DNA from: a virus
Taxonomy: Duplodnaviria; Heunggongvirae; Uroviricota; Caudoviricetes
Length of the DNA: 64,000 bases
Reading direction: 5' to 3' (one strand)
IMG/VR virus record: IMGVR_UViG_3300022747_000014
In this document: one piece after another, positions 1 to 64,000 of the stretch
Layout: each line of letters begins with the position of its first letter
How positions within the stretch are numbered: position 1 is the first letter of the stretch
Program-made: the position numbers and the translations under genes
Notes under the pieces: generated by a model
The model's database searches: none
What the model saw: only the letters and a program-made list of their open reading frames with translations
What the model was told of the DNA's origin: nothing

Positions 1-120
1 CCTATATATGAGTATTCTTGGCGTAAGTCAAAGCGGGAGAAGAAGCCTAGTATCTGCAGATGCGAAAGTTTCAGAGCTTGACTCCTCCTAGGCCTGCATT
101 TGAGAGTGCTCTTATATAAG

Positions 121-195
121 CTGGCGTTAGTACAATGGATAGTACAGTAAGCTTCTACCTTACGAATGTGGGTTCGATTCCTGCACGCCGGACCA
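121..195 (+). tRNA. tRNA-Arg (anticodon TCT), CCA encoded
   Basis: Cloverleaf by eye: acceptor CTGGCGT/ACGCCGG (one G-U), D-stem GTAC/GTAC, anticodon stem GTAAG/CTTAC, loop CTTCTAC, T-arm GTGGG-TTCGATT-CCTGC, discriminator A, CCA at 193-195. Confidence 0.55.
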
Positions 196-252
196 AATCT
201 ATATCAACTTTGATTTTGTATAAATACTTAAAATCCCCGGAGATATAATCTA

Positions 253-1200
253 ATGGAAAACAGTAACAAAATCAAATGGCTTATTGCCCACGAACCCGTA
301 GACCTATTTTTACGCACTGCTAAAGCGTTTGCAGCAGAAGTAAAAGCAGCTACAGCAGGACAAGTAGATATTGAAATCTACACAGCCAAGGAATTTGCAG
401 ACAAATTTAATGGTGGCCTAATAGAAAACCCAATGGTTTATATGGAACGTGGCCAACTTGAAATGAGCCAGTTGCATATTAGCCAGCTTTGGAAATGGAA
501 TGTTCCTGCGTTTATGGCGCTAGAAATGCCGTTTTTATTCACAGATCACGAGCATGCAACCCGTGTACTAGAAGGTGAAATTGGACAGGGCATGTTAACT
601 GAGCTTAAAGAAAAAAGCCCAGCACGTGGTTTGGCATTTACATACAGCGGCGGCTTCCGCATTGTTGCTAGCGACAAAGAAATTAACAACCTAGCAGACT
701 TTAAGAATCTAAGTTTCTACACTGGCACGAACCCAATTGGCATTGATACAATCGAAGCTATTGGTGGCCAACCAGATCCGCATGCAATTGAGGATTACTG
801 GAGTTCTATTCACACAGAAGGCGACTGCCACGATGCAGTTGATACAACGGTCCCTCGTTTACTAGCAACAGTTAATAAGAGTAAAAAACGTTACATCACC
901 GACACTAAACACAGCTTGTTCTTAACTAGCATTATTGTCAGTGAAAAGTTCTGGAGTAGTTTGTCTGATACACTCAAAGATAACCTAGGCCAAGCTGCAT
1001 TTAATGCTGCACGTTTAGAGCGCAAATGGAGTGTTGAAGATTCTGAGCGCATTGCACAAGAAGGCCAACAAGCCGGTGTGCAATATAAAGAACTAAGTGA
1101 AGTTGAAATGATGAAGTTCCGTGCATTAACAGAGCCGTTGTACACCAAGTACCAATCTGTGTTTATGCCTGGATTGATTGACAGCATTCGTCGCAGTTAA
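253..1200 (+). CDS. hypothetical protein; possible periplasmic solute-binding-like fold (DctP/TRAP-like?); paralog of 7884-8843
   Basis: 315-aa ORF with GGAG RBS at 238-241. Clear paralogy to ORF 7884-8843 (shared HEP..LF.RTAKAF, DH.HATRVL.GEIG, GLAFTYSGGFR motifs). Fold assignment is only a guess. Confidence 0.7.
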   Translation: MENSNKIKWLIAHEPVDLFLRTAKAFAAEVKAATAGQVDIEIYTAKEFADKFNGGLIENPMVYMERGQLEMSQLHISQLWKWNVPAFMALEMPFLFTDHEHATRVLEGEIGQGMLTELKEKSPARGLAFTYSGGFRIVASDKEINNLADFKNLSFYTGTNPIGIDTIEAIGGQPDPHAIEDYWSSIHTEGDCHDAVDTTVPRLLATVNKSKKRYITDTKHSLFLTSIIVSEKFWSSLSDTLKDNLGQAAFNAARLERKWSVEDSERIAQEGQQAGVQYKELSEVEMMKFRALTEPLYTKYQSVFMPGLIDSIRRS

Positions 1201-1228
1201 TCTTTCCGTCTCCTAGTCAGAATTAAAT

Positions 1229-1672
1229 ATGAATATGATTCCTCTGTTTAATTCTGATTCTTTATCCGCACAACGGATAGTGCTGTTTTCAGTTAGCCGC
1301 ATACCAAGCAGTGCAACTATAAAACAAATCAAGGAATTTGATAGTTTATATAACGAGTTCGTCAATTTGGGAATTAACGACATTTATTGCTTGACCTTAA
1401 ATGAAGAACTGTTATATAATATGCTTTTGCCAAAGTTGTCAAACAAGATTAAATTTGTTTCGGGAATTGAACAGGTTATAGATTTGTTCAACAAACGAGG
1501 CAACATTGAGTTTTTAAAACAGTATTGGCATTTTGTGTCTATACTTGACAATTTTCGAATTGAACAGTATAATGAACAACCTTTCAAGGAAAAGTTAGGA
1601 ACTGATACAAACGTTTCGTTTTACAGTGAAATTTCTCCAAGAAAGTTGTTAACGCAGTTGACACAAAATTAA
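1229..1672 (+). CDS. hypothetical protein
   Basis: 147-aa ORF, AT-rich, directly follows the upstream gene. Confidence 0.5.
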   Translation: MNMIPLFNSDSLSAQRIVLFSVSRIPSSATIKQIKEFDSLYNEFVNLGINDIYCLTLNEELLYNMLLPKLSNKIKFVSGIEQVIDLFNKRGNIEFLKQYWHFVSILDNFRIEQYNEQPFKEKLGTDTNVSFYSEISPRKLLTQLTQN

Positions 1673-2022
1673 ATCTGTGTAATAATACACACATGTTAAG
1701 AAATTAACAAACGTTCTTTAAAAATTTGTTTTGATGTAAAGTAAGCAGGCGTACCACGCTAATAGGTTGCGTGACTCTTGCTGAAAATCCGGTCCAGATA
1801 GAAAGCTGGGCACTCTTGTGTAGTTTGTAAGAGACTACAGTGGCGTCTAACACCTATGAGTTAGAAACGATCTATTCCACGTAGCAATACGCAGGAAGAA
1901 GGATTGCAATAGAGTAGAGTAACACTCAACTGGTTGCATGAGGGTCAACTAAAAGACGCAAGTCTTACCCGTAGCCTTGTAAGCAGGCGAAAGAGGCATC
2001 AAAACAAATTTCCAAGTAACTG

Positions 2023-2051
2023 TTGACAGCAAATGAAAAGTTTGCTACAAT
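2023..2051 (+). promoter_or_regulatory. sigma70-type promoter (TTGACA-17 nt-TACAAT)
   Basis: Perfect -35 TTGACA (2023-2028), 17-nt spacer, -10 TACAAT (2046-2051). Sits inside the ORF-free region and faces the downstream structured sequence. Confidence 0.6.
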
Positions 2052-2929
2052 AGAAGCTTAGTTAGACATTGTGCTAACTAACAAAGTTCTTTAAAATTGT
2101 TAACGTATAAGTTCTTATACACATGCACATAGAGGTTCTGCGTCGAAAACAGAATTGATGTGATAGTAAGCAGGTTCGAAACTGTTTGCTATAAGGCAAC
2201 ATGCACTTTCTTAAAATAAGTGCAGCAGGTTTCGATTCCTGCGTGTGTGCAGATGTATAAGAATTTAATCTTTATTGTTTCGAGTATTTGCTCCAAGCGG
2301 TTATCAGAACAGGTTGACGGAAGCCTAACTACTGTCAACAAAGTCTGGGTACAATGAGGTAACGAACTCGTACACCGTGGGAGGTTTAAGTTAGGCCTTA
2401 CTCCTGTGTAAGTACTCGAAACAATAAAGATTTAAGGGCAGTTTAATGTCCTGCAAAGAGTATGGTTCGCCCAGCTTGATGCGAAGAATAACTGTGGTGA
2501 CACAGCCAAAGGAGGTATGCCTACATAACTCCGCTAGCAATAGTTCATTTAGACAAGCCTGCTCACTCCTGTGAGGGAGCGTTCACTCAGCGACGGGTGG
2601 ATGTAACAGTGACGCAAAGTGCATAGGGAAGAACGCTTGCTTAAACGCCTGAGATTGCATCAAGGGGAACGTTAGTAGGTGGAAAGTAACAGGTGGTGCT
2701 GACTTCTATGCGAAACCAACTTTGTTAATTGGTATGAGAAAGGGTAGTGTATTGGTTCGAAGGGTTGCACCTAAGAGCTCGTATGCAGTTTTAGTGGGTG
2801 GTGGCTGTAGTAATGCAGACGCTGGTCGCGAAAGACGACTGATTACTCCGCAAGAGGAAAGGTACGTGGTGTGTTGTATTGTGTAGAGCCAAAACTTTAC
2901 GCAGCAACTGAGTCAGCACATCGCAGTAG
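2052..2929 (+). ncRNA. candidate large structured non-coding RNA(s) downstream of the strong promoter (function unknown)
   Basis: No ORF of 60 aa or more in six frames across 1673-4014. Promoter immediately upstream. Long perfect inverted repeat, multiple hairpins, T-arm-like GGTTCGAAAC / GGTTTCGATTCC mimics. Flanked by tRNAs. Confidence 0.3.
2266..2433. repeat. long inverted repeat (20 bp or more, perfect) enclosing ~120 nt
   Basis: aatctttattgtttcgagta (2269-2288) is the exact reverse complement of tactcgaaacaataaagatt (2414-2433). Confidence 0.7.
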
Positions 2930-3001
2930 GTTGATATAGTTCATTGGTAGAACATCTGTCTCTTAAACAGAATGCGGTGGGTTCGATTCTCACTATCATT
3001 A
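2930..3001 (+). tRNA. tRNA-Lys (anticodon CTT)
   Basis: Acceptor GTTGATA/TATCATT (one U-U mismatch at 2:71), D-arm GTTC-ATTGGTA-GAAC, anticodon stem TCTGT/ACAGA, loop CTCTTAA, T-arm GTGGG-TTCGATT-CTCAC. CCA not encoded. Confidence 0.5.
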
Positions 3002-3075
3002 AAACGCAAAGACTGACTCGGTCATATGTGAAAAGCATCTAATACTAGACACGCAAGTGAATCTAGTCAGACGTA

Positions 3076-3279
3076 ACTCGCAAGGTGAAATCTGTTTATG
3101 CAGGAAGTTTCGTAGTTCGCAAGACTTAATGGCTCGCAAGGTCAACGGGATAGAAAGCATAGAATAGCATGTGACGACAAGCCTACTGCCTGGCTTTAAA
3201 AACGGCGATGCTGACAGCAGACTAGATTACATAGCAATATGGATTTAGTGGAAGTCGGAAGAAAGCAGACTCGCAAGGT
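3076..3279 (+). repeat. three copies of the motif (A/G)CTCGCAAGGT, plus a nearby GCAA-capped hairpin
   Basis: actcgcaaggt 3076-3086, gctcgcaaggt 3132-3142, actcgcaaggt 3269-3279. Hairpin ACTAGA-CAC-GCAA-GTG-AA-TCTAGT at 3045-3066. Confidence 0.5.
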
Positions 3280-3547
3280 TTGTAATAATGTCCGAGGTGT
3301 TGTTGGGAGAGATGTATTCTCAGTCCTCCACTTATATGCAAACACATTGTATTCAGTTAGACTCTGATAGCACTTGGGACGCTGGGTGCATAGCCAGCAG
3401 TGTGTTTACATATAAGTTTTTTGAGTAGTGACGCCTTTAGCGAGGGAGCCTAGTGTAGTACGGATTGTTCTTCGGTGCTATACGACACGGTCACGCTGTT
3501 GAAGAGTAAGAGAACATGAGCGACAGCCCACTACTCAAAGAATTTAT

Positions 3548-3623
3548 GCACGGTTGGCAGAGCGATTATGCGCTGGATTGCAAACCCGGTATGAGGTAGG
3601 TTTGACTCCTACACCGTGCTCCA
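3548..3623 (+). tRNA. tRNA-Cys (anticodon GCA), CCA encoded
   Basis: Acceptor GCACGGT/ACCGTGC, anticodon loop TTGCAAA, T-arm GTAGG-TTTGACT-CCTAC, discriminator T, CCA. Aligns position by position with E. coli tRNA-Cys from memory, including its unusual D-arm (GCGATTATGCGCTGG vs GCGGTTATGTAGCGG). Confidence 0.7.
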
Positions 3624-3960
3624 ATTTTGAGAACCTGTAGCTTGCTGCCCTGAGTAGCAAGTAACCGAAAGGGTAAGACAGAGTGACGAGATCTACGTCA
3701 ACAGGAAGCTCATTTTAGTTTTGCTAGTTTCTTAAAACTAGCTGTGGCGTGTGGAGATGAGAGATTGCACATTCAATAAGCCCTTGAAAAGCTATATTGA
3801 AATACAATCGTGATCCAGTGCTCCGAGATGAATTTGCATTAAATTGCTTGTTTGTTGATGCTCGGCGATATTGGTATCCTCTGCTTGTTGTATTTTGCTT
3901 TAGAAAACAGTTGCCTTGAAAATCAACTAGATCTAATGTACTTTGCACATTGTCCCGCAA

Positions 3961-3990
3961 TTGACTTGCCATACGTTGCACCCCTATTAA
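3961..3990 (+). promoter_or_regulatory. putative sigma70-like promoter upstream of ORF 4015
   Basis: TTGACT (3961-3966), 18 nt, TATTAA (3985-3990). RBS AAAGGAA 4001-4007. Confidence 0.35.
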
Positions 3991-4014
3991 AATCAAACAG
4001 AAAGGAACTCGATT

Positions 4015-4581
4015 ATGAAATTTACACTTCGCAAAGCAAACGCCCTACAAAACACAATCCAGGAACACATCAAGACGATCGACATCGCACTGACAGTTTC
4101 CCTTAACGAGTTCCAAAGTACCACTTCGGTGATGAACACAGCACGTGAAACTCTGGTCCGCAACGATGCCAAGCGCACACAGTTGACCAAGGCCCTGTAT
4201 GGCATCCGTGCAAAGGTTGGTCGTGCCAACGTTGAAGCTGGTGTTGCAGATCTGCTTACAGACGCTGCATTCATTGACAAGCGTTTGGGCTTTTTGAAAA
4301 GCCTAACTGAGAGCAAGGTTGTTGAAGACACAGCAGTGCTTGAAGGCAAGCTAGAGAAGCTTCGCACACAGGACAAAAATAGCCGCTTATACGGTTACAA
4401 CGACACAGTTGACACTGGCGTGCTTGAAGCAGGTCAGATTGAAGGTTACAAAGCAGAAATGCGTGACCTGAAGAAACAGAAACAAAGCATCAACGACAAG
4501 GTGTTGGAACTTAACGTTCGCACTGAGATTGAGTTGGATGCAGATACCGTTTCTTTGCTACAGGCAGAGCAACTGGTATAA
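4015..4581 (+). CDS. hypothetical protein (predicted coiled-coil)
   Basis: 188-aa ORF with RBS. Followed 8 nt later by a tRNA cluster. Confidence 0.6.
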   Translation: MKFTLRKANALQNTIQEHIKTIDIALTVSLNEFQSTTSVMNTARETLVRNDAKRTQLTKALYGIRAKVGRANVEAGVADLLTDAAFIDKRLGFLKSLTESKVVEDTAVLEGKLEKLRTQDKNSRLYGYNDTVDTGVLEAGQIEGYKAEMRDLKKQKQSINDKVLELNVRTEIELDADTVSLLQAEQLV

Positions 4582-4588
4582 ATATCGA

Positions 4589-4667
4589 AGCAGGGTAGAG
4601 GAGTTCGGACGTCCTCGCCAGTCTCATAAGCTGGAGATCGCAGGTTCAAATCCTGCCCTTGCAACCA
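4589..4667 (+). tRNA. tRNA-Met/Ile2 (anticodon CAT), CCA encoded
   Basis: Acceptor AGCAGGG/CCTTGCA with A1:A72 mismatch, D-arm GAGG...CCTC, anticodon stem CCAGT/GCTGG, loop CTCATAA, T-arm GCAGG-TTCAAAT-CCTGC, A73, CCA. No three G-C pairs at the base of the anticodon stem, so elongator rather than initiator type. Confidence 0.6.
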
Positions 4668-4673
4668 AACAGT

Positions 4674-4748
4674 GCCTTGTTAGCTCAGGGGTAGAGCGTC
4701 TCGTTTACACCGAGAGGGTCGGCAGTTCGAAACTGTCACAAGGTACCA
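4674..4748 (+). tRNA. tRNA-Val (anticodon TAC), CCA encoded
   Basis: Acceptor GCCTTGT/ACAAGGT, D-arm GCTC-AGGGGTA-GAGC, anticodon stem TCTCG/CGAGA, loop TTTACAC, T-arm GGCAG-TTCGAAA-CTGTC, A73, CCA. Confidence 0.7.
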
Positions 4749-4753
4749 AATAT

Positions 4754-4827
4754 GCGGGATTAGTTTAGTGGTAAAACGCCATCCTTCCAAGTTGAAGTTG
4801 CGAGTTCGATTCTCGCATCCCGCTCCA
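4754..4827 (+). tRNA. tRNA, probably Gly (anticodon TCC); anticodon arm irregular
   Basis: Acceptor GCGGGAT/ATCCCGC perfect, D-arm GTTT-AGTGGTA-AAAC, T-arm GCGAG-TTCGATT-CTCGC, T73, CCA. Anticodon region CCATCCTTCCAAGTTGA gives only a weak 5-bp stem, or a 4-bp stem CTTC/GAAG with a 6-nt loop. Confidence 0.5.
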
Positions 4828-4877
4828 TAATTTCATAATCTGGGTACTTTTTAATCATTGATGATAAGTACGTTTGT

Positions 4878-5312
4878 ATGTTATCGATTATCACTGACAC
4901 CCAACACCCAATACTTGATTACATCAAGGACGACCCTGTTCGCCCAGAAATCCCAAAAGAATTCCGGGTGAGTGGTAAACGGTTTGTTAGTGCATTGGTC
5001 AACGAAAAGCCTCGTGCAATAGTTTGTGTAAGTTTACATGACTTTGTTCCGGCAGCAGTAGAAGACTTATCACAAGAAACCGAACAACCAACAACAGCAA
5101 TTTTCTACACAATCTGGAGTTATGCTCCTGGCGCAGGTTTAGAATTGCTTCGCGAAACTGTAAACGAGATACGTAGTAGATTCCCGTACATCACTAGATT
5201 TGTTACACTAAGCCCAAAGACAGAAATGGCACGCCGTTTCCATCTTAAAAATGGTGCTTTTGTAATGCGTGAAAACGAAAATACAGTGAATTACGAGTAC
5301 CTGTTAATATAA
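4878..5312 (+). CDS. hypothetical protein
   Basis: 144-aa ORF followed by an intrinsic terminator. Confidence 0.55.
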   Translation: MLSIITDTQHPILDYIKDDPVRPEIPKEFRVSGKRFVSALVNEKPRAIVCVSLHDFVPAAVEDLSQETEQPTTAIFYTIWSYAPGAGLELLRETVNEIRSRFPYITRFVTLSPKTEMARRFHLKNGAFVMRENENTVNYEYLLI

Positions 5313-5328
5313 AGTATTACAGTCCACC

Positions 5329-5359
5329 AAACCTGCCTTAGGGCAGGTTTTCTCTTTTG
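5329..5359 (+). terminator. rho-independent terminator
   Basis: AACCTGCC-TTAG-GGCAGGTT stem-loop followed by TTCTCTTTT. Confidence 0.7.
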
Positions 5360-5388
5360 TGCTATAATACTTTATTGAAAGGACGATT

Positions 5389-5982
5389 ATGCCAGCAAAT
5401 TTTTTAGTAAGTGACACACACTTTGGACACATGGGCGTATGTAAGTTTATGCGTAACGATGATCCAACGGTTAAGTTACGTCCGTGGGACAGTCCTGAAG
5501 AGATGGACGAGGAAATGATCCGCCGTTGGAACGACACTGTGCGCCCTAACGATAAAGTCTATCACTTAGGTGACGTTGTTATTAACCGCAAGGCCTTGGG
5601 TACATTACGCCGTTTGAATGGCGATAAAGTGTTGATCAAGGGCAACCACGATATTTTTCGCTTGGAAGAATACACAGAACACTTTCGCGATGTGCGCGGA
5701 TACCATGTATTGAACGGAATGATCTTAAGCCACATTCCTTTGCATGAAGAATCTTTGGGCCGGTTTGGGGTTAACATCCATGGGCACTTGCATGATCGCC
5801 GTGTTATGAAAACCACATGGGGAGGTGCTCGTCGAGAAATTGACACACGTTATCACTGCGTTTGTGTTGAACAGACCGACTTTGCACCTATTTTGTTTGA
5901 AGACGTTATCAAGCGTATTGAAGCCGAAGGCGGCACTGTTGGCATGAAAAGCAGGTCTGAGGCCTACGGCACAGCAATGTAA
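5389..5982 (+). CDS. calcineurin-like metallophosphoesterase
   Basis: Motifs DTHFGH (aa 9-14), GDVV, GNHD, GHLH typical of the metallophosphoesterase fold. Confidence 0.65.
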   Translation: MPANFLVSDTHFGHMGVCKFMRNDDPTVKLRPWDSPEEMDEEMIRRWNDTVRPNDKVYHLGDVVINRKALGTLRRLNGDKVLIKGNHDIFRLEEYTEHFRDVRGYHVLNGMILSHIPLHEESLGRFGVNIHGHLHDRRVMKTTWGGARREIDTRYHCVCVEQTDFAPILFEDVIKRIEAEGGTVGMKSRSEAYGTAM

Positions 5983-5984
5983 CG

Positions 5985-7280
5985 TTAGTAGACGGCTAAC
6001 CGTCCTTGAATACAATGAACATACTTGTTCTGATCATTTCTTGCGGCAGTTAGTGCGTCTAATTGTTTTACTGCACCTATAGACGGAATATTGCATTCTC
6101 CTATATAGTAAAACGGACTCATAAACCAAGCTATGTTTATCTTATTGCCTTTAACAGGGATAACGTATTTTTCATTGATGTTGTTTAAAATGTAATTAAC
6201 ACCGGCTTGCCACACTTGATATTCTTTTGTATTTTTGCAGTTCTGATGGAACCAATAATCCATTTCATTGAATACATTGTTTGTTGGCTTTGCCACTTGA
6301 AACGTATTGCAATCGTAGTCTGGGTAAATGATACTTTTTATAACATGCTCGTATAGCGTTCTATTTGCAAAATCGTTATTGGGCCAATTTAATGTTCTTT
6401 GGAACTGGTAATTCTGTGGCATAGAAAACCACTTCTTAACAGTGTGTGCCTGTTTACATAAAAGATCGCATGCGTCGGGGCTCCAGTAAAACAATTCGTT
6501 GGTTACATTGGTGTAGTCACCAATGTTAGAGTCAGTAAAAGCAGCCGGGAAATCAGCAAAATAAATCCAAAATTTTCCGTCTTTAACACATATGCGGGGT
6601 TTATCTACTCCGTATACTATTGCAATTTTTAAATCTTTGTCAGCATCTCGTTTGTGATCGTCGATACCAAAGTTTGTGTGCTTAAATGCATGTCCGGGCT
6701 GCAAAAAATGTTTAGTTCTAAGTACCCACGACTCATCTTCTGCGTTTTCAATTTGATCAGTGTAGTCATGTACTACTACTTTTGTTGCTGGGAAATTGGT
6801 TTTAATCCAGTGTAACAGCGGTTTTGCTGCAAAATCCCATTCGCTTAACGTATTTTCCGGAGTAGTGTCCCATGCATCTGATGTTGCATTTTTGTCTCCT
6901 TTTTTGGGATATCTAAACACAACCTCATCTAGGTGAATACCGTTTAATAAAAAACTATAAATTACAGTTGTACTATCACCACCACCGCTAGCTTCAACTC
7001 GGATGTAATCGTACTGATCTCTTAATTGTTGTGCACGTCTTCGATACAATTCTTGCAACGATTCTTCGGGTTCAATATGCCATGGATACGAAACAAAGGT
7101 CTGCTCGTTGAACATCCACTTGATGGTCTGCCCATTTAAAAATGTGCTGGCACCAGTGCTATTTCTTTCACTGAGCATAGCGTGATACTTGTTGTAATAT
7201 ATTTCGTTGTTATAAATGAAATACCCAAGTTTTTTATTTGTTTCTAGATTCACACCTAGAAATGTGGCATGTTCTTTCAT
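5985..7280 (-). CDS. PP-loop ATP pyrophosphatase superfamily protein (PAPS-reductase/QueC/TilS-like N-type ATPase)
   Basis: 431-aa ORF containing the SGGGDS PP-loop signature (VEASGGGDSTTVIYSFLL). Confidence 0.6.
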   Translation of the reverse strand: MKEHATFLGVNLETNKKLGYFIYNNEIYYNKYHAMLSERNSTGASTFLNGQTIKWMFNEQTFVSYPWHIEPEESLQELYRRRAQQLRDQYDYIRVEASGGGDSTTVIYSFLLNGIHLDEVVFRYPKKGDKNATSDAWDTTPENTLSEWDFAAKPLLHWIKTNFPATKVVVHDYTDQIENAEDESWVLRTKHFLQPGHAFKHTNFGIDDHKRDADKDLKIAIVYGVDKPRICVKDGKFWIYFADFPAAFTDSNIGDYTNVTNELFYWSPDACDLLCKQAHTVKKWFSMPQNYQFQRTLNWPNNDFANRTLYEHVIKSIIYPDYDCNTFQVAKPTNNVFNEMDYWFHQNCKNTKEYQVWQAGVNYILNNINEKYVIPVKGNKINIAWFMSPFYYIGECNIPSIGAVKQLDALTAARNDQNKYVHCIQGRLAVY

Positions 7281-7283
7281 GGA

Positions 7284-7808
7284 TTAATAATTTTCGCAGT
7301 GGTAGTTGAGTAAGAATTCTTTAACTTCGTTAAATGAAGCATCTCCGGGTCGTAGAGCTAGGATAAATCTAGGGTTGTTGCTGTAATTTATCACTGAATG
7401 CTCAAATGTGGTATTAAGTAACGCAGGGTACATTGGTTTATATATACACCTAGATATGTTGTACGTCAGTCTATTTTCAGTGGGCTCTCGTGCTAGAGTT
7501 AAATAGTCATTATCGTCAGACAGCATAAAGTTAATTGAACATTGACGATCAGTGTCCCTATGCCAGTCGTATGTTGTGTTGGGGCGATTTTGATAATAGT
7601 TAGCTCTTTGTACACCGCCGAATCTTTTATTCAAATCTTGATAAAATTTACTGTTTATAAAACTGCTAGGGCAACGGAAAACTCTACCTCGAGCCTCAGG
7701 AGTTTCGGGCGGGGTAAAATACTGTCCTGATAGTGCTTCGGTCCTATAAAAATCGTCTAGTCGTGGCAAATGTGTAAACTGACAAAAAGTATATTCAGGG
7801 TCTAGCAT
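7284..7808 (-). CDS. hypothetical protein, possible HxD...H oxygenase-like
   Basis: 174-aa ORF immediately upstream of, and co-oriented with, the PP-loop gene. Contains WHRDTD (HxD) and a later FEHS histidine. Assignment weak. Confidence 0.45.
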   Translation of the reverse strand: MLDPEYTFCQFTHLPRLDDFYRTEALSGQYFTPPETPEARGRVFRCPSSFINSKFYQDLNKRFGGVQRANYYQNRPNTTYDWHRDTDRQCSINFMLSDDNDYLTLAREPTENRLTYNISRCIYKPMYPALLNTTFEHSVINYSNNPRFILALRPGDASFNEVKEFLLNYHCENY

Positions 7809-7883
7809 AAATATATTTATAGGGCTTTAGCGACTATTAAATAAATATAGTTAGCTTTAACCGCATCATAAAAGGATCCTACA

Positions 7884-8843
7884 ATGAAAAAATCGCACAC
7901 TATTCGCTGGGTGTTATACCACGAACCTATCCATTTGTTTATTCGTACAGCAAAAGCATTTTCTGAAGAAATTGAAAAATTAACAGATGGACGTATTAAC
8001 GTAGAAGTTTACACTCTAGAAGAATATGCCCAAAAGTTTAAAAATGGTGTAGTGTTTGAACCTATTGCATTAATCAACTCAGGTGAAATTGACATGAGCC
8101 AGATGCAAACTGGCATCATTGGGGTATGGAATGCACCGGATTTCTTTGCACTAGACATGCCTTATTTGTTTAAGGACCACGATCATGCGACTCGTGTATT
8201 AGATGGCGAAATTGGTCGTAAGATGCTTGATTCGTTGCAAGATGTTAGCCCAGTTCAGGGTCTAGCATTTACATACAGCGGTGGCTTCCGAGTGTTAGCA
8301 ACAGACCGTCCAGTAAATACAACAGAAGACTTAGAAGGTTTAAAGTTAATTACTACAGCTAATCCTGTTATGGTAGAAACTGCTAAAAAGTTAGGTTGTG
8401 AGCCGTTGCCATATATGATTAGAGATTTGCATTCAAAAGGCAAAGAATTGGTTTCTATCCAAGGACATAGTGTAGAAACAACTTTACCACGTTATGAGTA
8501 CGAAGCAGATACAACAGTTCAAACTCACATCGCTGATACAAAACACAGCATGTACTTGACTAGCATACTAATTTCTAAAGATTTATGGAATCAATTTGAC
8601 AGCGAAGATCAAGAACTAATCCGCCAGGCAGCTCGTTCGGCCGCAGTTCAAGAGCGTCAATGGAGTGTTGATGAAGCAGATGAGTATGCTGTGAATACCA
8701 AACGACACGAAGAACTTGGAATCACTTACACTAAATTTAGCGACGAAGAGTTAGACAAAATGCGCTCTGTGGTTACTCCACTCTACGACCACTACAGTCA
8801 ATTCTTTAGCGCAGGTTTGATTGACGGTATCGTTAAGTCTTAA
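7884..8843 (+). CDS. hypothetical protein; paralog of 253-1200 (solute-binding-like?)
   Basis: 319 aa. Strong paralogy to ORF 253-1200 across the N-terminal 150 aa. Confidence 0.7.
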   Translation: MKKSHTIRWVLYHEPIHLFIRTAKAFSEEIEKLTDGRINVEVYTLEEYAQKFKNGVVFEPIALINSGEIDMSQMQTGIIGVWNAPDFFALDMPYLFKDHDHATRVLDGEIGRKMLDSLQDVSPVQGLAFTYSGGFRVLATDRPVNTTEDLEGLKLITTANPVMVETAKKLGCEPLPYMIRDLHSKGKELVSIQGHSVETTLPRYEYEADTTVQTHIADTKHSMYLTSILISKDLWNQFDSEDQELIRQAARSAAVQERQWSVDEADEYAVNTKRHEELGITYTKFSDEELDKMRSVVTPLYDHYSQFFSAGLIDGIVKS

Positions 8844-8861
8844 TTTTATAGATTTTCGACT

Positions 8862-9497
8862 ATGGAAAATATAGTATTTTCCTTCTATCAAGATAAAAAA
8901 ATACAACAAATAACATGCCGGGACCTGCTTAGAAATAAGAGAGTCCTGGTTTGTTCTATAACTAGACCGTTTGATAGAATTGCTACTCAATACTCAGAGT
9001 ACCTAGCAACCAAGTTGGCATTTTATGCAAATTCTGGAATTGATGCTGTATACTTTGTAAACTCCACACACGGTTTATATTATCTATCTGTCTATCCTAT
9101 TAGAGTAGATGGAAGCAAAATTGATTTATTAGTAGATCCATCTAAGACCTGGGTTGCTTATGCAAAGCAATTGTTCAGTAAATCACAAGACGTTGACTTT
9201 CTATCAAAGTTTTGGAATTACCAAGTTTTGTTTAACAACGGAGAAATTGAACACTTTACTGAATCTAGTCTAGATGATCCTTTGAGAGAAGCTACTAAAT
9301 TTATTAATCCCAAAGAAATCAAATGGGTTGCGAAAGAATATATTACCGAAGATCCGAAGTTAGTAGTGTGGCGACCCAGTTTACTAATGACTTCACAAAA
9401 GCAGATACCGGTATTTCAGGCTATCTATTATCAGAATGTTTGGCCCAACCCTAAATTAGACAAATATCTAGTTGACACTAATACCGCTATCAAGTAA
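8862..9497 (+). CDS. hypothetical protein
   Basis: 211-aa ORF. Confidence 0.5.
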   Translation: MENIVFSFYQDKKIQQITCRDLLRNKRVLVCSITRPFDRIATQYSEYLATKLAFYANSGIDAVYFVNSTHGLYYLSVYPIRVDGSKIDLLVDPSKTWVAYAKQLFSKSQDVDFLSKFWNYQVLFNNGEIEHFTESSLDDPLREATKFINPKEIKWVAKEYITEDPKLVVWRPSLLMTSQKQIPVFQAIYYQNVWPNPKLDKYLVDTNTAIK

Positions 9498-9780
9498 AAT
9501 ACTAACAACTAATACGTTTGAGTACACAACGTGGCGGTTATCTAGTACTAGTGGTAGTTCTATTAGCGGTAGCAAGCGGCAACGTGAGCAACATGGCCCC
9601 AAGGCTTGGTCGGCGATATCGGATACTTCCGAGGGCACATTATATTTAAAAACCGTGAACGAGTTGCAAGACCCTATGAAAAATGCTCGGGTTTCTGAGC
9701 TAGGTCAAAGGTCGCCCCTTTGCCCAGTGTAGTCCACAGTCGAAAACTAGGTTTCAGTGTACTCAAACTTATTAGATTAC

Positions 9781-9805
9781 AGCCCGCTTCGGCGGGCTTT
9801 TTCTT
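9781..9805 (+). terminator. rho-independent terminator
   Basis: AGCCCGC-TTCG-GCGGGCT followed by TTTTTCTT. Confidence 0.75.
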
Positions 9806-9860
9806 GACTATTAATTCAACTTATGTTATTATTGCTGCTCAATAATCTTTAAAGGCCAAT

Positions 9861-10022
9861 ATGTTTGAAAGTTTGGAAATTCGAAAAGCTGCTAATGGCT
9901 TTATTTTAGTAGTGCACACAGAAGACGACACCAAGGAATACGTTTATGATACAGAGCGCAAATTGCTCCGTAATGTAAAAGCATACCTTGGTGAAAAAAT
10001 TACAGCAGCAGACGCTGATTAA
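9861..10022 (+). CDS. small hypothetical protein (53 aa); not in the ORF track
   Basis: ATG 9861 to TAA 10020-10022, reading MFESLEIRKAANGFILVVHTEDD.... Lies between a terminator and the convergent minus-strand operon. Confidence 0.3.
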   Translation: MFESLEIRKAANGFILVVHTEDDTKEYVYDTERKLLRNVKAYLGEKITAADAD

Positions 10023-10964
10023 TTACCAGATAAAGTGATTGGCATAGTATTCTACTATTGCCTTTAACTCGTGATCGAAACTAGCCTTGGGTGTCCATCC
10101 CAGGGCTTTTATTTTGTCATCATTGATTGCATAACGAACGTCTTGTCCCTGGCGTTTAATGCTGGGATCAAGATAAAGATCATGTTGAAGATCTGTGCTG
10201 CCTGTGTAGTAGTCAATGATCTTTTTTGCAACTACAATATTCTGTTCTTCGTAGTTGCCGGATATGTTGTAAATCTCGTTAGTAACACCTGCATCAATTA
10301 TGGCAATAACAGCAGAGGCGGTATCGCTAGCATGTAGCCAAGTTCTGCGAGGTAGACCTTGGTCATGCAACGGAATAGGTCTACCTAGACTCAGTGCCTT
10401 GATACTGTTAGGAATAAACTTTTCTGTATATTGGCCTATGCCGTAATTGTTGGTTGGGCGCACAATTACGTATGGCACATTGTAAGTACGTGCCCATGCG
10501 GTAACTAACATATCAGCTGCTGCTTTAGTGGCACTATAAGGGTTGCTGGGCTTTAGCATGTCGGTTTCATAATGTGCACCTTCGACAATATCACCGTAGA
10601 CTTCGTCTGTACTAAAGTGTAGCAATACAGGTTTACGCTTGCGGTCTTTAACCAACTCTAGTAGACGATGTACGCCGTTGATGTTGCTCTTTAAGAACAC
10701 ATCGCTGGATAATATGCTGTTGTCAACGTGACTCTCGGCAGCAGTATTGATAATATAATCGGCCTCGTATAGGTGATCTATGTCATTGATATCAGTCTCT
10801 TCGAATGTAAAGTTTGGCCACTTACGTAGTTCGTCGAGATCGCCATTGGCAGCATAGGTAATTTTATCTACGCCGCGAACAAACCAACCGCGTTCAAGAC
10901 AGGCCTTGGTTACATAATAGCCAATAAAGCCCAGACAACCAGTTACATATACAACTTTCTTCAT
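10023..10964 (-). CDS. NAD-dependent epimerase/dehydratase (dTDP-glucose 4,6-dehydratase RmlB-like)
   Basis: N-terminal Rossmann motif VTGCLGFIGYYV, catalytic YSATKAAAD (YxxxK), 313 aa. Confidence 0.75.
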   Translation of the reverse strand: MKKVVYVTGCLGFIGYYVTKACLERGWFVRGVDKITYAANGDLDELRKWPNFTFEETDINDIDHLYEADYIINTAAESHVDNSILSSDVFLKSNINGVHRLLELVKDRKRKPVLLHFSTDEVYGDIVEGAHYETDMLKPSNPYSATKAAADMLVTAWARTYNVPYVIVRPTNNYGIGQYTEKFIPNSIKALSLGRPIPLHDQGLPRRTWLHASDTASAVIAIIDAGVTNEIYNISGNYEEQNIVVAKKIIDYYTGSTDLQHDLYLDPSIKRQGQDVRYAINDDKIKALGWTPKASFDHELKAIVEYYANHFIW

Positions 10965-11482
10965 AACGATCTCCGTAGATTTAAATAGGCCGGAGTTGTG
11001 CTATACAAGAACTTTGCAAAGTCTTGTTCTAGCGAAGCAAGGTCAGTGGGTTTGTACAAATCAATATTAGACAACGACTTTAATACAACCTCGTCATCAT
11101 CTGCCCAATGGCTAATACCATCATGTGAGTAGTCTCGGTCTCTACCGGACCCAAGTAACTTAATTGGGATAGATTCCCAGTGTGCATAATTACGTAACAT
11201 TTCAAACGGTCTATATAACAAGAAACTGCTCATTGAGTAGCAAACAGGAATTAACCCTTCGTTGGCCATTCCAATGGCAACACCTATCATTAGATGTTCT
11301 GCTGCACCTACGTTGTAAAATCGATCAGGGTGTGCAGCACGTATAGGGTCTAGTACGCCGAACCCTAGGTCCGCAGTGATTACTCTAATGCGACTATCCT
11401 TATTCATTTCAGCTAGCAACAGGCCAGCACATTCACGACGCATATTTGATAATCTCCTGGTAGTTCTCTTCTTTAAGAACAT
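10961..11482 (-). CDS. transketolase-like protein, C-terminal (pyrimidine-binding) subunit, miniature
   Basis: Similar to the transketolase Pyr domain (HLMIGVAIGMANEGLIPV...GSGRDRDYSHDGISHWADDD). Likely true start at internal MRRECAG. Confidence 0.6.
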   Translation of the reverse strand: MFLKKRTTRRLSNMRRECAGLLLAEMNKDSRIRVITADLGFGVLDPIRAAHPDRFYNVGAAEHLMIGVAIGMANEGLIPVCYSMSSFLLYRPFEMLRNYAHWESIPIKLLGSGRDRDYSHDGISHWADDDEVVLKSLSNIDLYKPTDLASLEQDFAKFLYSTTPAYLNLRRSL

Positions 11483-12056
11483 AGTAATGTGTTAACAACT
11501 CAGAAGCAAAGGACCAACGCAGTGGATCGCTGACTCTGATGTTTATTCGGGGCATAAATGTAACTAGTCTGGATACCAGTCTAGGAATATCGACCATGTC
11601 ATATGCACCCATACCGTTGATGTTTATATAGACTTCTAAATTATCCACCGGATTATCGTTGATGAATCTCAAAGATTCCCATATGCTACCTTCAGCAGCT
11701 TCACCGTCACTGATCATGCAGTATACTTTCTTGTTGGGAGTTGCCAATGCATGTCCGACTGCAATGGGCAAACCTGATCCTAGGCTACCAGTTGAACAGT
11801 AAAGTTTATTTTCTAAGTCACGCCCTGGGTGTATGCCGTGTTTGTGTAACAGGGCAACTGGGTCAATGCCGTAATATTTTTCAAGTACAACATACAAGGC
11901 CAGCCCTGCATGCCCGTTGCTAAGAATAAAGACTTCGTCGTCTTTCTTTTGTTCGTAAATTTCTTCAATGATGGGCAATGCACTCAGTGTGCTGCTAAGG
12001 TGACTTAGTTTTTCTTGATAGGTAATATCAATAAGTCTACGAGCAGTTGTAATCAT
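11433..12056 (-). CDS. transketolase-like protein, N-terminal (ThDP-binding) subunit, miniature
   Basis: SNGHAGLALY, SLGSGLPIAVGHA and a GDG-like SDGEAAEGSIWE ThDP-binding motif. Overlaps the C-terminal subunit gene. Confidence 0.6.
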   Translation of the reverse strand: MITTARRLIDITYQEKLSHLSSTLSALPIIEEIYEQKKDDEVFILSNGHAGLALYVVLEKYYGIDPVALLHKHGIHPGRDLENKLYCSTGSLGSGLPIAVGHALATPNKKVYCMISDGEAAEGSIWESLRFINDNPVDNLEVYININGMGAYDMVDIPRLVSRLVTFMPRINIRVSDPLRWSFASELLTHYYVLKEENYQEIIKYAS

Positions 12057-12637
12057 AGTTTTTCGAGCTTAACTGCTCTTCCGATTCCGTTTTCAATAAC
12101 GTATTCACTATTCCATCTTGTACGTTCTGCATGTTTAAACATAAACTCGTGGTAAGCTCTACGTACACCAATGTGCTCCATGTCGTCAAACAATATTACA
12201 CCTTCGTTACCTTCTAGTAACTTGATTGCAAGATCGCCATCGACTGCAACATCTTCGTAATGGTGACTGCCGTCGATGATGATCAATCGAATATTCATGT
12301 CCTTGACCATCTCTTCACTGCATACTTCTAAGAATTCTTTACTAGTTGTTTCAAAGTGCACAATGTTAGTTAAACCCTGTGTGTTGGCCGCAAAGTTTTC
12401 CTTCTGTGTCATCATCTTATCGCCGGTAGTTTGGTAACTAGATCCAACGGTGTACCCGTCTTCAATGAATGGATCAATTGAGTAGACTATGCGATCCGGA
12501 AATGCCCGTGCAAGTCTAGCAGTACCTGCTCCATTAAATGCTCCAATTTCTAAGATGTTGCCGGCCAGGTTAGATAAAATAGATTCGGCAAGTGAATATA
12601 TGTGTCCACTCAGCACTTTTGCTTGATCATTCTGCAT
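12053..12637 (-). CDS. class I SAM-dependent methyltransferase (sugar O-methyltransferase-like)
   Basis: ILEIGAFNGAGT (motif I), IIIDGSHHYEDV. Confidence 0.55.
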   Translation of the reverse strand: MQNDQAKVLSGHIYSLAESILSNLAGNILEIGAFNGAGTARLARAFPDRIVYSIDPFIEDGYTVGSSYQTTGDKMMTQKENFAANTQGLTNIVHFETTSKEFLEVCSEEMVKDMNIRLIIIDGSHHYEDVAVDGDLAIKLLEGNEGVILFDDMEHIGVRRAYHEFMFKHAERTRWNSEYVIENGIGRAVKLEKL

Positions 12638-13454
12638 TTCTTAATTTTCCAATCATGTCTTTGATTCCCATTTCAATGGAGTATTCAGTTTTAAATCCGT
12701 ATTGTTGTTTGGCATAGTTAGTATCACATACCCATACCTTGCTTTCAAATGGTTTGCTAAACTCGTCTATGTATGTTACAGGAGCGGTGTTTATTCCGGA
12801 TACATGTTTCCAAGCATCTAGCACAGCTAGATTGCTATGTTGAACCCCGCTGCCAAAGTTAACAATCTCTCCCACTGGCCATGCGCGGTTTAATACCAGT
12901 TCTATGCCACGAACAAAGTCTTCGATATAGATAAAGTCATGGTACCCATCGTGTAATATCATTGCTTCTTTATGATAAAACGCTCTATATAGTTTTTGGA
13001 ATAGTCTATGTGGACGTTCGTATTGTCCAAACCCGCTGTAGATACGTGCCACTAGAGTTTGTAATCCAAACTGTCTAGCATATCCTTGACACATCAATGT
13101 AGCAGCACCCTTGGTTGCTTGATAAACATCCATTGGGTTAATAGGATCAGTTTCTGCACTGGCTCTAGGCATGGGCCCGTACTCTGCACTGGAACCCAGT
13201 TGTATTAGTCTAGTTTTTGGGTTTCGTTTGAGCCATTCTAAGATAGCTTCTACTAGATCTATGTTTGTACGATACATTTTATTTGCATCGTAGATTTCTC
13301 CTGCACAATTGATGATCAAATCGGGCTTGGATACTTCTAACATAATAAAGATATCAGTACCACGCACGTATTCAATTACTTCGTGCGTGGGTTCAAAGTG
13401 TTCTTTGAGACTGCGTCCAATGAATCCACTGGTGCCTGTAATAAAGATTTTCAT
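12627..13454 (-). CDS. NAD-dependent epimerase/dehydratase (NDP-sugar reductase/epimerase)
   Basis: ITGTSGFIGRSL Rossmann motif, YQATKGAAT (YxxxK). Start trimmed to internal MKIFITG (ATGA overlap with the upstream gene). The ORF track extends it to 13547. Confidence 0.65.
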   Translation of the reverse strand: MKIFITGTSGFIGRSLKEHFEPTHEVIEYVRGTDIFIMLEVSKPDLIINCAGEIYDANKMYRTNIDLVEAILEWLKRNPKTRLIQLGSSAEYGPMPRASAETDPINPMDVYQATKGAATLMCQGYARQFGLQTLVARIYSGFGQYERPHRLFQKLYRAFYHKEAMILHDGYHDFIYIEDFVRGIELVLNRAWPVGEIVNFGSGVQHSNLAVLDAWKHVSGINTAPVTYIDEFSKPFESKVWVCDTNYAKQQYGFKTEYSIEMGIKDMIGKLRNAE

Positions 13455-14092
13455 TTTACTATTTGAGTTAACATTTTTTCGGCCTGTGCCATACGTACCG
13501 GCTTGTGCAGTCCCGGCCAATGTACGATCCAGTCTCCGCTTTGCCATTCGCCACTATGTCCTAGTACGTCGGTGCGTACATCACAATAGTCGTATGGTTC
13601 TTGAACATAACTGTTCATGTAACGCTGCGGCACAATCTTGACTATGTCAAGATAATCATCAATGGTATCAATGATGACCTGCTGTTCTGCCCAGTTAGAC
13701 TCGGCATACTCTTGCTCACGATCAATGATCATTTGCAAATAGTCACGGCCCTGTTGGCTATTACGTACTAAGAAATTGCCTGCGTTGATGTTTAGTCGAT
13801 CGACAGGTACGATTACGTGGTAATCGTTGTCAATCTTGTCTTCTATTTTGATAGTATGGTTAGTGATAGTGGCATCGCACTCACTGAACAAACACCATTC
13901 TATGTCTGGATGTGTGTTAAACAGGTCCAACACATAATGAATCTTGTTAAAACCCATGATTGGGCTATACTTGGTGTCCTTAAGGACAAAGAACTCATAT
14001 CCGTAACGTGTGCAATATTCCTTTTTGGGTGCATCTGTTAGGTCAGCAAGGTCTTGATAGTTATCGGTATTGATGCTGGCTACAGCGTACAT
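13451..14092 (-). CDS. hypothetical protein, possible nucleotide-sugar glycosyltransferase
   Basis: Start trimmed to MYAVASIN (the track ORF reaches 14290 with a junk-like basic N-terminus). Family unresolved. Confidence 0.45.
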   Translation of the reverse strand: MYAVASINTDNYQDLADLTDAPKKEYCTRYGYEFFVLKDTKYSPIMGFNKIHYVLDLFNTHPDIEWCLFSECDATITNHTIKIEDKIDNDYHVIVPVDRLNINAGNFLVRNSQQGRDYLQMIIDREQEYAESNWAEQQVIIDTIDDYLDIVKIVPQRYMNSYVQEPYDYCDVRTDVLGHSGEWQSGDWIVHWPGLHKPVRMAQAEKMLTQIVK

Positions 14093-14132
14093 TGGAATCC
14101 TTGAAAATTTAATTTTACAATATTTATTGGGT

Positions 14133-14762
14133 TTATACAACTTGAAGTTTCTTCTTTTGCCAAAGCAATTTTCGAGCCTCAGACATTTTCTTTTTTGTTT
14201 CCTCAGACAATACTCTTCCTTTGAGAGAGTTAGATAGTTTGTCTTTTTGTTCCTGCGGCATCGGGCCTTTTGTCTTCCCTTTTTGTGCATCAGACAACTT
14301 TTTTCTTGTTTCTACAGACACTTCTCGACCTACTAGGTCAGGCCTCTTTCTCCCTATTTGCCAATCAGCCATTTTCTTTCTAGTTTCATTAGATGGGATT
14401 TTGCCCTTGTGTGCATCAGACATTTTCTTCCTTGTTTCATCACTGTGGGTTTTTCCTGTCATGCCAATGGTTTTTCCGCCGTTGCCTTCTTCGGATTTTA
14501 AATTGGCCCAACTAGTATCATAAACTACATTCCATAATTTACTAAAGTGTTTGCCCCAATATTTTACTTCTTCTTTAGTTTGACATTCTTTTAAAATTTC
14601 AGTAGTATAGTTGTATCCGTGTTTGTCTAAATGTTTGAGCCAATAGGTTCCTGACCCTGGGTATTTGTGTGGATCTTTTTTAGACGTTTGCCCTAGATAT
14701 TGAAGCCCGGTATTCTTGTGTGTCTTTTTGTACAAATAAATAGTCACTATACTGCCTTTCAA
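14133..14762 (-). CDS. GIY-YIG homing endonuclease (Seg/I-TevI-like) with NUMOD3 DNA-binding repeats
   Basis: N-terminal TIYLY...(10 aa)...YLGQT matches GIY-(x10)-YIG. C-terminal half has four tandem ETRKKMS(D/E)A(H/Q)KGK NUMOD3-like motifs. Confidence 0.7.
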   Translation of the reverse strand: MKGSIVTIYLYKKTHKNTGLQYLGQTSKKDPHKYPGSGTYWLKHLDKHGYNYTTEILKECQTKEEVKYWGKHFSKLWNVVYDTSWANLKSEEGNGGKTIGMTGKTHSDETRKKMSDAHKGKIPSNETRKKMADWQIGRKRPDLVGREVSVETRKKLSDAQKGKTKGPMPQEQKDKLSNSLKGRVLSEETKKKMSEARKLLWQKKKLQVV

Positions 14763-14774
14763 TTACATTTATTT

Positions 14775-15641
14775 ATGACTAAAATCTACGACTGCTTTAC
14801 CTTTTATAACGAACTTGACTTACTTGAACTTAGACTAGAAACACTGTACGATCATGTTGATCACTTTGTGCTAGTTGAAGCCGACACAACCTATACCAGC
14901 AGACCTAAACCATTTTATTTTGAGGACAACCGTGCCCGTTACAGCAAATGGGCAGACAAAATCATACATGTTAAAGCCACTATGCCAAGACATCCTGATG
15001 CATGGGTCAATGATAGATACCAAAGAGATCAAATATATGTAGGTATAGAACATGTCGATGCCAATGACTTGATCCTAGTGTCGGATCTAGACGAGATTGT
15101 GCGCCCTGCCGCAGTTGACTACATGCGAAACAGTGAACAAACAGTGTTTGCCTTGCGTATGAGCTTGCACAACTTTAAACTAAATTACATGAAGGTCAAT
15201 CCAGATCGCTATGCTATATGGGGCATGGCTGCACGTAGATCTGTGTTTGATGACATTAAACCAGATGCATTTAGACAGTTGCGATTTCAGTTTATGGATT
15301 CTCCCTATCAGTTTAGTAATGCAGGATGCCAAGTAGTCGAACACGGCGGTTGGCATTTTGGTTACATGGGAGACAAAGATTGGTTACTAGACAAAGCACA
15401 GAGTTTTGCACATACTGAGGTTAACAATCCTGAATTCCTATCTCAAATTGATCCAGATGCCAGTATTGCAAAAAGAACAAGCTGGCAGCAAAACAGCAGC
15501 GATAAATATGAAATAGTAGAACTTGACTCTTATTTCCCCGAGCCAGTTTTACGACACCAAGATCGATATCAAAAATATATTTTGGATAATGCAACAGCCA
15601 AAGCACTTGATTTGTTGCCTGCATATCCTTATAATGTGTAA
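14775..15641 (+). CDS. glycosyltransferase, GT17-like (beta-1,4-GlcNAc-transferase-like fold)
   Basis: N-terminal DCFTFYNELDLLELRLETL...DHFVLVEA matches the Glyco_transf_17 signature. Start trimmed to MTKIYD at 14775. Confidence 0.55.
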   Translation: MTKIYDCFTFYNELDLLELRLETLYDHVDHFVLVEADTTYTSRPKPFYFEDNRARYSKWADKIIHVKATMPRHPDAWVNDRYQRDQIYVGIEHVDANDLILVSDLDEIVRPAAVDYMRNSEQTVFALRMSLHNFKLNYMKVNPDRYAIWGMAARRSVFDDIKPDAFRQLRFQFMDSPYQFSNAGCQVVEHGGWHFGYMGDKDWLLDKAQSFAHTEVNNPEFLSQIDPDASIAKRTSWQQNSSDKYEIVELDSYFPEPVLRHQDRYQKYILDNATAKALDLLPAYPYNV

Positions 15642-15656
15642 TCTATTAGGAAATCA

Positions 15657-16697
15657 ATGACAAAAACCGTTTTAATTACCGGCGGGGCCGGTTTCATCGC
15701 GCATCATGCGATTGATAAAATTTTACGTGACACTGATTGGAACATTGTATGTCTAGATCGTCTAGACATCTCGGGTAACTTAAACAGACTGCATGACATG
15801 TTGCAAGATCACGACACTGCAACTGTTTCTAGCCGTTTACGTATTGTGTTTCATGATCTCAAGGCCGAACTTAACGAAATGATTGTTAAGCAGATTGGCC
15901 CAATTGACATTGTGTTGCACTTGGCTGCTGGCTCGCACGTAGATCGCAGCATCCAATATCCCATGGAGTTTGTACAAGACAACGTAGTTGGTACCGTTAA
16001 TCTATTAGACTATGCCCGTAAGCATTTGCCTAATTTGGAACGCTTTGTTTATTTCTCAACAGATGAAATATTCGGAGTAGCACCAATTGGTGTTAGCTAT
16101 AAAGAATACGATCGCTACAACAGCACAAACCCTTATTCGGCAAGTAAAGCAGCAGCAGAAGAGTTCTGCGTAGCCTACGAGAATACTTACAAAATGCCTA
16201 TCGTTGTTACACACACTATGAATGTGTTTGGCGAGCGTCAGCATCCGGAGAAGTTTATCCCAATGGTAATTCAACGTGCTCGTGATGGAGAGAAAGTCTA
16301 CATTCATGCCAACCCAGAGAAAACCGAAGCTGGTACACGTATGTACATTCACGCCAAGGACGTAGCAGATGGGCTAATGTTTATTCTGCAAAACGTGCCA
16401 CGTGATTACAAGCACCAAGGCGACTATGGTTCAGCACATTGTCCAAAGTTTAATCTTGTGGGCACTGAAGAAATTGATAACCTAACCCTTGCTGAGATGA
16501 TTGCCGCAGCGCAAGGTAAAGAACTCAACTACGAAATGGTTGATTTCCATGGCAGTCGTCCTGGGCATGACTTGCGTTACGCACTAGATGGCGGCCTACT
16601 TAAAGAGCTTGGTTGGGAACCTAAGATTAAACTCAGCGAACGTATTGCTGACATGACAAAATGGACATTGGAGAACGACAGATGGCTTTGCAAGTAA
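15657..16697 (+). CDS. NAD-dependent epimerase/dehydratase (dTDP-glucose 4,6-dehydratase family)
   Basis: ITGGAGFIAHH Rossmann motif, YSASKAAAEEF. Confidence 0.75.
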   Translation: MTKTVLITGGAGFIAHHAIDKILRDTDWNIVCLDRLDISGNLNRLHDMLQDHDTATVSSRLRIVFHDLKAELNEMIVKQIGPIDIVLHLAAGSHVDRSIQYPMEFVQDNVVGTVNLLDYARKHLPNLERFVYFSTDEIFGVAPIGVSYKEYDRYNSTNPYSASKAAAEEFCVAYENTYKMPIVVTHTMNVFGERQHPEKFIPMVIQRARDGEKVYIHANPEKTEAGTRMYIHAKDVADGLMFILQNVPRDYKHQGDYGSAHCPKFNLVGTEEIDNLTLAEMIAAAQGKELNYEMVDFHGSRPGHDLRYALDGGLLKELGWEPKIKLSERIADMTKWTLENDRWLCK

Positions 16698-17407
16698 AAC
16701 ATGCATTTATTGTAACCAGTGCTATCAACAGCAAGTTTGGTGTATTTAACCCCGCACAACGATTAGAACAAACGCTAGGCACCATCTGGAGTATCAAAGA
16801 ACGTATTCCTGATGCCAAGATCATTGTAATGGAAGTGTGTGGCACTCCGGTAACTGAAGAACAAGAACAATTACTGCGTTCTAACTCTGATATCTTTATT
16901 GATTGCAGCAGAGAAGATGATGTGCAAGCACTGTACGACAATGACAATTGGGATGTGGTAAAGAACGGTACCGAAATTATGTGTTTCGGCCGTGTGTTGT
17001 CCATTCTACAAGAAGAAAAATTACTAGACGGAGTTGATCGTGTGCACAAGGTATCAGGTCGATATATATTAAACAACAAGTTTGATGCTGAACTCTATGA
17101 GCGTGAAGAATTAGCAGACCGTATCATCATTGGTCCAAAGCACAAGAGTCAGTTTCCTATAGAAATAACCACAGTTCCATTACAATACATGGCACGTCTA
17201 TGGTCTTGGCCTGCCAACATTACTGATCAAGTTGTAAAAGTATACTTAGACAGCTTTAACTTCTTTGCAGAACGTTTAAGCCAAGGTGGTTACGTGGACA
17301 TTGAGCATGTACTGTATAAGTTTTTACCAACAGAATTAATACACGAAGAATCGGAATTGGGCATAGAAGGCGCAATTGCCCCCAATGGTGCACCAGTAAA
17401 GAACTAA
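16661..17407 (+). CDS. hypothetical protein in the sugar cluster (alternative start 16682)
   Basis: 248-aa ORF co-directional with and tightly packed against its neighbours. Confidence 0.5.
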   Translation: MDIGERQMALQVKHAFIVTSAINSKFGVFNPAQRLEQTLGTIWSIKERIPDAKIIVMEVCGTPVTEEQEQLLRSNSDIFIDCSREDDVQALYDNDNWDVVKNGTEIMCFGRVLSILQEEKLLDGVDRVHKVSGRYILNNKFDAELYEREELADRIIIGPKHKSQFPIEITTVPLQYMARLWSWPANITDQVVKVYLDSFNFFAERLSQGGYVDIEHVLYKFLPTELIHEESELGIEGAIAPNGAPVKN

Positions 17408-18630
17408 TGAGTAACTGTAAACCTATTACCAGTTGTTTGGCCTGCGGCAGTCTGGATCTAGTACTGACATTAGACCTACAAGATCAGCCGTTAGCCAACA
17501 GTTTTAAACCTACTAAGGACATTGCCAGCGAAGATTTTTATCCATTGGCAGTTAACCGATGCACACATTGTGATCACTTGCAGCTGACTCATGCAGTTGA
17601 TCCTGCACTTATCTACACTCATTACCTGTATGTCAGTGGTACCAGTGGTACTTACTTAGAGTATATGGATTGGTATGCAAAATTTGTTACAGAACAATTC
17701 TTAATACAGCCCGCTACAGTGTTAGACATTGGGTGCAATGATGGTAGTCAATTGAATGCATTTAAAAAGTTAGGCATCGAGACCTACGGTGTGGATCCTG
17801 CAGAGAACTTGTATCCCAAGTCTAGTGCAAATCACTCAGTGGTATGTGGATTCTGGACCAGAGAAACTGCTGCACAGTTGCCAAAGTTCGATATCATTAC
17901 TACACAGAATGCCTTTGCTCACATTCCTGAACCGCTGACATACTTAAATGTGGCCCGCGAGCATCTTGCTACTGATGGCAAGATTTTTATCAGCACAAGT
18001 CAAGCAGACATGGTTGTCAATGGAGAGTTTGACACAATCTATCACGAACACATCAGCTATTACAATGCAGCAAGTATGCAGGCACTTGCACGCCGAGCTG
18101 GTCTATACCTAGTAGACGTAGTTAAGACTCCTATTCACGGAACTAGCTATATCTTTGTACTGTCTAAGAACCCTGAAAATCAAAATCGCATTGAAAACAT
18201 CCTGGCCATGGAGTCGAATCTTCACAAGACCGACACTTACAGTACATGGGTAACGGATGTAAAACAATTGTTGATTGATCTAAAAATACAATTGGATCAA
18301 GCACGTGAGCAAGGTTACACTATTGTTGGATATGGTGCTGCTGCCAAGGGCATGACATTGATCAATGCCAGTGATATACGCTTGGATTGTGTAATAGATG
18401 ACAATCCGTTAAAGCAGGGGCTATATTGTCCAGGCACAGAGATTCCAGTTGTTGGTATTGAATGGTTAGATCAAGTTACTGATCCGGCTGAACTTATTTT
18501 GTTTGTGCCCTTGGCTTGGAATTTTTACGAAGAAATCAAACGTAAGATCAAATCTAAGCGTGATAACTTGGGTGATGTGTTTGTACGCTACTTTCCTAGA
18601 ATCATGTACGAACGCGGAGATGCCAAATGA
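17407..18630 (+). CDS. NDP-hexose C-methyltransferase (TylC3-like): Zn-ribbon + class I MTase + C-terminal domain
   Basis: N-terminal CLACGS...CTHCDHL zinc-binding domain, then VLDIGCNDGSQ SAM motif, then a long C-terminal domain, as in sugar 3-C-methyltransferases. Confidence 0.65.
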   Translation: MSNCKPITSCLACGSLDLVLTLDLQDQPLANSFKPTKDIASEDFYPLAVNRCTHCDHLQLTHAVDPALIYTHYLYVSGTSGTYLEYMDWYAKFVTEQFLIQPATVLDIGCNDGSQLNAFKKLGIETYGVDPAENLYPKSSANHSVVCGFWTRETAAQLPKFDIITTQNAFAHIPEPLTYLNVAREHLATDGKIFISTSQADMVVNGEFDTIYHEHISYYNAASMQALARRAGLYLVDVVKTPIHGTSYIFVLSKNPENQNRIENILAMESNLHKTDTYSTWVTDVKQLLIDLKIQLDQAREQGYTIVGYGAAAKGMTLINASDIRLDCVIDDNPLKQGLYCPGTEIPVVGIEWLDQVTDPAELILFVPLAWNFYEEIKRKIKSKRDNLGDVFVRYFPRIMYERGDAK

Positions 18631-19496
18631 AGTTAGAAACACCTATTAACATATTAGTCCGTAGACGTGCTGCCATTGGCGATGTTATAATGAGCACAGG
18701 GGTAGTTAGAGGACTTAAAGAGCTCTACGGAGACAACTGTAACATTGACGTTGCAACCGAATGTATTGAGATTTATCGCAACAATCCGCACATTAGACAT
18801 ATTTGCCATACCAACGTCATGCCCGATGTTGGCGCATACGACAAGTATATCAATCTAGATGATGCATACGAATTAAATCCAACTGAATACTATTTGGACA
18901 GCTATGCATACCGTGCATTTGGCCATGTTGATGTGGATATGCGTCCTGAGTTGTTTGAAAACCAAGCTGACCGAGATGCAGTAGATGCAGATTTGCAAAC
19001 CATTGGTGATAAATTTATCACTGTACATATGCGTAATTGGCATTGGGGTGCAAAAAATATCAGCATGGATGTTTGGTTAGAGGTATTTACTAAGTTGTTG
19101 GAAAATCGTGCAGACTTTAAGATTGTTTGTGTTGGTGGCCCAACAGACTTCTACATTGAAGACCATCCGCTGTTTGTTGACCTTCGTGGTCTATACAACA
19201 GTCAACAGTTAAAGTACCTTATGGATCATGCTGCATGTTTTGTTGGCATTGACAGTGGCCCCTTCCATTGTGCAGCAGCAAGCAAAACGCACATAGTAGC
19301 ACTGTTGACACATCTGCACCCTAATCGTATTGTGCCAATGGGTCAGAGCTATATACAAACAAATGAAGATTGCCGCGGATGCAATGATGATCAAGTGCGC
19401 CCTATTAGGCAACTGGTTTGCAAAAAAGGCAATTACCCATGTGTCAGCAACTTTGATACTGATGCTATTACTAGAGAAATATTAAAAACACTATGA
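18627..19496 (+). CDS. glycosyltransferase family 9-like (heptosyltransferase-like)
   Basis: N-terminal ILVRRRAAIGDVIMSTGVVRGLKE and C-terminal GIDSGPFHCAAA resemble the GT9 signatures (LGDVL / GNDSGPMHLAAA). Confidence 0.55.
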   Translation: MKLETPINILVRRRAAIGDVIMSTGVVRGLKELYGDNCNIDVATECIEIYRNNPHIRHICHTNVMPDVGAYDKYINLDDAYELNPTEYYLDSYAYRAFGHVDVDMRPELFENQADRDAVDADLQTIGDKFITVHMRNWHWGAKNISMDVWLEVFTKLLENRADFKIVCVGGPTDFYIEDHPLFVDLRGLYNSQQLKYLMDHAACFVGIDSGPFHCAAASKTHIVALLTHLHPNRIVPMGQSYIQTNEDCRGCNDDQVRPIRQLVCKKGNYPCVSNFDTDAITREILKTL

Positions 19497-20212
19497 GAAA
19501 CTGGTTTGAATTTTTTACCCACATTAAACAAAAAGGCTTTAATCCGCCCACAATAGTTGATGTAGGAGTTGCAACTGATACAGAAGAACTCTACACACAT
19601 TTTCCAAGCGCCAAGTACTTGTTTGTGGAACCATTGGCAGAGTTTGAACCTAGCCTACAAAGATTGTGTCAATTGTATCCGGGCAGCACTTACATGTTAG
19701 CGGCAGCAGGAGCAACAGACGGAGAACTAGAGATTCGAGTAACACCGGACCTTGGCGGCACCAGTAGATTTGAAACTATTGAAAGCACAGAAGGTGCATA
19801 TGATATGAAGCCACGTACCGTTCCTCAGTTTGCACTAGCAACAATGTGGAACGCATTAGAGTTAACGGGCCCTGCCTTACTTAAAGTGGATGTTCAGGGC
19901 GGAGAACTAGAAGTACTTGCCGGCGCAGAAAGTATTTTAGAAAACTTTGAAGTTATTGTACTTGAAGTTGGTATGATTGAGCAGTACATTGGACAGCCTG
20001 TGTTTCACAACTATGTTGAATACATGGCCAAAAGAAACTACGTAGTCTATGATATCATTCACACAGGCTATGCAGACACTGGCCTATTGGCACAGATTGA
20101 TTTGGTCTTTGTTAAAAAGGACGGTCAGTTCAGACAAGATCAACGTGCAATGACAGACTATACAAAGAAGCACGACAACTACAAAGGAATACAACGCAAT
20201 GACAACATATAA
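19493..20212 (+). CDS. FkbM-family methyltransferase-like
   Basis: IVDVGVATDTE... and overall size and shape consistent with the Methyltransf_21 (FkbM) domain. Moderate. Confidence 0.45.
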   Translation: MRNWFEFFTHIKQKGFNPPTIVDVGVATDTEELYTHFPSAKYLFVEPLAEFEPSLQRLCQLYPGSTYMLAAAGATDGELEIRVTPDLGGTSRFETIESTEGAYDMKPRTVPQFALATMWNALELTGPALLKVDVQGGELEVLAGAESILENFEVIVLEVGMIEQYIGQPVFHNYVEYMAKRNYVVYDIIHTGYADTGLLAQIDLVFVKKDGQFRQDQRAMTDYTKKHDNYKGIQRNDNI

Positions 20213-20960
20213 GCACTCTGGTACGCTTGGCGATTTAATTTATGGCCTAAGCATTGTAAAGAAAATGGGTCCAGGTCGCTTTATGGTTGCTATCAACAAT
20301 ATTGAAAACTGTGTAGCACAGTACGGTTATCGTCCAGATGAGGTTGATCCTGCACACAGAGGACGTTTTACTACACAGGACTTTGAATGGCTTGCTCCGT
20401 TACTGGAACGCCAAAGTTACATTACTGATACGTGCACATGGCATCAAGGTGATGCTGAACCCGATGTTGACCTGGATCGCTTTCGTGGCACCTTGTTCCG
20501 TGGGTTTGAGGGCAACTATGTACAGGCATACCATTTGGCATTCGGGCTACCTTTTACCATGCCCGACTATGACGCTACCTGGTTAGAAGCAGATCCAGTA
20601 AAAACTACTCCAATGGTAGTGAGTCGTACATTTAGATATCGTGATCCTGCTGCTGATGCAACGTGGAAGCAGATGGCAGTAGATGGCAAATTAGATGAGC
20701 TAGGTACTTTTGTGGGTACACTGGCCGAACATGAAGATTTTGTGCGAGTAACAGGTGTGCCAATTCGGTTCTTCCCAGTTAAGAACTTTTTAGAGTTGGC
20801 CAACGTTGTTGCTGGTGCAGAACTAGTCCTGGCTAATCAAAACTTTGTTTATAGTTTAGCAATGGGATTAGGTAAGCAGAGTATTTTAGAAACTATTAAG
20901 ATCAAACCCTTACAGAACAATGAGTGTTTCTTTCCGAGAACTAATTGTCAGTATTTCTAA
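20199..20960 (+). CDS. hypothetical protein (last gene of the sugar cluster)
   Basis: 253-aa ORF overlapping the upstream gene by 14 nt. Confidence 0.5.
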   Translation: MTTYKHSGTLGDLIYGLSIVKKMGPGRFMVAINNIENCVAQYGYRPDEVDPAHRGRFTTQDFEWLAPLLERQSYITDTCTWHQGDAEPDVDLDRFRGTLFRGFEGNYVQAYHLAFGLPFTMPDYDATWLEADPVKTTPMVVSRTFRYRDPAADATWKQMAVDGKLDELGTFVGTLAEHEDFVRVTGVPIRFFPVKNFLELANVVAGAELVLANQNFVYSLAMGLGKQSILETIKIKPLQNNECFFPRTNCQYF

Positions 20961-20982
20961 GATACTTTTGGTAGACAGTCAA

Positions 20983-21017
20983 TTGACTTTCCTACTTAAT
21001 AAATGTAAAATTATAAT
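20983..21017 (+). promoter_or_regulatory. sigma70-type promoter for groES-groEL
   Basis: TTGACT (20983-20988), 17 nt, TAAAAT (21006-21011). Also a perfect TATAAT at 21012-21017. Confidence 0.5.
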
Positions 21018-21036
21018 TTAACTAAAGGAGTTTATG

Positions 21037-21324
21037 ATGAAACTTACACCGCTACTTGATAGGGTGGTAGTCCGCCGTGTAGACGCTGATACCGTGACAA
21101 AGGGTGGCATCGTTATCCCAGACACAGCCGCGGAAAAAGCTGACCAAGGTACAGTCCTGGCAGTGGGTCCTGGCAAATATAATGCAGCAGGTGAACTTGT
21201 GGCATTAGGCGTTGCTGAGAACGATCGCGTTTTATTTGGCAAACTATCTGGTCAAACAGTTAAGATTGACGGAGAAGAGCTTTTAATTTTAAAAGAGGAA
21301 GATATCCTCGCTGTAATCAAATAA
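21037..21324 (+). CDS. groES: co-chaperonin GroES
   Basis: 95 aa, [15 protein letters not shown]...GGIVIP. Unmistakable GroES. RBS AAAGGAG 21024-21030. Confidence 0.9.
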
Positions 21325-22950
<1,626 letters not shown>

Positions 22951-22966
22951 GATAACACTTACTGAT

Positions 22967-22992
22967 AACCCGCTTCGGCGGGTTTTCTTTTG
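22967..22992 (+). terminator. rho-independent terminator after groEL
   Basis: AACCCGC-TTCG-GCGGGTT followed by TTCTTTT. Confidence 0.75.
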
Positions 22993-23310
22993 ACCAAAAA
23001 ATCAACCTTTGCTACAATGTGTTATGAAAATTGTAAAAGTCCAACGAAGATGGAAGTTGCACGAACACGGATTTGTGGTTGCAATTAGATTTGAAAATCA
23101 TAGCAAAGAAGTTGCCTATTTCGAGCAAAAGCTCAGAGATACCTACGGACCTGAGGCGCTGTATACCCCAGATGGGTATTGGAGATCGCATTGGGGTACT
23201 CCTGTGTATCATACCACTCAGTGGGGACACCGACAGTATTCAAGGCCTTACTTTATTGGTTTTAGAAATGAAGCCGACATATCTGCTGCATTATTGATGA
23301 TGGGGGCACA

Positions 23311-23562
23311 ATGAGAGTTTGGAAAGTAGCGCATACTAAAACAGAAAATAATGTCTATACCAAGTACTTTATCACAGATGCAAACACTGATGCCGAAATA
23401 GACACACGCCCGGTTGTTGCATCATTTCCTATCAGTCAAAAGTTTGATCAGGAAGTGCAAGAGGCTAGGGCCTATGCTTATGCAGAGTACATGAACAAGA
23501 TTGAAGAAGCAGTAAAACAAGCGTATGAAAACAACCAACTTATGGATATACTAAAAGCATGA
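23311..23562 (+). CDS. hypothetical protein
   Basis: 83-aa ORF; ATGA overlap with the downstream gene. Confidence 0.4.
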   Translation: MRVWKVAHTKTENNVYTKYFITDANTDAEIDTRPVVASFPISQKFDQEVQEARAYAYAEYMNKIEEAVKQAYENNQLMDILKA

Positions 23563-23792
23563 AAGATTTTAATTGGTACCTTAAATGGACTGCAACTATA
23601 GCACTAATTATTGGTACAGCCATTAACAGTCTTGGTTACTATCCAGCTGGGCCTATTATTCTTGCTGTAGGCGGACTAATGTGGTTAGTTGTAAGCATAC
23701 GTTGGCGCGAGCCAAGTTTAATAGTTGTTAACAGTGTAATGACAGCAACAGGCCTAGCAGGTCTAGTACTAAAGTACTACAATATTCTTTAA
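23559..23792 (+). CDS. small membrane protein (two predicted TM helices)
   Basis: 77 aa, hydrophobic (IALIIGTAINSLGYY...LAVGGLMWLVVSI). Confidence 0.45.
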   Translation: MKDFNWYLKWTATIALIIGTAINSLGYYPAGPIILAVGGLMWLVVSIRWREPSLIVVNSVMTATGLAGLVLKYYNIL

Positions 23793-24072
23793 GGATACAA
23801 ATGAAAACAATCATTCATGTAAATCAGCATGTGATTAAAAGTAATCGCAAAAACGAAGTTAACGAACCTGTGTTGACTGTTAAAAACTACAAAAGTAATA
23901 CATATGCACACACTGTGGAGATTCTGGGCCCCAGTCGTGTTGTATATTCGCCACAGAAACCCTTGAGCTGCGGCGCACATGTATGGATTGAAACTAATTC
24001 CGAAGTAATTTGTGATCCAAACTAAAACCTGTGCTACAATAACTCTATTGTTTAACAGCACAGGAGTTAGTA

Positions 24073-25098
24073 ATGTCGTTCATCCGTATCCAATCTGGTG
24101 TTTATCGCAACACCGACGTTTCGGGTAAAGTTTTCGAGCTTGTTGAACAATATAAAGAAACCGCTAAAGGTGGATACGTAACCGTGGTCAATGGCGGTGC
24201 CTTTCCAGGCTTTCCAGATCAAATTCGTGTCAAAGTTGACGGTGTCGACTCATACAATTTTGTTAGTAACGAAGGGCACTCCGAAGTGAGTAAAATTACA
24301 AAGGCTACCGCAGATAAAAATATTGAAACAGACGAACAAGTTATTGAACGCATTCGCAGCCGTTTCGAAATCCTTGACGAAATGACCAAGGCAGCAACCA
24401 ATGGTGACATCCGTGCCATGATTGTCAGCGGCCCCCCGGGTGTTGGTAAAAGCTACGGCGTCGAAACCATCATTGACAAGGCCTGTTTGTTTGATCAAAT
24501 TGCAGGCAAACGTCTTCGCGCTGAAGTAGTTAAAGGTGCAGCGACTCCAATTGGCCTGTACCAAACGCTTTACAAGTACAGTGATTCGAACTGTGTTATT
24601 GTGTTTGATGACTGCGACAGCATCCTGCTCGACGATGTGTCCTTGAACTTGCTCAAAGGTGCACTGGACTCAGGTAAGAAACGTAAGATTAGTTGGCTGA
24701 GCGATTCGCATATGTTGCGCCGCGAAGGTATCCCGACACAGTTTGAATTTAATGGCAGCGTGATTTTTATCACCAACATCAAATTTGACAACATGAAGAG
24801 TCAAAAGCTCAAGGACCATCTCGAAGCACTGCAAAGTCGTTGTCACTACTTGGATCTGACCTTGGACACCATGCGTGACAAGATCCTGCGTATCAAACAG
24901 ATTGCCAAAGACGGTGCATTGTTTGCTGACATGGATCTCGAGGAAATTGCACAAGATGAAATCATTGGATTCATGGAAACCAATCAAGCCAAGCTGCGTG
25001 AAATGAGCTTGCGTATGGCTATCAAAGTTGCACAACTACGTAAGAGCTTTCCGGATTCTTGGCAGCGTATGGCAGCAACTACTTGCATGAAGGCCTAA
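24073..25098 (+). CDS. AAA+/P-loop ATPase
   Basis: Walker A GPPGVGKSY, Walker B VIVFDDCD. 341 aa. Confidence 0.6.
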   Translation: MSFIRIQSGVYRNTDVSGKVFELVEQYKETAKGGYVTVVNGGAFPGFPDQIRVKVDGVDSYNFVSNEGHSEVSKITKATADKNIETDEQVIERIRSRFEILDEMTKAATNGDIRAMIVSGPPGVGKSYGVETIIDKACLFDQIAGKRLRAEVVKGAATPIGLYQTLYKYSDSNCVIVFDDCDSILLDDVSLNLLKGALDSGKKRKISWLSDSHMLRREGIPTQFEFNGSVIFITNIKFDNMKSQKLKDHLEALQSRCHYLDLTLDTMRDKILRIKQIAKDGALFADMDLEEIAQDEIIGFMETNQAKLREMSLRMAIKVAQLRKSFPDSWQRMAATTCMKA

Positions 25099-25259
25099 CG
25101 CAAAGATGTGGACCATAAACTTAATATGTGCTGGCATTAATTTTTCTGTGCTGTCACGTTTTAAGAGTTGGTCCACAGGCTGGTACGTAAACGTTGTAGC
25201 ATCATTGGTCAACTTTCTCCTGGCATTGCCACACATAATAAAGATTTTGGAGTTATAAT

Positions 25260-25409
25260 ATGGACAAGTTTGAACAAATTGGTAAGTTGGCAGAGGCAGC
25301 AATGCTGATTCAGCAAGTGTTGAATGCGTGTACTCCAGATATTGCAGAATGCTTGGAGGATATGCCAGATCGTCTTGCAGACATTGGTGATCAAATCGAA
25401 GAAGGTTGA
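25260..25409 (+). CDS. small protein (49 aa); paralog of 25912-26061; not in the ORF track
   Basis: MDKFEQIGKLAEAAMLIQQVLNACTPDIAECLEDMPDRLADIGDQIEEG. GGAG RBS 8 nt upstream. Confidence 0.4.
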   Translation: MDKFEQIGKLAEAAMLIQQVLNACTPDIAECLEDMPDRLADIGDQIEEG

Positions 25410-25411
25410 TT

Positions 25412-25579
25412 ATGGGTAAAATATTACTCGGAGCAGTTGTGATGCTGGCATTTTGTGTGGTTGTAGTTAATACTAGCAAACCAACGCACCAATACAAAGA
25501 ACTCAAAGAAAAATGTGAAGAATTTCTTCCACGAAATGAACATTGTGTTATAGTTGCAGTTCCACAAAGCAAGGATTAA
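25412..25579 (+). CDS. small membrane protein (55 aa); not in the ORF track
   Basis: MGKILLGAVVMLAFCVVVVNTSK..., starting 2 nt after the previous stop. Confidence 0.3.
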   Translation: MGKILLGAVVMLAFCVVVVNTSKPTHQYKELKEKCEEFLPRNEHCVIVAVPQSKD

Positions 25580-25581
25580 AA

Positions 25582-25752
25582 ATGTACTGTCCAAATTGCG
25601 GTAAGCAAAACGTAAAACCCGGTGACCCCAGTCCCAACGGTGGCGAATTGTATGTGGCTGAGGGAATGGAGGGGTGTGATGAGTTCTTTGATGAAGCACA
25701 TCCACATGAATGTCCCGATTGCGGCACACAATTTTATATGGGAGCCAAGTAA
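25582..25752 (+). CDS. zinc-ribbon protein
   Basis: CPNCG...(x32)...CPDCG. Start trimmed to MYCPNCG. Confidence 0.4.
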   Translation: MYCPNCGKQNVKPGDPSPNGGELYVAEGMEGCDEFFDEAHPHECPDCGTQFYMGAK

Positions 25753-25937
25753 TGCGTAATTTAGTCATTGCTCGTTTACAAGAGTGTGCCTACAATGGCA
25801 TCATCTGTGACAGTTACGGCGAAGAGTTTCCTGTTGCAAAACTAGAGCAAATGTCCAATGAAGACTTGCTGGCCTTGTTTGAAGACGTAATTGGATTTAA
25901 CGGGTATCATCATGGACAAGTACGAACAAATCGGTAA
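25752..25937 (+). CDS. hypothetical small protein
   Basis: ATGA-type overlap with the upstream stop. 61 aa. Confidence 0.35.
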   Translation: MRNLVIARLQECAYNGIICDSYGEEFPVAKLEQMSNEDLLALFEDVIGFNGYHHGQVRTNR

Positions 25938-26061
25938 GTTGGCGCAAGCGGCAGCGTTGGTTCAAGAGGTATTGAATGTATGCCCTCCTGAATTCAAAAT
26001 TGCATTTGAGCAAACCGTTGAGTGCATTGCAGACCTAGCAGATCAATTGGAAGAAGAGTAA
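25912..26061 (+). CDS. small protein (49 aa); paralog of 25260-25409; not in the ORF track
   Basis: MDKYEQIGKLAQAAALVQEVLNVCPPEFKIAFEQTVECIADLADQLEEE. Confidence 0.4.
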   Translation: MDKYEQIGKLAQAAALVQEVLNVCPPEFKIAFEQTVECIADLADQLEEE

Positions 26062-26116
26062 CCCCGCAGTGTGCGTAGGGGCAACGTCAATAAGACCCCT
26101 CCGATAAGGAAATAAA

Positions 26117-26560
26117 ATGGATTTGTTTGTACAGTATTACGAAACATGCGTTGACAGTTATCGTGATGGCAAAGAGTACGGCGAGTGGAGAGAATCATAC
26201 GACTTTAATGTTACCGGAGTTAGCTTGACTAGTCAGAAACGCATGGACGAAGAACAACTCGGCTGTTTAGTTCCTGTCAAAGCAGGAGATACTGTCTATG
26301 TATTGTCAATGACATATAGTACTGGTGATAGCTTCGGTCACGCCGAAGGCCGCGGCGAAGTCATATGGGTATTTGTGGATCCTGCTTTAGCTTGGATTGC
26401 CAAATCAATTTGGGAAAAAGAAAACGACAAGCGTAACCCAGAGTTCTCAATTGAATTTGCAGTCGACGGTGATCAAACTGTCAAACAGAGCAACCCGGCC
26501 GCTGGTTATTTTGAAAACATCGGCAGAGTTGATGTAACTTCATTTGTAGTTGAGCCTTAA
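26117..26560 (+). CDS. hypothetical protein
   Basis: 147-aa ORF with RBS AAGGAAATAAAATG. Confidence 0.5.
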   Translation: MDLFVQYYETCVDSYRDGKEYGEWRESYDFNVTGVSLTSQKRMDEEQLGCLVPVKAGDTVYVLSMTYSTGDSFGHAEGRGEVIWVFVDPALAWIAKSIWEKENDKRNPEFSIEFAVDGDQTVKQSNPAAGYFENIGRVDVTSFVVEP

Positions 26561-26774
26561 GGAATTTTATGACAGACCGATTTGAGTTAGAACAACAGAT
26601 ACTAGACTGCTGGAAAGTGACCGATGACATTAAATTGTTATCAAACAAGGATGCTACAGTTGCGGACTTTGCTGCACTAGCAGCAGTTTACGAGTTTAAG
26701 TTTAATCAACTATGGGACACATTTGAAACTATGTGTGCTGAACGTCAGTTTGTGTCGACTACTAAGGATTAACA

Positions 26775-27212
26775 ATGCCTTGCCAGAGTTATGATGATAG
26801 TTGGAACAGCGGCAGCAGCGAACGAAAAATTCGTGAACTGAAAAAGCAAGCTGACATGTTGGCCCGTATTGCTTGCAAAGCAATGAATGAGCTAGAAGCC
26901 AATGGCGTCGAAGACCTTTTGATTCTTAAGGACGACGAAGTTCGGACCTGGTGGAAGAAACACAAAGAAGACGATGCTCGTGAACAAGCACGTATTGCTG
27001 AAGCCGAACGCCGTGAACGTGTTAAGGCCGAAGCACTTGCAAGTCTCAGCGACGAAGCCAAGGAGCTACTGGGGTTAACAAAACCCGGAAAAAAAGCTCG
27101 TAAGTTAGAAGTTGAAATCGACGAAGATGATGGAGAATGCGAAGTTGAAATGGATTGGGACGATCACACCATGCCCAATGGTACCAAAGTAAGAACTTTT
27201 AGGATACGATAA
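26775..27212 (+). CDS. hypothetical protein (charged, coiled-coil)
   Basis: 145-aa ORF. Confidence 0.45.
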   Translation: MPCQSYDDSWNSGSSERKIRELKKQADMLARIACKAMNELEANGVEDLLILKDDEVRTWWKKHKEDDAREQARIAEAERRERVKAEALASLSDEAKELLGLTKPGKKARKLEVEIDEDDGECEVEMDWDDHTMPNGTKVRTFRIR

Positions 27213-27486
27213 TGACACACGATGATGCTAAAACTCACTACGGAATCTATTCTAGCAAAGGCCATCCCCGTGCATTCCAACTTGGGCAGTACTTGTTTAT
27301 GTTCCACTGGGGTGATGCTTGTTGGGACACATTGACTCATAAAAATGAGTGCAATACCGATTTCTTTGCTGTACGTACAGTGCGTAATCTAGATGGACTA
27401 AAAGCATACCAATTGGTATGCTGGCGCTTAATAGTTACCTGGGGCAAAATGGGCTAATGTGTTATAATTCGCCAAAGGAGTAACAC

Positions 27487-27849
27487 ATGGCAGGGTACGA
27501 TTTAGTTCTCAAAGTTAAACGTCTTGAAGAAACAATACACAAGATGGGTATGCGGTGGGGCTACGACAAACATAATGGCCAGTGGGGCGGCGGCGAGTTT
27601 GGCGACCGCGTTGCAGTATATCCCCGCGATGAAGAACTGCCTGTTTACGCCCGTGACGCTATGTTGTTTAGCGGAACCATCGATCAGTTGCAAGTGTGGA
27701 TCACAGGCATCGAATGGGCCCGTGGCTACGACATGATCAACAAAGTCAGTGACGACAAGAAACGTGCCCGCAAGGAACAAGATTGTCGTAATGAAAACTT
27801 GCTGCTTCGTGTCAAAGGTGAAGAAGTTGTTGGGAAAGGTCACGTATGA
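27487..27849 (+). CDS. hypothetical protein
   Basis: 120 aa, RBS AAAGGAG upstream. Confidence 0.5.
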   Translation: MAGYDLVLKVKRLEETIHKMGMRWGYDKHNGQWGGGEFGDRVAVYPRDEELPVYARDAMLFSGTIDQLQVWITGIEWARGYDMINKVSDDKKRARKEQDCRNENLLLRVKGEEVVGKGHV

Positions 27850-28247
27850 GCTACAATATGTATGTTGAACGTCTAGATGGTACCGTTGTTGATCACCCAG
27901 CCGAGGTCAAGTACCCCTCACACCTAAACGATTATGCTAAATCGTTGTGCATTGCACACGCAGATCCGCAAGTTTACATCACAGTGTGGAAGCATGACAA
28001 AGGCGAAGTACGTAAAAAGTACTACAGCGAAGCCTGTTGGGAATTGGAAACGTTTGCCCTCGAAATGTTTGAACAGATGTGCAAAGAGCATGACTGGTAC
28101 TACGATTACAGTGATGATCATACTGTGTGGGTGCGTGGGCGAGCAGCAGAAGCAAAATTACTTTCCAAGTATAATTGGATGAAGAAACGCTATCCAGCTG
28201 CCGCAGAGGCAATCTGGGATATACATTGTCCTAAAAATTTTAAATAA
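27846..28247 (+). CDS. hypothetical protein
   Basis: 133 aa; ATGA overlap with the upstream gene. Confidence 0.5.
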   Translation: MSYNMYVERLDGTVVDHPAEVKYPSHLNDYAKSLCIAHADPQVYITVWKHDKGEVRKKYYSEACWELETFALEMFEQMCKEHDWYYDYSDDHTVWVRGRAAEAKLLSKYNWMKKRYPAAAEAIWDIHCPKNFK

Positions 28248-28248
28248 A

Positions 28249-28986
28249 ATGAATCACTTACAAGGTATAAAAGATCGTATCCTGGCACATTACGGTGAGC
28301 CAACAGATCTTGACGACTTGGCTCGTTGTTGCATTGCCATGTGTGAAACTCACGACAATGTAAAGCAACCGCGTGATCGTCGACGCAAGCGTTTGCCACC
28401 TGAGTATCTCAAGGTAGTTGGATTTGCTTGGGATGTGAAATTTAGTGAGATGGTCAGCAACAGTCACAGCCACCCGATTAACGGGATGGGCAACTGGGGT
28501 GGGTACAATACAGAACGGGGAGCGCCTAACGGCTACCCTGGCTTTACTGGTCGCGTGTGGATGCGTTGGGCAACCGAGTGCAATGACTTTGTTAGTCGCC
28601 CAATGGGTCGTACACTAACCTACACTGGCACGGGCGGAGGTGGCTCATATTATGGCCCATGGGAAAACGTCTGTAGTACCCGTTGGCATCGTTACGGGAA
28701 TCATCGTCAAGAAGAAGGACAGTATCCAATGATACATTGCGCTTCTTTTGATTATCGCTTTTATATAAGCGATTGGCCACTGATTGAGGCCGAAATTGAC
28801 CAACGCCGACTAGAAGTTGAAAAACAAAAGATGTGGGCAAAACTTGGTAATACGTGGGTTCCGGACTTTTCAATGAGTCACAAATTCCATTGGGAAGATC
28901 CTGTAGTTAAAGCTGCTGACGATGCATTTATTGCAGAGTGGGACGACATTAAAAAAGCGGAGTTGATGCGACATGAAACTGTTTAA
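28249..28986 (+). CDS. hypothetical protein
   Basis: 245-aa ORF. Confidence 0.55.
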   Translation: MNHLQGIKDRILAHYGEPTDLDDLARCCIAMCETHDNVKQPRDRRRKRLPPEYLKVVGFAWDVKFSEMVSNSHSHPINGMGNWGGYNTERGAPNGYPGFTGRVWMRWATECNDFVSRPMGRTLTYTGTGGGGSYYGPWENVCSTRWHRYGNHRQEEGQYPMIHCASFDYRFYISDWPLIEAEIDQRRLEVEKQKMWAKLGNTWVPDFSMSHKFHWEDPVVKAADDAFIAEWDDIKKAELMRHETV

Positions 28987-29235
28987 GCGTATATGGATGG
29001 GTGCAGGATACCTAGAAGGTTATGGGCATCATCCTGGGTGGGGCATGCTGGGCATCTATGTGCTAGTTAGCGGCTTGGCAGGAATAAACAAGGGCGGACT
29101 CAACGGCTTTATTTTTGGATCCTTGTTTTCACTGTGTTTCTTTGGCCCAATATTTCTTTGGGGATGCTGGAGTAGAGCAAAGGACTATGAACAAGATATG
29201 GAAACAACTTTTGACACATTACAGAAAGAATACAA

Positions 29236-29634
29236 ATGAAAACATTGAATAAATCGGGCTTGGCAATTTGTGCAGCATTATTAGCAGCTTCGGCATTGTT
29301 AACAGGGTGTGGCGCCCGCACAGACGAGCAAGCCAAAGAGATGCTGACCAATCCCGACATCAACTTTGTCGGTGTATACGAAGGCTGCGAAGTCAAGTAT
29401 GTTGATCGTGGTTATCAAATCAAGAGTTTCTATATCGCCAAGTGCGGTAATACCAATACGGTTACTCAAAACTACAATGAGCAGAGTGGTAAGACAACAG
29501 TTTTTCGTCGCAGCACTGTAATCACACAAGAGATTGAAAAGTTGCAGGCAGAAAAAGCAGTGGCTGAGACAAAAGAAAAAGCACTGTCCAAGTTATCTAA
29601 CGAAGACAAAAAACTACTAGGAATCAAGGAGTAA
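29236..29634 (+). CDS. lipoprotein
   Basis: Signal peptide with lipobox LLTGC (MKTLNKSGLAICAALLAASALLTGCGA). Confidence 0.55.
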   Translation: MKTLNKSGLAICAALLAASALLTGCGARTDEQAKEMLTNPDINFVGVYEGCEVKYVDRGYQIKSFYIAKCGNTNTVTQNYNEQSGKTTVFRRSTVITQEIEKLQAEKAVAETKEKALSKLSNEDKKLLGIKE

Positions 29635-29845
29635 TCTATGGAAGTTAAATGGATCTGCATCTGCTTTGCAGTAGTTATGGGTAGTGTAGCAGTGGGCGAT
29701 GCTGTACACAAATACAGTAGTACTCAGTGCCGTATTGCATACTCATCTAGTGGGAAAAACGCCACAGAAATTACGGAAATTTGCAAATAATTGCAAATAG
29801 CCCAAAATGGTGTTATAATTTAGTTTTCAACAAAGGAGTTAGTAA

Positions 29846-30991
29846 ATGTTTAAACGCATTATGGTAGCAGTTGCATTCGGTCTTATGGCAATCGCTGCCC
29901 AAGCCGAAGCAACATTTGATCAGATCCAAGGACTGATCCAACAGCATCAATACGCAGCAGCAGCTCAGGGCTTGGAAGTAATTATCCAAAACCACCCCAA
30001 GTCAGCTAAGGCGTTTTACGCAATGGCACAAGCACAAGCAGGCTTGGGCAATCAAGAGAAAGCACAAAAGGCCCTTAACATTGCAACAGGCTTGAACCCA
30101 ACGCTGGACTTTGCGCCAGAGTCAAGTGTGCAAAGTTTGAAGGATGCAATTACTCCGCAAACTAAGAAGATTGAAGCAATTGAGGAAAGTCACACCGCCC
30201 GAAACGTGATGATTCTTTTAGTATTGGCTGTGTCTGGCTTTGCTATCTGGTTCGCATACGGACAGGCCAAGATTAAACGCGAAGAGGAAGCTGAAAATGC
30301 AGCCAATCTCGAACGTATTCGCAAAGAAGACGAGGAACGCCGTGCTCGTAATGCAGAACGTCGACGCCAAGAAGCTGAACAAGCTGCAAAGGAAATTGCC
30401 GAGCAGAATGCCAAAGAAGCTGCATTGAAGGCACATCCTAATTACGGACATGAACGCTTTGACTCAGCTAACCCTGACAAGTTGAAATCGGTCAAGCGGT
30501 TCAAAGAAGAACAGGCAGCGGCCAAGCAAGCGGCAGAATTGCGTGAGGCACAAGCTCGCGCAGAGGCAGCAGAAGCAGCAGCACGTCAAGCCCAACTCCG
30601 TGCAACATACAACGTCGGCACCCCGGCACCAGCGCCGACTACTACGGTTGTGCATACTAACTCGGGCAGCAACGACATGCTGACTGGTGTGTTGATTGGT
30701 AACATGCTGAGTGGCTCGCACCACGATCATAACACTACGGTGATCCGCGAAACTGTGCGTGAAGTCGAAACACCTGCCAAGGCACCACGCTCAAGCTGGG
30801 ATGACATTGACACTACACCTAGCAAGTCTAGCTCATGGGACGACACACCAAGCCGTTCTAGCTCACGTAGCTCTAGCTGGGACAGTGACTCTAGCTCAAG
30901 CAGCTCAAGCTCAAGCTGGTCTAGTTCAAGCAGCGACAGTGGTTCTAGCTGGAGCAGCAGCGACAGCAGCTCATCAAGCTCTTGGGATTAA
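29846..30991 (+). CDS. secreted/membrane-anchored protein with charged coiled-coil and Ser-rich SSSWD-repeat C-terminus
   Basis: Signal peptide MFKRIMVAVAFGLMAIAAQA, TPR-like N-domain, one TM helix, ERRRQEAEQAAKE charged segment, then a C-terminal ~70 aa of S/W/D low complexity (SSWDD...SSSWDSDSSSSSSSSSW...). Confidence 0.6.
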   Translation: MFKRIMVAVAFGLMAIAAQAEATFDQIQGLIQQHQYAAAAQGLEVIIQNHPKSAKAFYAMAQAQAGLGNQEKAQKALNIATGLNPTLDFAPESSVQSLKDAITPQTKKIEAIEESHTARNVMILLVLAVSGFAIWFAYGQAKIKREEEAENAANLERIRKEDEERRARNAERRRQEAEQAAKEIAEQNAKEAALKAHPNYGHERFDSANPDKLKSVKRFKEEQAAAKQAAELREAQARAEAAEAAARQAQLRATYNVGTPAPAPTTTVVHTNSGSNDMLTGVLIGNMLSGSHHDHNTTVIRETVREVETPAKAPRSSWDDIDTTPSKSSSWDDTPSRSSSRSSSWDSDSSSSSSSSSWSSSSSDSGSSWSSSDSSSSSSWD

Positions 30992-31003
30992 GGAGAAAGT
31001 AAC

Positions 31004-31507
31004 ATGATTGAAAGTATTTTGTTTGGGTTGGCCTTCCTTGCAACTTGGCCCGCAATTCTAGTATTGTGTATCTTGGGCATCTGGTGCGAACACGGCGAGT
31101 CCCGTGGTTGGGCAGTGTTTTGGGCATTGGTAGCAGGTGTAAGTGCATACTTCTACTTTGAGGTACCGTTACAAAGAATTGCTATTGCATCAGTTGGCTA
31201 TTTGTGCTTTGGTCTCGTCTGGAGCTTCTACCGCTACAAACGATTCATTACTGCTAAGGCTGAAGAGTATGCTGGCATGAAAACTGATTGGATGGACCTC
31301 GGTATTCAACGATTCCACCCAAGCAAGATGTTGGACACTATCACAGCATGGATCATTATCTGGCCCTTTAGCTTGATTGAGAACCTGTGTGGTGATATCA
31401 TCAACGGTATTGAAACCCTGGTCAAGCGTGTGTTCAACGGTGTTTACACTCGAATCTACAATGCCGCAGTAGCAGACATGATTCGCAAGGACGAAGGCGT
31501 GCGATGA
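31004..31507 (+). CDS. integral membrane protein
   Basis: 167 aa with several hydrophobic helices. Confidence 0.55.
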   Translation: MIESILFGLAFLATWPAILVLCILGIWCEHGESRGWAVFWALVAGVSAYFYFEVPLQRIAIASVGYLCFGLVWSFYRYKRFITAKAEEYAGMKTDWMDLGIQRFHPSKMLDTITAWIIIWPFSLIENLCGDIINGIETLVKRVFNGVYTRIYNAAVADMIRKDEGVR

Positions 31508-31606
31508 TCGTAATCGAAGCACTTCTCGTAGTTGGCGTAATTTGCGTAATTGGATTGGCCATTTACGCAGGTTACAATCTTGGTAAAACTTTTAAGAAAG
31601 ACTAAC

Positions 31607-32455
31607 ATGTTTTTAATTTCCGTTTCAATTATTGCAGCAATTGCAATGACCATTGCTGCTAAGGTAATGATCAATCGAGCTTCTGCAGGCGCACTTGCTG
31701 GCCTGGGCTTAGTGGCCGTGGTACTGGCACTTGAATCCTTTACTGTGGTGCCCGCGGGCCACGTAGGTGTACAAGTGACTCTAGGCACTGTAAATCAAAC
31801 AGCTTTGCCCGAAGGCGCTCAGTTTGTTAATCCAATTAGCAACGTCAAATATGTTGATGTGCGTTTGCAAAAAGCCAACTTTGATGGCGCAAGTGCAGGT
31901 ACACGTAACATTCAACAAGTGCATACAGACATTGTGGTTAACTACCGCATGAGTCCAAGCAAAGTGCCTTACATCTACAAAGAGTTTGGTCTTGACGTAG
32001 ACAGCAAAGTTCTTGGTCCAGCTATTAACGAAGCGTTTAAGTCAGTAGTCGGTCACTTTACCAGTGAAGAACTGATTACCAAACGCGATGAAGTTAACAC
32101 TGAAATTGTTGCACGTCTTAGCGAAAAGCTGGCACCATTTGATTTGATTGTCAATAACATCAGCTTGGTGAACTTTGGCTTCTCTAAGGCATACCAGGAT
32201 TCTATTGAAGCTAAAGTGATTGCTGAACAGCAAAAGCTCAAAGCCGATCAAGATCTGCAACGTATCAAAGTCGAAGCCGCAAGTCGTATAGCACAAGCCG
32301 AGGGCGAAGCCAAAGCTATTTCTATCCAAGCAAGTGCTATTCAAAGCCAGGGTGGTGCAGCATATGTTCAGTTGCAGGCAATTGAAAAGTGGAATGGCCA
32401 ACTGCCTAACACTATGCTTGGTAACAGCACACCGTTTGTTAACGTGGGCAAATAA
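31607..32455 (+). CDS. SPFH/band-7 (stomatin/prohibitin/HflC-like) domain protein
   Basis: N-terminal TM, then VVPAGHVGVQVTLGTV...DIVVNYRM and the downstream pattern typical of SPFH. Start trimmed to MFLISVS (track start 31550). A 33-aa TM micro-ORF (31504-31605) lies in between. Confidence 0.6.
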   Translation: MFLISVSIIAAIAMTIAAKVMINRASAGALAGLGLVAVVLALESFTVVPAGHVGVQVTLGTVNQTALPEGAQFVNPISNVKYVDVRLQKANFDGASAGTRNIQQVHTDIVVNYRMSPSKVPYIYKEFGLDVDSKVLGPAINEAFKSVVGHFTSEELITKRDEVNTEIVARLSEKLAPFDLIVNNISLVNFGFSKAYQDSIEAKVIAEQQKLKADQDLQRIKVEAASRIAQAEGEAKAISIQASAIQSQGGAAYVQLQAIEKWNGQLPNTMLGNSTPFVNVGK

Positions 32456-32662
32456 CATGGTGAAACGTTTGCTTTGGCAACGTACAGGGGGATACTGGCT
32501 GTTTTGGGCCAGTGTCCTATACTTAACAGCTGGTATAGTTGATGTATTTGTTTTAACAGACGACTATACCTTGCTGTTACAGTTTGCGTGGTTAACTGCA
32601 CTTGCTCTGCCATTGGTTTATCGTCCGTTAGCACATTGGCTTAACATGAGGACTGTCTGGGA

Positions 32663-32920
32663 ATGAAGCTGTGCAAATCTTGTGGAGACCCGGCATTCGT
32701 ATGCTGTGACTTTTGTGTGCACTTTGACTTTAATCCGGACAAGGATGGAGTCTATGCAGACAATGGTTGGTGTCGAATACACAAGCAACAACGAGAGCCC
32801 GAGGAGATGTGTGATCTGTTTAACTGCGAAGACAGACCAGAGAACACAAAGGCCAAGAAACAAAAAGAAAAACGTACTGCACTGTCTAAGAAATTAAACG
32901 GTAAAGTAACTAACTATTAA
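32663..32920 (+). CDS. Cys-rich small protein
   Basis: CKSCGD...CCDFC...C..H. Confidence 0.4.
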   Translation: MKLCKSCGDPAFVCCDFCVHFDFNPDKDGVYADNGWCRIHKQQREPEEMCDLFNCEDRPENTKAKKQKEKRTALSKKLNGKVTNY

Positions 32921-32928
32921 ATATTTGT

Positions 32929-33243
32929 ATGAGTAACGAAACAGCTAAATTTTTAAATTCCCGTCGCCGACACAAAACTGATGTGCATATTGCACGCCAA
33001 TTAAAGATTGCCAAGTCTTCAAGTAGTTATAATCCAAAACTTGATCGTGAGCCACATCGACTAGCCAAGCATCATGCTATGGACTGTGGTAACCCAAAGT
33101 GTGGACTTTGCGGCAATCCTCGTCATATTCGCAAAGGCGAAGACGGTAGTTATACAGTGCAAGAACGCCGTCAAATGCAAGACGTGGAAGCTGTGCGTGA
33201 TGTACGCAGCAACGGTCTAGCACCTGAACAAGAGAAAGAATAA
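32929..33243 (+). CDS. hypothetical protein
   Basis: 104-aa ORF followed by a terminator. Confidence 0.45.
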   Translation: MSNETAKFLNSRRRHKTDVHIARQLKIAKSSSSYNPKLDREPHRLAKHHAMDCGNPKCGLCGNPRHIRKGEDGSYTVQERRQMQDVEAVRDVRSNGLAPEQEKE

Positions 33244-33295
33244 GTTTTCGGTTACGGCCATTGTTTTCTAGCTCCTGTAAGTCCGTAACCTTTTG

Positions 33296-33328
33296 CCCCG
33301 GCTGTTCGCAGTCGGGGTTTTTTTCTTT
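33296..33328 (+). terminator. rho-independent terminator
   Basis: CCCCGGCTG-TTCG-CAGTCGGGG followed by TTTTTTTC. Confidence 0.7.
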
Positions 33329-33362
33329 TGACGTGAACAAGTAAATGTGTTAAAATAGTGAC

Positions 33363-34571
33363 ATGAATAAATTTGAATACGTTGAAGAGTATGTTGAAGT
33401 CTTGGCTGGATACCGCGATCCAGTTACACTTAAAGTTGATCCCAATGTAACGTGGCTATGGTCCTTTGATCCTATTATTAGTCTAGCAAGGTACGATGTC
33501 AGTGTATTAACCAGCATGACAGATCAAATTATCACAAAGCAAGCACTAACCGAACGTCAAGGTGAATTGCTAGTAAAGATTATTCTCAAATATCAACGCC
33601 AGTTTGCTGCCAAGGGCATTGACGTATCGCCCATTGAATCGGGTCCTGTGTGGCGTGTGCCCTTACGCAAGATGGATTACAGCAAGCGGTTGTCTATTGA
33701 AAACGACAGCATTATTGTTCGGTTTCCTTTTAACAATCAACTGATCGATTCAATTAAAGGTTTCGTTAAACTGAGTCAAGGCAATGCCAAATGGGATAAG
33801 GATTGTAAATTCTGGCGCATAGCCTTGACCGAATTCAATCTCAGCTGGTTAGTGGCCTGGGCCGAAGTTAATCAATTTGAAATTGACAGCAATGTTACGG
33901 TGTTAATGAACAAGATTTTAGAAGCAGAGAAAACAGACTTTGCAATTGAACTATGCATCAACAATGAGGGTTTATACATCCGTAATGCAGAGCGTTCGCT
34001 AATAGACTACATTGAGAATAATCTAGGCGGATTCGGTGCAGATAATGCGCTTAAACTAGCTGATATGGCGCCAGTATTGGGCTATTCTATTGAAAAAGAC
34101 CTTGCTAGTGCCATCACGAGTGCATACGGACACAGATTTTATAATCTAGTTAGCAATCGTGAACTTAAAATCAACCCATCTACACTGCTTACCACTGACG
34201 ACTTTGAAAGTGTCATTGAGTATGCAGAAAAGTCTGACCGCTTGCCTGTTATTATCTATGAACCAGATCTCAGCGGTCGTTTGTTAAATAAACTTACAGA
34301 ACATAGGCCCAACAGCATTATTTTTAATGTTGGGCATCAAAAGAATGTTAGTATTCCTGCTGGCACAGAATTTATCTATACAGCAACCACAATTAAAAAT
34401 ATGAATCGTATTCCTCTAATTGTCAGTAGTGCAGGAATGGTGTTTAGCGGAGATAAACAGCGTATGTTGCAATGTGCCGAAAAGTTTGTATATGTTGCTG
34501 CTGAAGTATACAATACAGCTAATAGAAATAATATAAAGGTACGACCTCTTGCAAGCAAAACTAATAATTAA
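33363..34571 (+). CDS. hypothetical protein (precedes the SF2 helicase)
   Basis: 402-aa ORF. TTGACG/TAAAAT-like promoter sequence upstream. Confidence 0.6.
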   Translation: MNKFEYVEEYVEVLAGYRDPVTLKVDPNVTWLWSFDPIISLARYDVSVLTSMTDQIITKQALTERQGELLVKIILKYQRQFAAKGIDVSPIESGPVWRVPLRKMDYSKRLSIENDSIIVRFPFNNQLIDSIKGFVKLSQGNAKWDKDCKFWRIALTEFNLSWLVAWAEVNQFEIDSNVTVLMNKILEAEKTDFAIELCINNEGLYIRNAERSLIDYIENNLGGFGADNALKLADMAPVLGYSIEKDLASAITSAYGHRFYNLVSNRELKINPSTLLTTDDFESVIEYAEKSDRLPVIIYEPDLSGRLLNKLTEHRPNSIIFNVGHQKNVSIPAGTEFIYTATTIKNMNRIPLIVSSAGMVFSGDKQRMLQCAEKFVYVAAEVYNTANRNNIKVRPLASKTNN

Positions 34572-36075
34572 AGATGAAGTCAACGTAAAAATAGAAGGCT
34601 TAGAATTAGGAACTAGAAAGAAACTTGTAGACCGTTTCAAATATGAAATACCTGGTGCAAAATATCAACCAGCAGTTAGATTAGGCAGATGGGACGGTAA
34701 AGTAAGTTTCTTTAGTTTGGGTGGTAGCAGTTATATTAATTTACTACCCGACATTCTACCAATTATAGACGGTGATGGTTACAGTATAGAAATAGAAGAT
34801 CTTAGAGACTATACTACTAAAATAGAGTTTAACGAGTTTAAAGAAGACACATTCGCGCATAAGTTATGGCCCACAGGGCATCCGGAAGCAGGTAAGCCGG
34901 TATTATTTAGAGATTACCAAGTTGAAATTATAAACAACTTTTTACAGAACCCGCAATCACTTCAAGAAGTTGCCACAGGCGCCGGCAAAACAATTATGAC
35001 AGCGGCGCTATCATTGATGGCAGAGAAGTACGGTCGCAGCGTTGTTATTGTTCCAAACAAGAGCCTTGTTACACAAACTGAAGCCGACTATAAAAACTTG
35101 GGATTAGACGTTGGCGTTTACTTTGGCGATCGTAAAGAAGTGGGTAGACAGCACACTATCTGCACATGGCAAAGCCTTAATATCTTGCTAAAGAACAGCG
35201 AAGGTCGTAATAGTGAAAATGAGCCAGCCAGCCTACGTCTTATTAAAGATCCTACAGACTATATCATTGACGATCTAGTAGATGGCGTATCTTTAATCAT
35301 GGTAGACGAAGTGCACATGGCCAAAGCCGATGCATTAAAAACTCTATTAACTAGTGTATTTGCACGAGTGCCGTTACGTTGGGGTCTTACAGGTACAGTT
35401 CCAAAGGAAGAACATGCAAAAGTCAGCATTTTCTGTAGTCTCGGACCAGTAGTTGGTCAACTGTCTGCTAGCGAACTTCAAGAAGCAGGCCACTTGGCCA
35501 AATGCCATGTAAATATAGTACAGCTTAAAGACCACGTTGAGTACAAGGATTACCAAAGTGAGTTGAAGTATCTAACTACTACAGTGTCACGCATTGCATA
35601 TCTTGCAAGGCTAGTTGAAAAGATCAAAGAAGGTGGCAACACATTGATCTTAGTTGACAGGATCGAAACTGGTAAAATATTGCAAGCTGAACTCAGTACC
35701 TTGTTTAGTTTGCTAAGTGATAAACCGGATGTAGCGTTTGTCAGCGGAGCAACTAAGGCAACAGACCGCAAGGAAGAATACGACGATGTGGCTACAGCAA
35801 CTAACAAGATTATTATTGCAACCTATGGCGTTGCTGCTGTGGGTATTAATATTCCCCGTATATTCAACTTGGTCCTTATTGAACCCGGAAAGAGCTTCGT
35901 GCGTGTCATTCAATCCATTGGACGAGGGATACGAAAAGCCGAAGACAAGGATTTTGTACAGATCTGGGATATTACTAGCTCGTGTAAGTTTGCTAAACGA
36001 CATTTAACTAAGCGTAAACAATTCTACAACGAAGCTAACTATCCTTATTCAATTGAAAAGATAGATTGGCAATGA
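34549..36075 (+). CDS. SF2 DEAD/DEAH-box DNA helicase (UvsW-like)
   Basis: Motif I ATGAGKT, motif II DEVH, helicase-C region GINIPRIFNLVLIEPGKSFVRVIQSIGRGIR. Confidence 0.75.
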   Translation: MQAKLIIKDEVNVKIEGLELGTRKKLVDRFKYEIPGAKYQPAVRLGRWDGKVSFFSLGGSSYINLLPDILPIIDGDGYSIEIEDLRDYTTKIEFNEFKEDTFAHKLWPTGHPEAGKPVLFRDYQVEIINNFLQNPQSLQEVATGAGKTIMTAALSLMAEKYGRSVVIVPNKSLVTQTEADYKNLGLDVGVYFGDRKEVGRQHTICTWQSLNILLKNSEGRNSENEPASLRLIKDPTDYIIDDLVDGVSLIMVDEVHMAKADALKTLLTSVFARVPLRWGLTGTVPKEEHAKVSIFCSLGPVVGQLSASELQEAGHLAKCHVNIVQLKDHVEYKDYQSELKYLTTTVSRIAYLARLVEKIKEGGNTLILVDRIETGKILQAELSTLFSLLSDKPDVAFVSGATKATDRKEEYDDVATATNKIIIATYGVAAVGINIPRIFNLVLIEPGKSFVRVIQSIGRGIRKAEDKDFVQIWDITSSCKFAKRHLTKRKQFYNEANYPYSIEKIDWQ

Positions 36076-36272
36076 AGATTACATCTAAGGAAATTACCGC
36101 ACTTGGTAATATCATAGTAACAGTTTCTACCGATTGGGACGAAGACGATAATATGACTGATTGGTGTTTAGCACACCAATGCGGTAAGAAAGTTGCAATC
36201 AGAAGATATGCATTTAAAACAGAAGCAGAGCTGACTATGTTTCGGCTACGTTGGGAATCATAAAAGGAAAAC

Positions 36273-36773
36273 ATGAGAATATTAACATTAGACAACACAA
36301 GCTACGAAATGGATCAAATCCCTGATGAGATTGATGAAGTAAGATTTTGTGTATTAGACAATAGTGACCCAAAGGATCCGGATTACTTTTATATTCCGCT
36401 AATCTTTCTAGAGAGTTTTAATAGTCCTGCATTAGTTTTACGCATAGGCGAAAGTGTTATACGTATGCCAGTTGATTGGCAACTGCTAATCGGGGAACCG
36501 GATTTTGGAGACTTGGAAGTAGTACCTTTAACTAGTATCAATGATAGGGGCTTTAGTGTATTCTGTTTTAACCCCTTAACCAGCTTTAAACCCGAGTTTA
36601 AGCCCGTCGAAATTGTTGATATATATCAAGATGTCAAATGGTACTTTCCCAAGCTAAAACCGGGTCAAATGCTAGCAGTGCCACTAACAGAAGGAAGCGA
36701 ACCTCTGTGTGCATATTTTATCAAAGATATCAGCAGACAAAGCGAAGTGGTAGATTATTCAAAGTGTTGGTAA
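36273..36773 (+). CDS. hypothetical protein
   Basis: 166 aa. Confidence 0.5.
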   Translation: MRILTLDNTSYEMDQIPDEIDEVRFCVLDNSDPKDPDYFYIPLIFLESFNSPALVLRIGESVIRMPVDWQLLIGEPDFGDLEVVPLTSINDRGFSVFCFNPLTSFKPEFKPVEIVDIYQDVKWYFPKLKPGQMLAVPLTEGSEPLCAYFIKDISRQSEVVDYSKCW

Positions 36774-37173
36774 TATGGGCAATTATACAGAACCACAAAT
36801 TTTCGAAACTATTAATAGACTTGCACGAATCTATTTAGAAAGTTACCCAGACGACAAGGAAGGACTAGAGCGTTTCTTGCGTTGGGCGCATACACAATAT
36901 GGGTACACATATGGGACAACTTAAACCGGGCGTCACCTACATTTACGAAAGCCCTGATGGCGGAGAAACTACCTATGCTAGAGAAGCAGGCACCAATGAG
37001 CGTGTACTAATTGGTGAGACCTACAAAGCACGTAGTAAACTGGATCAGATCCAAGAGGACAAACTTTGGGGTAACATTCGTCGTAAAGCAATGACCCATA
37101 AAGGCTTGGCAGAGGAATTAGAGCGTGTTATAATTTTCTACAAGCTGCTTGAACAAGAACAAAATGAAATAAT

Positions 37174-37656
37174 GTGGCACCCAGTATGACAGATAAGTTA
37201 CATATCGACTATGAAATGACTCAACTCAATTTAAAGAACAGAGACTTCTTTGATGAGTTAACAGACGACGAGAAGAAAAAGTTTAGCCCTTACTTGATGA
37301 TTAGATGGTCTGCTAGTACCATTGGCTCAAGTGAAATGGAAGCATATTATCTGGCCAGTTGCAATGAAAGACTAAACAAAAACTTCTTTGATATCAGTAC
37401 AGCCAAGCACAAGAAGTTTCAGTGGCTGTTGGCGACTACAGTGAGTCCGGGCATGGGCAAGCAACGATACAAATGGCTTGCTGGCAAGAAAAAAGCTGGT
37501 CCTAAAAACAAAACCGAAGCATTATTGGTTGAATTGTATCCACATGCCAAGATGGACGAGATTGAGTTAATGTCTGAGATTAACACCTTAGATGATATTA
37601 AACAACTGGCTAGACAGCACGGGTGGGAAGATAAGAAGATCAAAGAATATCTATGA
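37174..37656 (+). CDS. hypothetical protein
   Basis: 160 aa. Confidence 0.5.
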   Translation: MAPSMTDKLHIDYEMTQLNLKNRDFFDELTDDEKKKFSPYLMIRWSASTIGSSEMEAYYLASCNERLNKNFFDISTAKHKKFQWLLATTVSPGMGKQRYKWLAGKKKAGPKNKTEALLVELYPHAKMDEIELMSEINTLDDIKQLARQHGWEDKKIKEYL

Positions 37657-38357
37657 AGTTTGTGTTAAATGGCTGTAGCTATGCAGCTAACTATTATCTT
37701 GTAAAACATTTAGTTAGAAATCTAGGCTATAACGAGTTTTTCGATCTAGCCAAAGGTGGGCGTAGCAACAGGCAATTAATTAGAACCACACTAGAATACA
37801 TAGAAGAACACGGCGCAGACTTTGTGCTATTGAGTTTATCATTTTGGGATAGATTTGAATCTCCTTTTATTGAGCCCGAGCTGGGCGTTGACAACTGGGT
37901 TAACTATCGCAGACAAGGCACACAAAGCGGATATATTCCCGCCGGTGCAGTCTTTATATCGGGCACAGACAACCATGACATAGACAAGTACATTGGCACA
38001 AGGTACCAGTATGAAGTATCGATGAAGTGTATTGATCAGCAGATGTGCGATCTAGTTATGTTTACTGCATATCTAGACAGCAAAAACATCAAGTATCTAA
38101 TCTACAATGCATGTGAGACCAATTACGGCAAGTACTTTGACACAGTTAGTCCCAAGTACCGTACAATGATTGAACGTAACCCACGCATTGTGCCATTGGA
38201 TAAGTTTATATCCAATTTGTTCTTGTCGGAACATGGTGCAACATGGGCAGAATCTGAAAACCAATGGCCGCCACATGCCAAGCATTATGATGGGGAATAC
38301 TATGTACATCTCAACAACTATTTGTTACACTACTTGACTACGAATAATTTGATATGA
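37653..38357 (+). CDS. hypothetical protein
   Basis: 234 aa. Confidence 0.5.
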   Translation: MKFVLNGCSYAANYYLVKHLVRNLGYNEFFDLAKGGRSNRQLIRTTLEYIEEHGADFVLLSLSFWDRFESPFIEPELGVDNWVNYRRQGTQSGYIPAGAVFISGTDNHDIDKYIGTRYQYEVSMKCIDQQMCDLVMFTAYLDSKNIKYLIYNACETNYGKYFDTVSPKYRTMIERNPRIVPLDKFISNLFLSEHGATWAESENQWPPHAKHYDGEYYVHLNNYLLHYLTTNNLI

Positions 38358-39037
38358 AACACAAGTGCCGATACTGTAATAAAGAATTTGTAAAAGAGTC
38401 TACTCTGACTTCGCATGTTTGCGAGCAAAAACGTAGACACCAGCAACAGCACGAAACTGGTGTACAATTTGGCTTTAGGGCATATTTGCGATTTTATGAA
38501 CTAACGCAATCATCTACTAAACCAAAGACATATGAAGATTTTGCCAGCGGATCTTATTACACCGCCTTTGTTAAATTTGGAAGATACTGTGTTGACATTA
38601 GATGCATTAACTTTATAAATTTCACTGAGTGGTTACTAAAAAATAACAAGAAACTAGACTACTGGTGCAAGGACAGTTTATACATCGAATGGTTGCACCC
38701 ATATTTACAAAAAGAAGCAGTTCAAGATGCATTTGAACGTGCACTAAAAGAGATGCAAAACTATGCAGACGATCATCCAGAACTTAAAAACGGCTTTACA
38801 GACTACTTTAGATACGGCAATGCTAATAGGATCTGTCATCATATTAGTACCGGTAGGGTTAGTCCTTGGGTTGTATACAATTGTTCCAGCGGTATTAACT
38901 TTCTTGATCAACTCAATGAAACCCAAACGTCGATGATATGGGATTATATTGAGCCCACAACATGGCAACGCAAGTTTAAAGAATATCCCAACGATGTGGC
39001 CTGGATAAAAGGCATAGCAGAGACAGCCGGACTATGA
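38354..39037 (+). CDS. hypothetical protein with N-terminal C2H2-like zinc finger
   Basis: CRYCNKEF...H..C pattern at the N-terminus. Confidence 0.5.
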   Translation: MKHKCRYCNKEFVKESTLTSHVCEQKRRHQQQHETGVQFGFRAYLRFYELTQSSTKPKTYEDFASGSYYTAFVKFGRYCVDIRCINFINFTEWLLKNNKKLDYWCKDSLYIEWLHPYLQKEAVQDAFERALKEMQNYADDHPELKNGFTDYFRYGNANRICHHISTGRVSPWVVYNCSSGINFLDQLNETQTSMIWDYIEPTTWQRKFKEYPNDVAWIKGIAETAGL

Positions 39038-39224
39038 AACTGATAGTTATTCCATGTGAACGTCGCGATTCCACTATGCGCGGTATTGAAATGAGCTACT
39101 GGTGTCGGGATCAAGGGCTAGTACGTGACAAGGATTACGATTGGGCATTTAGTACGCAGCGTAAAGAATTGCATTTTCGATTCTTTGATCATGCAGAAAC
39201 TTTTGCCACACTATTTACATTGAG

Positions 39225-39821
39225 ATGGTCATGAAATTTAACAGTGATATTGATATCGACTTTGGAAACAGAGACATTGCATTAAAATTGCTAGAGCACA
39301 CTCCGGCTGGCATTATTCGTGATGGAAAATTAGTAAAACACAATACAGGTGTCTATGTTACGAGAATCCCCGAAGATCCTTTTAGTGGCATTGCTAGTTT
39401 AGATTATCATGTTGCTGAAGAACGCGGCTACACCAAGTTGGACTTTCTTAATGTATCTTTGTATTCGCAGGTGCAAAGCGAGCAGCATCTACAGGAACTA
39501 ATTGATCAAGACCCAGATTGGGCGAAATTGTATGATCCTGAGTTTTGTGCTAAGTTAATTCACATCGGTAATCACTACGACACGTTGATTAAGATGCCCG
39601 AAGCTGTCAACAGTATACCACGTATGGCAATGTTTTTGAGTGTAATTCGCCCTGCTAAAAGGCACTTAATTGGAAAAACTTGGAAAGAGGTAGCAGAAAC
39701 AGTTTGGGAACCTGACGCCAATGGGGCATACGCATTCAAACGTTCGCATAGTGTTGCCTACAGCCATTTAGTTGTAGTCCATATGAACCTTTTAACCCAA
39801 GCGTCTAACAAGGGTAATTGA
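39225..39821 (+). CDS. hypothetical protein
   Basis: 198 aa. Confidence 0.5.
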   Translation: MVMKFNSDIDIDFGNRDIALKLLEHTPAGIIRDGKLVKHNTGVYVTRIPEDPFSGIASLDYHVAEERGYTKLDFLNVSLYSQVQSEQHLQELIDQDPDWAKLYDPEFCAKLIHIGNHYDTLIKMPEAVNSIPRMAMFLSVIRPAKRHLIGKTWKEVAETVWEPDANGAYAFKRSHSVAYSHLVVVHMNLLTQASNKGN

Positions 39822-40175
39822 TTTACGTTTGCTACGTTTAGTGGCCATTTCTTTGAGGCTAACGTAGGGCCCCATTTTTATTTCTACGTCCTTGCTGTTC
39901 ATAGTGCGTAAGCATACTTTAAACACGGCCCAATCCTGTTTTAAAAACACATTAATCGGGATTAAACGGTTACTTTCCCACCACCACGTTTCCCCTAGCT
40001 CTAAGAACGCCTTCTTAACAGAGTCGTCCTTTAGCTGACCAAAGTCATAAATTGTTGTTATTACTTCGTCAAAGTTTTGAATTATTCCAATATAGTCATT
40101 ACCGCCATAGGTAACATAGCTAATAAAGGGGTATTTGGATAATAGTTGCTTGTAGTGATCTTCCACGGTTTTCAA
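39792..40175 (-). CDS. hypothetical protein (lone minus-strand gene in a plus-strand block)
   Basis: 127-aa ORF; convergent with the upstream gene. Confidence 0.4.
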   Translation of the reverse strand: MKTVEDHYKQLLSKYPFISYVTYGGNDYIGIIQNFDEVITTIYDFGQLKDDSVKKAFLELGETWWWESNRLIPINVFLKQDWAVFKVCLRTMNSKDVEIKMGPYVSLKEMATKRSKRKSITLVRRLG

Positions 40176-40199
40176 TAAATATGTTTAAAGATAATCAAA

Positions 40200-40688
40200 A
40201 TGCAGACTATCAAATCATATTTATACCCAAACACAGTGGAGGTCCAAATTTTGGACACCACTATATTCACTACAAGGAACAGAGTTGTGTACAGCCGTCC
40301 AATAAAAGTTTATCAAGGAATTGATAACCCACTACAGATATTAGTTCTAAATCAAGACCAGAAAAAGGTAAACTTAACTGGCTACATCATGCAGGCCTCC
40401 ATACAGGACCCAACCAACGGAGTTACTGTAGAAAGCTACGCTGTTACTTTTGCAGACATTACCAAAGGAATAGGTACTTTTGTAATTGATAGAGCAACAA
40501 TCAATGCATTAGAGCAACGCTTTTATAAACTAACATTTAAAACAATTAAACAAAGCGACAACTCGGAACGTCCAGTCTATATCGACGACAACCATGGAGT
40601 TCCGTTAGATCTACAAGTGTTACCAGCGTATTACGCAGACTCTGCTAGTGACGGAAGTGAAGTTATATTTGATGGTGGAGTAATTTAA
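40200..40688 (+). CDS. hypothetical virion/tail-fibre-associated protein
   Basis: 162 aa; ATGA overlap with the tail-fibre gene. Confidence 0.5.
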
Positions 40689-43600
40689 TGGCAACTTATG
40701 CAAACGTAGGGCACATCCTATTAAAACGCGGAAACACCGCACAGATTTCTAATTACATCGGCCCATTGGGCGAGATGACAATTAACACTGATACTAAGCA
40801 GATTCATGTACATGACAATTCTACGGTTAGTGGATACGCTATTCTAGCAAGCCAAGAGCACGTAGAAAATCTCATTGCTAACGTATCAGCTGGCCCAGCT
40901 GGGCCACAGGGAAATGCCGGTCCACAAGGTGTTAGCATTACTAATTCCTATGTACAGGACGGTAATCTGTTTGTGACGCTAAGTAACACTCATGTTATTA
41001 ATACTGGATATGTACAGGGCCCAATTGGTCCAACTGGGCCTCAAGGTATACAGGGCAATATTGGAGCTACAGGAGCTACAGGCCCGCATGGTCCACAAGG
41101 TAATGTTGGTTTAACAGGACCACAAGGTATCCAAGGTAACATTGGTCTACAGGGCCAGCAGGGCATTCAGGGCATACAAGGTAATGTTGGACCACAGGGC
41201 ATTCAGGGAATACAAGGTAACGTCGGACCACAGGGCATCCAAGGCATACAAGGTATCAAAGGAGACCGTGGCGATCAAGGCATCAGCGTTACACTAAAAG
41301 GCAACGTAGCTGCCCCGGAAAATCTACCAATCTCTGCCAATGCGGGCGAAGCGTATATTGTTAACACCACAGGTAACTTATGGTTCTGGAACAGCACACT
41401 AAACAGTTGGGGTGATATTGGTCCTATCGTTGGCCCACGTGGTGACAAAGGTGATACTGGTGCACAGGGCATCCAGGGCGAACAGGGTATTCAGGGCATT
41501 CAAGGAGTCCAAGGAGACACTGGCGCCCAAGGCCCGCAGGGCATCCAGGGCGATCCGGGTGTACAAGGTATTCAGGGAGAAGCAGGCCCCGCAGGCCCAG
41601 CCGGAGAAGCAGGCCCCGCAGGACCCGAGGGACCAACTGGTCCGCAAGGTATTCAGGGCGAAACAGGACCGATTGGTCCCGAAGGACCACAAGGACCACA
41701 AGGTGATCCGGGTGCACCCGCTGATACTGGTAATATTAGATTCGTTACTGACTTCATTTACGATTTCAATGGTGTAACCATTGAAAATGCTGACCTATCA
41801 CACGGTGCAACGTCAGCAGTAGTTGTACCAGCCAATGGCTCTACCGATCCATTACAAGTTAATAACTTCTACGGCCCAGTGAGCATTATGAGCGGTGACA
41901 CTGGTATTACTAAGACTTGGGACTTCAGCCAGTTTGGTGATTTAACTATTCCAGGTTCCATTGATGCTCAAATAGGCAACGACTTAAACCTTTCAGTCTT
42001 TAACCCCACAGTTGAAGGACAGCCAGGCGGTGTTACTCTTACACTAAAGAATTATGATGTTGTCACTAACCAAAGAACAACACAATTCAGCCTTGGTCCA
42101 AATGACATCGAATTAATCACAGATTTTAGCGGTGCTCAAAAGTCGTGGACTTTTAACAAAGTCGGACATTTAGTTCCGGGTACTGATATCCTGCAAGACA
42201 TCGGCACACCGGCTAATCGTGTACGACACATTTATGTGGGCCCAGGATCTATTACCATTGGTAACAGTGTACTAACTGAATCTCAAACTGGTAAGCTAGT
42301 TGTTCCGGGCCTGACTCGTGCTACTGGCTACCACGCAGGTGAAACTCAAGATACTGGGGATCAAACATATCAGTTTACTCCTGATGCGTTCGTGTACATT
42401 ATTGATCACACATACTATTCTATCTTAGACGGACAGTATACACCAAACGGCAGTTATGTAAACGCTTCTTACGGTGCTACAGCAGACGGTGAAGGATATC
42501 TTGGTGATATTGGTATTGCTAGTCCAGGTAGTGGATGGAATGATGTAGAAGCTAATGGTGCTAAGAATAACGGCATGTGGGCTTACATTGGCTCAGACCG
42601 TGACCCATTTGGTAACTTTGTAAACACAGACTGGGTGCAGATTCCGTTTGCGGTTTACCCACAGGCCAGCGACACTGAATACGAATTCTCAACAGGTGGG
42701 AGCAGTGCTCTAGTACAGCGTACGGTTTCTTTCCCATTAGGCGAGGATGGCGACAAAGCAGGAACACTGGCATTAACACCTAGTGGACAAGTTTATGTTT
42801 CAACCGCAGATTACATGGGACCAAACGAGGGCCAAGGATATACTGTAGTTACTAGCGAAGGTTATAATAGAGGACAAAGCCAGGGTGGGACCCTAATGAG
42901 TGTTGTGATTGCTTTGGGTGATTACCCAGCAATTGATGCAGTACTACAAGCGGCATCATTACCTTTATCGGGTTGGCAAGTGTCAGGCAACGTAACTGAT
43001 GGTTACGTTCGTGATTGTATCGCCGAGCAGTGGACTGGCGACCGTTGGGCATTTACCTGGAATTATGTGCCGGGACAGGATGCCGACGGTTACTCACCAG
43101 GTGAAGAGTTTGAATTAGTGTACACCGTACCACAGGCTGCTATTTGGACACAAGTAGATAACTCTAAAACGGTTGCCGTTCCTTGGGGTATCATCAACAG
43201 AGCTGTTGATTTTGATCTATACACTGATAGCGGCGGTCCCAACGCCAACAAATATGCCGAAGTTTGGATGAAGGAAAACAACGAAGTATCCATTACAGCC
43301 GACGGTGACCACAATACCTGGCGCTTTAAGGCCAGCGGTGATTTACACTTTCCGGACGGTAGCATTCAAACAACAGCCTACACTGGTGGAATTAATGGCG
43401 CAAGTGATAGACTTGTCAGCGGCGATTACCAAGTAGTACTTGGTGCAGATGGTAATTTAACAGTACCTCGAAACATTACTGTAGGCGGGGTTAACGGTCA
43501 AGAAAGTCACTTTGTTGTTGATGGATCTAATTACTGGACCAGTATTCAGTGGATTAACTTCCCAGCACAGCCTTCGGACGTTACGCCGTTTGAATGCGAA

Positions 43601-44011
43601 TCACAACTACTAAGGGTATTCAAAGGCACAGGCGGAGTTGCTGGCCATGAAGAAATGGTAGCTGTTAGTGCAGTCACAGACAACGGCACACAAAACGGTT
43701 TGATGATCACTACATCAAACAACAAGATACCAGATGCTCCGTATAACGATGGAGTGGGCACACAGTACAACTGGATCTTTGGCGGTGACGGCAAGGTACA
43801 GTTCCCGGATGGTACTAAGCAAGCAACTGCCTATGTTCCACGCAATACTAACCTAGACGGTGGTGGTGCTAGCGTACATTACGAAACTGATACTGTGTTT
43901 GTTGATGGCGGATTTAGTTCAACAAGACACGGCGTTGCTGACGCAGCCTTTGACGGTGGCAACAGACTAACAGAAAACAACTTATACAACTTAGATGGTG
44001 GCGGAGCATAA
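40688..44011 (+). CDS. long tail fibre protein with collagen-like triple-helix segments
   Basis: 1107 aa. G-X-Y tracts at aa ~69-81, ~111-198 and ~248-343. C-terminal Gly/Thr/Asn-rich beta-structure typical of fibres. Confidence 0.8.
41018..41717 (+). repeat. collagen-like G-X-Y coding repeats (two blocks, 41018-41283 and 41429-41717)
   Basis: [10 protein letters not shown]... periodic 9-bp repeats. Confidence 0.85.
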
Positions 44012-45942
44012 TGGCAAATAAAATTCAACTTAGAAGAGACACAGCTACAAACTGGAGTCGCATTAATCCTGTACTTGCCGATGGCGAGCCAGGGTTAGAT
44101 ATTACTAACAATAAGATTAAGTTAGGTGATGGTACTACACCCTGGAACACACTAGGATTCCTAACTAGCCCAGAACATGCCCGATTAGTAAATGGCAATA
44201 AAGTATTGACTCTAGGCACAGACGGCAGAGTAACTGTGCCCGGTGGCAACAGTATTACAGACGCATCGGGTAAGATGGATCTGGTGGCAGCGGCAGGTGT
44301 TGAGATGGTCACAGACCGCGGCACCGTACAGTTTGGTGTTAACTTAGAAGCTCCAGGTTTACCTAGTCACTTTCACATTAACAAAGCAAGCTCGTTTGAT
44401 CTGTTCCTAGGTGATGACGCAAACTATGTTAAACTTCCATCACTAAGCGGCGTAGAAATAAAGGCCAGTGAAGACGGGGTAGGTACAGCTAAGTGGACAT
44501 TAGACGCACTAGGCAAGATGACATTGCCAGCAAACGGTGTTATTACAACTGTTCCAGGTTACACAGGAACAACGTTTAACATTGTTAATATTGTACAAGC
44601 AGATCCTGTATATCCTGTTGTTATCACTACATCAGTTGATCACGCATTAACTAGTGGAACTAAGATTAGAATTAGCGGTATCACTACTACCGTAGAATTA
44701 AACGACCAAGATTTTTATGTTACTACTCCTGCGTCGAATCAGCTTGAGTTGTATAGTGATCCTAACTGTACAATACCCGTGTTTGGAAGTACTAATACTC
44801 CGTACTTAACAGCTGGCAATAGAAGTGTTACTGTAACAGATGAAGCACTAGCAGGTAATAACCCAGGCTTTACTGATCGCAGTATGCAGTTCTTTGGAAA
44901 TGGATATGCACAAACTCCAGCAAGCACAGACTTTAATATTGGTACTGGTGACTTTGCTGTTAGTTTCTGGGTATATCAAGACAGCTACGCAAACAATCCA
45001 CGTTTGTTCAGCTTTGGTACATGGAATCAAACCAACCCGTTGGCAGTTAGTTCAGAAAACGGTATGCTGTATTTCTGGATGAACGGTAGCCTATTTGGTT
45101 ACGGTATTGGCGGCTCCCTAAGTCTTAACACGTGGCATCACTTCCTAATCACTCGCTACAACGGTCACATGTATTTGGGATTAGACGGTACTGTTTATAA
45201 TCAGTGGACTGACTCAACTGATATTCCTTCAGGTACAGTTCCTCTATGCGTTGCGAACCAAACAGCACACGATGCTGGCCTAGTTGGCTATATGCGAGAC
45301 TTTAAGTTTAACGTTGGACAAGGTGTTGACCTAAGCTCAGGTAACTACACTGTTCCTAGTGCTCCTGCTACAGTAGACGCAGGCTACACTAAGTTGCTAT
45401 TAGTAGACTACCCATCTGACAGTTCTAACTCTGCACTAGTAGGCGGCGGCGGTACCGCACTAACAGAATTTGCAGGAGCCGATTTAACTATTGCTCTTGA
45501 CAGTCCAGTTAACACTGATCCTGGTAGCATATACTTGCGTTCAGGAAGCTCAATGATGGCAGTCAATGGTAGAGATGATACCGTTGGGATAGCTAATCCT
45601 GGCGGATCGTATCCATTTGCTACTACAGGGCAAGAAACTATCTTCATTGATGCTACAACAAGTGTTAACGGTATCGGTATTACTAACGTAACTAATAACT
45701 TGTTTCTAGTAACACAAGCTGACGGTTATACAGGCACTGACGCACAAACTATTAGCCTACCTGTACCAACCCGTGCTGGTATAGAAATAACTGTAATAAA
45801 CACTAGTCAGAGTGAAGTTGGTGTAGTAGGATGGCCAGGATCACCATACGGAATGTCCCCAGGATGGAGCATAAAACTTATATCTATAGACCTCCCGGGA
45901 CTTGGATTTATATGGTGGGTAACTAGCAACTTTAGTTGGTAA
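44011..45942 (+). CDS. tail fibre protein (conserved fibre N-terminal domain)
   Basis: 643 aa. N-terminus IQLRRDTATNW...NPVLADGEPGLD...KLGDGTTPWNTL is shared with ORF 46767. Confidence 0.75.
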   Translation: MANKIQLRRDTATNWSRINPVLADGEPGLDITNNKIKLGDGTTPWNTLGFLTSPEHARLVNGNKVLTLGTDGRVTVPGGNSITDASGKMDLVAAAGVEMVTDRGTVQFGVNLEAPGLPSHFHINKASSFDLFLGDDANYVKLPSLSGVEIKASEDGVGTAKWTLDALGKMTLPANGVITTVPGYTGTTFNIVNIVQADPVYPVVITTSVDHALTSGTKIRISGITTTVELNDQDFYVTTPASNQLELYSDPNCTIPVFGSTNTPYLTAGNRSVTVTDEALAGNNPGFTDRSMQFFGNGYAQTPASTDFNIGTGDFAVSFWVYQDSYANNPRLFSFGTWNQTNPLAVSSENGMLYFWMNGSLFGYGIGGSLSLNTWHHFLITRYNGHMYLGLDGTVYNQWTDSTDIPSGTVPLCVANQTAHDAGLVGYMRDFKFNVGQGVDLSSGNYTVPSAPATVDAGYTKLLLVDYPSDSSNSALVGGGGTALTEFAGADLTIALDSPVNTDPGSIYLRSGSSMMAVNGRDDTVGIANPGGSYPFATTGQETIFIDATTSVNGIGITNVTNNLFLVTQADGYTGTDAQTISLPVPTRAGIEITVINTSQSEVGVVGWPGSPYGMSPGWSIKLISIDLPGLGFIWWVTSNFSW

Positions 45943-45951
45943 GGATAAACA

Positions 45952-46740
45952 ATGATTAATAAAATAGAATTAGACAAACTAAGTGTCCCTAGTTATCTTC
46001 AGTTAGATAAACTAACAGGCGAGCTAAACAAAAACTTTGAAACACTTGCAACAGCAATACAAGGTGTTGATGCTGAAGGTGTTGTAACAATTCCTGGCCC
46101 CCAAGGCGAGCGTGGTGAGCAAGGTTTACAGGGTTTACGAGGCGAACCTGGTACTGCTGGCAAGGACGGCAAAGATGGTGTTGATGGTGTCAACGGACGA
46201 GATGGACTTCCGGGAGCAGTGGGCACCACGGGTATTCAAGGCCTTCCGGGTAAAGATGGAAAAGACGGTCTCCCGGGAACAGCGGGTAAGGATGGTGCTC
46301 AAGGCCCCGCAGGTCCGCAAGGAGTGGCAGGACCCGCTGGTGCCCAAGGTCCTATAGGTCCAGCAGGCGTAGGTATCAAAGGATTCGCTAGCGGTTATGT
46401 AAATGCCGGGCAGTTTGTTACCTTAGACAATCTTAAGTTTACTGTAACAACTAGCGGAAATAGAGGACTGTCGTGTGCTACAGTAAGCGGCACAGCAACT
46501 CTTAGTATATCTGCTACTTATAGTTGCAACGGTGGCGGCAACGGGCATTCAACAGCGTGGCCGGGCGCTACCTATAACACAACACCCAGCGGAAGTTGGT
46601 TTGGATATCACTTTCCCAACGCAGGCGACGGGTCAACATATATTGTAAACGATTACAATAACGGCAGGGTCTATAGAATCATATTAATGATTGGCCCATA
46701 TTACAACAACAACTTCATCAGCATCGAAAGATTGCTCTAA
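45952..46740 (+). CDS. collagen-like repeat protein (fibre-associated)
   Basis: 262 aa. G-X-Y from aa ~49 to ~142 (nt 46096-46380). Confidence 0.7.
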
Positions 46741-46766
46741 ATAAATAAGAATACGGAGAAACAATA

Positions 46767-48374
46767 ATGTCAAGCAAAATTCAATTGAGACGCGATTCGG
46801 CAGCAAACTGGACCGCAACAAACCCTGTACTAGCCCAAGGTGAGCCAGGTTTAGAAACAGATACAAACAAAGTCAAATACGGTGACGGCTCAACAGCTTG
46901 GAACCTACTTGATTATGCCGCAGGTGGATCAGGCGGGGCGGGAGACTTTAACACAGGATTTACTGACGGTGTTAACGATAACACATTCCACTTTGTTCGC
47001 GAACAAGGCAAGCGAGAATTTACCTTTGAAACAGAAGGCTACAAGAAGTTTGAGATTACGCTAACTGCTCCTATGGTAGCCGATATCAACAACGGAAACT
47101 TGACATTTACTGACAGCGATACGCCACAAATGGCTGATGTATGGCTAACTTGGACCCGTGAAAATCAAATCTACTTTTACCTAAAAGGTGATTACGACAT
47201 TGGAAACTTTAGCAGTTTCTTCAGCAATCTTGCTAATCCAGCTCCGGGTGTATATGTAGCAAATAACGCACCTGTACCGTTTGCCCCAGGTGATCAAATC
47301 GTTGTTAAGTACTGGTCAGAAGGCACAACTTATATTGGCAGCAACTATGACCGCTACAGCACATTTATTCCCGATGTAACCGAATCCACCGCTGACAACA
47401 CAGTAACTATCAGCTTAGCTGAATACACTTGGTTAGGTAGCGGGCCAGGTAGTGCTCTTGAAGCATTTCTAGATCCAGCTAATCTAGCCAAACAGTCTAT
47501 TGTTTTTAAACAAAATCAAGCAAACGATAACCGAAACATTACCGGTGTAGTTGACAATAACGATGGTACTATTACTATTACATTTGACGGTGCCGCATAT
47601 CAAAGTAAAACAACAGATACAGCTTCATTTACCTATACCGCAACAGATACACGCACTGACAACTGGCAGATTACTTTACCAATGTCGGTGTATCCGACAT
47701 TTGCCAGTGAAGTAACATACCCGCTTGGAACAACCACTAACAAATATACTGGTAGTGCTTATCGTAGTGGATATATTACTATCAATGGCGGAAGTCCAAT
47801 TGATTTTAACTGGTACGGTAACAGTAACGGAACAACTGAATTTTATCTAAACTGGGCTCAAACAGCACAAAGCTACAACCAAGGCGACACTATTGCGGTT
47901 ACTTTCTATCGTAGCTATACACAAATTCAACTTGACATCTACCGTCCAGGTACCGCACAGTCTAACTGGAACAACGGTTACAAGTGGTTTGATTGGAAAG
48001 ATGACATTGCTACTGAATACAGTCCTGGTTTAGGCAACGGTGTAGCAGGTGGAACAGGTCAATACTTGATGCAGGTATACCGTCAGCCAATCGGTGACTG
48101 GACTGCCAGTAGCGGTTCTTTAGCAAGTAGTTTTGGTTGGACAGGATTAGGTAGCAATCAGAGACAACCTCGAGATCCTTACAAGAATGACAGTGTAAGC
48201 AACTGGGGCGATAGCGCACAGAGTTGTTATCCAATGTACGACTTTAGTGACCGTGGTATTGTATTTTTCAGTAATAACACATATTACGACTGGAGTATCA
48301 CATACAAGGTTCGTATTATCTACCGCTTTGATCTAATCATTGGCGAAGAAGACTACGGTTGGTTCGACTGCTAA
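46767..48374 (+). CDS. tail fibre protein (paralogous N-terminal domain to 44011)
   Basis: 535 aa, N-terminus IQLRRDSAANWTATNPVLAQGEPGLETDTNKVKYGDGSTAWNLL. Confidence 0.75.
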   Translation: MSSKIQLRRDSAANWTATNPVLAQGEPGLETDTNKVKYGDGSTAWNLLDYAAGGSGGAGDFNTGFTDGVNDNTFHFVREQGKREFTFETEGYKKFEITLTAPMVADINNGNLTFTDSDTPQMADVWLTWTRENQIYFYLKGDYDIGNFSSFFSNLANPAPGVYVANNAPVPFAPGDQIVVKYWSEGTTYIGSNYDRYSTFIPDVTESTADNTVTISLAEYTWLGSGPGSALEAFLDPANLAKQSIVFKQNQANDNRNITGVVDNNDGTITITFDGAAYQSKTTDTASFTYTATDTRTDNWQITLPMSVYPTFASEVTYPLGTTTNKYTGSAYRSGYITINGGSPIDFNWYGNSNGTTEFYLNWAQTAQSYNQGDTIAVTFYRSYTQIQLDIYRPGTAQSNWNNGYKWFDWKDDIATEYSPGLGNGVAGGTGQYLMQVYRQPIGDWTASSGSLASSFGWTGLGSNQRQPRDPYKNDSVSNWGDSAQSCYPMYDFSDRGIVFFSNNTYYDWSITYKVRIIYRFDLIIGEEDYGWFDC

Positions 48375-48375
48375 T

Positions 48376-49047
48376 ATGATTGAAAAACGTCCTGCTAATA
48401 CCAGAGGCGTTATTGATAAGAAAGGTTCTATATTAAGTTATAGGACCTTTCATTTTCAAGAGTACTTCAACTTTGACTACTTGAACTTTGGGGCACTAGA
48501 AACTATCAATGACGACAGAGTAGAACCTGGATATCATGTCGGTCGTCACCGTCACGTTAACAGGGAAATCTTTGGTTATGTTGTAGATGGTCCCTGCTAC
48601 CACAAGGACGACACGCAAACTATAGAAATACCTTCGGGTGCCGTTCAGCGTATGTGCGCCGGATCAGGCATGTTCCACGGCGAAGGTAACGCCAGCGATA
48701 AACCCATACGTTATCTACAGTTATGGATCCGAAGTGAAGTTGAAAATGCTACTCCTGTGTATAGCTGGCATCAATTTACCCGAGAAGACAAGTTAAACCG
48801 GTTCTGCGATATAACAGCACAGCTACCTATTAGAGCAGATGCCGGTCTACTTGCTGGGATTTTTACCAAACCCTTTAACTATTCTATCAACGGAGATAGA
48901 CGTTACTATGTTTACATTGTGCGAGGCACCGGTACAATCAACAATGCATTGTTCTCTGAAGGAGATGGCTTTGCCTACACAAACGAAACCAGTATCGGCC
49001 TTACCGTAACTGAAGAGTCAGAGCTCATATTATTTGATCTAAGATAA
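48376..49047 (+). CDS. cupin/pirin-like protein
   Basis: HVGRHRHVNREIFGYVVDG...H cupin-type metal-binding pattern. Start trimmed to MIEKRP. Confidence 0.5.
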   Translation: MIEKRPANTRGVIDKKGSILSYRTFHFQEYFNFDYLNFGALETINDDRVEPGYHVGRHRHVNREIFGYVVDGPCYHKDDTQTIEIPSGAVQRMCAGSGMFHGEGNASDKPIRYLQLWIRSEVENATPVYSWHQFTREDKLNRFCDITAQLPIRADAGLLAGIFTKPFNYSINGDRRYYVYIVRGTGTINNALFSEGDGFAYTNETSIGLTVTEESELILFDLR

Positions 49048-49068
49048 ACAAGACTATATAATAGTCAT

Positions 49069-50130
49069 ATGTTAACAACAATACAGGATGCAATAAAACA
49101 ATACCTACCCGCCAAGAAGAAAACTTCTAGTAGCGGCTGGACTAGTTTTAACGCAGTATGTTGTGAACACAATGGCGAAAGCCGTGACACTCGTGGGCGT
49201 GGTGGAATTATTTCTAATCCCAATGGTAGCGTCAGTTATGCTTGTTTTAACTGCAATTTCAAAGCCAACTACACACCAGGAAGACATCTTAACTATAAGT
49301 TTCGAAAACTCCTGAGTTGGCTCGGAGCAGATGAGAACTCCGTTAAGCGTTTAGTAATTGATGCGATCCGTGTTAAAGAGCTGGTTGCTCCAGAAGAACT
49401 AAAATCAGAGCCAGCCGAAGAAATTAAATTCCAACCACGTCCACTGCCTGTCGGCGCAAAGAGCTTTACAGAGTGGAAGACCTTTTTGCAATTAACAGAT
49501 GATTCTTATGTGTCCCCAGATTACCTAAAGGGCGCAGTTGAGTATGTGTACAAACGTAAAGGTAATCTGCTTGAAAATTATGAATTTTACTGCACAGATG
49601 ACACTGAGCACAACATGCACAAAAGGGCCATTATTCCTTTTACTTGGCACAATGAACTAATAGGATACACAGCCAGGGCATGGGACGATAAAATAAAACC
49701 CAAGTACCATAACAGTTATGAACCCAATTTCGTCTTTAACATGGATCGACAAGCCCAAGCTAACAAGTTTGTTATTGTTGTGGAAGGCCCGTTTGACGCG
49801 ATGGCAATTGATGGCGTTGCTATATTGTCTAATGAGTGCAGCGAAGTGCAGGCAGACATTATTGACAGCTTGGGGAAAGAAGTTATCGTAGTTCCGGACT
49901 TTGATATTAAGATTGTAAAAGGTAAAGAAGTATGGGCCGGATCCACGTTAATTGAACAAGCAATTGAGTATGGTTGGAGTGTTAGTTTTCCGGTATGGCA
50001 CGAGGAAGTTAAAGATGTGTCCGAAGCAGTACACACATATGGACGATTGTTTACATTAAAAACAATATTAGATGCCAAACAATCGAGTAGGTTAAAGATA
50101 GAGTTAATGCGTAAACGCATACATAGTTAA
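49069..50130 (+). CDS. DNA primase (zinc-ribbon + TOPRIM)
   Basis: CCEHNGESRDTRGRGG...CFNCNF zinc-binding region; TOPRIM-like VVEGPFDAMAIDG...VVPDFD. Confidence 0.7.
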   Translation: MLTTIQDAIKQYLPAKKKTSSSGWTSFNAVCCEHNGESRDTRGRGGIISNPNGSVSYACFNCNFKANYTPGRHLNYKFRKLLSWLGADENSVKRLVIDAIRVKELVAPEELKSEPAEEIKFQPRPLPVGAKSFTEWKTFLQLTDDSYVSPDYLKGAVEYVYKRKGNLLENYEFYCTDDTEHNMHKRAIIPFTWHNELIGYTARAWDDKIKPKYHNSYEPNFVFNMDRQAQANKFVIVVEGPFDAMAIDGVAILSNECSEVQADIIDSLGKEVIVVPDFDIKIVKGKEVWAGSTLIEQAIEYGWSVSFPVWHEEVKDVSEAVHTYGRLFTLKTILDAKQSSRLKIELMRKRIHS

Positions 50131-50132
50131 TA

Positions 50133-51575
50133 ATGAATAAAGAATATAACTCAGAGATACAAAAACTATTTTTAGAAATGATGTTGCAGGACGCACAAAA
50201 CTTTGTGCGTGTGCAAAACATTTACAATCCTGAAAACTTTGATCGTAGTCTACGTGAAACGGCCAAGTTTATCAGTGAATACAGTGACAAATATAGATCC
50301 TTGCCAACAGCTGAACAGATTTTAGCAACAACAGGCACAGAACTAACAGTATCGGCAGACTTATCTGCACACAACGAATGGTTCATTGATGAGTTCGAAA
50401 ACTTTACCAAACGTCAAGAACTAGAACGTGCAATTCTCAAAGGTGCAGACTTACTTGAAAAAGGCGACTTTGCTCCAATTGAAAAACTAATCAAAGATGC
50501 AGTACAAATTAGCCTAACAAAAGACTTGGGTACTGATTACTTTGCTGACCCTAGTGAACGTATTAACAAATACTTTAATAGCGGAGGACAAGTAAGCACT
50601 GGTTGGCCACAGTTAGATAGATTGCTCTATGGCGGTTTCAGTCGCGGTGAGCTCAATATCTTTGCAGGTGGCTCGGGCTCTGGTAAATCTTTGGTTATGA
50701 TGAACTTGGCATTAAGTTGGTTACAATCCGGACTTAGTGGAGTTTACATTAGCTTAGAACTTAGTGAAGAACTGTGTAGCTTGCGTACTGATGCTATGTT
50801 GTCTGGTATGAGTACCAAAGACATTCGCAAGGACATTGACACAACCACACTTAAAGTCAAGATGGTTGGCAAGAAGTCTGGTAGCTATCGTGTTAAAGCC
50901 TTGCCTGCACAAAGCAACATCAATGATATTCGTGCGTTCTTAAAAGAATATCAAATACAAACAGGAAACCAAGTCGACTTTGTTATGGTTGACTATTTGG
51001 ACTTGTTAATGCCAGTTAGTGCCAAGGTTAGTCCCAACGACTTGTTTGTTAAGGACAAGTATGTGTCAGAAGAACTACGTAACTTGGCAAAAGAACTGGG
51101 CGTATTGTTGGTTACAGCAAGTCAGTTGAACCGTAGTGCTGTTGACGAAGTTGAATTTGACCACAGTCATATTAGTGGTGGTATTAGTAAAATCAACACT
51201 GCTGACAACGTATTTGGTATCTTTACTAGTAGAGCTATGCGTGAACGAGGCAAGTATCAAATTCAATGTTTGAAGTCACGTAGTAGTACTGGCGTTGGGC
51301 AGAAAATCGATCTTGAATACAACATTGAGACTATGCGTATCAGTGATCCGGGACTTGAAAATGCAAGCTCTGGATTTGGGCCACCACCGGTTGCCAGCAT
51401 CATGAGTCAGATTAAGAACAAAGCAGCCAGTGACGATAGTGCACCTAAACCCTTTGAAAGAGCAACAGGTACACCTGCATGGGAAAAAGGCCCACAAGGC
51501 CCCAAAGTAACTGGCGAAGCACAGAACGCAGAATTAAGAAAAATGTTATCGGAGCTTAAGAAATCCAATGAGTAA
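50133..51575 (+). CDS. replicative DNA helicase (DnaB/T4 gp41-like)
   Basis: Walker A FAGGSGSGKSL, Walker B VDFVMVDYLDLL, RecA-like core. 480 aa. Confidence 0.8.
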   Translation: MNKEYNSEIQKLFLEMMLQDAQNFVRVQNIYNPENFDRSLRETAKFISEYSDKYRSLPTAEQILATTGTELTVSADLSAHNEWFIDEFENFTKRQELERAILKGADLLEKGDFAPIEKLIKDAVQISLTKDLGTDYFADPSERINKYFNSGGQVSTGWPQLDRLLYGGFSRGELNIFAGGSGSGKSLVMMNLALSWLQSGLSGVYISLELSEELCSLRTDAMLSGMSTKDIRKDIDTTTLKVKMVGKKSGSYRVKALPAQSNINDIRAFLKEYQIQTGNQVDFVMVDYLDLLMPVSAKVSPNDLFVKDKYVSEELRNLAKELGVLLVTASQLNRSAVDEVEFDHSHISGGISKINTADNVFGIFTSRAMRERGKYQIQCLKSRSSTGVGQKIDLEYNIETMRISDPGLENASSGFGPPPVASIMSQIKNKAASDDSAPKPFERATGTPAWEKGPQGPKVTGEAQNAELRKMLSELKKSNE

Positions 51576-52668
51576 ATTTTGTGCAGACATACACAACAAC
51601 CTAGCATTGACGTTAACTAGCCGTGGTATACAAGTTGGTGCATGTTGTTGGTACAAAGATACATCGATTGCACAAATTGGTGACGATGTTTGGAACACTC
51701 AAAAGTTAGTAGACCTGCGTGAACTAAACAAAACCGATCAGTTGCATAGCAAGGGCTGTGAGCAGTGCATCTATATGGAAAAACATGGCGGCACAAGTCG
51801 ACGTACAGGGGTTAACTCTTACTACAATTCAACTGCAACTGATCTGCCGGGGCCACGTGGCCTAGAGATTAAGATTGATTACACCTGTAACATTGCCTGC
51901 GTATACTGTGGTCCATACAACAGTACTAAATGGCGGCTAGAGGAAAACACTCCCAAGACTGTGTTTCCTATTAGACTTAGTAAACCCGACATTATTGCAC
52001 TGCTAGATACACTTGATCTTTCTAATTTAGATAACATACATTTTTACGGTGGAGATCCACTGTTTACTGACACGCACGAAGTTATCTTAAATTACATAGA
52101 TCAACGAGTTGGATTAAAGAACATATATGCATGGTACAACACCAATGGCACTATCAAGGTATCGCAACGTGTATTAGATCTCTGGGCAAAGTGTCGTTTG
52201 ATCAAAGTGTTCTTTAGCATTGACGATGTTGGTCCAAGATTTGAGTTTATTCGTTATGGTGCGGTGTGGAGCGAAGCTGAAGAAAACATGCTGTGGTACA
52301 AGGACACCTGCCCAGTTAACACAATGTTTACCATTCAGCCTACTATGAGTTGTCTAAACACTTTACACCATTACGAGTTGTTAAACTGGAAAAAGAAATA
52401 CTTTGATACTAACCGCCTGGGTGATGTAACAGATGTAACTAGACACAATGTATTTAGGTCATTTGAATTGGATTCTATGCCCGATGAATTGATGAAAAAA
52501 TGTCTAGACTATAATAAAGATGACCCGTGGTTCAACACCTTTGTGCAGTCATTTAAATTTAACGCTGAAAAATACAACCACACCAAAGCTAAGATAGCAG
52601 AACTTAGCGCAAGACGAAATTTAGATTTTGCTAAAATCTTCCCGGACCTGGCTCCATATTTTTGTTAA
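51568..52668 (+). CDS. radical SAM enzyme with Cys-rich N-terminal extension
   Basis: CNIACVYC (Cx3Cx2C) at aa 107-114, GGDPLF glycine-rich motif; N-terminal ACCW / CEQC cysteines. Overlaps the helicase stop by 8 nt. Confidence 0.7.
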   Translation: MSKFCADIHNNLALTLTSRGIQVGACCWYKDTSIAQIGDDVWNTQKLVDLRELNKTDQLHSKGCEQCIYMEKHGGTSRRTGVNSYYNSTATDLPGPRGLEIKIDYTCNIACVYCGPYNSTKWRLEENTPKTVFPIRLSKPDIIALLDTLDLSNLDNIHFYGGDPLFTDTHEVILNYIDQRVGLKNIYAWYNTNGTIKVSQRVLDLWAKCRLIKVFFSIDDVGPRFEFIRYGAVWSEAEENMLWYKDTCPVNTMFTIQPTMSCLNTLHHYELLNWKKKYFDTNRLGDVTDVTRHNVFRSFELDSMPDELMKKCLDYNKDDPWFNTFVQSFKFNAEKYNHTKAKIAELSARRNLDFAKIFPDLAPYFC

Positions 52669-52953
52669 AACCCTTTCTTACTATTTTCGCTAAATATAAA
52701 CAATTGGAGTAAATCTTGCAGAAACGTACTCGTAGTATATTAGATGAGCTGGATACCTTGTTAAGTCATAAAGACAGAGCAAGTCTGGTTGAGAGTCGTG
52801 CTATCCATGTGATACAGGGCGCCATCAATCTAATAAATTTTATACGTGAAAATTACGATAGTGAGCAAGCAGGTGAGTTAGAACGCAGATTACTTAACAG
52901 TATTCGAGCACAAGAACCTGATAAATTCCGCCGCGGCGTTAGGAGATTTAAGG

Positions 52954-53754
52954 GTGAAGATTAAAGATGTTATCAATGAAGCTTGGGGCATGGGCTATGA
53001 CCCCAAGACCGGCAGAGCTAAGGGTGTACTAGGCAATGTAATCAGCAATGTTGTTGGTGCAGAAAACTACGGCGACACTGGCGAATGGAATATCAATCGC
53101 AAAGATAAAGCAGCGGCTAAACAGTACGCCAAGAATGTTGTAAATAATATCAAGGGCAATGCCGGTGCAGCCGCTGATGCAATGGTTAACAAAACTGAAG
53201 TTCCTGCTCCTCAAGCCACTAAATTCCAGCAACAGTTTGAATTAGTAGATAACGATCCTCCTACTGTGCAATACAAGAACAACACATTCCAACGTGATCA
53301 ATATGGCAAATGGATTGATTTTAGAACTGGTAAAGAAGCACCTGAACGTTTTACATCGATTCTAGATAAAGTTAGCCCACTTGCAACTTCTACAGAACCT
53401 GCAGGTACAAGTTTACCAGTAGGTGCAACTGGTAAGCCCACAGGTGGTCCAAAAACAGCAGCCAAAAAGCCATGGGCTCCAAGATCAACAGGTCCAGCAG
53501 TATGGAGAAGTAACCGTCCTGCTGCTACTGCACCTGCTGCTACACCCACACAGGCCAAAGCACGTATGATTAGAAACAATGATGGCAGCATCACTGTAAC
53601 TGACAAGCTGGGCAAGAAATGGTCTATGCCTGCCAACATTAATGCATGGCGCGACGAATCCGGTACATTATATCAACCCGGTCATCCAGAATACGAAAAG
53701 CTATCTAATTTTGTTAAAAATCTACGCGAGACATCAAGTCCTAAAAGACACTGA
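52954..53754 (+). CDS. hypothetical protein (low-complexity, Ala/Pro/Thr-rich centre)
   Basis: 266 aa. Confidence 0.5.
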   Translation: MKIKDVINEAWGMGYDPKTGRAKGVLGNVISNVVGAENYGDTGEWNINRKDKAAAKQYAKNVVNNIKGNAGAAADAMVNKTEVPAPQATKFQQQFELVDNDPPTVQYKNNTFQRDQYGKWIDFRTGKEAPERFTSILDKVSPLATSTEPAGTSLPVGATGKPTGGPKTAAKKPWAPRSTGPAVWRSNRPAATAPAATPTQAKARMIRNNDGSITVTDKLGKKWSMPANINAWRDESGTLYQPGHPEYEKLSNFVKNLRETSSPKRH

Positions 53755-53769
53755 ATGTTATAATATAGT

Positions 53770-54876
53770 ATGAAGTTAGATTTTATTGATTATCTGTTTG
53801 AGTCCACAATTGACGCAAGTAACCCTAGAATTCCGCATCCTGAAGACAGTATCTTTGTGGGGTCAGCTGAGTCACAGCGCACAGTAGATGATATCGCAGC
53901 GATAATCAGAGATCCTCGTGGTATTACTATCAAGTGGGACGGCGGCATTGCTTTGTACTTTGGACACACAGCAGATGGACGATTCTTTGTGTCTGACAAG
54001 TATATGTACCCAAAAGGCATATATGCAACTAGCCCAGAACAATGGGTAGAGTACGATCACAATAAAAAGAACGGCAAAATACGAACTGACTTGCCCGCTA
54101 AACTAACTATGATTTGGCAGGGTCTTAAAGAATCGGTGGGCGAAACACCGGGTGTATTCATGGGCGACCTAATGCACACTGGAAAGTTACCATTGGTCAA
54201 CGGAAATTTTGTTTTTAAACCAACCACAGTAACTTACTCTATCCCAGAGAATAGCCCAATGGGCAAATTGGTACGTGGCAAGAGTGGCATCATGGTTGTG
54301 CACAAATACAATGATCGCCCGTGGGACGGGGTTACAGGTTTAACCAATAACAGCAACGTGGCTATTATTAGTCCCACTGCCGGAAACTCTTTTGTATTAA
54401 ACGAACCCACTAACTTGTTGAATGCGGCCTATGCTGCTATCAGTTCGTACGGTAGTCTAGCAGACGAGTTTAGAACCGGAGTTGGTACTAAATCTGCTAT
54501 GGGCACGTTAAAAACATTCTTTAACAAAAAGATCACAGGACAGCAAATCAATGGCGAGCCCATTGACAGCGTTGCTCAGTATCTAACACATTATCCTGCA
54601 CAACACAAGAAGCTAATTGGTGACGGCGAAACTGGCTATATCCCACAGCATATGGCAGGATACGAAGCATTGATTGCTATTTGGAACGCAATTTATGCAC
54701 TAAAAGTAAACCTAGTACAACAATTAAATGCACAAGTGCAGGGCTTTGGGCAAACAATTGACGGTAAAGCCGGCGGAGAAGGGTTTGTATTCCCAACTTC
54801 TACTGGATTATCCAAGCTAGTTATACGTGATGCAACCGGTTTCGGCGGCACACATTTCAACAAAAATCCATCTTAA
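53770..54876 (+). CDS. putative nucleotidyltransferase-superfamily ligase (RNA ligase-like)
   Basis: ITIKWDGGIAL resembles ligase motif I KxDG; later GEGFVF (motif IV-like) and KLVIRD...HFNK. Tentative. Confidence 0.4.
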   Translation: MKLDFIDYLFESTIDASNPRIPHPEDSIFVGSAESQRTVDDIAAIIRDPRGITIKWDGGIALYFGHTADGRFFVSDKYMYPKGIYATSPEQWVEYDHNKKNGKIRTDLPAKLTMIWQGLKESVGETPGVFMGDLMHTGKLPLVNGNFVFKPTTVTYSIPENSPMGKLVRGKSGIMVVHKYNDRPWDGVTGLTNNSNVAIISPTAGNSFVLNEPTNLLNAAYAAISSYGSLADEFRTGVGTKSAMGTLKTFFNKKITGQQINGEPIDSVAQYLTHYPAQHKKLIGDGETGYIPQHMAGYEALIAIWNAIYALKVNLVQQLNAQVQGFGQTIDGKAGGEGFVFPTSTGLSKLVIRDATGFGGTHFNKNPS

Positions 54877-54946
54877 CGGCCGCTTTTTTACAATCTTCAT
54901 AAATAAATGTATGCGTGAAAGCGCACACATTTAAGGAGAATTAAAA

Positions 54947-55357
54947 ATGGCTATCCAAACACGTTATGCAGGTGATGCATTACCAGTTCTAAACGTAGAC
55001 GCAGGTCTAACAAGTCCAGCTTCTAGCACTGGCATCGTTATTGCTACAGGTCTTACAAAAGTTCCTACAGCATTGAAAATTTTATTAGGCAACAGCCAAA
55101 ACTTTGGCGCTGGTGAAATGGCTACAGGTGGTGCAGTTGAAACCATCTTGCGTCAAATCGCTATCGACAGTACTGTTGTTATGTACCAAGTTGAAGCAAC
55201 TGGCGGTCAATTGAGCGTTTTAGTTGAAGCAACTGGAACTGACGCAACAGGTATCCAAACACGTTTACGTGCTATCGCTGGCAACATCGGTGTTGGCGCA
55301 AACGTATGGATGGGCGGCGGCGTTACTGTTACAAACAGTGGCTTCAAACTAGCCTAA
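54947..55357 (+). CDS. hypothetical protein, likely abundant virion/decoration protein
   Basis: 136 aa, Gly/Ala/Thr-rich; strong RBS AAGGAGAATTAAAAATG and a strong terminator downstream. Confidence 0.55.
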   Translation: MAIQTRYAGDALPVLNVDAGLTSPASSTGIVIATGLTKVPTALKILLGNSQNFGAGEMATGGAVETILRQIAIDSTVVMYQVEATGGQLSVLVEATGTDATGIQTRLRAIAGNIGVGANVWMGGGVTVTNSGFKLA

Positions 55358-55384
55358 TCATTAGTTAACACTAATATCAAAAAG

Positions 55385-55409
55385 AGCGTCTTATTAGGCG
55401 CTTTTTTTG
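55385..55409 (+). terminator. rho-independent terminator
   Basis: AGCGTC-TTATTA-GGCGCT followed by TTTTTTT. Confidence 0.7.
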
Positions 55410-55861
55410 TGGCCGCTAAATACTGTATGAGCAATACCGGATTACAATTATTTCAAGGAATTACATTAGTGGACATCACTGCCACTGGTGTTACTCGCAG
55501 TAACGATCCGGACAGCATTGAGCGTAACCAACAACGAAATTGGGAAACTGTTTTACAGTGCATGGGACTAAGATCCCAACCACAAAATATTACTTCGCCT
55601 GTTAAGGTGACGTTTGATTTAAGTCTTCTTGAGTTTGGTGATTTATATACCAACGAACAAGCGGTGTGGACATGGACTTGGACAGTGGACCAGTCAGAGG
55701 TTTACGATCTTCCTGGTAAAAAGCTAGGTGGTCTGATTAAAGATTTTGAGCAAGTGCCTATTATAGTTGGACTAGCAGAGACAGCACGTTTTATGTTGCC
55801 TATCTTCTATCCTCATGGTGCAATTAAAAACATATACTTTAAACAGATCCGGGCTGAATAA
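55409..55861 (+). CDS. hypothetical protein
   Basis: 150 aa. Confidence 0.5.
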   Translation: MAAKYCMSNTGLQLFQGITLVDITATGVTRSNDPDSIERNQQRNWETVLQCMGLRSQPQNITSPVKVTFDLSLLEFGDLYTNEQAVWTWTWTVDQSEVYDLPGKKLGGLIKDFEQVPIIVGLAETARFMLPIFYPHGAIKNIYFKQIRAE

Positions 55862-56331
55862 ATAAAAAATGAGTCACTGAGTGACATAAAAATAAGAGAG
55901 ACCGGACCAAAATGGCATCCACAGATATTGAAAAGAAAAGCCTTGAAGCACACGTAGAGTTATGTGCAGAGCGTTATAAAAATCTAGACGAACGTCTGGA
56001 GAGTTTAGATACTCGTATGGGAAAAATTGAAACGCTAATTAGCGAGGTAAAACAAGCAATTGCTTCGGCGCCCAACGAGTCTAACAAAACAATCATTGCC
56101 ATTGGAACCACTATATTTGGTGCATTGGTTGGTGCAATAATTACATTAATAGTACATCTAAAATGAAAGTAGTTGAACTAATCAATAACATTACCCTACC
56201 GTTAACAAACGAACAAGCGGATCTATTGGGTAGGTTTACTCAAGAACCTAAGATCTACAAAAAGTCTCTCAGTGAAAGAGAGCAAGTCATTGCAAATCAA
56301 TTAACAGTGCAGGACGTATTGCTACGTCTCA

Positions 56332-56868
56332 ATGAAAATGGCCAAATCATCTATCAGAAAAAAATACGTTGAAGAAACTCCTAGGGAAATCCTAGAAACA
56401 ATCGACTATGCTGCCAGTTACATCAAAGACTGGACTAACAAAGAGATTGTTAGAATACGAACAGAAAAAGACACACCTATTATTGTAGCCACTAAAAATG
56501 GCTACAAGATTGGGCGTTTCCGTTTACAAGTGTTGCAGAACAAGACTTGTGAAGTATATAATGCACACAACGAACTCATCCATAGATTCGAGAACAAAGT
56601 AAGTGCAGTACTGTTTACAATCTATACTTCTAAAAGTTTTTATCGTTCAGCGGACCAAATATTGATGTGGGACACAGAAATAAATAAAAACTATACAGAT
56701 GTACTGAGCCTACGCCGTGCAGTAACAGGTGCAATTAAGATAAACGACTATGATCTTGCTGATATTAGGCAATCTCGGTTAGAAATTGCACAATCGAGAC
56801 TGGAAAATGCTCGAAACAAAATATCAAATTTGCACAAGCAGGCTAAATATAATAAAGTTTGGGAATAA
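56332..56868 (+). CDS. hypothetical protein
   Basis: 178 aa. Confidence 0.45.
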   Translation: MKMAKSSIRKKYVEETPREILETIDYAASYIKDWTNKEIVRIRTEKDTPIIVATKNGYKIGRFRLQVLQNKTCEVYNAHNELIHRFENKVSAVLFTIYTSKSFYRSADQILMWDTEINKNYTDVLSLRRAVTGAIKINDYDLADIRQSRLEIAQSRLENARNKISNLHKQAKYNKVWE

Positions 56869-57584
56869 CAACTATGCGACTATCAGAAATGCACACAGCA
56901 GTAACACCACAGAAAATCAACAAAGTAATGGAAAGCCGCTTTGGGTTTACAGTGGATTACGATAACATGAGCTATGCTAAAGCTCAACGTTTAAACAAAG
57001 CTCTTTCAGAGAGCATGAACTCTATTAGAAAAAGCTTCGGCGCTCACACCGCTGAAAAGAATCCACGTTACATTGAGTTAATGTTGGTTAAAGAAGGCCT
57101 GGGCAAGTGGCTCAATAGCGAACAAGGTTTGCTAGAAAGCGAAATGGGTCGTAGTGAAGCTGTATTAGCTGCCAAAGACATTGTTGACAGTGTACAAGAC
57201 ATGCTAGAAAAGATCAGCAAGATCCAAAACGAACAAGTTCCTGCATTGATTGACACTATCCGTGACCAAATCGGTGGCGAACAAGCAGAACAATTCAAGG
57301 CTTCTGTTAGCCCAATGTTAACTGAATTGTATTCAGCATTGAGCACAGCACGTGAAGGCAGTGATACTGCTGTTCGTGCACTAGCCGGAGAAGACGTTGG
57401 TACTCCAATGGGCATGGGCGGTATGGGTAGTGACCCTACTGGCGGCATGGGCGGTAGCGCAGACATGGGAATGGGCACTAGCGACTTAGACACAGATATG
57501 GATACATTTGATGCTGAGCCTGCTGCTGTAGGCGGCGACATTGAAGACACTGCAACTCCTGAATTAGGTAGAAGTCGTCGTTAA
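56859..57584 (+). CDS. hypothetical structural protein with Gly/Met-rich acidic C-terminus (scaffold/internal-head-protein-like?)
   Basis: C-terminus GTPMGMGGMGSDPTGGMGGSADMGMGTSDLDTDMD. Confidence 0.5.
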   Translation: MGITTMRLSEMHTAVTPQKINKVMESRFGFTVDYDNMSYAKAQRLNKALSESMNSIRKSFGAHTAEKNPRYIELMLVKEGLGKWLNSEQGLLESEMGRSEAVLAAKDIVDSVQDMLEKISKIQNEQVPALIDTIRDQIGGEQAEQFKASVSPMLTELYSALSTAREGSDTAVRALAGEDVGTPMGMGGMGSDPTGGMGGSADMGMGTSDLDTDMDTFDAEPAAVGGDIEDTATPELGRSRR

Positions 57585-57585
57585 T

Positions 57586-58029
57586 ATGCGTATCCGCGAT
57601 ATTATATTTGAAGATGATTTGGGGCTTGACCCCATCGAAGACGAAGCAGATACTCGCGGCGACGAGGCCTTAATTACGGTCCTATATGGATTACGTGACG
57701 AGGCCGCGGTTAGTAACGCAGTGACTCCTCGCGTATCGATCAATGCCGTTATCGACCGTGTTGCTTCTATCCCGGGCAACGAGGCATTCAACTACACATT
57801 GTTAGTTAATGCCATGAACGATAACGAAACTGTAAAGAAGTTGGTCAAAGGCAAGCCCGAAGATGATCCTAAAACTGGTAAGAAGTACATTTACTTGCAA
57901 CCAGCCGATTCGATCATTGGCGGAGACGAAGATCCAAGTGACCCATTGGGTGCAGCAGATGCTCCTGCAGGCGATCCTTCTAAAACAGTTGACGGTATGG
58001 CTAAACGGGCTCTTGCAAAACGAAGCTAA
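57586..58029 (+). CDS. hypothetical protein
   Basis: 147 aa. Confidence 0.45.
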   Translation: MRIRDIIFEDDLGLDPIEDEADTRGDEALITVLYGLRDEAAVSNAVTPRVSINAVIDRVASIPGNEAFNYTLLVNAMNDNETVKKLVKGKPEDDPKTGKKYIYLQPADSIIGGDEDPSDPLGAADAPAGDPSKTVDGMAKRALAKRS

Positions 58030-58084
58030 GTTGTCTATACTGTTACTATGACACATAGTAATAACACTACTGGAACCCACATAT

Positions 58085-59149
58085 GTGGGTTTCGTCACGA
58101 AAGAACTCCGAAATCAAATATTAATGGAAATAATTAAGCACACCAATGGGTTTCCTTATGCATGGAAAGCCGGTAGGGTTGAACAACTAATACGTTCGAT
58201 ATTAGAAAACAAAGCAAGAGAACAGCTAAACGTCAACAGGGTAATGATCATTAACCCCACATGGATGCACGAAGACAATATCTCTCAAGACATCATTGAC
58301 AAGAACCCAGACTTTATTATCTGTCACAATTTTGTTGACCCTGTAGTTCCTAAAATATTTGAAGCCATTGAAAAATCTGGCAAGCCTTATTTGATACTAG
58401 GCAATGCTGTGCAGTATCGTATTGACTTCTGGGCTATGGTATGTGATTTGTATTTTCAAAATTACGAAGAACACGATGTTGCCATTAGAGACACGGCACG
58501 TAAGTATATCTGCTTGAATCGCAAGCCACATCCGCACAGGATACAGTTAGTGCACCATCTTCTAGATGCAGGACTACAAGGTAGCGGACACATTAGTTTA
58601 GGGTTACCTGGTGACAGGGCCATTGTAGTCGATACTGAGTTTAGGGAAGAACAAGGTATTGCAGACGAATATGGAAATCTCGGCGTTGAGGAAACCTTTG
58701 TTAGTAACAAGATACGCAATGATATTTTCAGCTTGGGTAATATGAATGTGTGGAAAGAATCATTCCTGTGCTTAGTAACTGAAACAGAGTTTAGTAATGT
58801 TGATCCTTACAATTTCTTTATAAGTGAAAAGACTTGGAAGCCTATTCTGGGCATGCGCCCATTCTTTGTATACGGTCAACCAAAGTTACGTGAGCATTTA
58901 AAACAATCGGGGTTTGACGTATTTGAAGATATATTTGATTATCGTTTAGTTGACGAAATGGCAGCTGATCCCATGCGCCAAGCTCAGTATGCACAGGTTG
59001 CAGTTGATGCAATTCAACGTGTCAAAGATCCAGCGGCAGAATATCAACGATTGTTTGGTCGATGTCAGCAAAACAAAAACAACTTTCGCAACTATGTATA
59101 CCAACAGTGGGATAAACTGTACAAATTGGACCTAACCAATTATGTTTGA
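58085..59149 (+). CDS. hypothetical protein; paralog of 59903-60865 (transferase-like?)
   Basis: C-terminal FISEKTWKPILGMRPFFVYGQPKLREHLKQSGFDVFEDIFD aligns with FWVTEKTARCLAIGKPFVLISGTGSLQNLKSQGFNIFDEWLN of ORF 59903. Confidence 0.55.
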   Translation: MGFVTKELRNQILMEIIKHTNGFPYAWKAGRVEQLIRSILENKAREQLNVNRVMIINPTWMHEDNISQDIIDKNPDFIICHNFVDPVVPKIFEAIEKSGKPYLILGNAVQYRIDFWAMVCDLYFQNYEEHDVAIRDTARKYICLNRKPHPHRIQLVHHLLDAGLQGSGHISLGLPGDRAIVVDTEFREEQGIADEYGNLGVEETFVSNKIRNDIFSLGNMNVWKESFLCLVTETEFSNVDPYNFFISEKTWKPILGMRPFFVYGQPKLREHLKQSGFDVFEDIFDYRLVDEMAADPMRQAQYAQVAVDAIQRVKDPAAEYQRLFGRCQQNKNNFRNYVYQQWDKLYKLDLTNYV

Positions 59150-59906
59150 AGTACCAAGTTGGTCAATGATATCTAATCCGTTTTCAATTCGCCATCAAGC
59201 TGGATTTGAAACAGATAAACTGTTAATTACAGTAGGCGACAGTTGGACCTACGGAGATAGCCTTGGCAATACCAAAGTCCGTGAGGGACGAGATGACACT
59301 GAATACCGCCTTGATCACGTTTACGGACAGTTGATGGCCCGGACTATGGACGTTGATTGGATGAATCTAGCATTGCCCGGTGGATCCAATATATTAATGG
59401 TAAACTGGGTGTCGCTGTTGTTAGACAGGTTAGACTCATTTCAGACGTACAAAGACATAACATGCGTTGTGACATTAACCGAATCGGGCAGGCACGAAGA
59501 TCTACAGTTAATAGACAAAAGTTTAGGTACACAGCAGCGTGTATTAGAAAAAATATTATTTGAAACATACGGAAAACTAACATTCATAATGCTAAAGCAT
59601 CCGCATATTAAGTTTCTAGTGGCTCACAACTTTACAGATGGTGCGAGTTCAATGCCTTGCCAGGAGTCCTGGTTAGAAGTCATGCTGGGTAAACAAATAC
59701 AAAACGGAACACATATTGTTGTTAGTGAGCATATAGATCAAATGAACTATGATTCACGTTTTCCCGACGTACTAGACATTATGGATCGTGCTGCTGCTAG
59801 AATGGACTTGTTAGACCAATGCCAATACTGTTATAAAGAAGACAGTCGTCATCCTAACGAACACGGTCATGCTATTTGGGCCAACTATCTATTAAGTAAA
59901 CTATGA
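59142..59906 (+). CDS. SGNH/GDSL-family hydrolase (esterase)
   Basis: LLITVGDSWTYGDSLG, the GDS(L) block I motif. Confidence 0.6.
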   Translation: MFEVPSWSMISNPFSIRHQAGFETDKLLITVGDSWTYGDSLGNTKVREGRDDTEYRLDHVYGQLMARTMDVDWMNLALPGGSNILMVNWVSLLLDRLDSFQTYKDITCVVTLTESGRHEDLQLIDKSLGTQQRVLEKILFETYGKLTFIMLKHPHIKFLVAHNFTDGASSMPCQESWLEVMLGKQIQNGTHIVVSEHIDQMNYDSRFPDVLDIMDRAAARMDLLDQCQYCYKEDSRHPNEHGHAIWANYLLSKL

Positions 59907-60865
59907 TAGAACAGGCAGTAACAATTACTCCCCATAAGATTACCATTGCTGGTCATCTATTTGTGCACAAAGATTATTCAATGACTAAGAAAGAGTTGTT
60001 GTTTGATGTGTTGAGCATGAATTACATTGGACAAAAGATACACATATTTTTCTGGGATGGGGAAAATACGCAGTTCAGTAACTTTATTGATTGTGTAAGA
60101 AATATTAGACAGTACTTTAATATTCCATTAGAGCAAATTACCATTGAGAGTCACGACCCTCATACTGAGGAGTTTGAGCATATACCGATGAGCCCAGGTA
60201 TATTCCATAGTACCGGCAGCTACTTGCCTGATAATTTTGTACATGACTATGCCAATGGCAAATTTGTTGGTGCATTACTAGGAAGATTTAATCCTACCAG
60301 GTTACGACTTGCGTACTCAATTGACCATGCATTTCCCAATGATAACTTTGTAGTGTTCCAACCTAAGCTACAACAGGTGCAACACGAATACAGACACTTT
60401 ATGCCGTTGTACCAGCAGGAGATGGACTGGTTAGAAAACAAGACATTTGACGTTGACATGCAAAGTACACACCATTCAGGCATGATAGACTGGCCAGCCA
60501 GTACTAAACAATATCCCAATGTGTGTAACCAGTATCAGATTGAAATTATATCCGAGACTGATGCATTTAGTGACTTCTGGGTCACTGAAAAGACTGCTAG
60601 ATGCCTGGCCATTGGCAAGCCGTTTGTGTTGATTTCCGGAACCGGTAGCCTACAAAATTTAAAGAGCCAGGGATTTAACATATTTGATGAATGGCTGAAT
60701 CCAGAATATGACCGGGCAGTTACTCCGACGTGGAGAATAAACATGGCCATGAATATGTTAAAGGACATTTACGATGCCCCGGACAGAGAGGACATAATAC
60801 AGCAGCTATACCATGTTGCAGCAAAGAACAAACAACTATACAAAGAATATATTAAGGCTAGATAA
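59903..60865 (+). CDS. hypothetical protein; paralog of 58085-59149
   Basis: See the paralog alignment above. Confidence 0.55.
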   Translation: MIEQAVTITPHKITIAGHLFVHKDYSMTKKELLFDVLSMNYIGQKIHIFFWDGENTQFSNFIDCVRNIRQYFNIPLEQITIESHDPHTEEFEHIPMSPGIFHSTGSYLPDNFVHDYANGKFVGALLGRFNPTRLRLAYSIDHAFPNDNFVVFQPKLQQVQHEYRHFMPLYQQEMDWLENKTFDVDMQSTHHSGMIDWPASTKQYPNVCNQYQIEIISETDAFSDFWVTEKTARCLAIGKPFVLISGTGSLQNLKSQGFNIFDEWLNPEYDRAVTPTWRINMAMNMLKDIYDAPDREDIIQQLYHVAAKNKQLYKEYIKAR

Positions 60866-61578
60866 TGATTACATCACCATACAATTACACTCCGTTAAAC
60901 CGAACAACCGTTGAGGGTAAACGACACTATTGTTTGCCGGACGGTAGCAAAGTACCCAGCGTCACTACTATACTAGACAAGACCAAAAGCGAAGAAAGCA
61001 AACAAGCCCTACTCAATTGGAAGAAGCGCACAGGGGAAAAACGAGCCCAAGAAATTACCACAGAAGCAGCTAATCGGGGGACTCGTATGCACAGTTATCT
61101 TGAGTCTTATGTGTTGAGCAATGACATGAAGCCTTTGCCCAGCAACCCGTTTGCACACCCAAGTTGGTTTATGGCAGCAGAAGTTATTCTTAAAGGACTA
61201 CAACCCAATGTAACTGAGTATTGGGGCAGCGAAGTTCCGGTGTATTATAGTGGGTTATATGCTGGTACAACAGACTGTATTGGTGTATGGAAAGGCAAGC
61301 CCGCTATTCTGGACTTTAAGCAAAGCAATCGTGTGAAAAAGCGGGAGTATATCAGTGATTACTTTCTGCAATTAGCAGCCTATGCACAGGCACACAACCA
61401 TACTTTTAATACCAAAATAGATACTGGGGTTATTTTAATGGCATGTCAGCCAAAAGAACTGCCAGAAGGCGGATATTCTACCCCAGAATACTTGGAATTT
61501 GAAATCACAGGCGAAGAATTTGCACACTGGACTGACGAATGGACCAAACGAGTTGAGCTATATTATCTGACAAACTAA
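60865..61578 (+). CDS. PD-(D/E)xK nuclease (YqaJ/Cas4-like fold)
   Basis: TTDCIGVW...ILDFKQS gives a D...(D/E)xK arrangement. 237 aa. Confidence 0.45.
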   Translation: MITSPYNYTPLNRTTVEGKRHYCLPDGSKVPSVTTILDKTKSEESKQALLNWKKRTGEKRAQEITTEAANRGTRMHSYLESYVLSNDMKPLPSNPFAHPSWFMAAEVILKGLQPNVTEYWGSEVPVYYSGLYAGTTDCIGVWKGKPAILDFKQSNRVKKREYISDYFLQLAAYAQAHNHTFNTKIDTGVILMACQPKELPEGGYSTPEYLEFEITGEEFAHWTDEWTKRVELYYLTN

Positions 61579-61602
61579 ATATAGTATTATTGGGATATTA
61601 GA

Positions 61603-63252
61603 ATGGCTATTCTTCAAATTAGTAGAATTCAGCATAGACGTGGTTTACAACAAGATTTACCACAACTAGCTAGTGCAGAACTTGGGTGGAGTATCGATCA
61701 ACGTAGGTTGTACATTGGTAACGGAACCGTGGAGGAAGGCGCTCCTACAGAAGGAGTAACAGAACTCTTAACAGAACACAGCGATCTGTTTAGCTTCTTG
61801 GGCTTTTATACCTTCAAAGGTTTATCAGCAGGCTTTACAGTCGAAACCGGACCTGATCCGTTGCACCCTGTTGTGCGTACACTACAAGACAAGTTAGATG
61901 ATTATGTTAGTGTTAAAGACTTTGGAGCAAAAGGTGACGGTTTTACAGATGACACCGCAGCTATCCAACGTGCAATTGATCGTGTGTACGCAGGTAACCA
62001 ATTGACGTTATTGGAAAACAAGCACAGAACAATTAACTTTCCAGCTGGTACATATATTATTAGCGACACACTAAACCTGCCACCGTATAGTCGTTTACAA
62101 GGAGAAGGTAAAAACACCACTGTTATTACTAGTACAATGGCCAAGCCATTGATGCGTCTAGTTGACGAGTTTTACCAATACGGTACATCGTTTGGGCAAG
62201 CAAATCCTGTAACCAGTGCGACACCCACTGCGGCAGAGTATCACATCAGTGACATGAAGTTTCATCACCAACGTCCACAGGGTGACCAAAGTTGCTTTGT
62301 AATCGACGGCTGTTATGGCACATACTTTAACAGAGTTCAGTTTAGAGGTATGGCACATACTACAACACCAGACCTTGCAGTCTATGGCGGTACGGCGGCA
62401 TATGATGTAGACAAAGGTACCGGCGTTGCTGGTGTATCGTGTAACAATTTAAGCTTCTATGAGCCTGCAGAAAACATTGTGTTTAGCCAATGTGACTTTA
62501 TTGATCACAACTATGGTATAGAACTAAACAACACAACCATTGGCGTTAGTATCACAGGCAGTTATTTTAATCACTTGTATTACGGCGTAACAACAGGCAA
62601 AGACAGTGCAGGTCAACAAACTGCCGGTGTTGCTATGTTTGACAACTATTTTCACTACACTGCCGCTGAAGCGGTTTATTGTGGCACAGACTCTAGAAGT
62701 TTTGTAAGTCAAGCTAACTATTTTGACCGTTCTGGCCTAGCTGACTACGAAGCAGACGCCCCTGTTATTAATCCAACTGGTCATGCACAGACTCCTGTTA
62801 TTTCATTCTTCAGCGACAACAACTTCAGCGTTGGAGACACATTCCAACGTGTAGTCACAGGTGACTTGTCTTTTCCGTATGTTGAAACAAACAACTATAC
62901 TAGCTACATCTTTGGCCAAGACCGCGGATTAGTCAATGGTAAAATCACAAGCTCCCCGGGACTTGTGGTCAGCTTGCCCACTAGCGGCACTTATGTATCT
63001 GCTGCACTACTTCAAATTCCATCTTCGTATGTTGACTTAAACGTAAGATACAGAATAACATCAGCCACTGGCGAGTGTTCTGGTACGTTGCAAGCAACGG
63101 GCTTTGGTGGAGCATACAACTACTCTGATGAGTGTGTTGAATCCGGAAGCTCTGGAGTTTCTCTAAGAGCAAATCCAACAACAGGTGACATTGAATATAC
63201 TTCAACCAGCAATGCCACTTTAACTTACAGTCTAAATTTTTTCACTAATTAA
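61603..63252 (+). CDS. tailspike/depolymerase with pectate-lyase-type beta-helix
   Basis: VKDFGAKGDGFTDDTAAIQRAIDRV is the classic Pectate_lyase_3 / phage tailspike N-terminal signature. 549 aa. Confidence 0.7.
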   Translation: MAILQISRIQHRRGLQQDLPQLASAELGWSIDQRRLYIGNGTVEEGAPTEGVTELLTEHSDLFSFLGFYTFKGLSAGFTVETGPDPLHPVVRTLQDKLDDYVSVKDFGAKGDGFTDDTAAIQRAIDRVYAGNQLTLLENKHRTINFPAGTYIISDTLNLPPYSRLQGEGKNTTVITSTMAKPLMRLVDEFYQYGTSFGQANPVTSATPTAAEYHISDMKFHHQRPQGDQSCFVIDGCYGTYFNRVQFRGMAHTTTPDLAVYGGTAAYDVDKGTGVAGVSCNNLSFYEPAENIVFSQCDFIDHNYGIELNNTTIGVSITGSYFNHLYYGVTTGKDSAGQQTAGVAMFDNYFHYTAAEAVYCGTDSRSFVSQANYFDRSGLADYEADAPVINPTGHAQTPVISFFSDNNFSVGDTFQRVVTGDLSFPYVETNNYTSYIFGQDRGLVNGKITSSPGLVVSLPTSGTYVSAALLQIPSSYVDLNVRYRITSATGECSGTLQATGFGGAYNYSDECVESGSSGVSLRANPTTGDIEYTSTSNATLTYSLNFFTN

Positions 63253-63255
63253 TTA

Positions 63256-63699
63256 ATGTTCAAACTAAGTGCCGAGGACCGCTTGAGGTCCTGGCGTGAT
63301 TTTCGAAACACGTTAGATTCGTTGCCTCTTGACCAGGCGTTATCACGTACAGCAGACCTATGGGCCACAGCTCCATTTAATCCCTACTACCTCGATCCGG
63401 CAGATCCTTCTGCGTGGCCAAATCCCTGGGAATTAATCACCGAAAACTACTACTGTGATATTGCAAAATGTCTCGGAATAATTTATACTATATCATTAAC
63501 TGTACATAAATCCGACATAGACATTGAGTATAGAAGCTACGTGGATCCAAAATCGAGACACGTCTATAATTTAGCATGGATCAATCAGGGGAAATATATT
63601 CTTAATTTGATTGACGGAGAACTCGTAAATAACGAACAGTTCGATAAAACACTAACGTTAGTTCAAACATTACTAAGCGCAGATTTAAAGATAGAATAA
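63256..63699 (+). CDS. hypothetical protein
   Basis: 147 aa. Confidence 0.45.
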   Translation: MFKLSAEDRLRSWRDFRNTLDSLPLDQALSRTADLWATAPFNPYYLDPADPSAWPNPWELITENYYCDIAKCLGIIYTISLTVHKSDIDIEYRSYVDPKSRHVYNLAWINQGKYILNLIDGELVNNEQFDKTLTLVQTLLSADLKIE

Positions 63700-63714
63700 T
63701 ATTAAGAGGTATCA

Positions 63715-64000
63715 ATGACACAAATTCAAGTTACAAAACGAGACGGACGCAAAGAGCCGCTAAATTTAGAGAAATTACATAAAGTTGTATTTTGGGCGAC
63801 AGAAGGAATCACAGGAGTTAGTGCTAGCGAAGTAGAAATTAATAGCCATGTACAGTTTTATAATGGTATTAAAAGCACAGACATTCAAGAAACGCTTATT
63901 AAAAGCGCAGCAGACTTAATTAGCGAAGAATATCCAAATTATCAATACGTTGCGGGTCGTTTATTAACTTATCACATTCACAAACTAGTCTACGGGGAAT
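63715..64000 (+). CDS. nrdA: ribonucleoside-diphosphate reductase alpha subunit NrdA (class Ia), N-terminal ATP-cone, partial
   Basis: VTKRDGRKEPLNLEKLHKVVFWATEGITGVSASEVEINSHVQFYNGIKSTDIQETLIKSAADLISEEYPNYQYVAGRLL is near-colinear with the E. coli NrdA N-terminus. Confidence 0.85.
   Translation, partial: MTQIQVTKRDGRKEPLNLEKLHKVVFWATEGITGVSASEVEINSHVQFYNGIKSTDIQETLIKSAADLISEEYPNYQYVAGRLLTYHIHKLVYGE

Follow-up and report, generated by a model that had tools for sequence, protein, structure and literature searches.

GOLLD RNAs, which reportedly go back to Weinberg et al. in 2009, are among the largest bacterial and phage RNAs without a known function, and an RNA-only 14-mer cage was reported for them in 2025. 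A GOLLD RNA combines a variable 5' region with a conserved 3' region, carries a disordered linker that lies inside the 14-mer cage, and is found in phages, close to tRNA islands (PMC12286853). In env-38 GOLLD, whose cryo-EM structure is PDB 9MEE (Kretsch et al. 2025), the 5' region measures 420 nt, and the RNA self-assembles as a closed homo-14-mer cage whose caps are formed by the 5' domain (PMC12286853). tRNAs sometimes occur in the linker (PMC12286853). A tRNA gene located within GOLLD has been described, and expression of the GOLLD-nested pseudo-tRNA of Mycobacterium aubagnense was not seen (PMC6582537).

The window (the whole 64,000-nt stretch of DNA analysed) carries at 1673-4014 an island that is very probably a non-coding RNA (ncRNA) operon, located where an uncultured freshwater jumbo phage has its tRNA genes, with a GOLLD gene of about 980 nt (2435-3417) at its centre. 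The setting is that of GOLLDs in general, which occur in phages or prophages and often near tRNA genes: the window has PHROG matches to tail fibre, GroEL and helicase, and six tRNAs lie within its first 5 kb. The comparison covered about 100 related loci from phages and lake metagenomes (L numbers below), including 15 IMG/VR relatives, which are contigs of up to 374 kb. L006 carries a permuted tmRNA, consistent with an alphaproteobacterial host. The island and its flanks contain the following elements:

1658-1686, + strand: promoter P1, TTGACA-17-AATAAT, 11/12 matches, TG before the -10
1694-1723, + strand: leader 1, a hairpin (1694-1709) followed by boxA-like GTTCTTTAAAA (1713-1723)
1722-2011, + strand: RNA-U, a clade-restricted structured RNA of ~290 nt with a 16-bp stalk (1722-1737/1996-2011)
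2023-2051, + strand: promoter P2, TTGACA-17-TACAAT, extended -10 TGCTACAAT, 11/12 matches, TG before the -10
2058-2096, + strand: leader 2, a boxB-like hairpin (2058-2081) followed by boxA-like GTTCTTTAAAA (2086-2096)
2110-2266, + strand: stalked tRNA-derived element, 21-bp closing helix (2110-2131/2244-2266) and four hairpins
2264-2435, + strand: hairpin-closed insertion module, 26-nt terminal inverted repeats (2264-2289/2410-2435), TTTAA flanks on both sides
2435-2865, + strand: GOLLD 5' domain, a clade-specific variant outside the Rfam model, directly joined to the 3' domain in all GOLLD loci that are not truncated
2866-3326, + strand: GOLLD 3' domain, untruncated match to Rfam RF02032 (positions 1-416 of 416)
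2930-3001, + strand: tRNA-Lys(CTT), nested in the GOLLD linker (ARAGORN; Rfam tRNA 59.6 bits)
3330-3417, + strand: GOLLD 3' terminal stalk, a 20-nt pairing (3330-3349/3398-3417, inverted repeat I3) with variable interior, then TTTTTT
3412-3547, + strand: small hairpin-closed module I4, with inverted repeat I4 and conserved loop AAGAGUAAGAGARCRUGAG
3548-3623, + strand: tRNA-Cys(GCA) (ARAGORN; Rfam 41.8 bits)
3724-3979, + strand: RNA-L, a structured RNA of ~260 nt with a long-range closing helix and internal hairpins, no Rfam family
3980-4014, + strand: short spacer that holds the ribosome-binding site (AAAGGAA) of the 188-aa gene
4015-4581, + strand: conserved 188-aa protein gene, start ATG, 1050 metagenomic homologues

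The cmscan match of 2866-3326 to RF02032 scores 207.4 bits (gathering score 150, E 3.6e-57), and the pseudoknot strands are paired in it with one non-standard pair. Hairpins of the CGCAAG type occur at 3045-3066, ~3077, ~3117 and ~3133, the first being the GCAA-capped hairpin picked out by the first-pass annotation, which worked from the sequence of the window. With this covariance score, the pseudoknot and GNRA hairpins, a structured 5' domain and a variable linker containing a tRNA, the RNA is a GOLLD. The RF02032 match recurs at the equivalent position in 12 of the 15 IMG/VR relatives and nhmmer finds about 44 loci, the arrangement being shared by dozens of related phages. The block conserved across all GOLLD relatives corresponds to 2424-3348 of the window, and the 5' domain shows compensatory changes in 49 of 118 predicted pairs (10 sequences). 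By comparison of related loci, the gene reaches from about 2435 to 3417 (892 nt up to the last model position, 983 nt including the stalk). Its parts are a 5' domain particular to the clade, the universally conserved 3' domain, whose variable linker holds tRNA-Lys(CTT), and the conserved terminal stalk. The stalk is seen in all GOLLD loci inspected, with a variable interior, and its arms vary between loci in step (judged by eye, uncounted). Together with the TTTTTT behind it, the stalk could act as a terminator, in which case the proposed operon would be divided.

The first-pass annotation had proposed a large ornate structured RNA co-transcribed with the tRNAs, one of the kind of GOLLD or ROOL and perhaps new. 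A large ornate RNA, lying beside and around tRNAs, is indeed encoded, but its novelty is not borne out: the main RNA is GOLLD itself. Nor is the region just a set of tRNAs, as Rfam accounts for 2866-3326 and two tRNAs only. The island RNAs show strong covariation.

Both tRNA-Lys and tRNA-Cys had been recognised in the first pass, with correct gaps of ~870 nt ahead of the former and 546 nt between the two. tRNA-Lys aligns with unstructured linker columns of RF02032 in cmscan, and a tRNA inside the GOLLD linker is an arrangement already described (PMC12286853, PMC6582537). In the clade, a linker tRNA is called in 27 of 31 distinct GOLLDs at a common offset of 61-64 nt; the 27 comprise 13 Asn-GTT, 7 Lys-CTT, 5 Lys-TTT, one Arg-TCT and one unassigned tRNA. 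tRNA-Cys is syntenic in most relatives. Cutting of the nested tRNA by RNase P and RNase Z would split GOLLD in two.

Like env-38 GOLLD and RF02032, the window RNA has a full-length 3' domain with pseudoknot and GCAA-capped hairpins, and a structured 5' domain of ~430 nt lies directly upstream, close to the 420 nt of env-38. The variable linker follows the first hairpin of the 3' domain, as in env-38, and the RNA is phage-borne, lies in a tRNA island and exceeds 800 nt. It differs in its 5' domain (2435-2865), whose sequence shows no similarity to that of the env-38 counterpart; thus, cage stoichiometry and geometry are not confidently transferable, and a cage is attributed to the window RNA by analogy. 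The clade also differs from described GOLLDs in having a tRNA-shaped linker insert in every member, where the literature speaks of 'sometimes', and a conserved terminal stalk of ~20 bp with a variable interior after the 3' domain. A further difference is that the window GOLLD stands behind an rrn-like promoter-hairpin-GTTCTTTAAAA leader. The GOLLD of Caulobacter phage phiCbK (Dolichocephalovirinae) likewise nests a tRNA, tRNA-Gly-TCC (105107-105179), ~65 nt into its 3' domain, but it is a simple promoter-GOLLD-terminator unit of high G+C without a boxA-like leader. Thus, the leader is not a general feature of GOLLD.

Promoter P2, proposed in the first pass, keeps its -35 and extended -10 over variable spacers in many loci (20 of 26 contexts); promoter-like sites as such are at chance level in number (8 found, 7.4 expected). 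P1 is paralogous to the P2 region (L038 matches both) and is conserved in L001, L003 and L004, its -10 reading TATAAT or TACAAT in close relatives. Among the loci compared, promoter, hairpin and GTTCTTTAAAA follow one another in 26 distinct contexts, with the 11-mer invariant, and a strict TTGACN-16..18-TAYAAT ends 25-39 nt upstream of it in 20 of the 26. The leader hairpins vary in sequence between loci and keep their fold (mean z -2.6).

Several smaller observations of the first-pass annotation concern this part of the island. The hairpins TTAGTTAG/CTAACTAA and GTATAAG/CTTATAC are present at 2058-2081 and 2106-2121, respectively, as is CTCAC-TCCT-GTGAG, which lies at 2562-2575, ~10 nt from the position given for it. 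The recurring motif GTAAGCAGG has 3 copies against 0.47 expected, a number that 0 of 100 shuffles reach. The T-arm look-alikes are likewise present, at 2173 and 2228. Neither they nor the motif are parts of one giant RNA: the motif belongs to the duplicated promoter-leader, and the look-alikes to the tRNA-derived stalked element.

In rRNA (rrn) operons, the order boxB-boxA-boxC, leader-trailer helices and RNase III have been described (PMC10250234), and boxA shields long untranslated CRISPR transcripts from Rho (PMC7665894). The island resembles rrn leaders in its succession of promoter, hairpin, U-rich boxA-like 11-mer and one half of a long helix, which is completed by a 3' strand on the far side of a structured RNA body (PMC10250234). 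A further likeness is the long transcript, which is untranslated and would be open to Rho if unprotected (PMC7665894). It differs in its product, which is phage ncRNA and tRNAs rather than rRNA. The 11-mer GTTCTTTAAAA agrees with E. coli rrn boxA UGCUCUUUAACA (taken from PMC3177189 and general knowledge) at 9 of 11 positions and departs from it at two, a comparison made with E. coli in place of the phage's own host.

The elements of the island all share the + strand, and there is a positive G-over-C skew from ~1350 to 3900, strongest at 2400-3750. From this layout we infer transcript ends, processing, antitermination and multimerisation in the island. Host sigma-70 RNA polymerase would start at P2 (~2058) and at the duplicated P1. 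By analogy with boxB/boxA of rRNA operons, the nascent leader (hairpin plus GUUCUUUAAAA) may recruit NusB/NusE-type antitermination factors, and antitermination could let the untranslated RNA of ~2 kb escape Rho. The module-bracketing stalks of 16-26 bp may correspond to rRNA-like leader-trailer helices, acting as folding guides and probable RNase III sites, and tRNA-processing enzymes would release tRNA-Cys. Mature GOLLD might form, like env-38, a cage of several RNA copies and no protein, inside which the linker tRNA would point, and the transcript would run on into RNA-L, as a separate structured RNA, and the 188-aa gene.

The window locus itself is one more GOLLD member, and the comparative set is more useful. 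It holds ~40 GOLLDs of related uncultured lake phages with a common, strongly covarying 5' domain and a nested tRNA at one linker position whose anticodon shifts among Asn, Lys and Arg, and it adds conserved promoters, the boxA-like leader and bracketing stalks. The set thereby yields testable hypotheses on GOLLD biogenesis (Nus-dependent antitermination, RNase III processing) and cargo (the linker tRNA). If true, the rRNA-operon-like GOLLD unit would be the first concrete handle on how GOLLD is produced and perhaps on its cargo.

RNA-L is likely a new structured RNA family, as judged from its conserved pairing. In a MAFFT alignment of 40 sequences, 97.2% of cells are paired, against 32-43% in slid controls, and 25 pairs have compensatory changes. 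Covariance model R1 finds RNA-L in 62 distinct loci, with compensatory changes in 41 of 53 pairs and a covariation score of 0.526 (at most 0.079 when slid), and many G-U pairs point to the + strand. No ORF frame within it is conserved among 15 related loci, and searches of RNA-L and RNA-U against Rfam 15 (E <=10, lax filters, short region) gave only chance-level miRNA, xrRNA and leader matches. As a well-supported new-family candidate with 62 sequences, RNA-L could enter RNA family databases. The protein encoded next to it has no Pfam family and a weak match to phrog_25230; its structure model is a helical bundle, for which a structural search gave no informative match. We regard as evenly poised the fuller reading in which RNA-L is an undescribed ~260-nt family that a large freshwater jumbo-phage clade carries in its tRNA/GOLLD islands, in genetic linkage with the 188-aa helical protein and possibly forming an RNA-protein pair with it, and GOLLD would come from an rRNA-operon-like unit with boxB/boxA leader, processing stalks and, in every case, an AAN/AGA-codon tRNA in the cage interior.

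RNA-L might instead be a cis-regulatory 5' leader of the 188-aa gene, riboswitch-like or mRNA-stabilising, and not a free RNA. Its end lies ~35 nt before the start codon in ~50 of the 62 loci, and RNA and gene are co-inherited across 41-95% protein identity, which makes this a serious if somewhat doubtful alternative. However, in L072, L073, L074, L087, L092 and L093, RNA-L follows the gene at a distance of ~400 nt and has no substantial ORF behind it, and in L089 it precedes an unrelated ORF. The ribosome-binding site is also outside the conserved fold, and in many loci the 5' end of RNA-L abuts the 3' end of tRNA-Cys, as for a product of a tRNA operon.

Read as a free RNA, RNA-L recalls the T4 tRNA cluster, in which the stable RNAs species 1 and 2 are co-transcribed and processed with the tRNAs. 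The likeness would lie in small stable RNAs among phage tRNA genes, RNA-L abutting tRNA-Cys in many loci; RNA-L has no sequence or structural relation to species 1 and 2 and is larger (~260 nt). Among cultured phages, only Brevundimonas jumbo phages (Dolichocephalovirinae) have a homologue of the 188-aa protein. In Brevundimonas phage Domovoi the homologue (26-29% identity) does not adjoin tRNAs or GOLLD, and RNA-L was not detected in that phage.

RNA-U has a minimum free energy (MFE) of -99.5 kcal/mol, with z = -4.4 on the + strand and z = -2.8 on the - strand, and compensatory changes in 7 of 106 predicted pairs (0-2 in slid controls). It is confined to the window and L001-L005; the suggestion of the first-pass annotation of a possibly new RNA survives for RNA-U, more weakly than for RNA-L. 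The stalked element at 2110-2266 has two T-arm-like and two anticodon-arm-like hairpins among its four and compensatory changes in 9 of its 51 pairs. Neither ARAGORN nor the Rfam tRNA model calls a cloverleaf there, for which reason we class the element as tRNA-derived rather than as a tRNA. Its only Rfam match is a weak tRNA-Sec-like one (15.8 bits, E 4). In relatives, the corresponding place is taken by a real tRNA-Leu or gives odd class-II tRNA calls. The module at 2264-2435 (MFE -65.2 kcal/mol, z = -6.6) is missing in L001, L004, L005 and L008 and is found only in the window among ~100 loci; at this site L003 and L016 instead have a module that is unrelated to it and has inverted repeats of its own. 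I4 occurs only in the window, L008/L010, L005 and L027, is missing from L001-L004, and has compensatory changes in 6 of 19 predicted pairs.

An alternative explanation is that the non-GOLLD sequence is mostly decaying tRNA-array debris and selfish MITE-like hairpin insertions that have no function themselves, only GOLLD and the two tRNAs being functional. The modules at 2264-2435 and 3412-3547 and the insert of L003/L016 come and go between close relatives, have terminal inverted repeats and share a TATAAG-AATTTA junction. RNA-U is present in six near-identical loci only, its body being precisely missing in L045, and the look-alike arms of 2110-2266 are tRNA-derived. We nevertheless consider this explanation rather unlikely. 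The fold of the tRNA-derived element is kept by compensatory changes, and in L041 the element is 90% conserved although the protein next to it has only 58% identity. RNA-L is conserved in 62 loci and covaries very strongly there, the promoter and its leader are conserved too, I4 has a conserved loop and covarying stems, and no module has a second copy in the 64-kb window, unlike active MITEs.

The longest stretch without any ORF of at least 60 aa is 1673-3723 (2051 nt), the runner-up gap in the 64-kb window being 301 nt; since ORF-free gaps of ~3 kb arise in shuffled sequence, this stretch is unusual relative to the coding density of the phage itself, not to random DNA. The first-pass annotation had called all of 1673-4014 free of such ORFs, which fails beyond 3723, where a 90-aa TTG ORF (minus strand, 3724-3996) and an 84-aa TTG ORF (3852-4106) are found. 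Neither frame is preserved in 15 related loci, and the two are thus not genes, 1673-4014 being effectively non-coding throughout. Unrecognised small protein-coding genes, to which the 90-aa ORF and several ORFs of 40-57 aa might point, are most improbable: no frame upstream of the 188-aa gene, and hence no short ORF family, is preserved among these relatives, substitutions in helices are compensatory and not codon-patterned, and 1673-3723 holds nothing of 60 aa or more.

Equally improbable is the giant RNA class distinct from GOLLD and ROOL envisaged in the first pass, starting at 2058 and running ~880 nt to tRNA-Lys: Rfam does reach only 2866-3326 and the tRNAs, and 2058-2865 is highly structured, but this reading is already contradicted by the division of 2058-2865 into independent modules of different phylogenetic distribution (leader and tRNA-like element widespread, the 2264-2435 insert window-only, 2435-2865 always fused to the GOLLD 3' domain), and a variable 5' domain of ~420 nt is among the features that define GOLLD (PMC12286853).

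The stretch from 1673 to 3723 (2051 nt) is the longest in the 64-kb window without an ORF of at least 60 aa in any frame; the next longest measures 301 nt. The first-pass annotation had described ORF-free sequence as far as 4014, which holds up to 3723 but not beyond, where a minus-strand 90-aa ORF with a TTG start occupies 3724-3996. Its frame is kept in none of 15 related loci, so it was rejected as a gene and the whole of 1673-4014 is effectively non-coding. All elements of the island lie on the + strand, and G exceeds C over approximately 1350-3900, with a peak at 2400-3750. When the island was compared by blastn with 50,697 records of cultured phages, a tRNA match alone came back; thus, no cultured phage is closely related to it. 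The 147-aa ORF that precedes it (1229-1672) has no relatives in IMG/VR and was dropped as a synteny anchor.

A large ornate RNA beside the tRNAs had been sensed correctly and is real; its principal component, however, was known before. An Rfam cmscan of the island identified it as GOLLD (RF02032), matched at full length on the + strand at 2866-3326 (416/416 model positions, 207.4 bits against a gathering score of 150 bits, E 3.6e-57). No Rfam family other than GOLLD and tRNA was found in 1500-4200, even at E <=10. Both tRNAs recognized earlier, Lys-CTT (2930-3001) and Cys-GCA (3548-3623), were confirmed by ARAGORN and Rfam, in keeping with the published location of GOLLD genes in phages, near tRNA islands (PMC12286853). 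GOLLD lies upstream of, and on the same strand as, a gene for a 188-aa protein (4015-4581 in the window) in 12 of 15 viral loci according to Rfam and in approximately 44 loci according to nhmmer.

The block common to all GOLLD loci corresponds to 2424-3348 of the window, and the portion 5' of the Rfam match (2435-2865) accompanies the 3' domain in every GOLLD locus on an untruncated contig. The consensus fold of this 5' domain, built from 10 sequences, has compensatory changes in 49 of 118 pairs. Straight after the Rfam model, every inspected locus carries a stalk of approximately 20 bp (3330-3349 pairing with 3398-3417 in the window), whose arms covary between loci by eye and whose interior is variable. 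At 3339/3408 of this terminal stalk, and at the equivalent position of the related locus L005, a C.A or A.C mismatch is kept where the surrounding pairs differ. Together, the conserved block, the covarying 5' domain and the 3' stalk place the GOLLD gene at approximately 2435-3417. By nhmmer, the 5' domain of this clade has no match to env-38, the GOLLD solved by cryo-EM, whose sequence was taken from the Kretsch supplement at 815 nt instead of ~833; the cryo-EM contact numbering is therefore not transferable. The lack of similarity to the env-38 5' domain fits the known variability of this part of GOLLD. The core of the island is a GOLLD member, in which all testable defining features were found, and by analogy it would assemble into a cage.

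The tRNA-Lys aligns within the unstructured linker of GOLLD, which separates the model's first hairpin from the pseudoknot. This arrangement matches published descriptions: a phage tRNA is sometimes found in the disordered linker, which points inside the 14-mer RNA cage (PMC12286853), and mycobacterial tRNA clusters include a tRNA or pseudo-tRNA within GOLLD (PMC6582537). Of 31 distinct GOLLDs, 27 have an ARAGORN tRNA call at an offset of 61-64 nt within the 3' domain, comprising Asn-GTT (13 of 27 calls), Lys-CTT (7), Lys-TTT (5), Arg-TCT (1) and one unassigned call with a four-base anticodon. Three of the four GOLLDs lacking a call have a tRNA-shaped insert in the alignment, and the fourth ends at a contig edge. 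Because the tRNA bodies and stems vary between loci, the cloverleaf appears to be maintained across the clade. Across the GOLLD of the window and 30 related ones, the tRNA position is fixed but its anticodon switches between neighbouring AAN/AGA specificities, which suggests that tRNAs were swapped within GOLLD or that their anticodons shifted. No description of a universal linker tRNA with a shifting anticodon in a GOLLD clade was found in the open-access literature. One metagenomic contig, L036, carries two complete GOLLD genes (926-1386 and 4103-4565) approximately 3 kb apart, which nest different tRNAs, Lys-CTT and Asn-GTT.

The interest of the finding is carried by this comparative material and by RNA-L more than by the GOLLD match itself. 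The elements around the GOLLD gene and the tRNAs are as follows, those in 1673-2435 having been separated by alignment with the closest relatives and wider blastn searches.

1658-1686, + strand: promoter P1, then a hairpin, then GTTCTTTAAAA at 1713-1723
1722-2011, + strand: RNA-U, between P1 and P2, a 16-bp stalk around a multi-hairpin body
2023-2051, + strand: promoter P2, then a hairpin, then GTTCTTTAAAA at 2086-2096
2110-2266, + strand: stalked tRNA-derived element, a 21-bp closing helix and four hairpins
2264-2435: insertion module of 172 nt with 26-nt closing inverted repeats, fold z -6.6
3412-3547: module I4, hairpin-closed, downstream of GOLLD and followed by tRNA-Cys
3724-3979, + strand: RNA-L, a structured RNA of ~260 nt (for example, 5697-6001 in L013, 70-370 in L030 and 5990-6313 in L072, all related loci)

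The promoter TTGACA-17-TACAAT reported by the first-pass annotation at 2023-2051 was borne out, as were its two T-arm look-alikes and the triple GTAAGCAGG motif; all the hairpins it named are present, but some of their coordinates were off by up to ~10 nt. The promoter-leader units of P1 and P2 are paralogous. Their 11-mer GTTCTTTAAAA is invariant and was found on the + strand in 26 distinct contexts within the 669 kb that the related loci (L001-L092) comprise; in 20 of these 26 it follows 25-39 nt after the end of a strict TTGACN-16..18-TAYAAT promoter. The sequence of the interval between promoter and 11-mer varies by locus, and its hairpin fold is kept (mean z -2.6). GTTCTTTAAAA agrees at 9 of 11 positions with UGCUCUUUAACA, the boxA of the E. 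coli rrn operons, which may differ from the host's own boxA. The RNA form GUUCUUUAAAA is termed a boxA-like leader motif. The E. coli boxA has been given through its differences from an Aquifex 12-mer (PMC3177189). In layout and motif (a hairpin, then GTTCTTTAAAA), the P1 and P2 leaders resemble the leader of rRNA operons, where the order is boxB-boxA (PMC10250234), and we infer that a putative rrn boxB/boxA-like leader heads these phage tRNA/GOLLD arrays. No description of an rrn-like leader and stalk layout around GOLLD was found in the open-access literature. The motif TGTATAAGAATTT makes up the 3' strands of stalks; it was rejected as a general phage promoter, with six matches in 64 kb, mostly within the island.

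By this reading, sigma-70 transcripts from P1 and P2, forming a single or overlapping set, would undergo Nus-factor antitermination via the boxA-like motif; boxA-dependent antitermination guards CRISPR arrays, among other long transcripts that go untranslated, against Rho (PMC7665894). The stalks would act like rRNA leader-trailer helices and RNase III sites, and GOLLD would form a multimeric cage enclosing the tRNA, on the pattern of env-38. Against this, the phiCbK GOLLD, which likewise nests a tRNA (tRNA-Gly), is a simple promoter-GOLLD-terminator unit that lacks the boxA-like leader present here; moreover, the terminal stalk followed by TTTTTT could end transcription, and tRNA processing could split GOLLD in two.

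RNA-U has a minimum free energy of -99.5 kcal/mol (z -4.4 on the + strand versus -2.8 on the - strand) and compensatory changes in 7 of 106 pairs versus 0-2 in slid controls, in which the predicted pairing partners are shifted along the alignment. It is present in the window and L001-L005 only, its body being cleanly gone in L045, and it has no Rfam match. Since its sequences are five and near-identical, the evidence is suggestive only. An IMG/VR scan for its loop motif (ACCTATGA-N6-AAACGATCT) returned six chance matches and no RNA-U, the known loci also being unreturned. The stalked element, whose hairpins include the two T-arm look-alikes, has compensatory changes in 9 of its 51 pairs; neither ARAGORN nor Rfam calls it a tRNA, and in relatives its place is taken by a genuine tRNA-Leu or by an unusual class-II tRNA call.

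The 2264-2435 module is an insertion unique to the window, at a site that reads as the uninterrupted junction GTATAAGAATTTAGGGCAG in L001, L004, L005 and L008; the module found at the same site in L003 (4197-4370) and L016 (2857-3029) is a different one, bounded by inverted repeats of its own. I4 is present or absent between loci, being common to the window, L008/L010, L005 and L027; its stems covary and its loop, AAGAGUAAGAGARCRUGAG, is conserved. Hairpin-closed modules of this kind measure 130-175 nt, have terminal inverted repeats and are present in some close relatives and absent from others, always at a TATAAG-AATTTA junction preceding GOLLD or tRNA-Cys. Those in the window and in L003/L016 could be mobile elements or swappable RNA modules.

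RNA-L is the best-supported new element of the island: it is absent from Rfam 15, and no description of it was found in the open-access literature. All 15 viral loci, with or without GOLLD, conserve the segment 3716-4000 and share no conserved reading frame across it. In a MAFFT alignment of 40 distinct sequences, 97.2% of consensus cells are paired versus 32-43% in slid controls, and 25 pairs have compensatory changes. The covariance model R1 found RNA-L in 62 distinct loci, with scores down to 31 bits, and in the R1-fitted alignment compensatory changes affect 41 of 53 pairs. The covariation score is 0.526 versus at most 0.079 in slid controls (0/500 shuffles reach the observed values), and the long-range closing helices also covary. 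Its many G-U pairs point to the + strand. Even with lax filters on only 700 nt, Rfam gave no matching family, and RNA-L was not found in Brevundimonas phage Domovoi. A promoter-like TTGACT-18-TATTAA at 3960-3989, which may act as a promoter in the window, was rejected as the cause of 3'-strand conservation because this strand covaries with the 5' strand in distant members.

In many loci the 5' end of RNA-L lies within a few nt of the tRNA-Cys 3' end; the 92-nt spacer preceding it in the window is common to L041 only. Its 3' end usually falls ~35 nt before the ATG of the 188-aa gene. In six distant loci it lies downstream of the gene instead, at a distance of ~400 nt and followed by no ORF, and one locus has it ahead of an unrelated ORF. 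Taken together, these placements make it somewhat more likely that RNA-L is an RNA of the tRNA operon, free or processed, than that it is an obligate leader.

Relatives of the 188-aa protein number 15 in IMG/VR, where their contigs reach 374 kb and thus come from jumbo phages, and a further 79 in metagenomes, mainly those of freshwater lakes (41-95% identity). The protein has no Pfam family and only a weak PHROG match of unknown function. Its AlphaFold model is a helical bundle (pLDDT 83), for which the best PDB match, 3kdq (function unknown; E 0.03), gives no functional lead. The tRNA-Met(CAT) at 4589-4667, as called by ARAGORN, is 79 nt long with its anticodon at position 37, and the forms in relatives are 74-75 nt with the anticodon at 30 or 33; it may be an odd or mis-delimited initiator/elongator tRNA.

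The clade is a distant relative of the alphaproteobacterial Dolichocephalovirinae jumbo phages. Near the GOLLD/tRNA island of a related phage lies the gene for a permuted tmRNA of the two-piece type (L006 7479-7904 / L007 3267-3692; RF04321, 119 bits; tag ANDSVYALAA); this tmRNA hints at an alphaproteobacterial host and fits the placement of the clade. In the window, paralogous genes for DctP-family TRAP-transporter solute-binding proteins (253-1200 and 7884-8843; PF03480, E 2e-40), unusual auxiliary genes for a phage, lie on either side of the tRNA island. A small ORF at 4878-5312 has a match to PF05292, the C-terminal domain of malonyl-CoA decarboxylase (E 2e-8), and a phage GroEL is encoded at 21334-22950 (phrog_5725, E 8e-182).

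Follow-up and report, generated by a model that had tools for sequence, protein, structure and literature searches.

A phage-restricted PP-loop ATP pyrophosphatase family with a predicted AsnB-type synthetase fold, linked to carboxylate-binding proteins and small oxygenases in freshwater T4-like phages

What reaction is served by a PP-loop ATP pyrophosphatase and a small oxygenase encoded side by side in a phage genome, and is its substrate a nucleic acid? The question arises from a 64,000-nucleotide stretch of Caudoviricetes DNA (IMG/VR record IMGVR_UViG_3300022747_000014; hereafter the window), in which an initial annotation had assigned the two genes to a possible DNA or tRNA modification system together with a radical-SAM enzyme and a sugar cluster. 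The minus-strand open reading frames lie at the coordinates which that annotation gave: a 431-aa PP-loop ATP pyrophosphatase gene (5985..7280), identified from the ORF list, motif and fold, and a 174-aa gene (7284..7808), assigned by motif and fold to the small 2-oxoglutarate (2OG)/Fe(II) oxygenases of the AspH/prolyl-hydroxylase type. Both motifs are present. The 174-aa gene lies upstream and the junction between the two reads TAA-tcc-ATG; because the spacer is only 3 nt, co-transcription is likely.

The window encodes a UvsW-type helicase, a DnaB-like helicase, GroES/GroEL, six tRNAs and tail-fibre proteins carrying Mtd_N and collagen domains, and homologs of gp45, gp44, RegA, UvsX and RNase H are present in related loci. 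It therefore derives from a T4-like phage from freshwater metagenomes. Contigs bearing these genes reach 108,754 bp, and among 50,697 deposited phage records no DNA relative of the window was found, with tRNA segments alone matching. Both operon genes sit in a variable, tRNA-gene-rich accessory island of freshwater T4-like phages. Convergent with the PP-loop gene, with 2 nt between the stop codons, is a metallophosphoesterase gene (197 aa; 5389..5982, plus strand; phrog_547, E 1e-48). It belongs to a cluster (c11) found again beside PP-loop genes of the window type, and in locus L086 it occupies the same place although the PP-loop gene is absent; we treat it as a context gene and make no claim for it as a functional partner. 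Consensus scans of the operon for sigma-70 promoters and terminators gave chance-level hits only, no riboswitch was found nearby, and a T4 late-promoter-type TATAAATA upstream of the 174-aa ORF was discarded since the window contains 4 such sites where 4.0 are expected by chance.

The 431-aa protein contains RVEASGGGDSTT, and its SGGxDS pyrophosphate-binding loop follows the first β-strand of a Rossmann-like core, the arrangement characteristic of the PP-loop superfamily. Motif and fold thus bear out the proposed identity of the enzyme as a PP-loop ATP pyrophosphatase. Conservation was computed over 55 relatives (25–47% identity), in all of which K31, Y79, R82, R87, S98, D102, F110, D118, D243, F264 and K331 are invariant. 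Because S98 and D102 are invariant and G99, G100 and S103 are at least 90% conserved, SGGxDS is a defining feature of the family, and judged from this alignment its occurrence in the 431-aa protein is not due to chance. The loop is reached through a helix from an N-terminal region of ~70 aa that is β-rich, conserved and specific to the family. Within this region G19 and W67 are nearly invariant, as is G224 further along the chain. The median pI of the family is 6.5.

Cysteine does not exceed 7% in any column of the family alignment. With no conserved Cys, the QueC zinc site, the sulfur chemistry of the DndC/TtcA/PAPS-reductase type and the Fe-S and Zn chemistries of PP-loop enzymes are therefore excluded; neither a QueC domain match with its cysteine-rich Zn site nor a PAPS_reduct match with the catalytic or Fe-S cysteines of PAPS reductase, DndC or TtcA was found in the family. 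These observations bear directly on the proposal that the enzyme provides the adenylating step of a DNA nucleobase hypermodification pathway of the 7-deazaguanine, sulfur or amino-acid-appended pyrimidine type. Nucleic-acid modification pathways do employ both PP-loop enzymes and 2OG oxygenases, one diverged family member gave a sub-threshold QueC match (E 0.011) over the PP-loop segment, some loci share a recurrent cluster of radical-SAM genes (c8) and a dCMP deaminase gene lies near the homologs in L004 and L086. Against this stand not only the missing cysteines but also the conserved partners of the PP-loop genes, which are carboxylate-binding proteins and small oxygenases. Precomputed Pfam annotation revealed no queC, queD, queE, folE, dpdA, hmdU-kinase or other nucleotide-kinase gene in the window. 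The radical-SAM gene suggested as part of the system is 44 kb away, after the DnaB-like helicase, and the sugar cluster (10,023-20,960), which encodes epimerases, dehydratases, GT17 and GT34 glycosyltransferases, methyltransferases and a split TPP enzyme, is adjacent in the window lineage but not in most other PP-loop loci. A hypermodification role for DNA or tRNA is thus not supported. The evidence points to small-acid chemistry rather than DNA modification, and the reading of the locus as a DNA-hypermodification cassette, which we now consider very improbable, is removed as a false lead.

In its predicted structure the 431-aa protein has the fold of the AsnB synthetase domain, together with the helical C-terminal subdomain in which the acyl-adenylate pocket is formed. 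Its closest known counterparts are the AsnB synthetase domain, β-lactam synthetase (1jgt), the carbapenam synthetase CarA (1q15) and the hydroxyamidotransferase TsnB9 (7ylz), so that the predicted architecture of the protein corresponds to the synthetase half of AsnB, of the β-lactam synthetases and of the carbapenam synthetases. This statement about the fold is much more secure than the even chance that we assign below to the overall functional picture. Each of the five top structural matches is an enzyme that activates a carboxylate of its substrate by adenylation before forming an amide. The AsnB assignment rests on the predicted structure because sequence-profile methods reach no further than the PP-loop: hhalign of the family against E. 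coli AsnB aligned the PP-loop alone, as did its comparison with a profile of six AsnB-type sequences from E. coli, a plasmid and phage (hhalign probabilities 2–4%). The invariant D243 and K331 and the nearly invariant G224 are candidate equivalents of AsnB catalytic residues.

The family departs from AsnB-type enzymes in several respects. It has no Ntn glutaminase domain and carries its own N-terminal region instead. The 431-aa protein begins MKEH and has neither an active nor a degenerate form of that domain with a Cys after the initiator Met, whereas all six of the reference AsnB-type sequences begin (M/L/V)CG or MCS. Sequence similarity to AsnB-type enzymes is undetectable outside the PP-loop, and the family is confined to phages and linked to solute-binding proteins.

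Curated libraries give the 431-aa protein no name. It matches nothing in NCBIfam, PADLOC or Pfam (no Pfam match at E <= 1, Asn_synthase included), and its single PHROG match spans 26 residues of phrog_5961, a 52-position profile of unknown function. Searches of PDB sequences with the protein (phmmer) and with two family profiles returned no significant match; hits to influenza PB2, CptN and DpnA are non-significant and were rejected. Ten diverged members likewise match no named family and show no Asn_synthase match at E <= 0.1.

The family is nevertheless very large. A word-indexed search with the 431-aa protein recovered 772 clusters at 90% identity, while an exhaustive HMM search of 1.84 billion representatives recovered 1,666 clusters, defined at 50% identity, at E <= 0.001 (1,348 at E <= 1e-10). 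In IMG/VR, 172 stretches were confirmed to carry the family. By comparison, a pattern-seeded scan of bacterial and archaeal genomes (185,579 species, one genome each), seeded with alignment A1, the broader A2 being too diverse to serve as a seed, gave 1 match, on a 3-kb MAG contig. In the 50,697 phage records, tblastn with the window protein or with a diverged member as query gave no match. The only good matches in the viral structure library BFVD are six entries described as 'uncharacterized protein, uncultured Caudovirales phage' (TM 0.64-0.83). A second BFVD tier (E 1e-5 to 1e-3) contains phage 'asparagine synthase' (e.g. of Achromobacter phage Motura) and COG3969/PAPS-reductase-like phage proteins, which also have a PP-loop but align with TM 0.2-0.4 only. 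The family is effectively phage-restricted.

Phage loci often carry more than one copy: 78 loci together hold 119 family genes, and tandem arrays of two or three occur. At the median, paralogs from one locus are ~31% identical and the gap from one PP-loop gene to the next is -4 nt. The low identity suggests diversified specificities and not a single housekeeping reaction. Together these data weigh against the view that the gene is an ordinary auxiliary metabolic gene, which as an asparagine (or NAD/NMN) synthetase dependent on ammonia would simply raise the output of a host housekeeping reaction. Curated Asn_synthase and NAD_synthase models match none of the 11 family members tested, the family is absent, on the scan described above, from cellular genomes, whereas metabolic genes in phages typically have recognisable host homologs, and neither the divergent tandem paralogs nor the unique conserved N-terminal region with its invariant K31 would be expected of such an enzyme. 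We consider this explanation unlikely. A confident housekeeping assignment (e.g. NAD synthetase), the outcome that the initial annotation had itself named as telling against its proposal, was not found.

The partner encoded in the operon is more readily classified. The 174-aa protein contains WHRDTD...EHSVIN, and over 35 relatives Y80, D81, W82, H83, D85, Y123, H137, N141 and R147 are invariant; as read from these sequences, the iron/2OG motif is not due to chance. A double-stranded β-helix, the HxD/E...H iron triad and a basic residue for the C5 carboxylate of 2OG are all present, and the nearest structural relatives include AspH, prolyl 4-hydroxylases and lysyl hydroxylases. PF05118 (Asp/Asn β-hydroxylase; Asp_Arg_Hydrox) is matched by 15 of the 35 relatives at E <= 0.1 (best 8.2e-6), whereas the window protein scores 13.3 bits, below the cut-off of 22.6. 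It is therefore a distant relative and not a confirmed member of PF05118, and in comparison with AspH and the prolyl/proline hydroxylases it is a minimal domain. Of the earlier suggestion, 'Fe/2OG oxygenase or cupin', the oxygenase is borne out by motif and fold. The apparent orphan status of the protein in a first homolog search was a sensitivity artefact, as HMMER searches of neighbouring loci found relatives, and a profile search with the family recovered 57 clusters.

The genomic positions of these relatives show the 174-aa gene to be mobile, occurring in several contexts. The locus of its closest relative (55% identity) is syntenic, with DctP, a 173-aa gene, a phosphoesterase and an MCD-like gene; the PP-loop gene is missing. 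A second relative lies inside a replication module, between sliding-clamp and clamp-loader genes, and a third in an island of TctC genes. Beside one TctC gene of that island is an unannotated 394-aa gene, which is probably a member of the PP-loop family. The pairing of the 174-aa and 431-aa genes is thus lineage-specific and not conserved as an orthologous pair; in L004 the 168-aa and 217-aa neighbours, considered as counterparts, proved not to be homologs of the 174-aa and 211-aa proteins of the window. PP-loop genes are, in turn, translationally coupled to other small oxygenase-like genes (median gaps -4 to +3 nt). One such cluster (c41) matches 2OG-FeII_Oxy_3, and another (c15) is homologous to the window 174-aa family (hhalign probability 94%, with the HxD and H...R motifs in register), while the case for a third (c16) is only suggestive. 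The pairing of a PP-loop gene with a small oxygenase therefore recurs with different oxygenase lineages.

Such pairs could also act on a protein or peptide. The AsnB-like enzyme would then amidate or cyclise an Asp or Glu side chain, as lasso-peptide cyclases do, and the oxygenase would hydroxylate the same target. Enzymes of the AsnB fold include peptide macrolactam synthetases, and protein hydroxylases (AspH, prolyl 4- and lysyl hydroxylases) are among the nearest structural neighbours of the 174-aa protein, with PF05118 itself an Asp/Asn β-hydroxylase family. The pairs are both recurrent and tightly coupled. The window moreover encodes collagen-repeat tail-fibre proteins, collagen repeats being classic hydroxylase substrates. 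We nevertheless hold a protein or peptide target to be improbable; small organic or amino acids are favoured by the remaining neighbours of the PP-loop genes.

Divergent from the operon is a gene for a 319-aa DctP-family (TRAP-type) carboxylate-binding protein without a signal peptide (7884..8843, plus strand; PF03480, E 2e-40), followed by one for a 211-aa redoxin-like, thioredoxin-fold protein (8862..9497, plus strand; phrog_2281, E 1.8e-8) whose cluster (c33) has a representative matching Pfam Redoxin (E 2.8e-4). The same pair occurs a second time in the window, as a 315-aa DctP-like paralog, again without a signal peptide (253..1200, plus strand; 40% identity to 7884-8843), and a distant 147-aa redoxin-like paralog (1229..1672, plus strand; 24% identity and E 8e-8 in a single BLASTP comparison). 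The operon had been described as bracketed by duplicated genes; the duplication is real, and the right-hand copy abuts the operon, but the left-hand copy is 4.3 kb away, with tRNA genes, a GOLLD RNA and three other ORFs between.

The 319-aa protein aligns over its full length with solved TRAP binding proteins. R136 corresponds to an Arg common to the three best-matching of these, described in the TRAP literature as the clamp for the ligand carboxylate, and the column is Arg in 48 of the 57 non-gap members of the DctP cluster. Domain and clamp-type Arg are thus both retained, whereas the periplasmic export signal is absent. By a simple hydrophobicity criterion 70 of 72 DctP-like phage homologs have no N-terminal hydrophobic segment or signal peptide, and the window ORFs cannot be extended upstream; the DctP-like proteins are hence predicted to stay in the cytoplasm. 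They further differ from TRAP binding proteins in their redoxin-like partner, whose gene lies directly downstream of DctP in 28 of the best 80 loci of a DctP-seeded search and is the tightest partner of this DctP subfamily. The TctC-like proteins, which match the TTT (TctC/Bug) family PF03401, do carry signal peptides (59 of 67 by the same simple hydrophobicity criterion). Membrane subunits (DctQM, TctAB) were not seen in the loci.

To place these genes relative to the PP-loop family, ORFs were called and clustered in 78 IMG/VR loci plus the window. The DctP cluster is present in 52 of the 79 PP-loop loci and the TctC cluster in 48. A DctP or TctC gene lies within two genes of 70 of 96 unique PP-loop genes, compared with 17.6% of other genes in the same loci, and the median intergenic distance is -1 nt from TctC to PP-loop and 152 nt from PP-loop to DctP. 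For the window's own PP-loop subgroup the proportion is 9 of 16, and the window itself has two DctP-like genes beside its single PP-loop gene and lacks TctC. The linkage is asymmetric: the DctP-seeded search found 420 IMG/VR stretches, and of the best 80 loci no more than 27 hold a PP-loop gene. Sharing a hypervariable island could make the association between PP-loop and binding-protein genes look stronger than it is. Single-linkage clustering at 42% identity merged most PP-loop members and so separated no subfamilies by their pairing with DctP or TctC.

The island is also a phage tRNA island, with tRNAs in 64 of the 79 loci, and this raises the possibility of a tRNA-directed PP-loop enzyme. 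Such an analogue of TilS, which acts on tRNA-Ile(CAU), would adenylate a base of a phage tRNA, C34 of tRNA(CAU) for example, and attach an amine to it, which would make the phage tRNAs functional in the host. A same-strand tRNA, usually tRNA(CAU), is found at most 150 bp upstream of 17.7% of PP-loop genes and 6.2% of other genes, an enrichment of about three times that leaves room for an RNA substrate. However most PP-loop genes have no adjacent tRNA, the match of TilS to the 431-aa protein is at the level of the generic core only, and the protein has neither the PF01171 PP-loop domain nor the C-terminal tRNA-binding domains of TilS. We regard a tRNA substrate as quite unlikely.

We therefore return to small-acid chemistry. 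By analogy with its structural relatives, the 431-aa enzyme, a cytoplasmic protein on our reading, would take up ATP at the SGGxDS loop and use it to adenylate a carboxylate of the substrate with release of pyrophosphate, after which a nitrogen nucleophile would displace AMP to give an amide or lactam. The enzyme has no glutaminase domain, so free ammonia, an amine or an amino group of the substrate itself would serve as this nucleophile. The 174-aa hydroxylase is probably translated together with the ligase, and the two enzymes probably share a substrate or act on related ones. Given the linked carboxylate-binding proteins, the substrate most likely belongs to the small organic acids or amino acids, with di- and tricarboxylates and acidic amino acids as examples. 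The secreted TctC-like receptor could dock onto a host tripartite tricarboxylate permease, and the phage may in this way have an acid imported or captured that would then be hydroxylated and amidated during infection. We give the overall picture, ATP-dependent carboxylate activation and amide or lactam formation coupled to a small 2OG hydroxylase acting on a small organic or amino acid, about an even chance of being correct; the specific link to uptake is less secure. Reading frames, motifs, folds, phage restriction and gene linkage are observed, while carboxylate adenylation, the nucleophile, the class of substrate and any gain for the phage are inferred from them.

A more elaborate version, which we offer tentatively and think unlikely to hold in full, is a self-contained 'import and convert' pathway of freshwater T4-like phages. 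Here the TctC-like receptor would hijack the host TTT permease, the cytoplasmic DctP-like protein would capture the incoming acid, and the 2OG hydroxylase and the ligase would turn it into a hydroxylated amide or lactam, in a scheme that parallels the CarA/CarC and BLS/CAS steps of β-lactam biosynthesis. The host would probably belong to the Betaproteobacteria, the tandem divergent paralogs would represent several substrate specificities, and the product might be a bioactive small molecule or a trap for a scarce nutrient.

We found no description of the PP-loop family or of the module in the literature searched. The class of chemistry is already known, but the libraries and literature searched describe neither the family nor its N-terminal region, and they record neither its confinement to phages nor its association with small oxygenases and with TctC- and DctP-like proteins. 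To a very large family (hundreds of IMG/VR loci), seen in uncultured aquatic phages only, the analysis thereby assigns a fold, a probable type of reaction (carboxylate activation driven by ATP) and reproducible genetic partners in the form of solute-binding proteins and small hydroxylases, which turns a piece of viral dark matter into a testable hypothesis. Phages are known to reprogram host nutrient acquisition through PstS-type proteins, and if the link to uptake is functional the module would be a new route to the same end, beyond these examples. Should it make a lactam or a modified amino acid, the module would be among the rare examples of small-molecule biosynthesis encoded by a phage.

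In the window, a DctP-like gene that lacks a signal peptide is followed, 19-29 nt on, by a redoxin-like gene, and this pair occurs twice (253-1672 and 7884-9497). The same DctP-like/redoxin-like pair was found again in 28 of 80 IMG/VR loci, the best 80 among 420 stretches recovered with the DctP-like protein. Inspection by eye of three redoxin-like sequences indicates that they do not conserve the catalytic cysteine usual in peroxiredoxins. In several related IMG/VR phage loci the DctP-like gene takes the form of two adjoining half-length ORFs of about 156-162 aa (half-length ORFs at L006:11353-11841, L008:11850-12320, L012:13474-13962 and L042:9813-10301), an arrangement that may reflect a split gene or a frameshift instead of tandem copies. 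Protein cluster c17, a small DUF2061-family protein with a predicted membrane location, recurs between the PP-loop and DctP-like genes, giving the order PP, PP, DUF2061, DctP in loci L046, L052, L053, L064 and L009; the DUF2061 protein is absent from the window.

In 11 unique cases the PP-loop gene is directly preceded by a lone tRNA(CAU) on the same strand, sometimes followed by a tRNA-Arg(UCU); examples of the tRNA(CAU) among these cases lie at L023:7940-8014, L026:7882-7956, L039:7890-7966, L042:7910-7984 and L063:7912-7986. The window itself carries a GOLLD RNA (Rfam RF02032) on the plus strand at 2866-3326. The match runs the full length of the model (positions 1-416 of 416) and scores 207.4 bits, where the gathering score is 150, with an E of 6.7e-58; a tRNA-Lys(CUU) lies inside the RNA at 2930-3001. 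The GOLLD RNA sits in an ORF-poor tRNA region that separates the first DctP/redoxin pair from a 188-aa ORF.

Elsewhere in the window, a 144-aa ORF (4878-5312) matches the malonyl-CoA decarboxylase C-terminal domain (PF05292, E 1.8e-8), and its place beside the phosphoesterase gene is kept in L086, the locus of the closest relative of the 174-aa oxygenase. A large sugar-modification cluster occupies both strands at 10023-20960 and includes three NAD-dependent epimerase/dehydratase genes, glycosyltransferases of families GT17 and GT34, methyltransferases, a TPP/transketolase-like enzyme in two ORFs and a NUMOD3 homing-endonuclease-like gene. The DnaB-like helicase has a Pirin-family cupin gene (48340-49047) on its upstream side and is directly followed by a radical-SAM gene (51568-52668); radical-SAM genes of cluster c8 recur in 16 PP-loop loci. 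Four ORFs (40688-48374 and 61603-63252) contain an Mtd_N (major tropism determinant N-terminal) domain, combined variously with collagen repeats, a laminin-G/lectin domain or a pectate-lyase-like domain, while a fifth ORF (45952-46740) has collagen repeats only. Together the Mtd_N and collagen-repeat ORFs probably encode a group of receptor-binding fibres.

Finally, seven related loci have a tmRNA downstream of the PP-loop/binding-protein module, at a distance of 2-4 kb (L021:12866-13235, L023:11266-11667, L026:11240-11500, L027:11417-11909, L033:5276-5569, L039:11530-11914 and L064:11341-11808); a search of the window found none. The Betaproteobacteria-type tmRNA model RF01850 (up to 162 bits) and the permuted-tmRNA model RF04321 were both matched in six of the seven, the L026 tmRNA matching RF04321 only, and the tag peptides of these loci include ANDEQFALAA. 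These tmRNAs suggest that the hosts of the related phages are betaproteobacterial. The Betaproteobacteria are rich in TctC/Bug genes.

Follow-up and report, generated by a model that had tools for sequence, protein, structure and literature searches.

Which sugars could a large freshwater phage (a jumbo phage) build with its own enzymes, and onto which molecule would they be placed? This question was raised by positions 10023–20960 of a 64,000-nucleotide stretch of viral DNA (the window; IMG/VR record IMGVR_UViG_3300022747_000014), where an initial annotation had described eleven contiguous genes of a nucleotide-sugar pathway.

Gene content of the sugar island

A Pfam profile search reproduced all of the earlier domain assignments at their coordinates, far above chance, and Pfam, NCBIfam and PDB matches bore out a cluster for nucleotide-sugar tailoring and glycosyltransfer. 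The sugar cluster stands, but the count of eleven does not, since the region contains 14 genes: 13 sugar genes and one NUMOD3 homing endonuclease. The sugar genes encode three SDRs, a split transketolase (TK; two genes), three methyltransferases and five glycosyltransferases (GTs), arranged as two divergent, translationally coupled operons in which neighboring genes overlap by 1–16 nt. Gene calls and homologs favored shorter starts for the TK Pyr subunit (160 aa), SDR2 (275 aa), the GT34-like protein (213 aa) and the GT17-like protein (288 aa). The features were as follows.

10023..10964, minus strand: SDR1, RmlB-type NDP-hexose 4,6-dehydratase, 313 aa (GDP_Man_Dehyd, 1.7e-52)
10961..11443, minus strand: mini-transketolase pyrimidine-binding (Pyr) subunit, 160 aa (Transket_pyr; ORF open to 11482)
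11433..12056, minus strand: mini-transketolase diphosphate-binding (PP) subunit, 207 aa (NF004559, Pfam and PDB matches)
12053..12637, minus strand: class I SAM methyltransferase (Methyltransf_24), 194 aa (Pfam PF13578, 9.7e-12)
12627..13454, minus strand: SDR2, reductase/epimerase-type extended SDR, 275 aa (Epimerase, 1.4e-30; ORF open to 13547)
13451..14092, minus strand: GT34-like (GT-A) glycosyltransferase, 213 aa (Glyco_transf_34, 1.5e-19; ORF open to 14290)
14133..14762, minus strand: free-standing homing endonuclease with NUMOD3 repeats and a GIY-YIG-like N-terminus (NUMOD3, 5e-18)
14775..15641, plus strand: GT17-like glycosyltransferase, 288 aa (Glyco_transf_17, 3.5e-25)
15657..16697, plus strand: SDR3, second RmlB-type 4,6-dehydratase, 346 aa (GDP_Man_Dehyd, 1.8e-50)
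16682..17407, plus strand: GT-A-fold glycosyltransferase by predicted fold, no Pfam family, 241 aa
17407..18630, plus strand: NDP-sugar 3-C-methyltransferase (TylC3/TcaB9/MtmC type), 407 aa (Pfam and PDB matches)
18627..19496, plus strand: GT9-like (GT-B) glycosyltransferase, 289 aa (Glyco_transf_9, 6.7e-10)
19493..20212, plus strand: FkbM-family methyltransferase, 239 aa (Methyltransf_21, 1.2e-15)
20199..20960, plus strand: second GT9-like (GT-B) glycosyltransferase by predicted fold, no Pfam family, 253 aa

The SDR folds were confirmed, but not the roles given to them (one RmlB-like 4,6-dehydratase and two epimerase/reductases), as two of the three carry S-T-D-E together with YxxxK. SDR1 matched the dTDP-glucose 4,6-dehydratase 2hun (3.1e-65), scored 287.6 bits against TIGR01181, under the cutoff of 365.1, and had the motifs S-T-D-E-V-Y-G and YSATK, kept in 31 homologs. 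SDR3 matched PDB 6bi4 (4.3e-46), also scored under the TIGR01181 cutoff (234.7 bits) and had S-T-D-E-I-F-G and YSASK. Only SDR2 is of the reductase/epimerase type: GSSAEYG stands where dehydratases have TDE, along with YQATK, and the motifs are kept in 27 homologs.

The proposed TylC3-like C-methyltransferase with a Zn ribbon gave full-length PDB matches to MtmC (4rv9, 5.5e-60), TcaB9 (3ndi, 7.4e-45) and KijD1 (5t6b) and Pfam matches to Methyltransf_13 (the Zn ribbon), _23 and _14 (up to 8.2e-27); four Cys lie at positions 10, 13, 52 and 55. The FkbM-type assignment likewise held, with 63.7 bits against TIGR01444 (cutoff, 37.7) besides the Pfam match. The protein at 12053..12637, named an O-methyltransferase, is a methyltransferase, but the O-specificity was dropped, as its assignment extends no further than the class I SAM fold of Methyltransf_24; no PDB relative was found by sequence.

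GT9-like and GT17-like glycosyltransferases had been listed and both were recovered, but the list lacked the GT34-like enzyme and two GTs assigned by fold. The GT34-like protein, whose start at 14092 was set by gene calls and alignment with related loci L001, L003 and L012, matched the xyloglucan xylosyltransferase XXT1 in the PDB (3.8e-4). The GT17-like protein, its start also set by alignment, has a D.DE motif kept in 19 homologs, and the GT9-like protein at 18627..19496 matched NCBIfam heptosyltransferase models only under their cutoffs. The two ORFs without a Pfam match (16682–17407 and 20199–20960) are glycosyltransferases by predicted fold. In Foldseek searches, the AlphaFold2 model of the former (pLDDT 92.9) matched glycogenin, alpha-1,3-GalT and Kre2p in the PDB (probability 1.0; TM 0.4–0.55) and, in BFVD, giant-virus GTs and a protein of Synechococcus phage S-SRM01 (TM 0.91) encoded by a glycosyltransferase/sulfotransferase/epimerase cluster with a tail fiber gene a few kb upstream. 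The model of the latter (pLDDT 93.1) matched the heptosyltransferase WaaC (2h1h, 6.4e-7), the GT9 structure 3tov (TM 0.62) and TibC. All five GTs are acidic (D+E > K+R in each), and every protein of the island is without a membrane segment (maximum 19-residue hydropathy <1.5).

Phage origin and the split miniature transketolase

The GC content of the island (0.40–0.43) is the same as that of its flanks, and the flanking phage genes on both sides include GroES/GroEL, DnaB, tail fibers and a tail spike. Together with 41 related viral loci, these features speak for a phage-intrinsic island and against the bacterial insertion or prophage flank that the initial annotation had considered. We regard it as very probable that the island is both phage-intrinsic and devoted to sugar tailoring and glycosyltransfer. 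The label of a virulent phage was not supported as phrased. Neither an integrase nor any gene for lysogeny was seen in the window. The homing endonuclease (phrog_314, 2.7e-21; TIGR01453, 1.9e-7) had a tblastn match in none of the 41 loci, and in an alignment with L001, L003 and L012 it accounts for ~640 bp of extra sequence within a divergent intergenic spacer of otherwise ~55 bp. It is a selfish insertion outside the sugar pathway.

An uncharacterized two-piece miniature transketolase, shared throughout a clade of huge phages, forms the core of the island. The initial annotation of a split, miniaturized transketolase of 207 aa + 173 aa was right in type and in the size of the first half, but the Pyr half is 160 aa and the overlap is 11 nt, not 50. 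Together the halves amount to 367 aa, compared with about 620–660 aa in ordinary transketolase; a Transketolase_C domain was absent from both in profile searches, and they scored 72.7 and 50.7 bits, below the NCBIfam transketolase cutoff of 488. The PP half matched NF004559 (1.8e-20; the 72.7-bit score), TPP_enzyme_C (2.4e-5), Transketolase_N (5.2e-5), human transketolase 3mos (2e-12) and the split TK 6yak (5.3e-9). Its H19, H49, H73/H76 and SDGE...NIN ThDP-Mg motif are invariant in 11 phage homologs, and its family comprises 106 representatives at E ≤ 1e-30, mostly of 195–245 aa. The Pyr half matched Transket_pyr (1.9e-15) and the C-terminal chain of the split transketolase from C. hydrogenoformans (6yaj, 1.5e-17), and the catalytic Glu of NVGAAE is invariant in 36 homologs.

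The PP half is carried by 41 IMG/VR loci at 66–83% identity, and 3,764 metagenomic homologs lie on contigs of up to 367 kb; the relative P0215 (UFOVP190_174 of an uncultured Caudovirales phage) occurs on contigs of up to 365 kb. The common core is GT34-SDR2-[methyltransferase]-TKpp-TKpyr, in most cases with a dehydratase next in line, and the other arm of the island is variable. The GT-A gene comes after SDR3 in related loci too. SDR2 adjoins the TK in nearly all loci, and the methyltransferase slot holds Methyltransf_24 in L012 and L004 and FkbM in L018 and L034. A TDE-type SDR lies directly downstream of the Pyr half in 24/40 loci, and a TDE-type dehydratase lies somewhere in the locus in 35/41. 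Within the sequence fetched, L025/L027 and L036 have the TK cassette but no recognizable 4,6-dehydratase, so the keto acceptor might arise through SDR2 or be supplied by the host. In bacteria, the nearest relatives are ≤56% identical and come only from MAGs; there too, an SDR-MT-TK-TK cassette is preserved as part of a glycan locus. One such MAG locus, L053, reads DegT-SDR-MT-TKpp-TKpyr within a GT2/FkbM/DUF2142 glycan locus, with Methyltransf_23 in the methyltransferase slot, which ties the cassette to glycan synthesis.

Proposed pathway and target

In the cytoplasmic pathway proposed here, a host NDP-hexose (dTDP- or UDP-glucose) would be converted to an NDP-4-keto-6-deoxyhexose by SDR1 and SDR3. 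In the conserved minus-strand module, the ThDP-dependent split mini-TK would put a two-carbon unit on the keto carbon, the putative key step; SDR2 would reduce a carbonyl, the SAM methyltransferase would methylate the product and the GT34-like enzyme would transfer the sugar. Such branching of a keto-sugar by a transketolase is plausible by analogy, and on the sequence evidence we put the chance that the mini-TK makes a C-branched NDP-sugar at about even. In the variable plus-strand module, the MtmC/TcaB9-type enzyme would methylate C3 of a keto-sugar, as its strong full-length homology suggests, the FkbM enzyme may add one more methyl group, and the GT17-like, GT-A and two GT9-like enzymes may lengthen an oligosaccharide. 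No 2,3- or 3-dehydratase accompanies the C-methyltransferase; it thus probably acts on a 6-deoxy sugar, of the kind seen in virenose or evalose-type sugars, and not on a 2,6-dideoxy one. No dedicated 4-ketoreductase was evident for the 3-C-methyl branch. Because the window contains no nucleotidyltransferase, the nucleotide carrier of the sugars is a guess.

Phage structural proteins (capsid or collagen-like fibers) would be glycosylated directly in the cytoplasm, ahead of assembly. Giant viruses and mycobacteriophages glycosylate their own structural proteins. This target is favored because flippase, polymerase, ligase and lipid-carrier enzymes are all missing from the island and each of the five GTs is acidic. 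The structural genes are not adjacent, the fiber genes lying ~20 kb away, and the collagen-like fiber repeats are mostly GIQ/GPQ, not Thr-rich as in glycosylated BclA. A virion-protein target is favored tentatively, at somewhat short of an even chance, and so is the overall reading, in which two deoxysugars, one C2-branched and methylated, the other 3-C-methylated, would enter an oligosaccharide most likely borne by virion proteins. Among the three targets offered initially (LPS, virion proteins and DNA), virion proteins rank as the most likely, the host LPS core is a close rival, not separable from them by sequence, and DNA comes last.

The same chemistry may instead serve the host envelope. 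Soluble GT9-like and GT-A enzymes would add sugars to lipid A-core or to some other lipid-linked glycan on the cytoplasmic face, exported by host MsbA or Wzx, and the cell surface altered during infection would exclude superinfecting phages or spare progeny loss on cell debris. The missing membrane proteins are compatible with this target, since LPS core transferases are likewise soluble, peripheral enzymes and a phage membrane partner would be unnecessary. The two GT9-like enzymes belong to the heptosyltransferase family, the pectate-lyase fold of the tail spike implies a polysaccharide receptor, and the hypervariable arm is like O-antigen locus diversity. A Gram-negative host is also plausible, given a phage GroEL 68% identical to gammaproteobacterial GroEL and the presence of DctP genes. 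However, the net acidic GTs, the short GT9-like proteins (253–289 aa), the lack of the Wzx, Wzy, WaaL, Gtr and acetyltransferase genes typical of known seroconverting phages and the absence of an integrase or lysogeny gene from the window argue against it, and to our knowledge LPS remodeling has not been demonstrated for any lytic jumbo phage. We consider an envelope target somewhat less likely than virion proteins.

It is improbable that the mini-TK acts on free sugar phosphates, so that an unusual ketose or higher-carbon sugar would arise de novo, with phosphorylation, nucleotide activation and transfer as later steps. Two mini-TK pairs in L025 adjoin a cupin, a nucleotidyltransferase-kinase fusion and a class II aldolase-like gene, L025 and L036 lack the 4,6-dehydratase, and an Arg aligned with the phosphate-binding Arg of transketolase is retained (MRRE...). 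On the other hand, the phosphate-binding histidine of 'THxG' is replaced (GSGRD), the PP domain lacks the segment bearing the second substrate histidine, kinase, aldolase and nucleotidyltransferase are absent from the window and most loci, and in 24/40 loci the Pyr half and a 4,6-dehydratase are translationally coupled.

Hypermodification of phage DNA bases, such as glycosylated 5-hydroxymethylpyrimidines that evade host restriction, is very unlikely. GT-A- and GT-B-fold phage DNA glycosyltransferases, kin of LPS and teichoic acid enzymes, do exist and add hexose, HexNAc or heptose, with epimerases as occasional partners (bioRxiv 10.1101/2023.12.21.572611). Those systems, however, adjoin a thymidylate-synthase-like hydroxymethylase or a 5mYOX/TET enzyme plus a methyltransferase, and neither the ThyS-like nor the 5mYOX/TET family was found among the window genes checked, a partial coverage in which many small ORFs are family-less. 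Five acidic GTs are unlike DNA-binding transferases, and five GTs with three methyltransferases far exceed any known DNA sugar modification.

Finally, although phages carry pentose-phosphate genes and JGI labels the homologs 'transketolase', the readings as an ordinary auxiliary metabolic TK, as DNA recently inserted from bacteria or as host flank joined by mis-assembly are largely refuted and hardly credible, given the low model scores of a 367-aa enzyme with no C-terminal domain, its translational coupling between a methyltransferase and a dehydratase, synteny in 41 viral loci, flank-like GC and bacterial matches of ≤56% identity in MAGs only.

Comparison with known systems

The only precedent for TK-type sugar branching is the split transketolases of miharamycin and amipurimycin, uncharacterized enzymes for which hydroxyacetyl transfer to keto-sugars has been proposed; a review counts 13 putative cases, which all come from Streptomycetes and have yet to be characterized in vitro (PMC12247030). 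As in the phage, a two-gene (PP + Pyr) TK-type ThDP enzyme lies in a sugar-tailoring cluster with an adjoining oxidoreductase and is predicted to put a two-carbon unit on a sugar ketone (PMC12247030). The Streptomyces enzymes serve nucleoside antibiotics, whereas the phage TK has kin in uncultured bacterial glycan loci and is smaller (about 207 + 160 aa, no Transketolase_C).

YerE/YerF (yersiniose A), AviB1/B2 and KbDH-alpha/beta share the logic of NDP-4-keto-deoxyhexose, ThDP-dependent C2 addition, tertiary alcohol and ketoreduction (PMC12247030). The yersiniose-type chemistry named initially is a chemical analogy only, as YerE, an acetolactate-synthase-like decarboxylase, comes from another ThDP superfamily and the AviB type is E1 alpha/beta-like, whereas the phage halves match transketolase and DXS best; the resemblance is of function, not of family. 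Over its full length, the C-methyltransferase shares with TylC3, TcaB9, MtmC and KijD1 a layout of three domains, namely a Zn ribbon, a SAM domain and a C-terminal domain (E-values down to 5.5e-60 with solved structures). The known members serve actinomycete antibiotic deoxysugars, whereas the phage enzyme is encoded downstream of a 4,6-dehydratase.

Chlorovirus/mimivirus and mycobacteriophage glycosylation likewise combines viral soluble nucleotide-sugar enzymes, several GTs and sugar methyltransferases (see also PMC9614988), and giant-virus GTs are fold relatives of the phage GT-A enzyme. Virion-protein targets were shown experimentally there, whereas for the phage island they are a proposal. 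We know of no ThDP-dependent branching enzyme or sugar C-methyltransferase in those systems. Seroconversion by temperate phages (GtrABC, Oac, Iap/Wzy-beta) is also a phage-encoded glycan change, but it uses one to three membrane proteins of integrating phages on existing O-antigen, whereas the present island, with no membrane segment and no integrase in the window, encodes 13 soluble enzymes that would make rare sugars de novo.

Gene organization and origin of the island

ORF listing and profile searches demonstrated that the sugar-gene island at 10023-20960 is compact and organized as two divergent operons.

Genes of the island (position, strand, product; SDR, extended SDR protein)
10023-10964, minus: SDR1, RmlB-like
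10961-11443, minus: pyrimidine-binding (Pyr) half of a transketolase, 160 aa (TKpyr)
11433-12056, minus: diphosphate-binding (PP) half of a transketolase, 207 aa (TKpp)
12053-12637, minus: Methyltransf_24 enzyme
12627-13454, minus: SDR2
13451-14092, minus: GT34-like transferase
14133-14762, minus: free-standing homing endonuclease with NUMOD3 repeats and a GIY-YIG-like N-terminus
14775-15641, plus: GT17-like transferase
15657-16697, plus: SDR3, RmlB-like
16682-17407, plus: 241-aa ORF, GT-A fold (predicted structure)
17407-18630, plus: three-domain C-methyltransferase
18627-19496, plus: GT9-like transferase (Pfam PF01075, 6.7e-10)
19493-20212, plus: FkbM methyltransferase
20199-20960, plus: 253-aa ORF, GT-B fold, GT9-like (predicted structure)

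The initial annotation had described an eleven-gene pathway for a branched, methylated deoxysugar. All of its domain calls were correct by ORF listing and profile searches, and the sugar cluster stood, but the gene count was revised to 13 enzymes, including five transferases, plus an endonuclease. Adjacent genes overlap by 1–16 nt, and their starts match independent gene calls. Scans for sigma-70 promoters (34 vs 30.3 in shuffles) and terminators (7 vs 8.7 in shuffles) revealed no enrichment, and the operon signals are limited to the overlapping genes and one hairpin that follows SDR1. The endonuclease gene is an insertion of approximately 640 bp whose site lies precisely within the 55-bp intergenic region from which the GT34 and GT17 genes diverge. 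This gene had zero matches among 41 related viral loci, and among the contigs shown, all those with an identical transketolase allele that extend to this position carry it. The endonuclease is a selfish element inserted in the divergent control region.

The island is intrinsic to the phage, as had been proposed from the sequence, and not a bacterial flank. Its GC content equals that of the flanks, and elsewhere in the window there are genes for GroES/GroEL, DnaB, further helicases, an Mtd_N/collagen fibre array, a tail spike of pectate-lyase fold, and six tRNAs. TKpp was present in 41 IMG/VR loci (66–83% identity) and matched 3,764 metagenomic proteins on contigs of up to 367 kb. A relative of the 241-aa protein (P0215), named UFOVP190_174 and assigned to an uncultured Caudovirales phage, occurs on contigs of up to 364,977 bp. 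When 185,579 species genomes were scanned, bacterial matches were found on MAG contigs only, at no more than 56% identity. Whole-cluster megablast against GenBank phages returned no match, and tblastn of TKpp against them yielded nothing beyond contigs that were bacterial-like or contaminants and a weak match to a Campylobacter phage.

GroES (96 aa) and GroEL (538 aa) are encoded directly downstream of the island (21034-22950, plus) and are syntenic in three related viral loci (L012, L015, and L025). The phage GroEL shares 68% identity with gammaproteobacterial GroEL and 61% with its counterpart from Vibrio jumbo phage 2.275.O. The island is flanked by genes for two DctP/TRAP-type solute-binding proteins, paralogous to each other, and by a redoxin/peroxiredoxin-like gene (253-1200, 7884-8843, and 8862-9497, all plus); these are probably auxiliary metabolic genes, and they give a hint of a proteobacterial host. 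The tRNA cluster (121-4827, plus) comprises Arg-TCT, Lys-CTT, Cys-GCA, Met-CAT, Val-TAC, and Gly-TCC. A pirin-like cupin (48340-49047, plus) and a radical SAM enzyme right behind a DnaB-type helicase (51568-52668, plus) were also identified.

The miniature transketolase and its partner enzymes

In TKpp, H19, H49, H73/H76, and the SDGE...NIN ThDP-Mg motif are invariant across phage homologues, as is the cofactor-activating Glu in NVGAAE of TKpyr. In the PDB, the two halves are nearest to human transketolase and to the Carboxydothermus split transketolase. TKpp stops approximately 50 residues past the ThDP motif, whereas a full PP domain has about 270–320 aa; no Transketolase_C domain was found in the Pfam search of the halves; and they scored 72.7 and 50.7 bits against a curated transketolase cutoff of 488. 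The protein was therefore filed as transketolase-like rather than as a transketolase. A full-library search (E ≤ 1e-30) yielded a TKpp-like family of 106 representative clusters at 50% identity, mostly of 195–245 aa, and these "mini" PP subunits are accordingly assigned, at the sequence level, to a distinct family. The JGI label of metagenomic homologues (P0002–P0120) is plain "transketolase." In view of the size and gene context of the mini-transketolases, this label could lead virome surveys to count them wrongly as pentose-phosphate auxiliary metabolic genes.

YerE-type branching enzymes, which are acetolactate-synthase-like, are single chains of about 560–580 aa with TPP_enzyme_N, M, and C domains. 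In contrast, the phage enzyme consists of two chains in the order PP-then-Pyr, with best matches to transketolase and DXS, so the "yersiniose-type" chemistry initially suggested holds as a chemical analogy only. Its TPP_enzyme_C match is local, covering approximately 35 residues over the ThDP motif. An identity as phosphonopyruvate/sulfopyruvate decarboxylase was rejected, since those enzymes have the Pyr-then-PP order with acetolactate-synthase-type domains and PEP mutase is absent. Split transketolases have been proposed to branch sugars in miharamycin and amipurimycin (PMC12247030). No relevant publication on transketolases from jumbo phages or O-antigen clusters emerged from literature searches.

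The hallmarks of 4,6-dehydratases are a Rossmann TGxxGxxG motif, a Thr/Tyr/Lys triad (YxxxK), and a specific Asp-Glu pair (TDE). SDR1 (GCLGFIG, STDEVYG, and YSATK) and SDR3 (GGAGFIA, STDEIFG, and YSASK) carry these motifs, which are kept in their homologues, and their nearest PDB matches are all RmlB (3e-65 and 4e-46, respectively). By motif signature, both are predicted RmlB-type 4,6-dehydratases. Only one such dehydratase, accompanied by two epimerase/reductases, had been annotated; the SDR families were right, but two of the three proteins, SDR1 and SDR3, are of the dehydratase type by their TDE and YxxxK motifs. Both proteins scored below the TIGR01181 equivalog cutoff for dTDP-glucose of 365.1 bits (SDR1, 287.6; SDR3, 234.7), so the carrier could be dTDP, UDP, or another nucleotide. 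SDR2 has SSAEYG where the dehydratases have TDE and is thus of reductase or epimerase type.

The C-methyltransferase contains PF08421, PF13489, and PF08484 and matched PDB entries 4rv9 (5.5e-60, residues 4–380) and 3ndi (7.4e-45, residues 3–399). It can be aligned end-to-end with MtmC, TcaB9, and KijD1, and the zinc cysteines Cys10, Cys13, Cys52, and Cys55 are present. With its four-Cys zinc domain, class I SAM domain, and Methyltransf_14 C-terminal domain, the 17407-18630 product is a predicted NDP-sugar 3-C-methyltransferase of the TylC3/TcaB9/MtmC group. PDB sequence searches with the Methyltransf_24, FkbM, and GT17 proteins gave no useful match.

The 241-aa and 253-aa ORFs showed no relation to the cluster's other families by hhalign. 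AlphaFold2 models were built from metagenomic-homologue alignments (pLDDT 92.9 and 93.1, respectively). The 241-aa model has a GT-A fold like the retaining transferases glycogenin, alpha-1,3-GalT, and Kre2p; its nearest viral relative is in cyanophage S-SRM01 (TM 0.91), and giant-virus transferases are fold relatives. The 253-aa model has a GT-B fold nearest to the GT9 heptosyltransferases WaaC, 3tov, and TibC (Foldseek probability 1.0). These two folds bring the island to a total of five glycosyltransferases. GT9 membership, defined by GT-B fold and signature, was found for the products of 18627-19496 (by Pfam) and 20199-20960 (by Foldseek). Heptosyltransferases of this family use ADP-heptose and an LPS inner-core acceptor; all NCBIfam heptosyltransferase equivalogs were far below cutoff (TIGR02201, 43.5 vs 170.2), and the heptose-synthesis families GmhA, HldE, and GmhB were not found among the window genes checked. 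Because these families were not found among the genes checked, a role of the transketolase in heptose supply was rejected.

Related loci and proposed chemistry

By a tblastn matrix and Pfam scans of divergent loci, the part conserved between loci is the core GT34-SDR2-[methyltransferase]-TKpp-TKpyr. In 24 of 40 loci, the core is followed immediately by a TDE-type dehydratase, and 35 of 41 have one somewhere in the locus. The methyltransferase slot is occupied by Methyltransf_24 (the window and viral loci L012 and L004), FkbM (viral loci L018 and L034), or Methyltransf_23 (bacterial L053); the use of unrelated families in this slot speaks for a functional link between methylation and the cassette.

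The arm opposite the core is highly variable between loci. That of L034 contains Gmd, a ManC-like gene, and a C-methyltransferase; that of L018 contains RmlC, an RmlD-like gene, DegT, and a second GT34. The arm of L025 contains a second mini-transketolase pair, DegT, a cupin, a nucleotidyltransferase-kinase fusion, and an aldolase-like gene. At 4215-15192 of this locus, an SDR and the DegT aminotransferase precede the first pair, and the cupin, the nucleotidyltransferase-APH-kinase fusion, and the class II aldolase-like gene follow the second. No 4,6-dehydratase motif was found in the retrieved sequence of L025 or of another viral locus, L036. The two mini-transketolase pairs of L025 without a 4,6-dehydratase motif suggest that the cassette chemistry is of more than one kind. 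In L053 (3876-15717), a Gammaproteobacteria MAG, DegT-SDR-methyltransferase-TKpp-TKpyr lies beside FkbM, three GT2 genes, and a DUF2142 membrane protein, surroundings that are a predicted glycan locus; this gene order is shared with phage L018.

In the best-supported scheme, of which the family assignments alone are firm, a host NDP-hexose would be dehydrated to a 4-keto-6-deoxy sugar, to which the mini-transketolase would add a two-carbon unit in a ThDP-dependent manner. Reduction by SDR2, methylation, and transfer by the GT34 enzyme would follow. In a parallel route, SDR3 and the C-methyltransferase would yield a 3-C-methyl-6-deoxyhexose, with FkbM methylation, and four more transferases would extend the glycan. 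We infer the two-carbon branching step from gene context and from the miharamycin/amipurimycin proposal (PMC12247030). Because L025 and L036 lack a dehydratase, the keto acceptor for branching may come from SDR2 or the host, and a sugar-phosphate route for the mini-transketolase is a less likely possibility. Transketolases transfer a ketol unit between sugar phosphates; in the mini-transketolase, another residue replaces the phosphate-binding His of the "THxG" motif, which hints at a different substrate.

Glycan target and relation to known systems

By analogy with giant viruses and mycobacteriophages, virion proteins are the favored target of the glycan. In cyanophage S-SRM01, the homologous GT-A transferase belongs to a glycosyltransferase/sulfotransferase/epimerase cluster that follows a tail fibre gene at a distance of a few kb. 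The fibre genes of the window (40688-48374, plus) have an N-terminus of the Mtd_N type in common; long collagen GXY runs, in which GIQ/GPQ predominate, occur in two of them, and Laminin_G_3 in one. Collagen repeats of the Thr-rich GXT kind, which glycosylated BclA has, were not enriched in these fibre proteins, which therefore lend no specific support to a virion target. A separate tail spike (61603-63252, plus) has a pectate-lyase fold, implying a polysaccharide receptor.

A close rival to the virion is the host LPS core, whose alteration by the soluble GT9-like enzymes is mechanistically feasible. No membrane segments were detected in the 14 proteins (maximum 19-residue Kyte-Doolittle mean ≤1.49), and all five transferases are acidic. 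The window has no gene for a flippase, polymerase, or ligase and none of the Gtr type, and its annotation includes no integrase. Temperate-phage seroconversion modules (Gtr/Oac/Wzy) combine membrane transferases or flippases with a lysogeny module, whereas the island matches neither within the annotated window. DNA bases, also listed among the initial candidate targets, are unlikely. Phage DNA glycosylation clusters place a transferase beside a ThyS-like pyrimidine hydroxymethylase, or beside 5mYOX/TET plus a C5-methyltransferase (bioRxiv 10.1101/2023.12.21.572611). Neither a ThyS-like hydroxymethylase nor 5mYOX/TET was found in the Pfam/PHROG annotation of the window, in which many small ORFs have no family and outside which approximately 300 kb of the genome lies. 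Taken together, the soluble proteins, the acidic transferases, and the export, lysogeny, and base-modification families missing from the annotated window make DNA an unlikely target and classical seroconversion inapplicable.

The island is best described as virus-encoded glycosylation in a new variant, predicted from gene families, whose distinctive part is the conserved mini split-transketolase cassette of putative function. The fixed core and hypervariable arm in abundant, huge freshwater phages suggest diversifying selection on self-made glycans, which may decorate either the virion or the infected cell. Transketolase-type ThDP branching of sugars has only been proposed, and never demonstrated, for a handful of Streptomyces clusters (PMC12247030). 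The mini-transketolase family is compact, highly conserved, and encoded in simple operons, so that it would be easily synthesized and assayed, making this enzymology question directly testable; it also offers a candidate small biocatalyst for tertiary alcohols. It is a rather unlikely prospect that the split protein (207 aa plus 160 aa) founds a new miniature transketolase-like class that puts two-carbon branches on NDP-keto-sugars and that abundant freshwater phages with genomes of approximately 360 kb use it, along with dehydratases, methyltransferases, and five transferases of their own, to coat their virions with a C-branched, C-methylated glycan. If true, bacterial viruses would have their own counterpart to the way giant viruses glycosylate autonomously.

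Follow-up and report, generated by a model that had tools for sequence, protein, structure and literature searches.

A radical-SAM protein with a predicted N-terminal twitch domain, carried as optional cargo at the helicase junction of an uncultured phage

The radical-SAM gene and its family

The analysed stretch of phage DNA (64,000 nt, hereafter the window) contains a complete ORF for a 366-aa protein, located between the gene for a DnaB-type replicative helicase and that for a conserved 82-aa protein (Table 1). The ORF starts within the end of the helicase gene, and a GGAG sequence can be read 13 nt 5' of its ATG.

Table 1. Position and basis of the features at the helicase junction of the window
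Feature	Position	Strand	Basis
DnaB-type replicative helicase, left slot border	50133..51575	+	phrog_19 E 1e-73; Pfam DnaB_C
N-terminal-twitch radical-SAM protein, complete ORF	51568..52668	+	ORF list; 366 aa plus stop, ATG start
8-nt overlap ATGAGTAA, helicase stop/radical-SAM start	51568..51575	+	sequence; helicase TAA at 51573-51575
Predicted N-terminal twitch domain, aa 1-90	51568..51837	+	invariant Cys; domain profile vs PDB; AF2 secondary structure
Radical-SAM partial-barrel core, aa ~98-260	51859..52347	+	holds GGDPLF and invariant FSIDD
CX3CX2C motif (C107, C111, C114; CNIACVYC), predicted SAM-binding [4Fe-4S] cluster	51886..51909	+	sequence; inside PF04055 match
GGDPLF, aa 161-166	52048-52065	+	sequence; GGE-like SAM-binding motif
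Mostly helical, family-specific C-terminal domain, aa 261-366	52348..52665	+	invariant W274, D286, R350
82-aa conserved protein, right slot border	52716..52964	+	phrog_11854, annotated 'virion structural protein'

A preliminary description of this DNA had recognized a radical-SAM enzyme from the CNIACVYC and GGDPLF motifs, with a core starting at about aa 100, and both points were borne out by profile searches. Pfam Radical_SAM (PF04055) matched aa 106–253 with an E value of 6.7e-11 (43.1 bits against a cut-off of 29.5). The NCBIfam model NF033640 (N_Twi_rSAM) matched with 176.6 bits, a narrow margin over its curated cut-off of 170 (E = 8.1e-52), and the alignment covers aa 3–365 of the protein and positions 3–398 of the 398 in the model. 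Because of the Pfam E value, the full-length NF033640 E value and the hundreds of homologs, the assignment is far beyond chance, and these comparisons confirm that the product is a genuine radical-SAM enzyme. The core corresponds to a partial (beta/alpha)6 TIM barrel with a GGE-like motif. The three cysteines of the CX3CX2C motif are invariant in 57 homologs. The FSIDD motif at aa 216–220 is invariant in the family, and the protein would be expected to cleave SAM reductively to a 5'-deoxyadenosyl radical. An AF2 model of the whole protein reached a pLDDT of 93.8 and a pTM of 0.90. The C-terminal domain (aa 261–366) has no counterpart among solved structures.

This profile match places the window protein, as a new member, in a known but functionally uncharacterised family. 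Clustering of N_Twi_rSAM at 50 % identity gives no fewer than 2,866 clusters (E <= 1e-30). No characterised member was found in the literature, nor was any functional study on NF033640, the N-terminal twitch, phage radical-SAM enzymes and glycans, or the radical-SAM protein of KVP40. The window protein shares with NF033640, over the full length, the N-terminal four-cysteine twitch, the CX3CX2C core and the helical C-terminal region, but it lies at the periphery of the family. Core members reach 297–356 bits, are about 400–550 aa long and are encoded in tandem arrays of four to eight paralogs, whereas the window gene is a single copy in a phage hot-spot. Some JGI records label homologs 'AslB', and such names are generic.

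The protein might instead be an ordinary housekeeping radical-SAM enzyme, either the NrdG activase of a class III ribonucleotide reductase (RNR) or QueE of the 7-deazaguanine pathway. Two profile matches point in this direction: phrog_626 (anaerobic RNR small subunit; E = 1e-3, aa 106–190) and the QueE model TIGR03963 (E = 1e-4). Both are confined to the region of the cluster motif and fall far under the family cut-offs (22.1 bits against 260.1 for TIGR03963), and the full-length match is to NF033640 instead. No NrdG family appeared among the NCBIfam matches at E <= 10, in agreement with the preliminary description, which had doubted both NrdG and QueE and had regarded a confident match to an NrdG-like activase as the result that would make the gene ordinary. 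Furthermore, NrdG is a protein of about 150–200 aa paired with nrdD, and neither NrdG nor QueE possesses an N-terminal twitch or a C-terminal helical domain; no NrdD was present among the annotated window ORFs (the annotation covers part of the ORFs). A class I/II-type RNR (Ribonuc_red_lgN/lgC) is present in one relative. The profile scores effectively refute the housekeeping explanation, which is barely credible.

The specific profiles of other radical-SAM families were not matched either. The MoaA model TIGR02666 reached 18.4 of the 284 bits required by its cut-off, and no viperin family (NF038283) was among the NCBIfam matches of the protein. BlsE, anSME, SkfB, MoaA and viperin are the best structural matches of the core, at 12–18 % identity. 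The auxiliary domains of the first four are C-terminal, whereas that of the window protein is N-terminal; the auxiliary cluster of MoaA is held by three cysteines in contrast to the four-cysteine site predicted here, and viperin is a single-cluster enzyme with a C-terminal NTP-binding extension and no twitch domain. Judged from these comparisons, the window protein is not NrdG, QueE, MoaA or viperin.

A permuted twitch domain

The preliminary description had also proposed that the cysteine pairs in ACCW (aa 25–28) and CEQC (aa 64–67) form a second cluster site. The idea of a second cluster-binding module was supported, and the choice of cysteines had to be revised. The invariant set consists of C5, C26, C64 and C67: none of these residues is replaced among 57 family members or among 20 diverse N-terminal domains, at identities as low as about 17 %. 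C5 had been overlooked, and C27, the second cysteine of ACCW, had been given too much weight; it is kept only within the close clade and is serine in 80 % of distant members. Together with the core motif, the protein has seven invariant cysteines. E71, R78 and R79 in the N-terminal domain are invariant as well.

A search of the PDB with a profile of the N-terminal domain gave BtrN as the sole match (E = 3.8e-4). The matched segment, residues 169–237, is the C-terminal twitch domain of BtrN, and all four twitch cysteines align with chain positions 169, 187, 232 and 235. A second, weak alignment matched aa 41–81 to the SPASM region at the C-terminus of ChlB. In the AF2 model, C5 is followed by a beta-hairpin (strands 11–17 and 20–24) and C26, then by a helix (45–55), and C64-x2-C67 opens a further helix (65–72). 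Sequence and model agree with a twitch-type domain, that is, a truncated SPASM domain (hairpin 11–24, helix 45–55, CxxC 64–67), in which metal binding is predicted. The seven-cysteine SPASM domain with two auxiliary clusters (PF13186) was not matched by the protein even at E <= 10, and only four auxiliary cysteines are conserved as against the seven of the SPASM motif.

SPASM and twitch domains are described as C-terminal extensions of the radical-SAM core (PMC9012708). The domain of the window protein is N-terminal, with all four cysteines preceding C107, and it is therefore a permuted variant. The auxiliary [4Fe-4S] cluster of BtrN is ligated by four cysteines, BtrN carries out a two-electron oxidation of an alcohol, and full cysteine ligation is expected for an electron-accepting role of the cluster (PMC9012708). 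These data support the view that the cysteine-rich N-terminal ~95 aa form a second cluster-binding module homologous to the twitch domain of BtrN. We have high confidence in the two-cluster, N-terminal-twitch architecture as predicted from sequence; cluster binding itself is probable by homology, and the four-cysteine site could in principle hold zinc or a [2Fe-2S] cluster instead.

The helicase junction as a variable slot

The 8-nt overlap with the helicase gene, from which translational coupling had been proposed, is physically real, and start/stop overlaps also occur in close relatives (1 nt in locus L001, 4 nt in loci L003 and L033). The 26 loci fetched through the radical-SAM gene are all occupied, a circular result because of the way they were collected, and the idea of an always-occupied slot was rejected. 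Among 49 loci fetched through the helicase (71–82 % identical to that of the window), the junction between the helicase and the 82-aa gene is empty in 28, contains an N-twitch radical-SAM gene in 12, another radical-SAM gene in four and other cargo in five. The more distant phage PA5oct (helicase 48.6 % identical) also has an empty junction, in which the homolog of the 82-aa protein begins some 65 nt beyond the helicase match.

The genome context in relatives, suggested earlier as a check, thus revealed that the radical-SAM gene is not a conserved neighbour of the helicase gene, and a functional meaning of the proposed coupling is not supported despite the genuine overlap. The overlap marks an insertion hot-spot rather than a functional pairing with the helicase, and the radical-SAM gene is optional single-copy cargo of a variable slot, not a replication factor. 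A tempting over-reading is hereby corrected: a gene that overlaps a helicase gene need not be functionally coupled to it. The location in a hot-spot is compatible with an accessory role in host interaction or anti-defence, which may be considered as a candidate.

The same survey shows that the 82-aa protein is independent of the radical-SAM protein, since its gene adjoins the helicase gene without any radical-SAM gene in PA5oct and in 28 of the 49 relatives; the 82-aa protein was accordingly rejected as an obligate substrate or partner. Some relatives (for example loci L008 and L009) pair the radical-SAM protein with a ~177-aa Rossmann-like protein, for which PDB sequence searches gave only spurious PPR matches. 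Relatives carry NifU/IscA/DUF1289 Fe-S assembly genes and extra radical-SAM genes 6–8 kb downstream; tblastn found none of these in the window, and a linked Fe-S supply module was dropped as a candidate. A scan of 48.0–55.5 kb for promoters and terminators gave hits at or below the shuffle expectation.

Genomic contexts and candidate chemistry

Relatives in cultured phages are remote. Neither megablast with the 49.0–53.8 kb region nor tblastn with the 366-aa protein found a match among 50,697 GenBank phages, and it was only by structure (BFVD) and by way of a core-family paralog that relatives in cultured phages came to light. The structural matches were to phi-pp2 (TM 0.70) and KVP40 (TM 0.62). 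The KVP40-type proteins named 'MoaA/NifB/PqqE family' (phi-pp2 gp255/gp256 and KVP40 Q6WHP4) and the radical-SAM proteins encoded by Vibrio phage K566 have an N-terminal twitch followed by a radical-SAM core, like the window protein, and the KVP40-type and K566 matches to the family and N-terminal-domain profiles display a C..PF...CC...CxxC pattern. They differ from the window protein in sequence (16–17 % identity), in genome location and in their occurrence as pairs or triplets. The N_Twi_rSAM family, which KVP40-type phages also carry, is common among the uncultured phages of aquatic habitats.

Beside the tandem arrays of core members lie genes for a DegT-type sugar/cyclitol aminotransferase (7b0d, E = 1.5e-48), for an NDP-sugar epimerase (WbgU, E = 2.5e-27) and for a TobZ/NovN-type O-carbamoyltransferase (E = 1e-48); GT2, AsnB-like amidotransferase, LbH transferase and carbamoyltransferase genes were also found. 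In PDB sequence searches, K566 gp0304, a neighbour of a radical-SAM array, gave a weak WbbM-like glycosyltransferase match (E = 0.004), and K566 gp0307 gave no match. BtrN and BtrS follow the logic of a radical-SAM dehydrogenase and then an aminotransferase. BtrN, the 2-deoxy-scyllo-inosamine dehydrogenase of the butirosin pathway (PDB 4M7S/4M7T), shares with the window protein the radical-SAM core and a homologous twitch domain. Five invariant arginines (R78, R79, R224, R229 and R350) and five invariant tryptophans, with a sixth nearly invariant, would fit an anionic sugar ligand.

The analogy with BtrN points to oxidation chemistry on a carbohydrate substrate, and for the substrate our confidence is not high. 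The window holds a large NDP-sugar/glycosyltransferase cluster at 10–21 kb, about 30 kb from the radical-SAM gene; SDR enzymes of the window are encoded at 10023-10964, 12627-13547 and 15657-16697. A study of pelagimyophages notes radical-SAM cassettes in regions where LPS glycosyltransferases abound (PMC7029224). Against the substrate assignment, the sugar contexts come from distant paralogs (23–29 % identity), and the radical-SAM gene of the window stands alone, with no adjoining aminotransferase, SDR or glycosyltransferase gene. Substrates often differ among paralogs within radical-SAM families.

The enzyme might also be a RiPP-like or anSME-like maturase that cross-links, epimerises or oxidises a residue of a phage or host protein, such as a virion component or a small precursor from a neighbouring gene. 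The adjacent 82-aa gene, present at junctions devoid of radical-SAM genes, does not depend on the radical-SAM gene. In addition, a Pfam profile search detected no RiPP recognition (RRE) or PqqD-like domain in the protein, the gene is not accompanied by any small ORF rich in cysteines or repeats, and the array neighbours are sugar-modifying genes, so that we consider a maturase unlikely. A further explanation, put forward in the preliminary description, is that the enzyme acts on phage DNA, on a nucleotide or on a defence-derived nucleotide signal such as a viperin product, and thereby aids replication or immune evasion. The analysis yielded no evidence in favour of this link. The helicase gene is not a conserved neighbour; the viperin, QueE, NrdG and MoaA comparisons given above yielded no significant match; no DpdA, hydroxymethylase, kinase or similar gene is among the annotated window ORFs; and core family members reside in sugar rather than nucleotide clusters. 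This explanation seems distinctly improbable.

Taken as a whole, the best explanation is a two-cluster N_Twi_rSAM enzyme that performs a BtrN-like oxidation of a carbohydrate-type substrate and serves as accessory phage cargo, to which we tentatively assign a probability of roughly 0.4. In this mechanism, the cluster held by C107, C111 and C114 would bind SAM and cleave it reductively to generate the 5'-deoxyadenosyl radical. By analogy with BtrN, the radical would most likely abstract a hydrogen from a C-H beside a hydroxyl group of an NDP-sugar, a cyclitol or a glycan residue. The second electron would pass to the auxiliary [4Fe-4S] cluster, presumably held by C5, C26, C64 and C67 of the circularly permuted twitch domain, resulting in a keto product that other enzymes (an aminotransferase, a reductase/epimerase or transferases) could process further. 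The phage gene, inserted in the hot-spot between the helicase and 82-aa genes, would be read through from the helicase gene.

Auxiliary-cluster radical-SAM enzymes perform chemistry that is otherwise hard to achieve. The permuted BtrN-type twitch, the status of the gene as swappable cargo and the amino-sugar-type clusters around the family core make the enzyme experimentally tractable. Together, these three results suggest NDP-sugars and cyclitols as candidate substrates; Rossmann-like and SGNH-like proteins and aminotransferases are suggested as candidate partners, and natural variants with and without the radical-SAM gene are available for comparison.

A broader reading, which is quite unlikely at present, is that, in this aquatic and uncultured lineage of phages, the helicase/82-aa junction swaps radical-SAM cassettes for oxygen-independent radical tailoring of sugars on DNA, on the virion or on the envelope of the host, and that these cassettes are determinants of host range, superinfection exclusion or anti-defence. 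The cargo concerned could be N-twitch proteins, belonging to two or more deeply divergent types, or SPASM-type proteins, either of which may come with Rossmann-like and SGNH-like helpers. If this reading were true, it would provide the first biological function for N_Twi_rSAM and would reveal phage chemistry of a new class, for counter-defence or host interaction.

Gene, family and the N-terminal domain

The radical-SAM reading frame given in the preliminary description coincided exactly with the ORF call, and all four motifs named there are present in the protein (table). A Pfam search placed Radical_SAM at residues 106–253 (E 7e-11); SPASM went unmatched even with E<=10 allowed. The sole full-length NCBIfam match exceeding its curated cut-off was NF033640, "N_Twi_rSAM, twitch domain-containing radical SAM protein" (residues 3–365; 176.6 bits versus a cut-off of 170). 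The remaining NCBIfam matches were all weak and confined to the cluster-motif region, and PHROGs offered nothing more specific than "radical SAM domain-containing protein" families. NF033640 is already modelled by NCBI, catalogued, large and uncharacterized; the protein is therefore not of a new kind, and none of the evidence points to anything categorically new. Assignment to NrdG or QueE, already doubted in the preliminary description, has next to no probability, being refuted by the profile scores and the architecture. QueE reached 22 bits versus a cut-off of 260 and MoaA 18 versus 284, and the NCBIfam matches included no viperin and no NrdG family; a confident NrdG match would have made the gene ordinary.

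Features of the window and of related viral loci (positions in the window unless a locus is named)
Feature	Position	Strand	Remarks
Radical-SAM ORF	51568..52668	+	366 aa, ATG start
CNIACVYC (C107-x3-C111-x2-C114)	nt 51886-51909	+	sequence
GGDPLF	aa 161-166	+	sequence
ACCW	aa 25-28	+	sequence
CEQC	aa 64-67	+	sequence
DnaB-type replicative helicase	50133..51575	+	phrog_19 E 1e-73, Pfam DnaB_C; upstream of radical-SAM gene
Primase	49069..50130		phrog_47; precedes helicase
82-aa gene	52716..52964	+	phrog_11854
SDR epimerase/4,6-dehydratases, three	10023-10964, 12627-13547, 15657-16697		sugar cluster
Split transketolase-like TPP enzyme	10961-11482, 11433-12056		sugar cluster
Sugar C-methyltransferase	17407-18630		Methyltransf_13/23/14; sugar cluster
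DctP-type TRAP-transporter solute-binding proteins, two	253-1200, 7884-8843	+	each E about 2e-40
GroEL/Cpn60-type chaperonin	21334-22950	+	538 aa, E 4e-74
tRNA cluster, six genes (Arg-tct, Lys-ctt, Cys-gca, Met-cat, Val-tac, Gly-tcc)	121-4827	+	
Pirin/quercetinase-like bicupin	48340-49047	+	Pirin E 7e-16, Pirin_C_2 E 9e-13
Weak DUF6071 protein	37653-38357	+	E 7e-4
Weak GDSL-lipase-like protein	59142-59906	+	E 3e-4
Mtd_N tail-fibre-like genes, four	40688-44011, 44011-45942, 46767-48374, 61603-63252	+	N-terminal Mtd_N
NifU_N and IscA-like Fe-S_biosyn	L001 16817-17486; L003 18552-19242; L008 17625-18657		relatives
IscA-like only	L009 13345-13668		relative

In an alignment of 57 homologs, with identities down to about 30%, the invariant cysteines are C5, C26, C64, C67, C107, C111, and C114. 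The preliminary description had suggested that the ACCW and CEQC cysteines might bind a second cluster or zinc; C26, C64, and C67 are indeed invariant, but C5 had been missed and C27, the second cysteine of ACCW, is kept in the close clade only. For the N-terminal domain a separate profile was built, with 20 diverse members as input, among them cellular paralogs 17–24% identical, and run against all PDB chain sequences. Its sole match was BtrN (E 3.8e-4), at residues 169–237, the C-terminal twitch domain. The four invariant N-terminal cysteines align with BtrN positions 169, 187, 232, and 235, reportedly the actual cluster ligands in the BtrN structure. An independent but weak signal agrees with the BtrN match: residues 41–81 align to the SPASM region at the C-terminal end of ChlB. 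In BtrN, which catalyses the two-electron oxidation of an aminocyclitol alcohol, four cysteines ligate the auxiliary [4Fe-4S] cluster, and SPASM and twitch domains are described as C-terminal extensions (PMC9012708). The twitch domain is C-terminal in BtrN and N-terminal in the window protein.

The AlphaFold model, a confident one (pLDDT 93.8, pTM 0.90), places C5, a β-hairpin (11–17, 20–24), C26, a helix (45–55), and C64xxC67 at the start of helix 65–72 in this order, a predicted topology that is the one expected for a twitch domain. The protein is very probably a two-cluster radical-SAM enzyme with its twitch domain circularly permuted to the N-terminus, and identification of this module as a permuted BtrN-type twitch domain is new here. 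[quoted passage not shown]

The helicase junction as a cargo slot

Because the helicase TAA stop lies at 51573–51575, the two genes overlap by 8 nt (ATGAGTAA), as originally reported; in close relatives the overlap is 1 nt (L001) or 4 nt (L003 and L033). Transcription and translation of the radical-SAM gene are in line with the helicase. The coupling proposed in the preliminary description is physical, but according to the evidence not functional.

Across the relatives, the helicase is 62–77% identical to that of the window, and the radical-SAM protein is bimodal (63–72% or 28–38%) regardless of backbone similarity; in L009 the helicase, the 82-aa protein, and the radical-SAM protein are 68, 80, and 33% identical, respectively. 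Backbone and radical-SAM gene do not diverge in step. The slot between the helicase and 82-aa genes may also hold a Rossmann-like protein of ~175–192 aa, an SGNH/DUF6071-like protein of ~205 aa, a second paralog with the N-terminal four-cysteine twitch domain (N-twitch), or a SPASM-type radical-SAM protein. Since these loci had been sampled by their radical-SAM gene, a second, unbiased sample was anchored on the helicase (49 distinct loci, helicases 71–82% identical, 82-aa gene downstream). The junction was empty in 28 of the 49 (gap 11–71 nt) and held an N-twitch radical-SAM gene in 12, only another radical-SAM gene in 4, and other cargo in 5. The three closest helicases (82%) lack a radical-SAM gene, with two empty junctions and one single 193-aa ORF, and the subtype of the window was found in only one locus (L186, 76%). 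In PA5oct and its relatives, the nearest cultured phages, the slot is empty (helicase match ending at 148341, 82-aa homolog starting at 148406). The non-parallel divergence, the variable contents, the mostly empty slots, and PA5oct led us to conclude that the radical-SAM gene is optional cargo in an insertion hot-spot. Its position as swappable cargo at a defined site, and not as a replisome partner, is new here, and the 82-aa protein is not a partner dependent on it.

The lone occupants in the four loci with another radical-SAM gene are SPASM-type proteins of about 335–367 aa. In the relative L005, a 14-kb stretch contains four radical-SAM genes (6372–7328, 10001–11128, 11115–12131, and 19172–20002): one N-twitch, two with C-terminal SPASM matches, and one 276-aa form.

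Counter-defence cargo typically shows such hot-spot behaviour, and the core has a resemblance to viperin and MoaA. A role in nucleotide or DNA modification or in anti-defence is nevertheless distinctly improbable, as the protein has no match to such a family, no pathway partner was found among the annotated window ORFs, and the helicase adjacency is not conserved.

Candidate carbohydrate chemistry

We propose that the protein may oxidize a carbohydrate-type substrate by oxygen-independent radical chemistry, as BtrN does, or tailor it in a related reaction. We put the probability of a carbohydrate substrate at about 0.4, and that of the exact chemistry lower. The evidence is direct as far as the architecture; for the remainder we infer from four lines. 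The twitch domain appears BtrN-like and fully Cys-ligated, a state that in BtrN-type enzymes accompanies electron acceptance in two-electron oxidation (PMC9012708). The invariant arginines (R78, R79, R224, R229, and R350) and five invariant tryptophans, with a sixth almost invariant, in the 57-homolog alignment would in our interpretation suit an anionic carbohydrate, for example an NDP-sugar, as the ligand.

Core members of NF033640 (297–356 bits) form tandem arrays of 4–8 paralogs in Pseudobdellovibrio, Bdellovibrionales, Haliscomenobacter, Bacteroidales, and some large viral contigs, with GT2 glycosyltransferase, AsnB-like amidotransferase, carbamoyltransferase, LbH transferase, AMP-binding enzyme, and DUF6071 neighbours. 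The viral array of L095 includes a DegT-family aminotransferase (best PDB match glutamine-scyllo-inositol transaminase, E 1.5e-48), a WbgU-like NDP-sugar epimerase (E 2.5e-27), and a NovN/TobZ-type O-carbamoyltransferase (E 1e-48). In the BtrN/BtrS step of aminoglycoside biosynthesis, a PLP aminotransferase likewise acts after a radical dehydrogenase. The window itself has an NDP-sugar and glycosyltransferase cluster at 10–21 kb, and radical-SAM cassettes were noted in a pelagimyophage variable region with many LPS glycosyltransferases (PMC7029224). The sugar-pathway context of the family core is new here. Weaknesses of the proposal are that this context is drawn from distant paralogs and that the window protein is a solo gene at the periphery of the family.

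Fold searches, with which Foldseek against PDB was concordant, aligned just ~200 residues per match and found no solved counterpart for the C-terminal ~105 residues; peptide-modifying and sugar-acting enzymes scored equally well. A peptide or protein maturase would suit the SPASM/twitch clade and the secondary RiPP-maturase matches, but is unlikely: no RRE domain was detected in the protein, no precursor gene travels with it, and the adjoining 82-aa gene is independent of it.

Neighbouring genes and distribution of the family

The window sugar cluster (10023–20212, both strands) is large and also encodes Methyltransf_24, GT34-like, GT17, and GT9 proteins and an FkbM methyltransferase; its gene content resembles a pathway leading to a deoxysugar that is branched or methylated. 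In L104 (16286–18025), a B12-binding radical-SAM methyltransferase (best NCBIfam family KedN5, 238 bits, under the cut-off of 700) adjoins, on a viral contig, an N-twitch array of seven copies. SGNH/DUF6071-like proteins adjoin N-twitch genes in relatives and in one Haliscomenobacter array, and the DUF6071 and GDSL-lipase-like proteins of the window are possible distant helpers. Fe-S assembly genes lie 6–8 kb downstream of the slot in relatives, L008 additionally having two small DUF1289 proteins; tblastn found no NifU, IscA-like or DUF1289 gene in the window. The genes for the DctP-type proteins count as auxiliary metabolic genes, a possible hint at the host group. Between the tail-fibre genes and the primase is the bicupin gene, with a predicted TTG start that falls within the end of the fibre gene before it; L001 keeps the bicupin gene in this position. 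Mtd_N is the N-terminal domain of the major tropism determinant. Collagen repeats occur in one of the Mtd_N genes and in a fifth gene (45952–46740, plus strand), and the tail-fibre-like genes include one with a Laminin_G_3 and one with a pectate-lyase-like domain; together (40688–48374, 61603–63252) they form a host-recognition region flanking the replication genes.

Tblastn with the window protein found no match in GenBank phages. A metagenome protein database held about 50 close homologs (57–99% identity) and a broad group at 31–40%, and at least 486 IMG/VR viral contigs carry a relative. BFVD gave full-length structural matches (TM 0.7–0.89) to uncultured Caudovirales proteins, the range reaching Vibrio phage phi-pp2 (TM 0.70) and KVP40 (TM 0.62), both annotated "MoaA/nifB/pqqE family protein". 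The N-terminal cysteine pattern recurs in phi-pp2 gp255 and gp256 and in three K566 proteins. An exhaustive profile search yielded 2,866 clusters (50% identity, E<=1e-30), some of them double-domain fusions about 800 aa long. P0137–P0143 and similar proteins (about 790–1,120 aa) have two stretches matching the family profile; most of those with a reported best stretch fit fused tandem N-twitch units, and such fusions echo the tandem gene arrays. Literature searches turned up no work on the function of the N_Twi_rSAM family, which is large and phage-rich.
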